DNA of 32,000 nt from Acaryochloris thomasi RCC1774 (GTDB lineage Bacteria; Cyanobacteriota; Cyanobacteriia; Thermosynechococcales; Thermosynechococcaceae): NCBI RefSeq assembly GCF_003231495.1, contig NZ_PQWO01000010.1:1-32000 (forward strand), in the 5' to 3' direction. This document shows, piece by piece, positions 1 through 32,000 of this stretch (positions within the stretch are counted from its first letter, which is position 1; every line of letters starts with the position of its first letter). The notes under the pieces are model-generated. The model searched no databases, had not been told where the DNA came from, and was given only the letters and a program-made list of their open reading frames with translations. The position numbers and the translations under genes are program-made.

Positions 1-1
1 G

Positions 2-1585
2 AACGATACACTCACTGGCGGTGCAGGTGACGACACGCTCACAGGTGGTGCGGGTGATGACACACTCACAGGCGGTTCTGGTGATGATACGGTCATCGTT
101 AATAACTTCAGTGGTCTAGACTCATTTGACGGCGGTGCAGGGCAAGACACCATCAGATTTGAACCCAGTGATGGACGCAACCTCACAATCTTTGTAGAAC
201 AAGGGGGCGTTGGAGATGGCCGGAGAGGGGGACAATCGTTTCAGAATTTTGAGCAAATTATCACAGGGAACGGCAACGACAACCTCATTGGTGATGCAAA
301 TGACAATAGCCTGAGCGCGGGTGCTGGGAACGATACACTCACAGGCAATGCAGGTGATGACGCACTCACAGGCGGTTCTGGTGAGGATCTACTAGTCGGC
401 GGTGAGGGTGATGACACGTTGAATGGTGGGGGCGGAATTGACACTACCGACTACTCTGAGGCAGTCAGTAGTGTCAACGTTGATCTCACGGCTGGTACGA
501 CAACGATTACGTCCCCGATTAGATTAATGCCCTTGGGTGACTCAATTACAGAAGGGCTTGAGACCGATCCTGATGGAGGCTATCGTATTCCACTGTGGAA
601 TTCCTTTGTCTCAGACGGTTTTGACATTGACTTTGTGGGTTCTCTGCAAACAGGTCCCCCGACGATTGACGTTGATCATGAGGGTCACCGTGGTTTTAGG
701 ATTGATGAAATCGCGGATTCCGTTGATGATTGGCTCAGTACTGCTCAACCCGACACCATCCTATTGATGATCGGCACCAATGATATTCTTGGAAATTTTG
801 ACCTTGAGAATGCACCTGATCGGCTGAGTAGCTTAATCGATCAAATTACCGCTCAGGCACCAGATGCTGATCTATTTGTATCCTCCATCGCGCCAGGAGA
901 ACGGGCTGTTGACGATACTCAACAGACGATAGATTTCAACGCTGCTATTCAGCCGATTATTGAAGCCAAGGGAGGAAACGTCACTTTTGTTGATATCAAT
1001 AGTCAACTATCTCTCAGTGACTTAATCGATGAGATTCATCCCAATGCAGTGGGTTACGAGAAGATTGCTGATGCTTGGTACGAGGCGATTGCTGATGAAA
1101 TCTCTTCAAACAATATTATTGAGCAAGACACGCTGAACAGCATAGAGAATGTCATTGGGTCTACCTTCCGTGATACGTTAACCGGGAACAATGGTGCGAA
1201 CCTGCTAACGGGTGGTGAGGGAAGTGACGTACTCACGGGGAATGGAGGCGGCGATAGTTTTGTCTACACGGCCCTCTCTGAGGGGGGTGATACGATTACT
1301 GACTTTGGCAGTGATGATTTCTTCCAAATTTCAGCCGCTGCTTTTGGGGGCGGACTAACCAGTGGGGTAGCCCTTAGTACGATAGCTTCAGCTGCCGGAA
1401 GCTTTGTAAGCGGGACCTCTCCTAGTCCTCTTGGGAGTAGTGCAAACTTCCTGTATGACACGAGCGACCCCAATCAAGGTGTTCTTCGCTTCGATTCAGA
1501 TGGAACTGGCTCGTCGAGTTCGTCGATCTTGGCAACTCTTACGGGCGCGCCAGGTCTTACGGCCGATCAGTTTATTCTTGTATGA
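2..1585 (+). CDS. Secreted RTX-repeat (hemolysin-type Ca-binding) protein with a central SGNH/GDSL hydrolase domain; 5'-partial
   Basis: The reading frame is open from nt 2 and runs into the 419..1585 ORF. It has GGxGxD nonapeptide repeats (LTGGAGDDTLTGGAGDD...). SGNH blocks are GDSITEG, IGTNDI and DEIHPN. More RTX repeats lie C-terminal. Confidence 0.8.
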   Translation, partial: NDTLTGGAGDDTLTGGAGDDTLTGGSGDDTVIVNNFSGLDSFDGGAGQDTIRFEPSDGRNLTIFVEQGGVGDGRRGGQSFQNFEQIITGNGNDNLIGDANDNSLSAGAGNDTLTGNAGDDALTGGSGEDLLVGGEGDDTLNGGGGIDTTDYSEAVSSVNVDLTAGTTTITSPIRLMPLGDSITEGLETDPDGGYRIPLWNSFVSDGFDIDFVGSLQTGPPTIDVDHEGHRGFRIDEIADSVDDWLSTAQPDTILLMIGTNDILGNFDLENAPDRLSSLIDQITAQAPDADLFVSSIAPGERAVDDTQQTIDFNAAIQPIIEAKGGNVTFVDINSQLSLSDLIDEIHPNAVGYEKIADAWYEAIADEISSNNIIEQDTLNSIENVIGSTFRDTLTGNNGANLLTGGEGSDVLTGNGGGDSFVYTALSEGGDTITDFGSDDFFQISAAAFGGGLTSGVALSTIASAAGSFVSGTSPSPLGSSANFLYDTSDPNQGVLRFDSDGTGSSSSSILATLTGAPGLTADQFILV

Positions 1586-1724
1586 GCTAATATCCCTGCA
1601 GGTTAAAGCAATGCACGACTGTGCGACCGGGGTCATTAAGGGTGTCAAAGCGATGGCTTTGCAGGGGGATAAAGGGCATAGGCAAGGGTGTGCACGACAC
1701 TTGTTTCTCTAGAGACCTGATTTC

Positions 1725-2888
1725 TCAAAGCTTGATGGCTCTGTGCGGCTGGCGCAGCGTTTGCACGGCGGCAATGACGTGAGATGCAGCCTGATTAATA
1801 TCGGTGGCTGTATTGAAGCGGCCCATACCAAAGCGCAGAGAAGCACGCGCTAGCACCGGATCACGTCCCAGAGCCGTCAGTACATGGGATGGAGTTGGTT
1901 TCGCTGAGGCACAGGCAGAACCAGAGGAAACCGCTAGGTTAGGCTGCAGTTCACGCAAAAGACGAGTGCCATCAACGCCTACCACACTGATGTTCAAGCA
2001 TCCCGGCAGGTGCTGAGTGGGATGGCCATTGAGATAAATACCTTCTAGCTTTTGGAGCTGATGCCACAGATCGTCTCGGAGTTGTGCCAGCCGATGGCCC
2101 TCTGTTTCCTGATGATGCATCGCGAGTTCGACCGCTTTGCCGAGACCAACAATCAACGGTGTGGCAAGCGTCCCTGACCGCAAGCTTCTCTCCTGACCGC
2201 CGCCGTGAAGTTGGCTTGCCATGCGAGTGCCTCGGCGCAGGTAAAGAGCACCGATTCCTTTGGGGCCGTATAGCTTGTGGGCAGTGATCGACAGGAGGTC
2301 GATCTGCATCGCCTCTACGTCTAGGGGGATTTTGCCGATGGCTTGGGCTGCATCGGTGTGGAACAACACCTGATGGCGCTGGCAAAGAGCGCCGATTTCT
2401 GCAAGAGGCTGAAGAACGCCAATTTCATTATTCGCAGCCATCACAGAGACTAGAACGGTGTCGGAGCGCAGGGTCTGCTCAAGCCGGTTGAGATCGATGA
2501 GTCCTTGGTCTTGAACCGGTAGATAGGTGACCTCAAAACCCAGCGTTTCAAGGTAGCGGCAGGGCTCGAGGACTGCATTATGTTCTGTTTGGACGGTCAC
2601 AATGTGACGCCCCTTTTGGAGATAGGCTTCAGCGATTCCTTTGATGGCTAAGTTGTTGGCCTCTGTAGCACCGCTGGTAAAGATTATTTCTTCTGGGGTC
2701 GCGCGGATTACGTCGGCAAGCATACGGCGCGCCTGTTTGACGGCGGCCTCTGCTTCCCAGCCGAAGAGGTGACTGCTGGAGGGATTGCCTGGGTGTTCGG
2801 TGAAGTAAGGCAGCATGGCCGTGACCACTTCGGAGTCAACCGGTGTTGTGGCTTGGTGGTCTAGATATATAGGACGCTTGGCTACCAT
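1725..2888 (-). CDS. Cysteine desulfurase (NifS/IscS family, class V aminotransferase)
   Basis: 387-aa ORF with the PLP-lysine motif SITAHKLYGPKG and the active-site loop SSGSACAS. The N-terminus (IYLDHQATTP) is typical of the family. Confidence 0.9.
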   Translation of the reverse strand: MVAKRPIYLDHQATTPVDSEVVTAMLPYFTEHPGNPSSSHLFGWEAEAAVKQARRMLADVIRATPEEIIFTSGATEANNLAIKGIAEAYLQKGRHIVTVQTEHNAVLEPCRYLETLGFEVTYLPVQDQGLIDLNRLEQTLRSDTVLVSVMAANNEIGVLQPLAEIGALCQRHQVLFHTDAAQAIGKIPLDVEAMQIDLLSITAHKLYGPKGIGALYLRRGTRMASQLHGGGQERSLRSGTLATPLIVGLGKAVELAMHHQETEGHRLAQLRDDLWHQLQKLEGIYLNGHPTQHLPGCLNISVVGVDGTRLLRELQPNLAVSSGSACASAKPTPSHVLTALGRDPVLARASLRFGMGRFNTATDINQAASHVIAAVQTLRQPHRAIKL

Positions 2889-3042
2889 TGTTTTGCAGCA
2901 ATGCTGTTTTGAATAACTCGCAGGATGTCTGAGGACGTCGGCTCTGGATGGCCGTTTTCTTCAATCTATCAAAGTGATCCGGATCATTCCGTTTCTTTTC
3001 TCCTGCAGCTATAAAAGAGAAGGGTTGTTCTACAGGTGTTTT

Positions 3043-4380
3043 ATGGTGCGTCAGTTGAGTCGGTGTGTTTTGGGGGTTGCGTTCACCAAAGGTGGGCTTT
3101 GGGCCATCGCAACCTGTCTCTCGCCCACAATCATGGCGGCATCAGCCTTCGCGAATCCTGCATCTTCATTCCCCTCAACCGAGATAGAGGCCTATAGAGC
3201 CCAGGGCCAAGCGGGCCTCGAGAAGTTCTTATCCACCCATACTCCCAACGCTCAGGAGCTTCCGAAACCGGAGTTGCGAGCGGCCCTAGACGCTCTGTGC
3301 AAGCAACGAGACTGTCATGCATCCCGTTTATTCTGGTATACCGATCTGACTGCGGCAAAGGCTGAGGCTGTCGCTACTGGAAAGCCTATTTTGTCCCTGC
3401 GAATGTTGGGGAATCTTGATCAAGAATTGAGCTGCGCCAACAGTCGATTTTTCCGCGTTGCACTGTACCCCAATGCCAAGGTCTCGCAGTATTTGCGCGA
3501 TCGCTATATTCTCCACTGGGAATCGGTGCGCCCTGTCCCTCAAGTCACCATCGATTACGGTGATGGCCGAAAGCTACAGCGCACCCTCACAGGCAACAGT
3601 ATTCACTACATCCTTAACGATCGAGGACAACCCATCGATGCACTGCCTGGACTGTATGGGCCACAGGCGTTTCTCAGCCATTTGAAGCAGGCCAAAACCC
3701 TCAATCAAAGGATGTCCCAGCTCAAGCCACGAGCATCAACGAAAGAGTTGAGGATACTCCCGCTCGACCCGAAAAATTTATTGCAGAATTATCATCGCAG
3801 TCGTCTTACTGCAACCCAAAATCAGTGGCGATCTGACTTGGCAAATATTGGCATTGATAAACTTCCAGCGCTTGCGCCTTTGCCCCTTAGCACGCCATCT
3901 GCAATTGATGCCGGACGTCTGGCTATCGGCAAGTCTATGGTTGAAACGCCCCTGCTTTCTTCCGCGTTGGGACTCGCTGCAACGGCTGACCGTAATCGCA
4001 CACAGCTTGAGGAAGCGACTAATACTGCAGTCTGGCGTAAAATTGCAGACCTGCATCAAGATCAATCTCAGCTTGATCAGAACAGTAAAATGCTGATGTT
4101 GAGCAAGAATTCAGCCCAGTGGTCACAAGCAGATGCCCAATTTGAGGCCACAGTGAAGAACTTTGAGACCGCCATGGCCCTCGATACCGTGCGGAATGAA
4201 TATTTGCTCCGGAGTCAAATCCATCAATGGTTTTTGGAAGAAGCTGATACTCAAACGGTGGAAGCCCTGAATACAAAAGTTTATGCCGATTTGTTCTTGA
4301 CCCCAGATTCAGATCCTTGGTTGGGGTTGCGATCGCAAAGCGCCTATAGTGCCATTGAAAACGACGGTTTGCAGCAGTAG
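3043..4380 (+). CDS. Hypothetical exported protein
   Basis: Long ORF. The internal ATG at 3043 (MVRQLSR...) is followed by a hydrophobic signal-like segment ending AASAFA. I recognise no family. Confidence 0.55.
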   Translation: MVRQLSRCVLGVAFTKGGLWAIATCLSPTIMAASAFANPASSFPSTEIEAYRAQGQAGLEKFLSTHTPNAQELPKPELRAALDALCKQRDCHASRLFWYTDLTAAKAEAVATGKPILSLRMLGNLDQELSCANSRFFRVALYPNAKVSQYLRDRYILHWESVRPVPQVTIDYGDGRKLQRTLTGNSIHYILNDRGQPIDALPGLYGPQAFLSHLKQAKTLNQRMSQLKPRASTKELRILPLDPKNLLQNYHRSRLTATQNQWRSDLANIGIDKLPALAPLPLSTPSAIDAGRLAIGKSMVETPLLSSALGLAATADRNRTQLEEATNTAVWRKIADLHQDQSQLDQNSKMLMLSKNSAQWSQADAQFEATVKNFETAMALDTVRNEYLLRSQIHQWFLEEADTQTVEALNTKVYADLFLTPDSDPWLGLRSQSAYSAIENDGLQQ

Positions 4381-4519
4381 CGATATTTTCCCCTTCGGCA
4401 TCCGAACGGGTAGCAAGAGGCTATTAGGATCTATGCGTTCGCCGCTCTGCTCCGCCGATTAGACAGTCCGAGCTTTAGGAGCTCGTGTACTTTTGCCTTC
4501 GGCTTGAGTCAGAAAGAAG

Positions 4520-4557
4520 GCATTAGCCCCCCAACCACAATTCTGGGGGGCTAATGC
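4520..4557. terminator. Perfect 13-bp G6/C6 palindromic hairpin between convergent genes; likely a bidirectional terminator and copy 1 of a repeat family
   Basis: GCATTAGCCCCCC-aaccacaattct-GGGGGGCTAATGC. It lies between the 3' ends of 3043..4380 (+) and rtcB (-). Confidence 0.6.
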
Positions 4558-4654
4558 AGAGTTGCACAGCTCCTTCACAGCCTGATGGATACGAGCCTTG
4601 AATCAGTAGAGGGGTGAAACCGATTCCCTCTTTCAAGACGGTAGCAAACTCGAT

Positions 4655-5890
4655 TTACCCCTTCACATTCACCACCTGCCGTAGTGAATGCACTACATCG
4701 ACAAGATCAGTTTGAGCCGCCATCACCTGATCGATATCTTTGTAGGCGGCTGGGCTTTCATCCAACACTTCAGAATCGAGTCGGGCCGAGATGCCTTTCA
4801 ACGCCGCTTGATGTTGCTCAAGCGTAATCTCTCGGCGGGCTTGTCCCCGAGACATGCGCCGACCAGCACCGTGAGAACAAGAGCAGAAGCTATCTTTGCT
4901 CCCTTTGCCTTTGACGATGTAAGAGGCAGTTCCCATAGAGCCAGGGATAATGCCCAGCTCGTCTTCACGGGCGCTGACAGCTCCCTTGCGAGTCACCCAG
5001 ACATTATTGCCATAGTGATTCTCTCTGCGAATGTAGTTGTGATGGCAGTTGACCGCCATCTCTGTCACAGAGACCTCTAGCTCTGGCAGCACAGATCGAA
5101 TCGCCTCAAGCGTTCGCTTCATCATCACCTTGCGGTTGGCTAAGGCGAAATCTTGGGCAAAGGCCACCGCTTCGACATAATCGTCGAATAGCTCAGAATG
5201 CTCCACCAGATAGGCCAAATCCTTATCGGGTAGAAATTGATCGATAAAGTACCGTTCCATTTCTTGCTTGGCTTTGCGGATGAAGTAGGAGCCAATCCGG
5301 TTCCCTAGACCTCTAGAGCCAGAATGGAGCATGACCCAGATGCGATCGCATTCATCCAAACACACTTCAATGAAGTGGTTGCCAGTTCCCAGCGTTCCCA
5401 GATGACGGGCGTTGTTCTTGCTAATCGCCTTGGGATGCTTGGACTCAATGAGCTGATAGCGAGACTCAAACCCTTTCCAGAAGGTGCTGACAATCTCAGG
5501 CAGGTCATGCCATGCACCGCGATCGCCACGTCCCCCATTATCAGTCCGACCGTGAGGCACCACGGACTCAATGGCAGACCGCATCGCATCCAGATTATCG
5601 GGTAGGTCGTTCGCTGTCAGAGTGGTTTGCAAAGCCATCATCCCGCAGCCCAGATCCACACCGACGGCGGCGGGGACCACTGCGCCTTTAGTGGCAATGA
5701 CAGAGCCGATGGTTGCGCCTCTGCCCCAGTGGACATCGGGCATGGCAGCGACATGTTTGTAGATGAAGGGTAGACTGGCGACGTTTTTGAGCTGTGCGAT
5801 CGCTTCTTCGCCGACATCGACGCCTTTAATCCAGGCTTTGATGGGGTGCCCACTTTTGTGGGCCATGTACTCAAAATTTACTTTGGTCAT
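4655..5890 (-). CDS. rtcB: RNA-splicing ligase RtcB (3'-phosphate/5'-hydroxyl RNA ligase)
   Basis: 411 aa with RtcB motifs GTGNHFIE, HSGSRGLG, NCHHNY, PGSMG and SCSHGAGR. An AAGGAGG RBS lies upstream of the ATG. Confidence 0.93.
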   Translation of the reverse strand: MTKVNFEYMAHKSGHPIKAWIKGVDVGEEAIAQLKNVASLPFIYKHVAAMPDVHWGRGATIGSVIATKGAVVPAAVGVDLGCGMMALQTTLTANDLPDNLDAMRSAIESVVPHGRTDNGGRGDRGAWHDLPEIVSTFWKGFESRYQLIESKHPKAISKNNARHLGTLGTGNHFIEVCLDECDRIWVMLHSGSRGLGNRIGSYFIRKAKQEMERYFIDQFLPDKDLAYLVEHSELFDDYVEAVAFAQDFALANRKVMMKRTLEAIRSVLPELEVSVTEMAVNCHHNYIRRENHYGNNVWVTRKGAVSAREDELGIIPGSMGTASYIVKGKGSKDSFCSCSHGAGRRMSRGQARREITLEQHQAALKGISARLDSEVLDESPAAYKDIDQVMAAQTDLVDVVHSLRQVVNVKG

Positions 5891-6047
5891 TTTCTGACCT
5901 CCTTCATTGAGAAAAAATAAAATCGTTTTGCGATCGCGGTTTCATAAAGCCATCTGAAAAGCACCACTCCTCATGTGGAAGTGGGTAGTTTGCGATGGTC
6001 TCCGACCGGCCTTCGGCCATCGCAAGTCTTTTTGGGTGCTGGCAGAG

Positions 6048-6389
6048 TTAGGGAAGCAACGTTTTCAGCTTCTTCATAACCTCATCGACAATCTCATCAG
6101 GGAGCTTGGCAATAAATTCAACGTTGCGCTTCTGCCAATCTAAGCTTTTGACTTGATCCGAGAGAATCACGCCCGAGACCTTTTCGTTTGACGGGATAAC
6201 AACTTCAAAGGGGTACCCCTTAACCCGGTTGGTAATAGGACACAAAAGTGCTAGACGGACTTTACGGTTGTAGGACAAAGGCGACAAGATCAAGGCTGGA
6301 CGCCTACCGGCTTGTTCATGTCCTATCTGAGGATTGAAGTCAATCCAAACCACATCACCCTGTTCTGGAACATAGATCATGTTCACCAA
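6048..6389 (-). CDS. Type II toxin, PemK/MazF-family endoribonuclease
   Basis: 113 aa. The N-terminus (PEQGDVVWIDFNPQIGHEQAGRRPALILSP) and the CPITNRVKGYPFEV segment are typical of MazF/PemK. It overlaps the upstream antitoxin by 7 nt. Confidence 0.88.
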   Translation of the reverse strand: MVNMIYVPEQGDVVWIDFNPQIGHEQAGRRPALILSPLSYNRKVRLALLCPITNRVKGYPFEVVIPSNEKVSGVILSDQVKSLDWQKRNVEFIAKLPDEIVDEVMKKLKTLLP

Positions 6390-6625
6390 GCCTCATTGCC
6401 AACGGAGGCTCCTGTCTCTACTTCAGCATGGATATTCTCTTCGGTAACATCTTCAAGTAGCTGTTCTAAGGAATAGCTGGCTTCAAGGATGGGAGTGATA
6501 ACCAATTTACCCTTAACCATACTTAACTCAACTTCAGTATCAGGCCGCAGAAGGATCTCTGCCGCAAATGATTTGGGAATCCGTAGGGCTAAGCTATTGC
6601 CCCACTTTTGCACTTTAGTTTTCAT
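6383..6625 (-). CDS. Type II antitoxin, AbrB/MazE/SpoVT family
   Basis: 80 aa. MKTKVQKWGNSLALRIPK is the SpoVT/AbrB swapped-hairpin signature. It is translationally coupled to the toxin. Confidence 0.85.
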   Translation of the reverse strand: MKTKVQKWGNSLALRIPKSFAAEILLRPDTEVELSMVKGKLVITPILEASYSLEQLLEDVTEENIHAEVETGASVGNEAW

Positions 6626-6799
6626 CAGGCACTCAAAGGTATATACAAAGAGTATACGCAGATTTAACTGATTCGTGTATTTAGAGGTGAGATAGCACCT
6701 CCAAATAAATAGTCCCCGAACCCGCCCTCGCCAAATTCAACAGATCAACACAGGGTTGTTAGTCGTGACGGTACACAGTGCCCTTGTCACATTGCTGGG

Positions 6800-6900
6800 C
6801 GTCATTTGTAAGCGGGAGTCGAACCCATTTACGCTGGCCCGCAGCATACCAAAGGTTGTTTTACAGACAACGTGGTTTCCAACTTGCCCAGTTGGCGGGT
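6800..6900 (-). ncRNA. tRNA-like element or degenerate class-II tRNA-Tyr(GUA)-like pseudogene
   Basis: The minus strand has, in cloverleaf order, hairpin CCAACT-GGGCA-AGTTGG, anticodon-like arm GTTGT-CTGTAAA-ACAAC, hairpin GCTG-CGGGC-CAGC and an extended T-arm GTAAATGGG-TTCGACT-CCCGCTTAC. I found no matching 7-bp acceptor stem and no CCA. Confidence 0.3.
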
Positions 6901-6954
6901 TGTGTTCGCTTCTGTTGTCAGTAGCTACCAACTATTTTCTGTTTTCGCCCGAAT

Positions 6955-7422
6955 CTAGGCATCCAGCAGCTCTACTTGCCAGTTCAGAGCCTGTACCTGC
7001 GCATCTAGGAGGCGATGCTCCTGGGAGGCACGGTCGATCTGCCGCTGTAAATCGGCAATATCAACGGTACTGATAAACCGCACTTCTGAACGGCTGTAAC
7101 GATTTTGCGTAATTGAGGCTTCCTGAATTAAGTTTTCGAGGACGCTACGCTTGGTCATTAGTGTATCTCGCTGCGCTAGGGCGTCAGACAAGTTGCCGTT
7201 GTTAAACTCAGTGCTGGAGTTGGTGCGATTGATGCGCTGGATGAGGGTTGTTAGAGTTGCGATCGCATCTTCTAATTCCATCAACAGCTCTTGAGGGTTC
7301 TCAGGCGGCTGTTCACCCTCTTGCACTTTGGCACTGCGGTTTAGTCGCTGGCGTAGTTGCACAATTTTCTTTTGACAATCAGCCCGTTGAATTAGAGCTT
7401 CTGCAAGTTTCATCGGATTCAC
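6955..7422 (-). CDS. Conserved ~155-aa helical protein, resembling what I recall as the DIP1984 family (function unknown)
   Basis: A GGAGG RBS precedes the ATG. Family-like motifs are KLAEALIQRAD, AKVQEGEQPPENPQELL, INRTN, RYSRSE and ALNWQVEL. Confidence 0.6.
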   Translation of the reverse strand: MNPMKLAEALIQRADCQKKIVQLRQRLNRSAKVQEGEQPPENPQELLMELEDAIATLTTLIQRINRTNSSTEFNNGNLSDALAQRDTLMTKRSVLENLIQEASITQNRYSRSEVRFISTVDIADLQRQIDRASQEHRLLDAQVQALNWQVELLDA

Positions 7423-7529
7423 CTCCTTTGGATAAAAATATAGAAATCCACCAGGCAGGTACTGCCCCTGCTATGACTGTGTTATCAGCACAGCGCCTCA
7501 CTTTTCGGCCTCTGGTGGAAAAAGGAAGA

Positions 7530-7613
7530 AGGAAGGTGGAGGAATCGAACCCCTACAGCAGGGCCATACCCTGGTTTTCAAGACCAGTTGCCGACCATTC
7601 AGCGGCACCTTCC
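7530..7613 (-). tRNA. tRNA-Ser(UGA), class II, atypical acceptor/D junction, no encoded CCA
   Basis: Acceptor GGAAGGT/ACCTTCC. Anticodon arm CTGGT-CTTGAAA-ACCAG. It has a long variable region. T arm AGGGG-TTCGATT-CCTCC. Confidence 0.6.
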
Positions 7614-7636
7614 ATGAGCCAATCGTGCGAAAGAAT

Positions 7637-7714
7637 TGGGTTGACCGACGGGACTTGAACCCGCTAACGCTAGAGTCACAACCTAGCTCCTCGTCCGCTT
7701 CGGATTCGGCCAAC
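7637..7714 (-). tRNA. tRNA-His(GUG) with encoded G-1 and CCA
   Basis: G-1 precedes TTGGCCG/CGGTCAA, with C73 and CCA. Anticodon arm CTAGG-TTGTGAC-TCTAG. T arm GCGGG-TTCAAGT-CCCGT. The D region is non-canonical. Confidence 0.6.
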
Positions 7715-7718
7715 ATAA

Positions 7719-7795
7719 TGGTGGATTCTGGTCGGATTTGAACCGACATCTTTCTGCTTGCAAAGCAGATGCTTTCCCAATTAAGCTACAGACCC
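7719..7795 (-). tRNA. tRNA-Ala(UGC) with a one-nt bulge in the 3' acceptor strand; CCA encoded
   Basis: 5' GGGTCTG and 3' CAGA[A]TCC-A-CCA. G3:U70 and A73 are kept if the extra A bulges out. Anticodon arm TCTGC-TTTGCAA-GCAGA. T arm GTCGG-TTCAAAT-CCGAC. Confidence 0.6.
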
Positions 7796-7798
7796 ATA

Positions 7799-7871
7799 CA
7801 GGAGTGGCAGGACTCGAACCTACACAGACCGATTTAGAAGATCGGTGCCCCATCCGTTGGGCGACACTCCC
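7799..7871 (-). tRNA. tRNA-Arg(UCU), no encoded CCA
   Basis: Acceptor GGGAGTG/CACTCCT. D stem GCCC/GGGC. Anticodon arm CCGAT-CTTCTAA-ATCGG. T arm GTAGG-TTCGAGT-CCTGC. Confidence 0.8.
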
Positions 7872-7877
7872 ATAAAA

Positions 7878-7948
7878 AGCGAGTGGTGAGATTCGCACTC
7901 ACGCGCTGGCGTTGGCACCGCCAGATGCTACTGCTACATCACACTCGC
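7878..7948 (-). tRNA. tRNA-Gly(GCC), T-loop with G55, no CCA
   Basis: Acceptor GCGAGTG/CACTCGC with U73. Anticodon arm TGGCG-GTGCCAA-CGCCA. T arm GTGAG-TGCGAAT-CTCAC. Confidence 0.7.
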
Positions 7949-7952
7949 CTAA

Positions 7953-8024
7953 AGCGGATAATGGGATTCAAACCCATATCAAAAGGGTGGAAGCCTTTCG
8001 TGCTAGCCGTTGCACCATATCCGC
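7953..8024 (-). tRNA. tRNA-Gly(UCC), no CCA
   Basis: Acceptor GCGGATA/TATCCGC with U73. Anticodon arm AAAGG-CTTCCAC-CCTTT. T arm ATGGG-TTTGAAT-CCCAT (U56 in place of C56). Confidence 0.75.
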
Positions 8025-8029
8025 AGGGT

Positions 8030-8105
8030 TGGGGCCGGTGACAGGAGTTGAACCTGCAACCTGCTGATTACAAATCAGTTGCTCTGCCAATTGAGCTACA
8101 CCGGC
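8030..8105 (-). tRNA. tRNA-Thr(UGU), CCA encoded
   Basis: Acceptor GCCGGTG/CACCGGC. D arm GCTC-AATTGGCA-GAGC. Anticodon loop TTTGTAA. T arm GCAGG-TTCAACT-CCTGT. Confidence 0.85.
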
Positions 8106-8108
8106 AAT

Positions 8109-8185
8109 TGGTAGCGGAGGTGAGAGTTGCACTCACAGATGTGCAGCTTATGAGACTGCCGAGCCTCTCTTTCTCCATCTCCGCC
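8109..8185 (-). tRNA. tRNA with CAU anticodon (elongator Met or Ile2), T-loop with G55, CCA encoded
   Basis: Acceptor GGCGGAG/CTCCGCT (G1:U72) with A73. Anticodon arm GCAGT-CTCATAA-GCTGC. T arm GTGAG-TGCAACT-CTCAC. Confidence 0.65.
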
Positions 8186-8223
8186 ATATTGTTTTTGGTT
8201 TGTTTGGGGCTTCGTTGTTGGGT

Positions 8224-8267
8224 GCTGCGTTGGCCCCCCCGGCCCCCCAATTCTGGGGGGAGAGTGG
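8224..8267 (+). repeat. G6/C6 repeat element, copy 2; left inverted repeat of the SMI1/KNR4 cassette
   Basis: CTGCGTTGGCCCCCC[cggcccccc]AATTCTGGGGGGAGAGTGG. It matches the reverse complement of 9221..9255 apart from a 9-nt duplication and a few mismatches. Confidence 0.7.
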
Positions 8268-8432
8268 CTGTAGGTTTTGGTTTTGTGGCAGGTTGGTTTG
8301 GATGAGTTGCGATCGCAACATGCCTCACCCTCACGAACGGGTTTGCAACACTCCTCATTAGATATGGCTAACTAATGGCTGCTGAAGACGTAATTGCTCC
8401 AATTCGCAGCTCAATTCTGTGGATCAGGTACC

Positions 8433-9110
8433 TTAATGGTTCTTAGCTTTTTGTCGCTTGTATTCGTAAAAAGCTTCATGCGCTTGCTTTTGGTCAGGAT
8501 ATTGCTGCATAAATTGAGCATATTTACGATCCTCTTCTTGAAACTCCGCGAGATCTGTAACAGCGATCAGGCCACCATATTCCTCTGAGAACGTGTAAGT
8601 GCCAGCATGAAGCTCATCAGCAAAGTTAGCTAACAAGGCTCTGAAAGATGGAGCCGACACCTCCATATCGAGGTCATCATGAATCAAAACTATAACTTGC
8701 CCTACTTGACCCTCTGGAGACGGATCTAGATCTAGACAACAGTGATCACCACACCCATTCCCCAACAGAGGAATCCATCGGAGATTGAACAAATCTGGCT
8801 TAATTGGTCCCTCTATTTCACGTTGAAAGTCTATTAGTGGCTCTGTTTCCAAAACCTCTCTCCAGATATCCCATTGACGAAAGATGTCCTCCAGAGAATA
8901 AAACTCTGTCCAGCCACTGAGAAAACCTTCCTCATCAAGCCTCCCGTTGTGAATTCGGTAAGACTCTCTCACATCTTCTGGGAACTCAATACCAAGCTTT
9001 GTCTCTGCATTCTTAATATCCTCTTCCGACGCACCTGGTTGAAGGAGAGGGATGATACTTGGTGCGTGAATAGCTAAGCCTGCCTCAATTCGATCCCAGA
9101 TTTCTTGCAT
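8433..9110 (-). CDS. SMI1/KNR4-family protein (immunity-protein-like fold)
   Basis: 225 aa. The stretch ASEEDIKNAETKLGIEFPEDVRESYRIHNG is the characteristic SMI1/KNR4 N-terminal motif. Confidence 0.75.
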   Translation of the reverse strand: MQEIWDRIEAGLAIHAPSIIPLLQPGASEEDIKNAETKLGIEFPEDVRESYRIHNGRLDEEGFLSGWTEFYSLEDIFRQWDIWREVLETEPLIDFQREIEGPIKPDLFNLRWIPLLGNGCGDHCCLDLDPSPEGQVGQVIVLIHDDLDMEVSAPSFRALLANFADELHAGTYTFSEEYGGLIAVTDLAEFQEEDRKYAQFMQQYPDQKQAHEAFYEYKRQKAKNH

Positions 9111-9220
9111 GCTCTTTGTTCTCTACCGCTTATGTTGAGAGGTCTCAGGTTCTTGTCCTCCCATGCTAACCGTAGTATTAGCCAGTGTTACAACGCCGCT
9201 AGAGTTCTTCGCTTTTGAAG

Positions 9221-9255
9221 CGACTCTCCCTCAGAATTGGGGGGCCAACGCAGAG
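9221..9255 (-). repeat. G6/C6 repeat element, copy 3; right inverted repeat of the SMI1/KNR4 cassette
   Basis: CGACTCTCCCTCAGAATTGGGGGGCCAACGCAGAG. Its reverse complement aligns with 8224..8267, and it shares GGGGGGC(T/C)AA(T/C)GCAGAG with 4545..4560. Confidence 0.7.
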
Positions 9256-9287
9256 CCTAACGGCCCAAACCAACCACCCCCAATCCT

Positions 9288-10583
9288 CTACTGAGCAACC
9301 CCAACCGACATCACCCGATCGCGGAACCACTTCTTCCCCGCATCAGTGACAGCCCTGTTTACATCCTTCCAAGAAAGCTGAGCCACTTCAAGTTCAGCCC
9401 CGCTCTCCTTCTGGACATCCATCGCCAGCCACTTCAGAAACGCCCCCATCTGAGATATCTCCAAACAACCGCTGCAGGCTTCAGTCACCCCCTGCTCCAA
9501 CCGAGCAGAAGTCACCACCAGATCCACAAACTGATCAATACTTTTGACCCGCTCAGGATCAAGCTGCACCGGCTTTTTGGTCTTAACTACCTGATGCTTT
9601 TCCCCCTTAGCCTTGAACATCAGCTCAGGATAGGTGAGACGATCAGCCGGGATGCTCTGGGGATAAAGCACAACACCTTCCCCCAAACCTTCAATCCCGA
9701 AGGTATCCTTCACCCAAGGATCGGTGTGTTCCACCTCAGTCACGAGTTGATTGATCGCTGTAGCAGCAGATTCCAACTGGTCTCGGCTACCGTAATCCAG
9801 CGTCAATGGCTCCCCCATGAAAGGCAGCACAAACACATCAGGGTGAGCAGGCAAAAGCTCAGCAATCTTCTCTGGATCAACCTCCAGCTTGGCGACTTCG
9901 TTTTCGACCCCGCCGGTCTGAACTGCAAAAACAGCAAAGATTTTGCGATCGATTTGAGAGATCGCCGTCCGTTTCTGAATTCCCTGACCGCACCATTCAC
10001 CAAACAGGGTGAGATGTTCACGGCCCGCCAACCGAGCGAAATAGTCGATGTGCTGGCTCACCCAATGGGCAAAGCCCATGTTGTCATCGCCCGGCGTAAT
10101 AATCTGAGAACGACTCTGAGCCGCCACCCGACCATCCGAGAACACCTGTACCCCAGCATTGGTACCATCCAGCTTAATTTTGGCTCGATAGGTCACTACC
10201 GGAGTGGCATCCAGAGCGATCAAATTCCGACGGACGTTATAGAGCAACTCCATACTCGGCCACCGCTGTAGCTGCACCGACTGGGCGACTGACTTTTGAC
10301 AGTACAGATCAGATAAATCTTGCCCTACAGGTGCATCTGTTTTACCCAAAGCCATACCGTAGGACACTAACCCCCGCAGCCTAGTGGCTTTAATTTTAGT
10401 GCCATCTTTGAGGACGGAGTTGACTTGAGCGATTGAGATGCGATCGCCCACCTCATAAACCCGCTCCAAATTAGCAATAATCTGAATCGCGGGGCATCCC
10501 GGAGCCTGCATTGCATAGACCTTGAGCGCATCAGCATTCAGATGCTGATTGACGCTTTTAACTTCCATAACCATGACAGTCAT
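9288..10583 (-). CDS. ATP-dependent RNA ligase (Rnl5/DraRnl-like nucleotidyltransferase) with an N-terminal OB, tRNA-binding-like module
   Basis: Ligase motifs are I KLDGTN, III/IIIa LFGEWCGQGIQ, IV GEGVVLYP and V FKAKGEKH. The N-terminal ~90 aa (LNADALKVY...GDRISIAQVNSVLKDGTKIKATRLRGLVSYGMAL) resemble a Trbp111/CsaA-type OB fold. An AAGGAGG RBS lies 7 nt upstream of the ATG at 10583. Confidence 0.8.
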   Translation of the reverse strand: MTVMVMEVKSVNQHLNADALKVYAMQAPGCPAIQIIANLERVYEVGDRISIAQVNSVLKDGTKIKATRLRGLVSYGMALGKTDAPVGQDLSDLYCQKSVAQSVQLQRWPSMELLYNVRRNLIALDATPVVTYRAKIKLDGTNAGVQVFSDGRVAAQSRSQIITPGDDNMGFAHWVSQHIDYFARLAGREHLTLFGEWCGQGIQKRTAISQIDRKIFAVFAVQTGGVENEVAKLEVDPEKIAELLPAHPDVFVLPFMGEPLTLDYGSRDQLESAATAINQLVTEVEHTDPWVKDTFGIEGLGEGVVLYPQSIPADRLTYPELMFKAKGEKHQVVKTKKPVQLDPERVKSIDQFVDLVVTSARLEQGVTEACSGCLEISQMGAFLKWLAMDVQKESGAELEVAQLSWKDVNRAVTDAGKKWFRDRVMSVGVAQ

Positions 10584-10665
10584 CACACACCTCCTTTGGT
10601 TAGCTGACTACGGTGAATAACATAAACAATAGAGAGACTTAGCTCCCTCACCCCAGGGGGGATGA

Positions 10666-10738
10666 TGGGCTGTGTAGGGATCGAACCTACGCACTTTCGC
10701 TTAAGAGGCGACTGCTCTACCAACTGAGCTAACAACCC
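10666..10738 (-). tRNA. tRNA-Lys(CUU), no CCA
   Basis: Acceptor GGGTTGT/ACAGCCC with A73. D arm GCTC-AGTTGGTA-GAGC. Anticodon arm GTCGC-CTCTTAA-GCGAA. T arm GTAGG-TTCGATC-CCTAC. Confidence 0.85.
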
Positions 10739-10813
10739 TGGTGGGCCGCCCAGGGGTTGAACCTGGATCTATCCGCTTAAAAGGCGGCTGCATATCCGCT
10801 CTGCCAGCGGCCC
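10739..10813 (-). tRNA. tRNA-Lys(UUU), CCA encoded
   Basis: Acceptor GGGCCGC/GCGGCCC with A73-CCA. Anticodon loop CTTTTAA. T arm CCAGG-TTCAACC-CCTGG. It abuts the previous gene with no spacer. Confidence 0.8.
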
Positions 10814-10815
10814 AT

Positions 10816-10893
<78 letters not shown>

Positions 10894-10897
10894 GAAG

Positions 10898-10971
10898 TAC
10901 TCCTGGTGGGAGTCGAACCCACAACCTCTGGTGTCTAAGACCAGCGCCTCTTCCGGTTGGGCTACAGGAGT
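10898..10971 (-). tRNA. tRNA with Leu anticodon UAG but a short variable region; no CCA
   Basis: Acceptor ACTCCTG/CAGGAGT with A73. Anticodon arm CTGGT-CTTAGAC-ACCAG. Variable region AGGTT. T arm GTGGG-TTCGACT-CCCAC. Confidence 0.7.
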
Positions 10972-10979
10972 ATGAACAG

Positions 10980-11054
10980 TCCGAGTGGCAGGATTTGAAC
11001 CTGCGACATCCTGGCCCCAAACCAGGCGCGCTGACCAAGCTGCGCCACACTCGG
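10980..11054 (-). tRNA. tRNA-Pro(UGG), no CCA
   Basis: C1:G72 acceptor CCGAGTG/CACTCGG with A73. Anticodon arm CCTGG-TTTGGGG-CCAGG (G37). T arm GCAGG-TTCAAAT-CCTGC. Confidence 0.85.
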
Positions 11055-11059
11055 ATACT

Positions 11060-11135
11060 TGGTACTCCCGGTGAGACTTGAACTCACAACCTCTGGTGCT
11101 TGAAACCAGCGCCTCTTCCCATTGGGCTACAGGAG
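11060..11135 (-). tRNA. tRNA with Leu anticodon CAA but a short variable region; CCA encoded
   Basis: Acceptor GCTCCTG/CGGGAGT with A73. Anticodon arm CTGGT-TTCAAGC-ACCAG. Variable region AGGTT. T arm GTGAG-TTCAAGT-CTCAC. It is near-identical to 10898..10971 outside the anticodon loop. Confidence 0.7.
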
Positions 11136-11191
11136 CATAAAAAATTGAGAACTTGAAAAACGGATCTCGGAACTGTTCTCCGAATACCCGA

Positions 11192-11265
11192 TACTCCTGG
11201 CGGGAGTCGAACCCACAACAAACTGTGTTTAAGACAGCCGCGTCTACCAATTGCGCCACAGGAGT
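11192..11265 (-). tRNA. tRNA with Leu anticodon UAA but a short variable region; no CCA and no intron
   Basis: Acceptor ACTCCTG/CAGGAGT with A73. Anticodon arm GCTGT-CTTAAAC-ACAGT. Variable region TTGTT. T arm GTGGG-TTCGACT-CCCGC. Confidence 0.7.
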
Positions 11266-11320
11266 AAGAAAAGGAGACGTGAAGAGATCCAGGCAAATGG
11301 TCACTTTCAACAACCTCCAA

Positions 11321-11417
11321 CTGCCCCGCCAGGGTTCGTTCGCGTCAGCGTTTCCGAAGGAAATACCTAGAATTTCGCTGTCAAAGAGCGAAGTGTTTCC
11401 AGTTACACCACAGGGCA
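11321..11417 (-). tRNA. tRNA-Gln(UUG)-like gene with ~25 extra nt inside the T-loop (pseudogene or interrupted tRNA)
   Basis: U1:A72 acceptor TGCCCTG/CGGGGCA with G73. D arm GTGT-AACTGGAA-ACAC. Anticodon arm TCGCT-CTTTGAC-AGCGA. T stem CTAGG/CCTGG encloses 32 nt, including hairpin TTTCC-TTC-GGAAA. Confidence 0.45.
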
Positions 11418-11422
11418 AGGAA

Positions 11423-11497
11423 TGGATGCCGAGGTAGGGGTTGCACCTACAACCTCCTGATTCAGAGTCAGGCGACTTGCTATTCGTCCACTCGGCA
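11423..11497 (-). tRNA. tRNA-Gln(CUG), T-loop with G55, CCA encoded
   Basis: U1:A72 acceptor TGCCGAG/CTCGGCA. Anticodon arm CCTGA-CTCTGAA-TCAGG. T arm GTAGG-TGCAACC-CCTAC. Confidence 0.75.
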
Positions 11498-11502
11498 ATG
11501 AA

Positions 11503-11577
11503 TGGCTGGAGCGAGAGGAATCGAACCTCCAACTACCTGATTAACAGTCAGGCGTTCTGCCAGTTGAACTACACTCC
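11503..11577 (-). tRNA. tRNA-Asn(GUU), CCA encoded
   Basis: Acceptor TGGAGTG/CGCTCCA with G73. D arm GTTC-AACTGGCA-GAAC. Anticodon arm CCTGA-CTGTTAA-TCAGG. T arm GGAGG-TTCGATT-CCTCT. Confidence 0.85.
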
Positions 11578-11583
11578 ATCAAG

Positions 11584-11656
11584 CCCCCCAGGTCGGTTTT
11601 GAGCCGACGACCTCCTGTACTTCACACAGGCGCTACTACCTCTGAGCTACCGGGGG
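11584..11656 (-). tRNA. tRNA-Phe(GAA), atypical (C1:G72, G73, C54 in the T-loop), no CCA
   Basis: Acceptor CCCCCGG/CTGGGGG. Anticodon arm CCTGT-GTGAAGT-ACAGG. T arm GTCGG-CTCAAAA-CCGAC. Confidence 0.65.
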
Positions 11657-11681
11657 ATAAATTGACTTGCACAATTGGAAT

Positions 11682-11758
11682 TGGCGAGAACGGAAGGACT
11701 TGAACCCTCAATCTTCAGATTCGTAGTCTGAGATGTTATCCAGTTACACCACGTTCTC
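11682..11758 (-). tRNA. tRNA-Arg(ACG), CCA encoded
   Basis: Acceptor GAGAACG/CGTTCTC with G73. Anticodon arm TCAGA-CTACGAA-TCTGA. T arm GAGGG-TTCAAGT-CCTTC. Confidence 0.8.
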
Positions 11759-11762
11759 AAAG

Positions 11763-11846
11763 CGGAGAGAGAGGGAATCGAACCCCCAGTGGACTAAATC
11801 CACGACTGTTTAGCAAACAGATTGCCTTGCCAATGGCGATCTCTCC
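11763..11846 (-). tRNA. tRNA-Ser(GCU), class II, no CCA
   Basis: Acceptor GGAGAGA/TCTCTCC with G73. Anticodon loop TTGCTAA. Variable-arm hairpin GTGGA-TTTAG-TCCAC. T arm GGGGG-TTCGATT-CCCTC. Confidence 0.8.
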
Positions 11847-11851
11847 ATGTT

Positions 11852-11936
11852 TGGTAGGTCGGGCAGGAATTGAACCTGCAACGCAATCAGCGACTGCTTT
11901 ACAGGCAGTTGCCCACACCAGTAGGCGAGCCGACCT
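11852..11936 (-). tRNA. tRNA-Tyr(GUA), class II, CCA encoded
   Basis: Acceptor AGGTCGG/CCGACCT with A73. Anticodon arm ACTGC-CTGTAAA-GCAGT. It has a long variable arm. T arm GCAGG-TTCAATT-CCTGC. Confidence 0.8.
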
Positions 11937-11941
11937 ATGTG

Positions 11942-12033
11942 AATAGCGGTACACGTATCGATGAGGGCGTTCAAATGGCTGCTCCCATGTGTGCTCAAGA
12001 AGAGCTGCCCTCACTCAGCCGGGTACTGCTATT
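11942..12033. repeat. Structured spacer element S1 (~92 nt), paralogous to 12571..12661
   Basis: Outer stem AATAGCGGTAC/GTACTGCTATT. Conserved blocks ACACGTATCGATGAGG and CCTCACTCAGCCGGGT. Inner stem GAGGGC/GCCCTC. Confidence 0.7.
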
Positions 12034-12109
12034 GGGAGTGGTGACGGGGATTGAACCCGCAATCACTTGGATGAAAGCCAAGCCGCTTAAGCCATTTGCG
12101 TACACCACT
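12033..12109 (-). tRNA. tRNA-Glu(UUC), CCA encoded
   Basis: Acceptor AGTGGTG/CACCACT. Anticodon arm CTTGG-CTTTCAT-CCAAG. T arm GCGGG-TTCAATC-CCCGT. Confidence 0.75.
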
Positions 12110-12118
12110 TCATGAACT

Positions 12119-12141
12119 GCCTGAACCAAACCAGTTCAGGC
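12119..12141. other. Inter-tRNA stem-loop (8-bp stem), possibly a processing or attenuation hairpin
   Basis: GCCTGAAC-caaacca-GTTCAGGC, between tRNA-Trp and tRNA-Glu. No U-tract follows on the minus strand. Confidence 0.45.
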
Positions 12142-12143
12142 AA

Positions 12144-12214
12144 CGCGGAGACTAGGATTTGAACCCAGAACATCAGCTTTGGAGGCTGAGGTGTTGCCAT
12201 TACACCATCCCCGC
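12144..12214 (-). tRNA. tRNA-Trp(CCA), no encoded CCA end
   Basis: Acceptor GCGGGGA/TCTCCGC. D arm GTGT-AATGGCA-ACAC. Anticodon arm TCAGC-CTCCAAA-GCTGA. T arm CTGGG-TTCAAAT-CCTAG. Confidence 0.8.
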
Positions 12215-12219
12215 ATATT

Positions 12220-12304
12220 GCAACTGGCGTATTGATTAGGACGTCTTAAAGGTTGAACCCGATCTAGAGTGTTCTTCCATCGTCTTAACTCAACAGTCAG
12301 TTGC
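12220..12304. other. tRNA-sized (85 nt) element closed by a perfect 7-bp stem, without a recognisable cloverleaf
   Basis: GCAACTG ... CAGTTGC termini. Inside are a GGGTTCAACC T-loop-like remnant (minus strand) and the direct repeat TTAAGACG. Confidence 0.35.
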
Positions 12305-12310
12305 GATAGG

Positions 12311-12382
12311 TTGCAGTGGCGGGAGTTGAACCCGCATCTTCTTGGTTATGAGCCAAGCGCCTTGCCGTTAGGCTACACTGCG
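12311..12382 (-). tRNA. Initiator-like tRNA-Met(CAU) with a C1xA72 mismatch, no CCA
   Basis: 5' CGCAGTG and 3' CACTGCA give unpaired C1/A72, with A73. D arm GCCT-AACGGCA-AGGC. Anticodon arm CTTGG-CTCATAA-CCAAG. T arm GCGGG-TTCAACT-CCCGC. Confidence 0.75.
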
Positions 12383-12387
12383 CCACT

Positions 12388-12463
12388 TGGAGTCCAGGGT
12401 GGGATTTGAACCCACGATATCGATGTTGCAGACCGACGCCTTTGAGCACTTGGCAACCTGGAC
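12388..12463 (-). tRNA. tRNA-Cys(GCA), CCA encoded
   Basis: Acceptor GTCCAGG/CCTGGAC with U73. Anticodon arm TCGGT-CTGCAAC-ATCGA. T arm GTGGG-TTCAAAT-CCCAC. Confidence 0.85.
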
Positions 12464-12497
12464 ACATGACTAATGACAAATTGTCGCTAGCAATAAG

Positions 12498-12571
12498 AAG
12501 TCTCGACGGGAGTTGCACCCGCTTCTCCTTGGCTGAGAACCAAAGCGACTTATCTAATCGTCCACGAGATA
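12498..12571 (-). tRNA. tRNA-Glu(CUC)-like, frayed acceptor end, T-loop with G55; possible pseudogene
   Basis: Anticodon arm TTTGG-TTCTCAG-CCAAG. T arm GCGGG-TGCAACT-CCCGT. Only 5 of 7 acceptor pairs form (TATCTCG/CGAGACT). Confidence 0.45.
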
Positions 12572-12661
12572 TGGCGACACACGTATTGATGAGGACATCA
12601 TCTTGAGCAAAGAAACGATGGGTTCAAACACCAATGTCCTCACTCAGCCGGGTGTTGCCAT
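12571..12661. repeat. Structured spacer element S2 (~91 nt), paralogous to 11942..12033
   Basis: Outer stem ATGGCGACAC/GTGTTGCCAT. Conserved blocks ACACGTATTGATGAGG and CCTCACTCAGCCGGGT. Inner stem GAGGACAT/ATGTCCTC. Confidence 0.7.
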
Positions 12662-12669
12662 ACTTGTAA

Positions 12670-12744
12670 CGGGGGAAACGAGATTCGAACTCGCGATCTT
12701 TCGCTCGACAGGCGACTGCTTTAGACCGGCTAAGCTACACCCCC
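12670..12744 (-). tRNA. tRNA-Asp(GUC), first gene of the array, no CCA
   Basis: Acceptor GGGGGTG/TTCCCCC (one U:U) with G73. D arm GCTT-AGCCGGTCTA-AAGC. Anticodon loop CTGTCGA. T arm GCGAG-TTCGAAT-CTCGT. Confidence 0.75.
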
Positions 12745-12911
12745 AGAAATGGCGGTCAATGCATTGAGTCAGACGTTTAATCGCTTTAACGATTCGGGAG
12801 AAGGCTCCCATTTCTACACTCAGTTGTTGACTGCCAAAATGTGGCAAATAATATTCAGTTGTCTAGGTTCAGAAATTGTTTTTGGCCCCGAAGGTGGAGC
12901 GCATTACATTT

Positions 12912-12952
12912 ATACTACAAACATACTACATAAATGTCAAGGGCATACTACA
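12912..12952 (-). promoter_or_regulatory. Candidate sigma70-type promoter of the tRNA island, overlaid by three phased TGTAGTAT repeats
   Basis: The minus strand reads cttGTAGTATgcccTTGACAtttaTGTAGTATgtttGTAGTATaaatg. This gives -35 TTGACA (12940..12935), a 17-nt spacer and -10 TAGTAT (12917..12912). Repeat copies are at 12912-12919, 12923-12930 and 12945-12952, spaced 11 and 22 bp. Confidence 0.5.
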
Positions 12953-12971
12953 AGATTTTTCAGATCCTTCT

Positions 12972-13022
12972 AAAAAAGGAGAGGATGGGCTACCTCAAGA
13001 GAGTCAAAACCACCTCTCCTTT
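12972..13022 (-). terminator. Rho-independent terminator of the upstream 127-aa gene
   Basis: On the minus strand, AAAGGAGAGG ... CCTCTCCTTT forms a 10-bp stem followed by TTT, giving a U-run of six in total. Confidence 0.6.
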
Positions 13023-13033
13023 ATGGGTTTGAG

Positions 13034-13417
13034 CTAAATTACAGACGTGAGGGGTAAACCCGCCGCATGCCACAAACGATGAAGAATGAGTTCAGTCTCA
13101 TAGTCGTAGGCTGCGAGAAACATCCCTTCATGGGCGTCGATGGTTTGAGCCATCCAGGTGCCGCCGAGATCAACTTCGACATATTCGGCATCGACACAGG
13201 TGATCTCTAGGGTCTCGGCATATCGGTGCAGAGCCGCATCTAGAGCCTCCAGTCCAGGCGCTTGGATGGGAAGCAAGAAAGACGCTAGGCCCATCTCGAC
13301 GTGCAGGCTTCGACCGATGCGAACGCTCAAAATCACGTGCTGAGAGACCACCGCCTCTAGGGAAGCTGCTTCGTAGTCCATGTGCAGCCCCAGTTCGGTG
13401 TAAATCAATTTCAACAT
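13034..13417 (-). CDS. Hypothetical protein (127 aa)
   Basis: Intact ORF with a GGAGA RBS-like sequence upstream and its own terminator. I recognise no family. Confidence 0.5.
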   Translation of the reverse strand: MLKLIYTELGLHMDYEAASLEAVVSQHVILSVRIGRSLHVEMGLASFLLPIQAPGLEALDAALHRYAETLEITCVDAEYVEVDLGGTWMAQTIDAHEGMFLAAYDYETELILHRLWHAAGLPLTSVI

Positions 13418-13474
13418 CTTAGCTGTCTCCTAAAGTCTGGGTTTAGTGAAGGAGAACAGAGACGGCCCTAGTTC

Positions 13475-13987
13475 TCAGGGTGTGGGCTGGCTTTTCCAAA
13501 ACTGGTCGGCAAACGCCACGGCGGGATGGATCGGTGCTTTGGGTTTGGTGAACAAGGTCATGCCTGCTTGTTTGGGGGTGCGATCGCTTTTCCCACAGTT
13601 ACAAGATTCACAGGCGGCAACCACGTTGTCCCAGGTGTGCAGTCCACCCTTTGAGCGCGGAATCACGTGATCGAGCGTCAGCTTCCGGCTGCTGTTGCAG
13701 TACTGGCAGCGATGCTGATCACGCTTGAGGACTTCGCGCCGATTCACCGGAGGAATCTTCCACTGGCGCTCTGGGTTGCCCATCAACAGGCGGATGTGTT
13801 CTGAGACCTGGAGGATCGTGGAGGGCGATCGCACTTCCCACATCTGGGTATTACCAAAGTCCAGCGCCTCAGCCTGTTCCGTCACCAGCAGCACAATGGC
13901 GCGCTTAATGTTGATCTTGGCTAGGGGTAAATACGCCTTGGAAAAGACCACCACGGAATTTTGTAATACGGCGTGTTGTACAGTCAT
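13475..13987 (-). CDS. HNH endonuclease (McrA-like)
   Basis: HNH core CQYCNSSRKLTLDHVIPRSKGGLHTWDNVVAACESCNCGK. Confidence 0.85.
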   Translation of the reverse strand: MTVQHAVLQNSVVVFSKAYLPLAKINIKRAIVLLVTEQAEALDFGNTQMWEVRSPSTILQVSEHIRLLMGNPERQWKIPPVNRREVLKRDQHRCQYCNSSRKLTLDHVIPRSKGGLHTWDNVVAACESCNCGKSDRTPKQAGMTLFTKPKAPIHPAVAFADQFWKSQPTP

Positions 13988-14293
13988 CGGTCGAAACTCC
14001 TCAAAAAAAGAATCCCCGCTCTACACAGGGCAGAGCGGGGATTCAGCAAGATTAATGCCGGTCGTTATGTCGGTGCGAGGTCGCACCTTCCGCTCTTGAT
14101 ATTTGGATCTGGGTATTGTCTATCGGAAATAGGTTCCCAATTTATGCCTTCTAAGAAACTGCAGCCGAGTCCCGTCAGGGTCTCAAAACCCAATCGCGCA
14201 GCAGTTACCGCAACACAATGTTTGTGCTGCGACATTCGGCTGGCTGAGGTGGGTCTGCGTTTCATTTGAAGATATTGATCCAGAGCGGATTAA

Positions 14294-14311
14294 ATACTAC
14301 GTTTGTAGTAC
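14294..14311. promoter_or_regulatory. Palindromic copy of the TACTAC/GTAGTA motif (possible operator)
   Basis: ATACTAC-gttt-GTAGTAc. The half-site is the same as in the three repeats at the tRNA-island promoter. Confidence 0.35.
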
Positions 14312-14919
14312 CCAATCTTGCACAGGTTTTCAGCTTCGTCAAGAAATTTGGCAAAATTGCCGATGTGAAGGGAATCACTCGCGCTTTTTTGCAATCTATC
14401 AAGACATTACCGACAGACGACAAGGAAGAAGTAAATCAGTCATCACTCTTTTCTTCGTTCAACATCTGGAGCAAACAATACAGAGCATGATGCAGAGTCA
14501 GAAGCTGTTCAGGCAATCTGGGTTTGGAATTTGGAGGATTTGCGATCGCATCCAACCTACCTTCGATAATCGCAACAATCTGACCAGTCCCCCTCATACC
14601 TTACAGATCCTGAAGCGGGCACAGAACTGGTTGCGACTGCCCAGCCCCATTGGGTTTTTGATGGTGCGCAGCGATCAGTGGCACTTGATTTCACATCTAG
14701 TTCTAGAAAGCCGAGCGGAGGTTAGACGTGCTCCCGATTGATATTAGCGTCTGTCCTCTACAGCTTTTGAGATTATTTTTATTCATAGACAAAAAATAAA
14801 TATCTGTCTTGAGATTATCGCTACGATAAGAATGAAACAGTTGCTCAACGGCTAATGATCTGACTCTACTTGAGCAGATGGAAGACAGTCGTTCTGCGCC
14901 CTTGTTAGGAGGTTCAGTA

Positions 14920-15492
14920 ATGTCTAAGATTTCCAGTGCGATTGCACACACAGGTTTCGGTATCACCTTAATCGCAATCTCAAGCTTGATCGCTCCCGCC
15001 GCCCAGGCCCAAGAAAACATTATTCAAATTGGGGGGTCTCCTGACGAGCAGCAATATTACCGATCCTATTGGAATGATCTAGTCGAGCTGGGGTCTCAAG
15101 CCTCGCAAGAACGACGGCCCCAAGAAACAAGCCGAATAGAGGCCGATCCAGAAGCTGACTTAGAAAAGATTGTTCGTAATTTAGATATTCGCGAGTTAGT
15201 CTTAGAGCCGATCATTCGGTTGAACGGTTCGTCTCAGGTCTTCGGTATCTTGGTCAACAAAAACCCTGACCCCGTCACAGTGTCAGCCATCAACTTTGAA
15301 GTGTTAGATGAAGACGGTAATCTACTTCAAACCGGCAGTGCTCAGCCCGAACCCAGCACCTTGGCTCCTGGACAGGTTGTTACCTTTACCAAGGTCTTGC
15401 TCACGATTCCCCCTGATGCTGGGTACGAGGTGACATTGTCAGAGCCAACTTTTGTCATTGCTCCAGGCCAAGCAGGCAGCTCGGTGCGCTAA
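14920..15492 (+). CDS. Hypothetical exported protein
   Basis: A strong RBS (AGGAGG) precedes the ATG at 14920. The signal peptide is MSKISSAIAHTGFGITLIAISSLIAPAAQA. Confidence 0.65.
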   Translation: MSKISSAIAHTGFGITLIAISSLIAPAAQAQENIIQIGGSPDEQQYYRSYWNDLVELGSQASQERRPQETSRIEADPEADLEKIVRNLDIRELVLEPIIRLNGSSQVFGILVNKNPDPVTVSAINFEVLDEDGNLLQTGSAQPEPSTLAPGQVVTFTKVLLTIPPDAGYEVTLSEPTFVIAPGQAGSSVR

Positions 15493-15638
15493 GCAGCACT
15501 AATCTCTATTAATTTCTATTTCTGATCAGATCACGAAGCCAGTCTTGGCGATTACTCAGCTATCCCTTTAGGACTGACATGCCTAGCTGAAGTCTCTACG
15601 CTGATTAACATCAGCAAAGACAAAGAATTCAGGAGGTC

Positions 15639-16073
15639 ATGATCATGGCTAAGGCTGCGATCATTTTAGCAACAGCGCTAGCGTTAGGAACAACGGCTCT
15701 CCCAGCCTCAGCGCTTTCCACTCAGCATCAGGTTTCTGCAGCGAATCCTGATGTATCACTCACTGAGGGGATCGGTTCAGGCCAATTGCTTGCCGGAAGA
15801 AGGCGCAGAAGAGGCCGATTTGAACGACACGGGGGAAGCTTTAAAAGACGGAGGGGGTTCTGTCGCCGGTCCTGGTCTCGACGAAAATGTGCTTTTGAAA
15901 AATTCTATGCCCGAAAGTGTCAATATCGATATCGCCGCAGAGAATGCAAGCGCATTTTTTATAGCCGATTTGATAGATATGATCGAGGTAATGACCGCTT
16001 TGACGTGTACGACGATCGCAATGACATCCGCATCGATCGCATCGCAGACTACATCCTCAAAGGCATTTTTTAA
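15639..16073 (+). CDS. Small exported, extremely Arg-rich protein
   Basis: An AGGAGG RBS precedes the start. The signal peptide ends PASALS. The mature part is rich in R, with scattered C, Y, F and D (GRRRRRGRFERHGGSFKRRRGFCRRSWSRRKC...). Confidence 0.55.
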   Translation: MIMAKAAIILATALALGTTALPASALSTQHQVSAANPDVSLTEGIGSGQLLAGRRRRRGRFERHGGSFKRRRGFCRRSWSRRKCAFEKFYARKCQYRYRRRECKRIFYSRFDRYDRGNDRFDVYDDRNDIRIDRIADYILKGIF

Positions 16074-16447
16074 CGACTAAATTTTGCTTAGGGATATCTA
16101 TAAAAGGGCCAGCCAGACGAAACAAGAAGCGTTGACTGGCCCTTTCTGGCGTCTGTCCAGCAGTTCCGATCACCAAGCTATGCCTCATTCCATCGGCGCA
16201 GATCCACTCACCAAGTTACTCACTAGAATCACTCATTGCTTATTCAATCTGAAAATTTCGCTTTACGCTTAACAGCCTTCTTACGCCTGACCAACGCCAT
16301 CTAAGATTACAGCAGACTATAGGGTTCTCCCACCTCAACGTCTCTGAGAGTAGGCACTCTAAGGTTTGTACAGTTTTTTTGCTAAATGCAATCAGACCGA
16401 AAAATCTTGCTATAAAGTTCTCAAAAATATATATGAGGATCTTTTTA

Positions 16448-16723
16448 ATGAACAAGGGTGAATTAGTTGATGCCATTGTTGAAAAGGTTGATATTACAAA
16501 GAAGCAGGCTGACGTTATTTTGACGGCTGCGCTAGAGGTTGTCGTTGACACCGTGAGCGAGGGCGATAAGGTTACCGTTGTCGGTTTTGGCAGCTTTGAA
16601 CCTCGCGATCGCAAGGCTAGAAATGGCCGCAATCCACAGACGGGTAAAACTCTCAAAATCAAAGCCACACGAGTTCCTGCCTTCAGTGCCGGGAAACTCT
16701 TTAAGGAAAAAGTCGCTAAATAA
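16448..16723 (+). CDS. hup: HU-family DNA-binding protein
   Basis: MNKGELVDAIVEK... and GFGSFEPRDRKARNGRNPQTGKTLKIKATRVPAFSAGK are canonical HU. It is 91 aa from the internal ATG. Confidence 0.92.
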   Translation: MNKGELVDAIVEKVDITKKQADVILTAALEVVVDTVSEGDKVTVVGFGSFEPRDRKARNGRNPQTGKTLKIKATRVPAFSAGKLFKEKVAK

Positions 16724-16770
16724 ATCTATACCTGCACGACATTAGAGTTCTGCTGTCGTTAAACCTGTTG

Positions 16771-16797
16771 GAGGCGAAGAGCCAAACTCTTCGCCTC
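16771..16797 (+). terminator. Stem-loop terminator downstream of hup
   Basis: GAGGCGAAGAG-ccaaa-CTCTTCGCCTC forms an 11-bp stem. Confidence 0.6.
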
Positions 16798-16909
16798 TAT
16801 GGGTAATAATTTTTTACTACTTTCTGTCGCTGCATCCTAGATTCAGCACCAATTTGCGCTACATATTGAGAGAGTTAGAGAAGCCTTCGTTTTTGCAAAG
16901 GAGCAAAAC

Positions 16910-18697
16910 TTGCCGGTTCAGTTTCGCATTCTCTCAGAACTCTTCAAAGCGCGACTATCACGGCAGATTGAGCTGTGGATCTTTCTCAGCATCCTTGTCA
17001 TCGAGGCGATTCTGCTGATTCCTTCCGTTATTCGGCGTGAACAAGAGTTGCTATACCAGTTAAGTGCCGTCTCCTCTGCGCGGGCCTCTGGCATTCTTAG
17101 CTCACTGCCCCAAATTTCTGGCCCTGAGCTGCTTGAGCAACTACAAAAGCTGCAGGCAGACCCCGTTGTATTGGGAGGCACACTCTATCGCGCTGATGGC
17201 AAACGGATCGGACAGTTTGGTGAACCGCCGGAGCTGTCCTACCGTAAAGTTACCCGCAATCAGCAAGCCAAAATTCTGGATCGCTTCGGGCAACGCTATG
17301 ACTCAGCCTGGATGATGGTTCCGTCTAGCAAGAAATATACATTGATCATTCGCCACGACGTCACTCAGGTCCAGCACGATATCTTCGCATTCGTGGGGCG
17401 TATTTCCCTCCTAGTGCTGATCATCTCAGTCTTTGTCACTGTAGCAACCATGATTGTGGTCTACACCATTGTGATCACCCCTGTCCTGCAGCTCCGCGCC
17501 GATCTGCTGCGGGCTGGGGAACTTGCCCTCCAAGATCAGCCACAGACAGCTCCCCCTTTTGTTTCCCTTGATCACCAGCGCCATGATGAGCTAGGGGACG
17601 TGATCACAGCCTTTGGACAGATGTATCGGCAGATCTCAGATGCGATCGCACAGCGTAAAGCTAGCGAACAGCGATTTCGGGCCTTAGTTGAACAAGCGGT
17701 CGATGCTATTTTCGTCATCAATGCCCAAGGCCGCGTCGTTGAAGTCAATCAGCAAGCCTGTCGCAATCTAGGCTACACTTCCACAGAACTCCTGATGCTC
17801 TCCGTCCCCGACATCCAAAAACAGCTAACCGCAGCAGACTTTAAAGTTCTCTGGCAGCGATTAACCCCCGGCATTCCTGTCACCATCGAAGGGATACATC
17901 GGCGTAAAGACAGCAGTACATTCCCTGTAGAAGTACGCCTCGGACTCTTTGAATTTAGCGATGAGCAGTTTATTCTGGCGCTGAGTCGAGATGCGACGGA
18001 ACGTAAAGCAGCAGAAAAATTGACGGAACAGCTCGCTGAGATTGGCGAGTTAGCCACCATGATTGTTCACGAAGTCCGAAATCCACTCACCACAGTGTTA
18101 ATGGGGCTCAACGCCTTCAAAAACATAGACCTGACCGAGCGGTTCCAAATGCGCCTAACCCTAGCGTTAGAAGAAGCAGAGCGGCTACAGCGCCTTCTCA
18201 ACGAGATCTTGCTCTATGCGAAACAGCAGCAGTTAGAACGCACAGAACTAGATGTCAATCATCTGATCACCGACAGTATGGCATCAATCAAAGCTATTCC
18301 CTCTGTGGCCGAACGAGAACTAAAGATTGAGCTATCGGCTGTGCCTATCACTATTTCTGGCGATCGCGATAAACTACGCCAAGTCTTTATTAATCTCATT
18401 AGCAACGCCAGCGAAGCCTCCCCACCCGGAGAGATGATTCAATGGCATGTTGAAGCGGACCCAGTTCGAAACCGGGTTACCATCCGCGTCAAGAACGGGG
18501 GAGAGCCAATCCCCGCTGCGACAATCCCTAAGTTGACGCAGCCGTTTTACACCACCAAGTCTTCTGGAAATGGTCTAGGCTTAGCCATTACCAACCGAAT
18601 TGTAGAGGCCCACCAAGGCACATTGCTGATTGAGTCTTCTGAGCTAGGGACAACAGTAACCGTTTCACTACCGATGCAGCCGAGTCGTCCGTCGTAA
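16910..18697 (+). CDS. Membrane sensor histidine kinase with a PAS domain
   Basis: It has two TM segments and a PAS region (FRALVEQAVDAIFVINAQGRVVEVNQQA). The H-box is MIVHEVRNPLT and the ATPase N/G boxes are INLISNASEA and SGNGLGLAI. The start is TTG. Confidence 0.88.
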   Translation: MPVQFRILSELFKARLSRQIELWIFLSILVIEAILLIPSVIRREQELLYQLSAVSSARASGILSSLPQISGPELLEQLQKLQADPVVLGGTLYRADGKRIGQFGEPPELSYRKVTRNQQAKILDRFGQRYDSAWMMVPSSKKYTLIIRHDVTQVQHDIFAFVGRISLLVLIISVFVTVATMIVVYTIVITPVLQLRADLLRAGELALQDQPQTAPPFVSLDHQRHDELGDVITAFGQMYRQISDAIAQRKASEQRFRALVEQAVDAIFVINAQGRVVEVNQQACRNLGYTSTELLMLSVPDIQKQLTAADFKVLWQRLTPGIPVTIEGIHRRKDSSTFPVEVRLGLFEFSDEQFILALSRDATERKAAEKLTEQLAEIGELATMIVHEVRNPLTTVLMGLNAFKNIDLTERFQMRLTLALEEAERLQRLLNEILLYAKQQQLERTELDVNHLITDSMASIKAIPSVAERELKIELSAVPITISGDRDKLRQVFINLISNASEASPPGEMIQWHVEADPVRNRVTIRVKNGGEPIPAATIPKLTQPFYTTKSSGNGLGLAITNRIVEAHQGTLLIESSELGTTVTVSLPMQPSRPS

Positions 18698-18745
18698 CTT
18701 TGCTCTGGGGTCGCGTCGGGTCAAAGACCGACACAAGATTAGGTC

Positions 18746-19114
18746 CTAAGCCACCAGGGCCTGCTGCTCATCAATCACCTGCAGTAAGCTCTCAGTGCTG
18801 AAAGGCTTGACTAGATAGTCCGTACCGCCTGCCCGCAGTGCAGCTTTACGACGCAGATCGTCTCCTAGCGCTGTCGCAAAAATAATCGGCATCATCTTGC
18901 CCGCAGCACGGAGGCGTTGACAGATCTCTAGCCCCGTCAACTGCGGCAACTGCCAATCTAGAACGATGATATCTGGCGCTTGCGTCTGAGCCAAATGCAA
19001 GCCCGTCAGCCCGTCATGAGCGACAGTTACTCGATAACCTAGATCGTTTAGATCCAGCTCTAGGAGCCTGGCAATGCTTGCTTCGTCTTCAATGAGCAAT
19101 ACATGGATATTCAT
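18746..19114 (-). CDS. Single-domain response regulator (CheY-like receiver)
   Basis: Receiver motifs are LLIEDE, the phospho-acceptor context IIVLDWQLP, and DYLVKPF. Confidence 0.88.
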   Translation of the reverse strand: MNIHVLLIEDEASIARLLELDLNDLGYRVTVAHDGLTGLHLAQTQAPDIIVLDWQLPQLTGLEICQRLRAAGKMMPIIFATALGDDLRRKAALRAGGTDYLVKPFSTESLLQVIDEQQALVA

Positions 19115-19204
19115 AGATCTTAGAGGGCGCTACCAGATTTGTACATTTTTATTCTGCGCGATGCCCCTGAAACCCAGCTAATCGCTATCTTAAGATTGGC
19201 TGAG

Positions 19205-20047
19205 TTAGACTTGACATTGGCGACAGAAGTGAGTTGAGCGGCCAGCCAACTTCATTCGATCCAGCAAGGTGCCACAGCTGCGGCAGGGTTGGCCTGCCCG
19301 ACCATAGACCCAGGCAACGCCCCCATAATTGCCATTGATGCCCAAAACATCTCGAAAATCGCTGAAGGTGGTTCCTCCCTGCTCTAGGCTCGCGGATAAA
19401 ACCTGAACAATTGCTGCATGTAGGCGCTCCACCTGTTGAGCAGTCAGCTTAAGACACAGAGTTGTGGGTAAAATACCGCTGACAAACAAAGACTCGTCGG
19501 CATAGATATTGCCCAACCCTGCCACAATGGACTGGTCGAGCAGGGCTGATTTAATCGAACGACGGCGACCGCTGAGCTGCTGCTCTAGGTAAGGCACAGA
19601 AAAATCAACAGAAAGCGGCTCCGGGCCAAGTCGCTGCAGGCCAGAGATAACGGTTTCGGGAGCAGTTCCGGGCGCCACCCACCACATCTGTCCAAAGGTA
19701 CGTTGGTCTACAAAACGCAGCTCTTGCTGATCGGCAAAGAAGAGGCGTACGCGCGTATGCTTCTGCAAAGCGTCATCACGACGGAGCCACAGGAGCTGTC
19801 CCGTCATTCTCAAATGGACACCGAGCCAGCCTGCAGGCTGCGCCTGAGACGTCAGCTGCCCTAGCAGATATTTACCGCGTCGCTGCCAAGCTTTAAGATG
19901 CATATTTTGTATCCCCACTTCAAACTCAGCAGGGCTAGGATAAGCAATCGTCCGAGGATAGAGAACCTGAGCACCTAATAGCGGATGCCCGCAGGTTCTT
20001 TGGTCTAGACCTCGACGTACGGTTTCAACTTCAGGCAGCTCAGGCAT
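19205..20047 (-). CDS. mutM: Formamidopyrimidine-DNA glycosylase
   Basis: N-terminus MPELPEVETVRRGL and a C-terminal zinc finger CRSCGT...HFCRQCQ. Confidence 0.93.
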   Translation of the reverse strand: MPELPEVETVRRGLDQRTCGHPLLGAQVLYPRTIAYPSPAEFEVGIQNMHLKAWQRRGKYLLGQLTSQAQPAGWLGVHLRMTGQLLWLRRDDALQKHTRVRLFFADQQELRFVDQRTFGQMWWVAPGTAPETVISGLQRLGPEPLSVDFSVPYLEQQLSGRRRSIKSALLDQSIVAGLGNIYADESLFVSGILPTTLCLKLTAQQVERLHAAIVQVLSASLEQGGTTFSDFRDVLGINGNYGGVAWVYGRAGQPCRSCGTLLDRMKLAGRSTHFCRQCQV

Positions 20048-20112
20048 GGAACTCGCTTACGGGTGAGGGACAAAGCTTCTAGACGTTGAGCATCTACTGC
20101 TTACCAAACAGA

Positions 20113-20146
20113 AGCACCCTTCTGCCGATGGGCAAGTAAGGGTGCT
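20113..20146 (-). terminator. Stem-loop downstream of psaE
   Basis: AGCACCCTT ... AAGGGTGCT forms a 9-bp stem. A moderately U-rich tract follows on the minus strand. Confidence 0.45.
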
Positions 20147-20225
20147 GGATACAGTAAAGATATTTAAAACCGTAAAGGAAGCTGGCGTCAGGTTCAGGTC
20201 AAGGACTTTAGATGCCCTTCCCCCT

Positions 20226-20438
20226 TTATTTCACTTCCTCTAATTCATTCATTGCAAAGTTATTGGTGTTGACACCACTGGCACTACCGCTATAGCCGGT
20301 GTAATTAACAGTGCTGAAGCGAACAATCACGGGATACTTCGTCGTTTCACTTTTATCAATAGAGGCAACTGTGCCAACTTCCCGATACCAATAGGATTCG
20401 GGACGAAGAATTTTAACTTTAGAACCACGCTCAACCAT
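20226..20438 (-). CDS. psaE: Photosystem I reaction centre subunit IV
   Basis: 70 aa. [30 protein letters not shown]...YPVIVRF is canonical PsaE. Confidence 0.95.
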
Positions 20439-20656
20439 GAATCTTAATACCTTTAATGATGTGCAAAAGGATCAATTAACCTCAGCCTACTATGCTCCCG
20501 TATCACTCGAAACATCAACTCTATAAACTTTTATAACTTGTCTGGTGCTGGAATGAAGCGTGGAAAGCTAATTCGCGATGGCGTATGGCTGGTTTGCGAT
20601 AGCCTGCGGTTTGTCTGTCTCGAGAAAGAAAAGCTGCGCTCAAGGGAGTCACAACC

Positions 20657-21820
20657 TCAAAATTGATAAACCGGCAAAGTGAAGTGAAAACAGCTCCCCT
20701 CATCTAAAGACGACTCAACCCAAAGCTTGCCGTAGTGCGCCTGCACAATTTGCTGACAGAGAGCCAAGCCAATGCCATAGCCCTCTTGGTCTTGATCGCG
20801 TGTGAGACGGAACCGGTCAACAAAAATGTATTTCTGTTTTTCCTCTGGGATGCCAGGCCCATCATCTCGGATGCTGACCTGAACTTTCTGAGTGGTGCGA
20901 TGGAGCAGAGAAACTTGGATAGTGCCGCCGCAGGGCGTATACTTCAGAGCATTTTCGAGCAAATTGATGAGAACCTGACGCACTTGATCAACATCACCGT
21001 GGACCCATGGCAGATCGGCCGGGAGATCAGTTTTTAGAGTCTGTGCCTTCTCTGCGAAGTGATGGCTTAGATCATCCAAAGTTTCTTTACAGAGGGTTAC
21101 TAAGCTTAGCTTTTTGGGCTGGATGTCGAGGGTGACACTCTTGCCCTGCGAGGCCTCTAAAACGCTGGTAATCATGCGTTCAATTAATCGGATTTGAGTG
21201 TGAGCATGATCCGAGAGCTTCATCAACATCTCTTTTGACAAAGAGGTCGGGTTGTCTGAATCCCACTGCCCGTCTAAAGTTTCAATTGCGATTGCAGCCG
21301 CCGTGAGAGGGTTCCGTAAGTCATGAGCGAGCATCGCCATAATTCGGTCTTTAAACTTGAGCTGCTCCTGCATCGCTTCATTTTGCTGATGCAGTCGAAA
21401 GATCTCGTCAGAGAGTTTCATGATCTGAGTTGATCGAGCCAGCGAAGGTTGCCCCCCCTGCTCAGGCAACTCCTCAAGCTCTTGACGCCAACGAGGCCAG
21501 CACTCATGGAGCTGAGCCAAAAGATTACTCCCAGCCAATACCTGCGTAGGTTCAGGATGAATTTTAACGAGGGCAGGCGTCACCACTAGCCGGTAATACT
21601 CTACTAAATAGGGCTGATCTGAAACTTCCACCACGTGCAACTTGACGCGACAGCTCACGTCTAGAGCGTCCAAATAATCTCGCACCTGCTGAATCTGCTC
21701 TTCAGCTGTCGCTCGCTTCTCAATAAACAGCAGAAGCTCTAACAACGGCTTCGCACTCTTGTTACAGTCCAGAGGTTGATCAGAAAAAGGGCACATGGCG
21801 AGGGACTGGAGTTCAACCAA
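20657..21820 (-). CDS. sasA: Adaptive-response sensory kinase SasA (KaiB-like N-terminal domain plus histidine kinase)
   Basis: The KaiB/thioredoxin-like N-terminus reads LLLFIEKR...DQPYLVEYYRLVVTPALVKI. H-box AMLAHDLRNPLT plus an HATPase domain. The start is ambiguous (TTG at 21820 or ATG at 21796). Confidence 0.88.
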   Translation of the reverse strand: MVELQSLAMCPFSDQPLDCNKSAKPLLELLLFIEKRATAEEQIQQVRDYLDALDVSCRVKLHVVEVSDQPYLVEYYRLVVTPALVKIHPEPTQVLAGSNLLAQLHECWPRWRQELEELPEQGGQPSLARSTQIMKLSDEIFRLHQQNEAMQEQLKFKDRIMAMLAHDLRNPLTAAAIAIETLDGQWDSDNPTSLSKEMLMKLSDHAHTQIRLIERMITSVLEASQGKSVTLDIQPKKLSLVTLCKETLDDLSHHFAEKAQTLKTDLPADLPWVHGDVDQVRQVLINLLENALKYTPCGGTIQVSLLHRTTQKVQVSIRDDGPGIPEEKQKYIFVDRFRLTRDQDQEGYGIGLALCQQIVQAHYGKLWVESSLDEGSCFHFTLPVYQF

Positions 21821-22026
21821 ACAGCCTATAAAAACGAGAAATATTAACTATTTTGAACAGACTATTAATTAAATATTAAATCACTGCGGGTCGATACGAT
21901 GGCGAAACCTCGAAATAGGATCCCCAAGATCTGCAGAGCGCGCCTGTGTGGTGTCGCGTCAGGCAACCATGCTAAAACTAGACTTGGCTGTCCTCTTGAG
22001 TTGAGGCCAAGACGCTTGATTCTCTA

Positions 22027-22803
22027 ATGCAACATTCCCCAACTGACCACCGCAACGTAGCCGCTCCTCTAAAAAATCAGTTAGAGGCAGTTAACCACCA
22101 ACTTGAGAGTGCCAAGGCAGAGCAAGTTGTCAATTGGGCCGACGAAACGTTTGCTCAGGGACTTGTGGTGAGCACAAGTTTTGGCATTCAAGCCGCCGTG
22201 ACGCTGCATTTAGCCACGCAGGTGCAGCCCAGAATACCGGTGATTTGGGTTGACACAGGCTATTTACCCCCCCAGACTTATCAGTTTGCTGAGCAGTTGA
22301 CAGAGCGGCTACAGCTCAATCTTCAGGTTTATCAGTCTTCCGTCAGTCCAGCGCGGATGGAGGCCCTGCATGGAAAACTCTGGGAGCAGAATAGCGTTGA
22401 AGCGCTCAACCAGTATGATCAGATTCGCAAAGTAGAGCCCATGCAGCGGGCGCTACAGGATCTTAAAGCCACTGCTTGGTTGGCAGGGCTGCGGCGCGGT
22501 CAAACAGACTATCGTCAGGGGCTACAGATTGTAGGTCAACAGGCAGGCTGCTACAAGATCCTGCCAATTTTAAGCTGGAACTCAAAGGATATCTATGAAT
22601 ATCTAACGGCACATGACCTGCCCTACCATCCTCTTTTTGATCAAGGCTACGTTACCGTTGGAGACTGGCACTCTAGCCGCCCGGTAACCGGCGAAGATGA
22701 CAGCGAGCGGGATACCCGTTTCCAGGGATTAAAGCAGGAGTGTGGTATACACCTGCCGCAGACGTTAGGAGAATCGCAAAGTCTGGACTCTAGCAGTTTG
22801 TAA
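22027..22803 (+). CDS. cysH: Phosphoadenosine phosphosulfate (PAPS/APS) reductase
   Basis: PAPS-reductase fold ([15 protein letters not shown]) and the C-terminal KQECGIH catalytic Cys motif. Confidence 0.9.
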
Positions 22804-22927
22804 TGGTCTGATGGCAAGACAATCAGGCATGAAGCCGAGACTCTGCTCTGTGGCACATTGCGCAATCGCAATACGCCCCCTAGATTGATAGAAGTGCGGT
22901 CTGCACTGTTGGACGGAGGAGGTCCGT

Positions 22928-24157
22928 TTGAACTGGTCTACGCTATGGGTGATTGCCTTGCCACCGGTTGCGGGTGGCGTGATTGGCTACTTCACCAATG
23001 ATCTGGCGATCAAAATGCTGTTTCGCCCCTACCGCGCCATTAAGCTAGGCGGGCGAGCGCTGCCGTTCACTCCAGGCCTAATCCCTCGGAATCAAGATCG
23101 GCTAGCGCAGAAGGTCTCTGATGCGATTATGACATCGCTGCTGACGCCAGAAGAGCTACAGGCGATTGCCCAGCGGCTGCTGCAAACAGAGCGGATTCAG
23201 AGCATTATTTTGTGGCTGCTGCGGCTGGCGCTCGATCAGGTAAAAGCCGACAAAAAAGAGAAGACAGCCGCCATTCTGTCGCTCATTCTTCATGATTTTG
23301 CCAGCCAGTCTCTGCCTCGGCTAGTGGCCCAACTGGCGGAGCAAGATGACTTCTTGGAGGCGCAGCTCAACCAAATTTTTGATCAAATTGTTCTAGATTT
23401 GCAGCTCAATGAAGCGCAGGCTCGGCAATTGGCGGACTGGGTGCTGGACGATGTTTTCCCGGTCAAAACGCTGCGATTGATTCTCACCGACTTTCTGACG
23501 GATCGCAATATCGCTACTTTAGATGCCAGCTTTCGAGAACGAACGCGGGGCACCTATTGGCTGGTCGCCAACGCGGTGGGGGCCGAAAGTGCACTCGTCC
23601 GTTTCCGCACGTTTCTCATTGAAGAACCCCGTGCAGCCACGCTGGTGCTGAAGGATCTGATTGTCTCTTTAGGGATGCGGCAAGGGCTAACGGAATGGTT
23701 CTCTGGTTTTTCACTGCAGACGCTACCGAATAAAACGGTAAAAGAACTGCGTCGCGCCTTCCGTGAAAGCGTACGCAGCTATACCCAGACCCGTGGGGAG
23801 CCGGTGCTGCAAAGGTTAACGCAATCCTTTGACTGGGACGAGACCGCCAAGGTTTTAGTGCAGCGGTTAAGTGTCTCAGAGGCAGTAGCTGATTCTTTGG
23901 ATACGATTAGCCAAGAGTTAGCGTTGATTTTAGAACGTTACCTAGAAGGTGATTTAGAGCAGTTAGTGGCGAAAGCACTTCCCATTCTGAATCTAGATCA
24001 GGTGATTATCGATCGCGTCAATCAGACTCCACCAGAGGATTTAGAGACGGCAATTCAGGGCATTGTTAAAACAGAGCTGCAGGCTATTGTGACGCTGGGT
24101 GGTGTTTTAGGAGTCTTGATTGGTCTACTGCAGTCAGTGTTATTGGTGTTTCGTTAG
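22928..24157 (+). CDS. DUF445-family membrane protein
   Basis: The N-terminal [16 protein letters not shown] motif, a C-terminal TM helix and a TTG start. Confidence 0.7.
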
Positions 24158-24260
24158 GCAGCTTCAATTGTTAATCAAGGTTGCTTATGCGGGCAACCTA
24201 CAATATGAAGGGCTAAGACCCAGTGCTGCTTTACTTTACTGGTGAACTGTAAAGAAGATT

Positions 24261-25244
24261 ATGACTACGATTACCCACCCTCGAACTGAACCGTTGCAGA
24301 CAGAACCGCAGCCAATTATCCAGACGTTCAATCTCCAGAAGGCTTATCGAACCGGCTTTTGGATGAACAGAAAGGTTTCTTCGCTTAAGCAGTGCAGTTT
24401 ACAGGTGATGCCGGGAGAAACGTTTGGACTGCTCGGTCCCAATGGAGCGGGTAAAACGACGCTGCTCAAGACGCTGCTGGGGATTGCCAAGCCCACTGCA
24501 GGGCGTGGTTTTGTATTGGGTAAACCGTTAGGCGATCGCAACGTCAAACAAAAGATTGGCTATTTGCCTGAGAACCCTTATTTCTACGATCATCTAACGG
24601 GCTGGGAGTTTTTGGAATTTATTGCGGGCATCTTTCAGATTCCGGCGAAGGTGCAGCGGCGGCGCATTCCTGAACTGTTAGATCTGGTGAAGCTAGACCG
24701 ATCAGCGGCGAAGAAAAAGCAGATGCGGAAGTATTCGAAGGGGATGCTGCAGCGGGTCGGGATGGCCCAGGCGCTGATTAATGATCCAGAGCTGGTGTTT
24801 TTAGATGAGCCAATGTCGGGGCTTGATCCACTAGGGCGCTACCAAATCAGGGAAATTATCCTGTCGCTGAAGCAGCAAGGCAAGACGGTGTTCTTCAATA
24901 GTCATGTGCTGTCGGATGTGGAAATTATTTGCGATCGCATCGCCATCCTCGCCAAGGGAGAACTAATCTGCGAGGGCACGATGGATGAGTTGCTCGGCAC
25001 TAGTAGCGAACATTATCAGGTGAAAGGGAAAGGCGGCAGTCAACAGGTGCTGCAGGACTGGGTTGCCGATCTTGATTTCCAGGCGGGGCAGTGGCGCGGT
25101 CGGCTGCAGGGAAATGCAGAAGATTTTTTGCGATCGCTCTCGGCAATGGAGGCCACATTGCTCAAGTTGGATTTAGTGCGGCCTTCGTTAGAGGATTTCT
25201 TTATTCAGCAGCTGCGCCAGCGCGATATGCAAATCAGCCGTTAG
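24261..25244 (+). CDS. ABC transporter ATP-binding protein
   Basis: Walker A GPNGAGKTT, signature YSKGMLQR and Walker B LVFLDEP. Confidence 0.9.
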   Translation: MTTITHPRTEPLQTEPQPIIQTFNLQKAYRTGFWMNRKVSSLKQCSLQVMPGETFGLLGPNGAGKTTLLKTLLGIAKPTAGRGFVLGKPLGDRNVKQKIGYLPENPYFYDHLTGWEFLEFIAGIFQIPAKVQRRRIPELLDLVKLDRSAAKKKQMRKYSKGMLQRVGMAQALINDPELVFLDEPMSGLDPLGRYQIREIILSLKQQGKTVFFNSHVLSDVEIICDRIAILAKGELICEGTMDELLGTSSEHYQVKGKGGSQQVLQDWVADLDFQAGQWRGRLQGNAEDFLRSLSAMEATLLKLDLVRPSLEDFFIQQLRQRDMQISR

Positions 25245-25260
25245 GTATTCTAAGTCAAAC

Positions 25261-26178
25261 CTATCGGTTGCGCCTTTTATATTCAGAGAACAACTGTAAG
25301 ACTCCGGCCGGAATCATTAATGCTAAGAAACTAGAAAATTGATACTGCCCCTGCCTAATATTTTGAAATAGGGCCCCACCATAATACTGAATCTTCTCTG
25401 TTTGATACATCCACTTACTACCCAGCAATAGAAGCTCGTTGGCGCGATACTCCAGTCCAGAGGCACAGTAGATATCGAAATGTGATTCGGCAAGGCGATA
25501 CCAGGCTAGCGGGGTTACTTGGCGACTATTGCTACCGAAGTACTTGCGCCAGAGATAAATCGGTTGAGGGGCATAAGCATAGGAACAACCCGTTGCTAGC
25601 ACACGCACCCAAAATTCAACATCGTGTAAATCTTGAACCCCAAAGTTGAGATCGTAACCACCAACACTTTGCCAAAGTTTTCGCTTAATAGGAGAAGTCC
25701 CCAATAAAGTCCAATTAGAACTAAGGGACAAGGGGCGAGCTTTCAATTGGTAGCTGAGAATGGGTTGCCCGGGAGTAATGCACTGAGCTGGCTGCTGGGG
25801 ATTATCTTGGCGCAGGTAGTCTCCAAAGATAAACCCAGCCGCTGGGTGCTGATCAAAAACATTCTGTACTGTTGATAAAGCCTCCGGCGGAAGCAAATCA
25901 TCCCCATCTAGCATTAAGCAAATATCACCAGTTGCAGCTTGCACACCATCATTACGTGCTGCTGAGGTACCACCATTCTCATGACGATTGATAACGGTCA
26001 CCAGAGGATTAGCGTCAAGGGTTCTGCAAGCCTTAATCGTTTCAGGATCCGTAGAGGAATCATTCACAACAATAATTTCCAAGGGAGTCTTAGACTGACT
26101 TATGACACTCTGGACTGCCTCATGCAATAAATCACCTTCTGAGTAACAAGTGATGATGACTGAAAGCGTATGGGACAT
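25261..26178 (-). CDS. Glycosyltransferase family 2
   Basis: SVIITCYSEG..., VVNDSSTD and the DGDD motif. Confidence 0.85.
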   Translation of the reverse strand: MSHTLSVIITCYSEGDLLHEAVQSVISQSKTPLEIIVVNDSSTDPETIKACRTLDANPLVTVINRHENGGTSAARNDGVQAATGDICLMLDGDDLLPPEALSTVQNVFDQHPAAGFIFGDYLRQDNPQQPAQCITPGQPILSYQLKARPLSLSSNWTLLGTSPIKRKLWQSVGGYDLNFGVQDLHDVEFWVRVLATGCSYAYAPQPIYLWRKYFGSNSRQVTPLAWYRLAESHFDIYCASGLEYRANELLLLGSKWMYQTEKIQYYGGALFQNIRQGQYQFSSFLALMIPAGVLQLFSEYKRRNR

Positions 26179-26243
26179 CGTAAAATTTATTTCACTAAGG
26201 CCAACGAACTTGATTTTAGTTTCTGGGCTTGATTATCAAAGGA

Positions 26244-27128
26244 TTAACATAGATGACTAAACCGACGAATATATCGGTAGAAAGTTATACATAAAATAGA
26301 AGTATATTTTTTTAGAAACATTACTAAACCCCAGAAAGAGTAGGCTTCCCAATTGATATGAAACCAGACACGCCAACTGAGACCGGAGTAAGGATTAAAC
26401 ATTAGCTTAATGAGTTGGTTTGGCTCGTTATCTGTGGACAACCAGTTAGTGGGATAAAGAGGTGATTGGCCAGGAAGACTAACTGCTGGATAACGGCCAT
26501 CAACAAAAATACTAAATTTATGTTGATGCGCCCTAATCAGGTACAGCGAATCCCCTCCATAGTGAGGTGTTCTGAAAAAATCCGGATAGCCGATTTCATC
26601 AATGACTTCTCTAGGAAGACAAACGATATTACCACTTAACAAATCACATGAAATAACACTATTATCTGGTGCCTGAATAAAACGATATCCTCGTAGAGTT
26701 TTTTTCTTGCCGCCATACGCTAATCCCCCATTCTGGCAAAAGCCTTGGCTGCCAATAATTGAACGTGGATGTTTCTGACAATAGTCCACCAAGCTAGAAA
26801 GTGTATCTCGCAATATCGTTGAATCATCATTCAGCCAGATGAAATACTTAGCTCCCTGCTCATAGGAATATTTCATCCCTTGAACGATCGCCCCAGTCCA
26901 CCAAAGGCTTCCATGACCTTCGAGTACATTAACTTGCGGAAAAGCATTACGAACAGCTACTCCTGTTCCATCAGTAGAACCATCATCAACAACAACAACA
27001 TGAAATTTTCCTAGATCACCCGTTACATCAAGATTCTCTAGACAAGCCAGCGTAATTTCTTTGCGATTGTGAACTGGAATTATAATAAACACTAGTTCCT
27101 TAGCGGGAGATAGCATACGACCAGACAT
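26244..27128 (-). CDS. Glycosyltransferase family 2
   Basis: IIIPVHNR, VVDDGSTDGT and WLNDDS. It is a paralogue of the next gene. Confidence 0.8.
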   Translation of the reverse strand: MSGRMLSPAKELVFIIIPVHNRKEITLACLENLDVTGDLGKFHVVVVDDGSTDGTGVAVRNAFPQVNVLEGHGSLWWTGAIVQGMKYSYEQGAKYFIWLNDDSTILRDTLSSLVDYCQKHPRSIIGSQGFCQNGGLAYGGKKKTLRGYRFIQAPDNSVISCDLLSGNIVCLPREVIDEIGYPDFFRTPHYGGDSLYLIRAHQHKFSIFVDGRYPAVSLPGQSPLYPTNWLSTDNEPNQLIKLMFNPYSGLSWRVWFHINWEAYSFWGLVMFLKKYTSILCITFYRYIRRFSHLC

Positions 27129-27137
27129 GAGTAATCG

Positions 27138-28109
27138 TTATTTATTTTTCATTTCCATCTCTACAGAATTTGCGTCAAAGCTTGATGCAAATTCTTTGCT
27201 GAGTTGATCCTTATATAGAATATTTTTTAAATCTCTGATTTTTTGTAAAATGCTAACAGGTAATAAAGCTCTTAGAATTATAAACAGAATAAAATTCAAG
27301 TACATTCTGACAAAAACAAATAGCGCTAACTGATCATAGGTTTTTCTACAGAAGTACCAAAATGCAGGTGGATATAAGTTAGACTTCAGCGTAAAAATCT
27401 CTTTCCACCTAGCCTTCATCGATATTGGACTTGAAGCCCATCCTTCTTCAGATGGATTGAACTCACACACAGCCGTTGCATCACCAATAACCCTTAGACG
27501 ATAACCATATTTTTTTGCTTGCCATGTATAGGCTATGTCTGCCAGACAATGCGGCAATTTATCTGCAGGAGGAAAACCTAACTGATCTACAACTATTTTT
27601 GGGAAGCATACTAAATTCCCACTTAAACAATCACACTCAACAAGGCTATTTTTTGGCGTGAAAATAAGTCGGGTAGAAGTAAGAGACTTTTTATGACCAC
27701 CGTAAGTAGGATATTGCAGATTCTGGGCGGAGTAGCATTGGGCAGATGCAATAATTTTCGTATGCTCTGCACATTCTGCAACCATCCTTTTAATAGTTCC
27801 AACAGAGGGGAAGGTGTCATCATTTAACCAAACAAAGTAATCAGCTCCATGCTCAATTGCATACTCCATACCCCTTACAATTGCCCCTGCCCACCACAAA
27901 TCCCCATCTCCACTCAGAACAGTTACTTCAGGAAAATCCTCTTCAAGCATGGTAAATGTACCATCAGTTGAACCATCATCAACAACCACAATCTGATAAC
28001 GACATAGATCTCCTATTTCTCTGAGATGCTTTAAGCAGGAAAATGTTATTGACTTTCGATTATGAACAGGAATAATAATAAAGACTAATAAATCATTTGT
28101 ATGCTGCAT
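27138..28109 (-). CDS. Glycosyltransferase family 2 with a C-terminal membrane segment
   Basis: IIIPVHNR, VVDDGSTDGT and WLNDDT. The tail is hydrophobic (FVFVRMYLNFILFIILRALL). Confidence 0.8.
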   Translation of the reverse strand: MQHTNDLLVFIIIPVHNRKSITFSCLKHLREIGDLCRYQIVVVDDGSTDGTFTMLEEDFPEVTVLSGDGDLWWAGAIVRGMEYAIEHGADYFVWLNDDTFPSVGTIKRMVAECAEHTKIIASAQCYSAQNLQYPTYGGHKKSLTSTRLIFTPKNSLVECDCLSGNLVCFPKIVVDQLGFPPADKLPHCLADIAYTWQAKKYGYRLRVIGDATAVCEFNPSEEGWASSPISMKARWKEIFTLKSNLYPPAFWYFCRKTYDQLALFVFVRMYLNFILFIILRALLPVSILQKIRDLKNILYKDQLSKEFASSFDANSVEMEMKNK

Positions 28110-29325
28110 TTTTTCTTATTTTTTCATAGATTTTTATATATCTTTGAGCTTGTAAAGAGAGTGAGTATTCTTCGCAAGCAATACTACGACATTTTTTCCC
28201 AAAAGAGGCACGTAAGGCATCATCTTCGAGTAGTTCTATAATTCCTTGGGCAAAATCATGACTGTCTTCTGGTTTAGCTAAAAACCCCGTCTTCCCAGGT
28301 CGGACGAGATCAGGAACGCCTCCTATATCAAAAGAAATAATGGGGGTTCCACAAGCCATACTTTCTTGCAATGTGAGCGGCAAATTATCCGCACGAGTCG
28401 GAAATAGAAAGAGATCAGCAGCAGAATAGGCAATGGCTTTAAAGCGATCGCTTCCTGTATACCCCAAACTGATGTGTTGAATACCAAGGTCATCTGCAGG
28501 CGTTACCTCACCAGCCCCCAGCGTCAGAAGAATAATTTCCTGTTTTAGGGAAGGGGATAATTGCGCGAGGGATCTGTATAGCAGGTCAATGCCTTTACGT
28601 AGATCACTGAGACGATCGGCAGCAAACATTAGCACCCTGCGGTTTGAAGGTATACCTAAAATAGCTCTGCACTGTTGAGGATCTAGAGGGTAGTATGAGC
28701 TTGTATTAATGCCATTGGGGATATGGTGAATAGGAAACTTATTGAGAAGACTTGCTTGAGTCAGTTTATATAGCCAAGAACTCGGAACAACTATATCTAG
28801 ATTAGAATGGCTATAAAGCCAGTCTTTGAGTCGCCATTCCAAATGACTAGCATCTTTACCAATTTGAGGATAGGTCTCAGGATATGGACATTGTCCACAT
28901 CCAATCTGCCAACGATTACAGTCAAAGCTATAAGCACAATGCCCTGTAAAGCTCCACATATCATGAAGAGTCCAAACCGTTGGCTTCTGCTGAGTCAAAT
29001 GGGGAAGCGCTAGATAATTAAAGTAATCGCCATGAATATTATGGAGGTTAACGATATCAGCTTCTTGATAACTCTTTTGATGCTTAATATTAAAGCTGCT
29101 GAGAATATGAAGATAATTGAGACCAAAGCCTGAGAAGACACGTGAGACTAAGGCATCGATTGCCCTTTTACGGGAGATGGTTGATACAAGCTTATTTTGT
29201 GACTTGCATATATCTACAAGTAGCTGAGAATCGACTGTATTTTCCAACAGACCTTCATGTAATCGATACGCCGCAATCGCAGCACCACCTTCAATATCGG
29301 TTTGATTGATATGTAAAACCCTCAT
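28093..29325 (-). CDS. Glycosyltransferase family 4 (GT-B fold)
   Basis: N-terminus MRVLHINQTDIEGGAA and the C-terminal sequence FPTRADNLPLTLQESMACGTPIISFDIGG. The start was moved to the ATG at 29325. Confidence 0.82.
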   Translation of the reverse strand: MRVLHINQTDIEGGAAIAAYRLHEGLLENTVDSQLLVDICKSQNKLVSTISRKRAIDALVSRVFSGFGLNYLHILSSFNIKHQKSYQEADIVNLHNIHGDYFNYLALPHLTQQKPTVWTLHDMWSFTGHCAYSFDCNRWQIGCGQCPYPETYPQIGKDASHLEWRLKDWLYSHSNLDIVVPSSWLYKLTQASLLNKFPIHHIPNGINTSSYYPLDPQQCRAILGIPSNRRVLMFAADRLSDLRKGIDLLYRSLAQLSPSLKQEIILLTLGAGEVTPADDLGIQHISLGYTGSDRFKAIAYSAADLFLFPTRADNLPLTLQESMACGTPIISFDIGGVPDLVRPGKTGFLAKPEDSHDFAQGIIELLEDDALRASFGKKCRSIACEEYSLSLQAQRYIKIYEKIRKNAAYK

Positions 29326-29392
29326 AAGCACTAGGGTACACACAATAGGATACCAACATTACAAAAAAGAGCTGCAGCATAGTCATAATATA

Positions 29393-31693
29393 TTAGCCAG
29401 TTGAAAGCAAAATTTCCATTTTTTCTTTCCAATTGCCATTAGCAATATCATGAACCGAAATCAATCTGTTAAGTTTACCGACATCTCGCAAATATGCCTC
29501 TATTTTACCTCCACTAGTATAATCAATCGCAAAGTATGGCACATCAAGATTTTCTGCAAATACAACAGAGTGAAATCTCATGCAAATATTTAATTGTGAA
29601 TGGAACATATTATGCAAAATCACAAACGGAGATACTGGCTCCCTAGCAAAGGAGACATTATTCAGCCCACTCGATCTACTCAATTTAGATTGAATAGATC
29701 TCGCAAGAGAACGATTGAAAACTCTATCATCTCCACCAACATGAAATACATGCATTGGTAGAAGGTGGACATCTAAGTTTTTAGCTTGAGCAACGAATGC
29801 AATCAAGTGTGCTAACTGAAATTCAAACTTGTTCTTAGCTAACTCGTATTCTTGTTGCTCTAAACCAAGAGAATATTCTTTTCCCCATTCTCTTAAAAAG
29901 CAAGATATTGTAGATCCCATGCCTTGAGGAGGCATAGATTGTATTAGCTTTTCCCTTTGCTCTAAGACATAGTAAGTGGCGGGATCGGCAACAGTATCTG
30001 ATGGGGCAATAGAAAAATCATTGAGACAACGCTCAGTAGAAGCTCGATCTCGAAGAGTAATATGATTAGAAAGCCTAAAGATTTCAGAAACAACCTGCAT
30101 ATAAATTGGTTGTGACAATGGTCCAAGACCACATCCTTCAATCCTGGCAATTGAATTATATTTTGCACTTTGGATAAAAGCATAAAGGATATGATTGAGA
30201 GGCTCAATATCCATTAAAGGGCCGCCGCCAACAACCATCTCATCAACTTCTGCGCAAACGCTATCAAAGTTCTGAGTATAAGTTTCGACAATAGTAATTT
30301 CACCAAGCTCCATTTCTTTTATTGTCCATTGAGATATAAATGGGAAGAGACTGGAGAGATAGATTGTCTTAGGAGGAATAGATCGAGTTCGGAGATTTCG
30401 AACGATAGTCGATAATATAGCCTTATCGCCTACAGTTTCAGTTCCATACCAACCAAGAATTAATACTTTTTGAGAGTTTAAGTTAGAAAAATCATAACTA
30501 AGGGATTCAATCTTAGAATATTTTATTGACTTGCTAATAAGAAGATCACATTTATATTTGTTTTTCCTAATACGAGAAAATATTTTCTCGTTCAATAATT
30601 CATTTATAGTCAAAGACTCATGGTAGTCATGAATACAAGAGGAACAATCATTCTCGATAATCGCCTCCCTTGTTCTTAGATTCTGAAAATAGATATTTGA
30701 TGCAGATTCGTTTAAAGAATTACCAAGGACTGGAGATTTAGGGGAGCAATATAGTAAATCGCCTGATGAGGCTAAAACTACGGCATTTGATTGATAAGGA
30801 CATCCAATTTGTCTTGGCTTACCCTCCGTTAGCATTTTCCTTATATTCCTATATGTCTTTTTGTAAATTTCATCTGTTTCAAAAGCATGCTCTAGACGGA
30901 AGAAAAAAAGACCTAGATGATAGGAAGTAACATCATCAAATGCTCTTATAAATTGAGATTGCTCAGCGTTATATAATCTATCTATAAATTCTGCTACTCT
31001 AAAACGTCCATATATTCCTTTTGATATCGCATAGTCGAGAAGTTCATCAACATATAGTGCATTTGAAGCTGAAATAGTACATCCAAAGGATGTATTTATT
31101 CCTGTTTCATTATGAAAAAAATCTAAGAGAGAAGTAGCAGTATTAAAATTGCCCTTACGACCTCGTACCACATCATGTATTTCACTGATGCCATCTAAAG
31201 ATATCATCAAGTTGAAATCAACATCATATGAATTACAAACTTCGGCACAGTCTAAAACTTTCTGTCTAACTGAATTTTCTATGATTCCATTAGTAATTAA
31301 TCCAGCACCTAAAATCTTTGGTTTCTTAGTACAAATTACTTCAAAAATCTCAGAAAGATCAGACCTCAGGGTCGGCTCACCACCACTCACACCAATGTAT
31401 TTTATATCACTAAATAATGGGTCTAGTAATACTATACTTAGTTCAGAAGGGCTGATCTCCTTGCTTTTTTTGTTTTTCCATATCAAGCACATCTGGCAGC
31501 GAGAATTACATGTATCATTGACCAATAGATTTACGACTGTTGGCTTAGGAGGTACTATCTTTCTTAGTTTTTTAAATCGGAGGTCCCTATAAGCAGACAT
31601 CACAAAGGGTTTAATCTTATTCAGTCTTTCCCTGTAAATCTTTGGGATTAAGCGTTTAGCATAGCTTTTGATATGATTTTTCATCACTGACAA
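29393..31693 (-). CDS. Fusion protein: N-terminal radical SAM domain (with a Cys-rich SPASM-like segment) plus a C-terminal polysaccharide pyruvyl-transferase-like domain
   Basis: CNSRCQMC (CxxxCxxC), GVSGGEPTL and the later Cys cluster NDCSSCIHDY. The C-terminal half starts KVLILGWYGTETVGDKAIL, which is typical of pyruvyl transferases. Confidence 0.7.
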   Translation of the reverse strand: MSVMKNHIKSYAKRLIPKIYRERLNKIKPFVMSAYRDLRFKKLRKIVPPKPTVVNLLVNDTCNSRCQMCLIWKNKKSKEISPSELSIVLLDPLFSDIKYIGVSGGEPTLRSDLSEIFEVICTKKPKILGAGLITNGIIENSVRQKVLDCAEVCNSYDVDFNLMISLDGISEIHDVVRGRKGNFNTATSLLDFFHNETGINTSFGCTISASNALYVDELLDYAISKGIYGRFRVAEFIDRLYNAEQSQFIRAFDDVTSYHLGLFFFRLEHAFETDEIYKKTYRNIRKMLTEGKPRQIGCPYQSNAVVLASSGDLLYCSPKSPVLGNSLNESASNIYFQNLRTREAIIENDCSSCIHDYHESLTINELLNEKIFSRIRKNKYKCDLLISKSIKYSKIESLSYDFSNLNSQKVLILGWYGTETVGDKAILSTIVRNLRTRSIPPKTIYLSSLFPFISQWTIKEMELGEITIVETYTQNFDSVCAEVDEMVVGGGPLMDIEPLNHILYAFIQSAKYNSIARIEGCGLGPLSQPIYMQVVSEIFRLSNHITLRDRASTERCLNDFSIAPSDTVADPATYYVLEQREKLIQSMPPQGMGSTISCFLREWGKEYSLGLEQQEYELAKNKFEFQLAHLIAFVAQAKNLDVHLLPMHVFHVGGDDRVFNRSLARSIQSKLSRSSGLNNVSFAREPVSPFVILHNMFHSQLNICMRFHSVVFAENLDVPYFAIDYTSGGKIEAYLRDVGKLNRLISVHDIANGNWKEKMEILLSTG

Positions 31694-31711
31694 TTATCTA
31701 TATATAGAGCA

Positions 31712-32000
31712 TTAGATGTAATTAAAATACTTTAGTAAAGTAGCAGCCTCTTCTAATATGAAATCTTCATCCTCACTGGAAAAGTGATTTTTCCAATCGC
31801 CACTTATCCCTTTTCTTACAAATATTGTTGATTTTTCTTCTGCATTTAAATCTTTAAACGGACGTCCTCTCTCGGCTTCAATTCTCTGCATTCTTTCGAA
31901 GGAAGAAGATTTTACAGCAGCCTTGATTTCCTCTTCGTTAAATCTATCTTTCCACAAAATACTTGCAAGCTTAGATACTTCTAAACAAGGATTTTTTAGT
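31712..32000 (-). CDS. Sulfotransferase-domain protein; the N-terminal part lies beyond the window end
   Basis: The C-terminal motif RKGISGDWKNHFS is characteristic of PAPS-dependent sulfotransferases. The ORF stays open to nt 32000. Confidence 0.7.
   Translation of the reverse strand, partial: LKNPCLEVSKLASILWKDRFNEEEIKAAVKSSSFERMQRIEAERGRPFKDLNAEEKSTIFVRKGISGDWKNHFSSEDEDFILEEAATLLKYFNYI

Follow-up and report, generated by a model that had tools for sequence, protein, structure and literature searches.

The hairpin segments S1 and S2 in the tRNA array of Acaryochloris thomasi RCC1774 belong to a set of four paralogues of a self-complementary element of ~90 nt. An exhaustive covariance-model scan of the window (the whole 32-kb stretch of DNA that was analyzed) found the four copies within 900 bp and no further copies elsewhere in the 32 kb. 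We tentatively favor the explanation that a MITE/REP-like element was inserted and amplified locally in the trn operon and has kept its capacity to fold on itself. Judging from the sequences compared, the four-copy hairpin family appears to be confined to one narrow, poorly sampled cyanobacterial lineage.

The hairpin copies and their host operon

As shown in Table 1, the four copies are located on the strand of the tRNAs. Their order along the operon is S0, S2, S3 and S1, and their 3' ends lie 0-5 nt from the 5' end of the following tRNA. The sequences and positions of S1 and S2 in the preliminary description were reproduced, as were their slots between tRNA genes of the minus strand (Glu(UUC)>S1>Tyr and Asp>S2>Glu(CUC)). 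The blocks that it reported as shared by S1 and S2 read ACACGTAT(C/T)GATGAGG and CCTCACTCAGCCGGGT on the plus strand and CCGGCTGAGTGAGG and CCTCATCRATACGTGT on the tRNA-sense (minus) strand; S1 and S2 contain the only two occurrences of each block in the 32-kb window. Two further copies that it had not reported, S3 and S0, were identified, together with orthologues in two related arrays, L007 and L012. With two models, the scores were 88.3 and 79.4 bits for S1, 94.9 and 84.3 bits for S2, and 95.9 and 82.3 bits for S3. S0 was found with covariance model R1 (23.7 bits, E 0.008) and is in register with S1-S3 when aligned.

Table 1. Features of the tRNA operon and its hairpin elements in the window.
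Feature	Coordinates	Strand	Remarks
Promoter-proximal array block, hosting S1, S2 and S3	10666..12745	(-)	19 tRNA genes (ARAGORN)
trn-operon promoter	12912..12952	(-)	TTGACA, 17 nt, TAGTAT; three TGTAGTAT boxes, TrcR operator type
S0, operon-leader copy	12744..12840	(-)	ends 5 nt 5' of first tRNA (Asp)
S2 hairpin element	12568..12664 (hairpin proper 12571-12661)	(-)	flanked by tRNA-Asp and tRNA-Glu(CUC)
S2 5' conserved block CCGGCTGAGTGAGG	12638..12651	(-)	
S2 3' conserved block CCTCATCAATACGTGT	12579..12594	(-)	
tRNA-Glu(CUC), directly 3' of S2	12497..12571	(-)	alignment of filled and empty sites
S3, third and more diverged copy	12214..12310	(-)	flanked by tRNA-Met and tRNA-Trp
S1 hairpin element	11940..12035 (hairpin proper 11942-12033)	(-)	flanked by tRNA-Glu(UUC) and tRNA-Tyr
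S1 5' conserved block CCGGCTGAGTGAGG	12009..12022	(-)	holds internal-loop 5' strand GCUGAGU
S1 3' conserved block CCTCATCGATACGTGT	11951..11966	(-)	holds internal-loop 3' strand AUCRAUA

Read in the tRNA sense, the element has two stems, an outer one of 10-13 bp with a mismatch recurring at the sixth pair and an inner one of 6-9 bp. Between them are a 2-bp clamp (C-G/G-C) and a conserved internal loop of ~7x7 (5'-GCUGAGU / 5'-AUCRAUA), and the inner stem is capped by a fast-evolving apex of 35-45 nt. The TGAGT/TAAGT core of the 5' block is invariant in the family alignment. The apex is flipped in S2, forms two small hairpins in S0, and is deleted in the L007 orthologue of S3.

The host array contains 27 tRNAs on a single strand (ARAGORN). 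Long cyanobacterial tRNA arrays are silent operons that are turned on by translational stress. The array has the characters of a cyanobacterial L-type tRNA array or trn operon, namely tRNAs on the same strand, an upstream HNH gene, here accompanied by an Alr0857 gene, and a promoter with TrcR-type boxes, and it is syntenic with the arrays of Nostoc, Tolypothrix and Kovacikia. TrcR boxes overlapping the -10 element characterize the promoter of such an operon; here the boxes are TGTAGTAT, and the motif and the -10 box match the description for the Anabaena trn operon (PMC10272220). The position of the promoter places S0-S3 inside the primary tRNA transcript, so that they should be co-transcribed with the tRNAs and cut out alongside them. 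No promoter-like site pointing through S1-S3 was found on the plus strand. The Trp>Glu(UUC) spacer contains a second small hairpin, unrelated to the S elements, which also covaries between arrays.

Pairing, covariation and apex inversion

The outer stems of S1 (AATAGCGGTAC/GTACTGCTATT) and S2 (ATGGCGACAC/GTGTTGCCAT) were said to keep their pairing despite sequence change, and this was confirmed: three pairs differ, all three changes are compensatory, and both stems carry a mismatch at the same position, read as G:T on the plus strand or A:C on the minus strand. The inner stems covary as described, GAGGGC/GCCCTC in S1 versus GAGGACAT/ATGTCCTC in S2, and RNAalifold independently recovered both the outer and the inner stems. 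Over the eight family members, 79.6% of the cells were paired versus 29-47% in slid controls, and double-sided changes were present at 10 of 19 pairs. The covariation score was 0.43 versus 0.19 in shuffles and was reached by none of 500 shuffles. The minus-strand folding energies of S1 and S2 were -37.5 and -35.4 kcal/mol, respectively (z -4.1 and -4.2 versus dinucleotide shuffles), while the corresponding z values for the plus strand were -2.8 and -5.6.

By folding energy, four elements preferred the antisense strand, two preferred the sense strand, and two were within <=1 kcal/mol. The recurrent mismatch position holds A.C, C.A or A-T across the family, and the stem mismatches amount to ~6 G.T events on the plus strand versus ~2 on the sense strand, a bias that is not statistically significant. 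Mismatch pattern and folding energies do not decide between the strands, nor between RNA and DNA. The proposal that covariation suggests a functional RNA, or a DNA cruciform or recombination structure, outside the known classes held in part. The pairing is maintained by compensatory change and no known RNA class matches, but covariation here does not amount to proof of a functional RNA; the elements are recent, lineage-restricted insertions that were multiplied within a single array.

The apical segment had been described as apparently inverted between S1 and S2, and local alignment bore this out with modest strength, with a score of 10 inverted and 7 direct against a maximum of 9 in 200 shuffles. 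The apices of S2 and S3 scored 9 inverted and 6 direct, and the S2 apex is inverted relative to both S1 and S3. The outer stem of S1 resembles that of S0 (GCAGT) and the outer stem of S2 that of S3 (GCAAC), while S1 and S2 have a 3' block similar to that of S3 and their A.C mismatch is common with S0. This mosaic likeness suggests that the copies may have exchanged sequence with one another. A single event of template switching in replication can give multi-base compensatory changes together with inverted loops (PMC8794818). The S elements resemble such template-switch hairpins in that the S2 loop is reverse-complemented relative to S1 and S3 with the flanking stem kept and compensatory stem changes. 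However, template switching is a mutational mechanism rather than a class of element, and it leaves the conserved loop and the spread to four sites unexplained.

Insertion in one lineage

Twelve look-ups of exact proteins, centered on homologues of HNH, served to gather related arrays; for the HNH and Alr0857 proteins of the window itself, they gave no exact record. The junctions were compared array by array, with S0 and S3 present in L007 (from ERZ6864208) and L012 (from GCA_020357715.1). In the related arrays L003, L007, L012, L013, L016 and L031, spacers of 1-10 nt separate the tRNAs of the pairs Tyr|Glu(UUC), Glu(CUC)|Asp and Met|Trp. S1 is missing from the same junction in L003, L007, L012 and L031, and S2 aligns as a clean insertion of ~90 nt relative to L007, L012, L013 and L017. 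S0 is missing from eight related leaders (L002, L003, L009, L010, L013, L016, L017 and L024), in which the leader runs directly into tRNA-Asp. In Nostoc, Tolypothrix, Kovacikia and several metagenomic contigs, the tRNAs flanking the S sites are directly adjacent as well. The adjacency of the flanking tRNAs in related arrays indicates that the S elements are lineage-specific insertions.

Among the related arrays examined, S0 and S3 are restricted to L007 and L012, and S1 and S2 have no orthologue in any of them. The S3 orthologues are located at 12542-12640 in L012 and at 5049-5120 in L007, where the apex was lost while both stems and the internal loop were retained. The S0 orthologues, found with R1, are located at 4582-4677 in L007 (29.8 bits) and at 12123-12212 in L012 (15.3 bits). 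When the array segment and the leader were compared with 72,556 plasmids by BLAST, 19 and 16 records matched, respectively, in the tRNAs and the promoter only, with S0-S3 skipped. A pattern specific for S1/S2 had no match in IMG/VR and three matches in 185,579 GTDB species genomes, all of them without the stems and therefore regarded as chance. A family-wide pattern gave four matches in JGI metagenomes, by chance only.

The insertion of S2 coincides with damage to the downstream tRNA-Glu(CUC), of which 2 nt were replaced. The 5' end of this gene is TATCTCG in the window, while it is AGTCTCG in the S2-free arrays L012, L013 and L017 and AGTTCCG in L007. With the TATCTCG end, acceptor pairs 1-72 and 2-71 are lost; the gene falls below the Rfam tRNA threshold.

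Possible origin and role of the elements

MITEs, REP/BIME, cyanobacterial small dispersed repeats and Nezha-type MITEs are small non-autonomous bacterial palindromic repeats. Like MITE and REP elements, the S elements are ~90 nt long, non-coding and intergenic, have terminal inverted repeats that fold as a single hairpin, occur as several diverged copies whose presence varies among close relatives, and would be co-transcribed with their neighbors. The ends form the 10-13 bp outer stem in eight of eight sequences. Unlike MITE and REP elements, they lack a consistent target-site duplication and a GTAG/CGTC tag, the window contains neither a partner transposase nor a RAYT, the known copies all sit in one tRNA operon, and two internal-loop blocks are conserved instead of the termini. 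Comparison of filled and empty sites gave no target-site duplication of fixed length; the sequences on either side of S0 form an imperfect repeat, GCCA(CA)TTT / GCCATTT, overlapping with the stem. A TA duplication of the IS630/mariner type was rejected, as the TA positions fell out of register once the outer stems were aligned. The defining features of REP/BIME are a palindrome of 20-40 bp, tagged with GTAG or CGTC, and a gene for a Y1 (RAYT) transposase, while the S elements are ~90 nt, carry no such tag at their ends and have no Y1_Tnp-type protein in the window.

On the explanation that we tentatively prefer, the element would be a small non-autonomous palindromic repeat spreading by local copying or recombination, not an ancient RNA gene, and would have entered the promoter-proximal end of the array and multiplied there, in the leader and in three spacers between tRNAs. 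The copies would be transcribed within the polycistronic tRNA precursor. Cleavage by RNase P at the 5' end of the following tRNA, and by either RNase Z or RNase E at the 3' end of the preceding one, would release a hairpin RNA of ~90-100 nt with paired ends. Pairing may have been kept since only self-folding inserts are tolerated between tRNAs, and perhaps also since the hairpin and its internal loop are read by a copying or recognition factor; the conserved internal loop is probably a recognition site. Template switching or inter-arm recombination could have given rise to the compensatory changes that span several bases and to the inversion of the S2 apex. We count in favor of a MITE/REP-like origin the insertions relative to related arrays, the multiplication to four copies, the narrow range, the mosaic likeness, the imprecise insertion at tRNA-Glu(CUC), the maintained pairing, the promoter context and the documented occurrence of template switching. 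Against it we count the four junctions without a consistent target-site duplication or target motif, the 32-kb window without a transposase, integrase or Y1/RAYT gene, the confinement of known copies within 32 kb to the array, the smaller divergence of S0 and S3 orthologues compared with fourfold-degenerate sites of neighboring genes, and constraint on the loop blocks. S1 and S2 differ at 1 of 14 loop positions and 8 of 38 stem positions, with the apex scrambled, and the near-identical internal-loop blocks point to a sequence-specific constraint that a tolerated insert alone does not explain.

It is possible, though we consider it the less probable course, that the hairpin is a structured RNA module useful to the host, excised with the tRNAs and serving processing, stability or protein binding. 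It might act as an RNase III/RNase E entry site, as an exonuclease block or as a platform for a neighboring RNA-repair protein; its internal loop would be the recognition site, and the copies would have spread since they are useful ahead of tRNAs. Every copy lies inside the operon on the transcribed strand, 0-5 nt 5' of a tRNA, genes for RtcB, an Rnl-type ligase with a tRNA-binding domain and MazF are found near the array, and the stem covariation, the best-conserved loop blocks and the L007 copy of S3 that kept stems and internal loop without its apex are consistent with such a role, as is the covariation of the unrelated Trp>Glu(UUC) hairpin. Orthologues of S3 differ at 19-26% of sites and those of S0 at 24-36%, versus 37-57% at fourfold-degenerate sites of neighboring genes, a rate test that is weak because other array spacers show similar intermediate divergence. 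Slower change than at these sites should set S0 and S3 apart from pure junk; it favors an RNA module, and conservation of orthologous copies above synonymous sites is a further difference from MITE and REP elements. However, the element is missing from almost all such arrays, even in relatives with HNH proteins 83-90% identical, and the operon can thus do without it; insertion of S2 damaged a neighboring tRNA, and mismatches on the sense strand are mostly A.C, unfavorable in RNA, with G.U on the opposite strand. None of 4227 Rfam families matches: the Rfam 15 scan advised in the preliminary description (11100-12900, gathering threshold and E<=10) gave a single noise match at an S element, mir-392 at S2 with 20 bits versus a threshold of 62.

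The phage T4 tRNA cluster encodes stable non-tRNA RNAs (species 1 and 2), and rRNA/tRNA operons have RNase III stems. The S elements are likewise structured non-tRNA segments within a polycistronic tRNA transcript whose release by tRNA-maturing nucleases would be expected, a likeness by description only; in contrast to these fixed operon features, they are lineage-specific, multiplied insertions. We regard it as unlikely that the S RNAs form a new structured-RNA class from a stress-induced tRNA operon, excised by tRNA-processing nucleases and acting as a processing guide, decoy or stabilizer for the operonic tRNAs. Their 7x7 loop would then be bound by a protein, with the array-encoded RNA ligase with its tRNA-binding domain, a toxin RNase or an RNase III-type enzyme as candidates.

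Also improbable is a role at the DNA level, in which the complement of the tRNA strand would fold as a single-strand hairpin or cruciform recombination site, attC- or IS200/IS605/REP-like, and rearrange tRNA units. The S elements share with attC sites (60-140 nt) an imperfect hairpin whose structure is conserved over its sequence, a position between short units of the same orientation and possibly a favored strand. Mostly G.T mismatches on the plus strand, the recurrent mismatch at one stem position and the AAC...GTT in the outer stem of S3 and S0b would fit this role, and frequent insertions, duplications and deletions are known for such tRNA arrays (PMC8421152). However, attC sites are defined by an R''(RYYYAAC)/R'(GTTRRRY) core pair, extrahelical bases and an adjacent IntI integrase. 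AAC...GTT was found only in S3 and S0b, the core is not kept in S1 (GTACCGC) or S2 (GTGTCGC), and neither an integrase nor a transposase or RAYT is encoded in the window. The tRNA genes that make up the units are in their conserved order, which gives no sign of cassette shuffling at the S sites, the energies favor neither strand, and the mismatch bias lacks significance.

A degenerate tRNA, a tRNA-like RNA or another known RNA (ribozyme, Y-RNA-like, T-box) is very improbable: the slots are tRNA-sized, T-loop-like words such as GGGTTCAA occur in the apices of S2 and S3, and S3 is identical at 14 of 15 nt to the T-arm of the tRNA-Met that precedes it, but ARAGORN and the Rfam tRNA and tRNA-Sec models (RF00005, RF01852) were negative at S0-S3 even at E<=10, the fold is one long hairpin and no cloverleaf, the corresponding junctions of homologous arrays are gene-free, and the best local alignments of S elements with tRNAs in three arrays were matched by 11-87 of 100 shuffles. 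Derivation from a tRNA was rejected accordingly, despite the 11-mer shared by S2 and tRNA-Trp, and derivation from a duplicated leader end (ACTGAATATTTGCCAC) gave no significant alignment. The conserved blocks fit, by eye, none of K-turn, C/D box, sarcin-ricin, hammerhead, hairpin-ribozyme or group II domain-5 motifs, for which there was no Rfam support either. The element class matches no Rfam family, tRNA model, plasmid record or public pattern-scan entry.

At this locus, a hairpin element colonized the leader and spacers of a stress operon, with its fold kept, one apex flipped and one tRNA damaged. The locus is a compact natural example of palindromic inserts spreading and persisting in a polycistronic RNA gene cluster. 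If the elements are merely tolerated selfish inserts, the locus would be a warning against inferring an RNA gene from clean covariation among a few paralogues. If the S RNA is stable and protein-bound, it would be a new non-tRNA product of stress operons.

Structure and copy number of the S elements

The long window array, with 27 tRNA genes called by ARAGORN, belongs to the cyanobacterial 'L-array / trn operon' type, and tRNAs were the sole Rfam matches in a scan of the window. The preliminary description had reported two structured spacers of unknown class in this array, S1 and S2; what it observed was confirmed, and its interpretation was borne out in part. Their two shared blocks matched exactly in the window at S1 and S2 alone. 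Three outer-stem pairs differ between S1 and S2, each with a compensating change in the partner base, and both stems have a single G:T on the plus strand (A:C on the minus) at the identical position; the inner stems differ in sequence but keep pairing. Both strands of S1 and S2 fold far better than dinucleotide shuffles, and no Rfam family matched the elements at E<=10. The inverted apex proposed for S2 was recovered at modest strength, with scores of 10 inverted versus 7 direct against S1 and 9 versus 6 against S3, the inverted scores equalling or exceeding the maximum of 200 shuffles.

A motif-plus-stem scan with spacer inspection found S3, whose alignment with S1 and S2 kept the register. 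With these three copies and two S3 orthologues as input, a covariance model then detected a fourth copy, S0, ending 5 nt before tRNA-Asp, and S0 orthologues in two related tRNA-array loci, L007 and L012. The family thus grew from two copies to four, plus orthologues in two contigs. A second covariance model, run with filters off, found these four copies and no others in the whole window; among 21 related loci, it found the L007 and L012 copies alone.

On the tRNA-sense strand, the element consists of an outer stem of 10-13 bp, a C-G/G-C clamp, an internal loop (5'-GCUGAGU opposite 5'-AUCRAUA), an inner stem of 6-9 bp and an apex of 35-45 nt conserved between orthologues only. The sixth outer-stem pair is A.C in S1, S2 and the window S0, C.A in one S0 orthologue (S0b), and A-U in the other (S0a) and in S3. 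The apex is mostly deleted in the L007 S3, inverted in S2 and formed by two small hairpins in S0. All eight family sequences aligned without register shift in stems or blocks; 79.6% of cells were paired versus 29-47% with slid partners, 10 of 19 pairs showed double-sided changes, and the covariation score was 0.43 versus 0.19 shuffled (reached by 0 of 500 shuffles). RNAalifold independently predicted the same two helices, with compensatory changes in 10 of its 15 pairs.

Features of the window and of related tRNA-array loci (L numbers)
Feature	Locus	Position	Strand	Remark
S0	window	12744-12840	minus	operon leader
S2	window	12571-12661
S3	window	12214-12310	minus	between tRNA-Met and tRNA-Trp
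S1	window	11942-12033
tRNA genes	window	7530-8185; 10666-12745	minus
tRNA-Glu(CUC)	window	12497-12571	minus	probable pseudogene
HNH endonuclease gene	window	13475-13987		directly upstream of array
Alr0857-family gene	window	13034-13417		directly upstream of array
Rnl-type RNA ligase with tRNA-binding domain	window	9288-10586		in/beside array
SUKH-1 immunity-type protein	window	8433-9110		in/beside array
DUF6847	window	6955-7422		in/beside array
MazF/MazE (MazEF)	window	6048-6625		in/beside array
RtcB	window	4655-5890		in/beside array
trn promoter, TTGACA-17-TAGTAT	window	12940-12912	minus	three TGTAGTAT boxes
Promoter-like TTGACT-16-TAATAT	window	12827-12855	plus	consensus match only
Terminator-like hairpin, then T-run	window	11137-11189	minus	TTCGGAGAACAGTTCCGAG ATCCGTTTTT
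Trp>Glu(UUC) spacer hairpin	window	12110-12142	minus	33 nt
Same spacer	L007	5190-5222
Same spacer	L012	12710-12743
tRNA gene(s) with T-loop insertion	window	11267-11422	minus
tRNA gene(s) with T-loop insertion	L007	4835-4976
tRNA gene(s) with T-loop insertion	L009	2525-2651
tRNA gene(s) with T-loop insertion	L016	11433-11568; 11843-12009
tRNA gene(s) with T-loop insertion	L017	12643-12753
tRNA gene(s) with T-loop insertion	L002	182-303
tRNA-Arg(ACG), 100 nt	L001 (Kovacikia)	2469-2568		insertion near anticodon arm
Gap, 351 nt	L001 (Kovacikia)	140-490		seemingly more interrupted tRNA genes

Gain of the elements within a small clade

Homologous plasmid arrays of Nostoc, Tolypothrix, Calothrix and Kovacikia share the tRNAs that separate and flank the S elements but show no match to the elements. 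In L003 (Nostoc), L007, L012, L013 and L031, Tyr and Glu(UUC) are spaced by 1-10 nt and Glu(CUC) and Asp by 2-9 nt; in L003 and L016, 2-3 nt separate Met from Trp. S2 is a clean block missing from four relatives in an alignment across its Asp/Glu(CUC) junction, and eight leaders without S0 read ...ACTGAATA(A)TTGCCAC.../GGGGGTG. S0 and S3 are common to the window, L007 and L012, while S1 and S2 occur in the window only, so the family originated and multiplied inside a small clade, with S1 and S2 most likely gained once the L007 lineage had split off. Mosaic relationships link the copies: the S1 stem is S0-like and the S2 stem S3-like, and S1 and S2 share an S3-like 3' block and an S0-like A.C mismatch.

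At the S2 junction, tRNA-Glu(CUC) starts with 5' TATCTCG instead of AGTCTCG and ends with 3' CGAGACT, and therefore lacks acceptor pairs 1-72 and 2-71. It also scores below the threshold of the Rfam tRNA model, which makes it a probable pseudogene in the window. The remaining flanking tRNA ends are undamaged.

Patterns scanned against IMG/VR, GTDB species genomes and JGI metagenomes yielded chance matches only. The rarity of the elements is partly a sampling statement, because the first pattern was S1/S2-specific and the source genome seems to be missing from these collections. The remainder of the window is chromosomal in look (SasA, Fpg, CysH, glycosyltransferases). SasA shares 97% identity with a protein from the MAG 'Cyanobacteria bacterium P01_A01_bin.17' and about 70% with Thermosynechococcaceae MAG proteins; the source lineage is thinly sampled.

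Transcription and array neighbourhood

The trn promoter has the layout that experiments established for its TrcR-repressed counterpart in Anabaena (PMC10272220), so the minus strand from about 12905 downwards is expected to form one primary transcript. A supported promoter exists for the sense strand alone, and no plus-strand promoter-like site reading through S1-S3 was found. Stem mismatches on the sense strand are mostly A.C or C.A, that is, G.U on the opposite strand; about six mismatch events favoured antisense versus about two sense, which was not significant. Minimum free energy gave neither strand an overall advantage: it favoured antisense in four elements and sense in two, and was within 1 kcal/mol in two. 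The plus-strand promoter-like site overlaps the S0 5' arm and is directed away from the array, antisense into the trn promoter region. The terminator-like hairpin between tRNA-Leu(UAA) and tRNA-Leu(CAA) may be an internal attenuator; T-runs also occur at the matching junction in L013 and L016.

RNA-repair and toxin genes surround the array (4655-10586 and 13034-13987), and the order HNH-Alr0857-array-ligase-DUF6847 is also found in L007, L009 and L017. No tRNA-Val or tRNA-Ile was called in the window array (7530-12745, minus); the Kovacikia array has both and the Nostoc array has Val. A hairpin insertion of similar form, roughly 25-55 nt long, sits in the T-loop of several tRNA genes missed by ARAGORN, among them Gln(UUG) in the window and, in other arrays, Cys, Asn, Met, Ser and others (T-stem + T + (A/T)TCTCC-loop-GGAGACGCT-NN-CGCG-AACGA + T-stem, position 55 replaced). 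It recurs across different tRNAs and arrays beside RtcB and an Rnl-type ligase and could be a site-specific mini-insertion or intron-like element; a search of a trn-operon paper found no mention of it.

Constraint and interpretation

At fourfold-degenerate sites, the adjacent HNH and Alr0857 genes showed raw differences of 37% (window/L007), 54% (window/L012) and 57% (L007/L012). The corresponding values for S3 were 19%, 26% and 19%, with 10-21% in its stems; S0 differed by about 24% and 36%, and orthologous tRNAs by 0-12% (e.g., Trp, 2-3 of about 72 positions). The S elements are conserved above synonymous sites and far below tRNAs. An unrelated small hairpin in the Trp>Glu(UUC) spacer (CCTGAAC...GTTCAGG) showed similarly intermediate differences of 18-31%. 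Since its pairing is kept despite changes in L012 (CCTGGGTC...GGTCCAGG), hairpin spacers seem to be common to the arrays of this clade in general.

The earlier proposal of a functional RNA or DNA structure is supported in part, in that compensatory changes keep the pairing. The rates are read as purifying selection, weak to moderate, that acts on the structure of spacers generally; they do not prove a dedicated function. Between S1 and S2, 1 of 14 internal-loop sites and 8 of 38 stem sites differ and the apex is scrambled; on this comparison, the loop blocks are the most constrained part of the element and its likeliest recognition site.

The account with the best support is that of a palindromic element, specific to this lineage, that has spread locally inside the trn operon. 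Its main rival holds that the hairpin turned into a useful RNA module, or was one from the start, with a role in processing, stability or protein binding. This rival stays in play through the comparison with fourfold-degenerate sites, the stems and loop that were kept when an apex was lost, and the RNA-repair genes nearby. That the element is missing from nearly all arrays, and that one tRNA is damaged, argues for dispensability. A DNA-level recombination site is possible, but without any partner enzyme. The window has no transposase, integrase or RAYT gene, and no consistent target-site duplication was found at the S elements. The attC core is not conserved in them, a tRNA or tRNA-like RNA was rejected, and derivation from the leader end was not detectable.

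As a locally spreading palindromic element, an S copy would be transcribed and excised together with the tRNAs and may persist because it folds on itself, its conserved internal loop perhaps being read by some factor. Inverted loops and multi-base compensatory changes are documented to arise by template switching or arm-to-arm recombination (PMC8794818), which would account for the S1/S2 differences without many independent selected substitutions. The S elements form an undescribed family, whose behaviour is that of a small palindromic repeat and whose niche is unusual.
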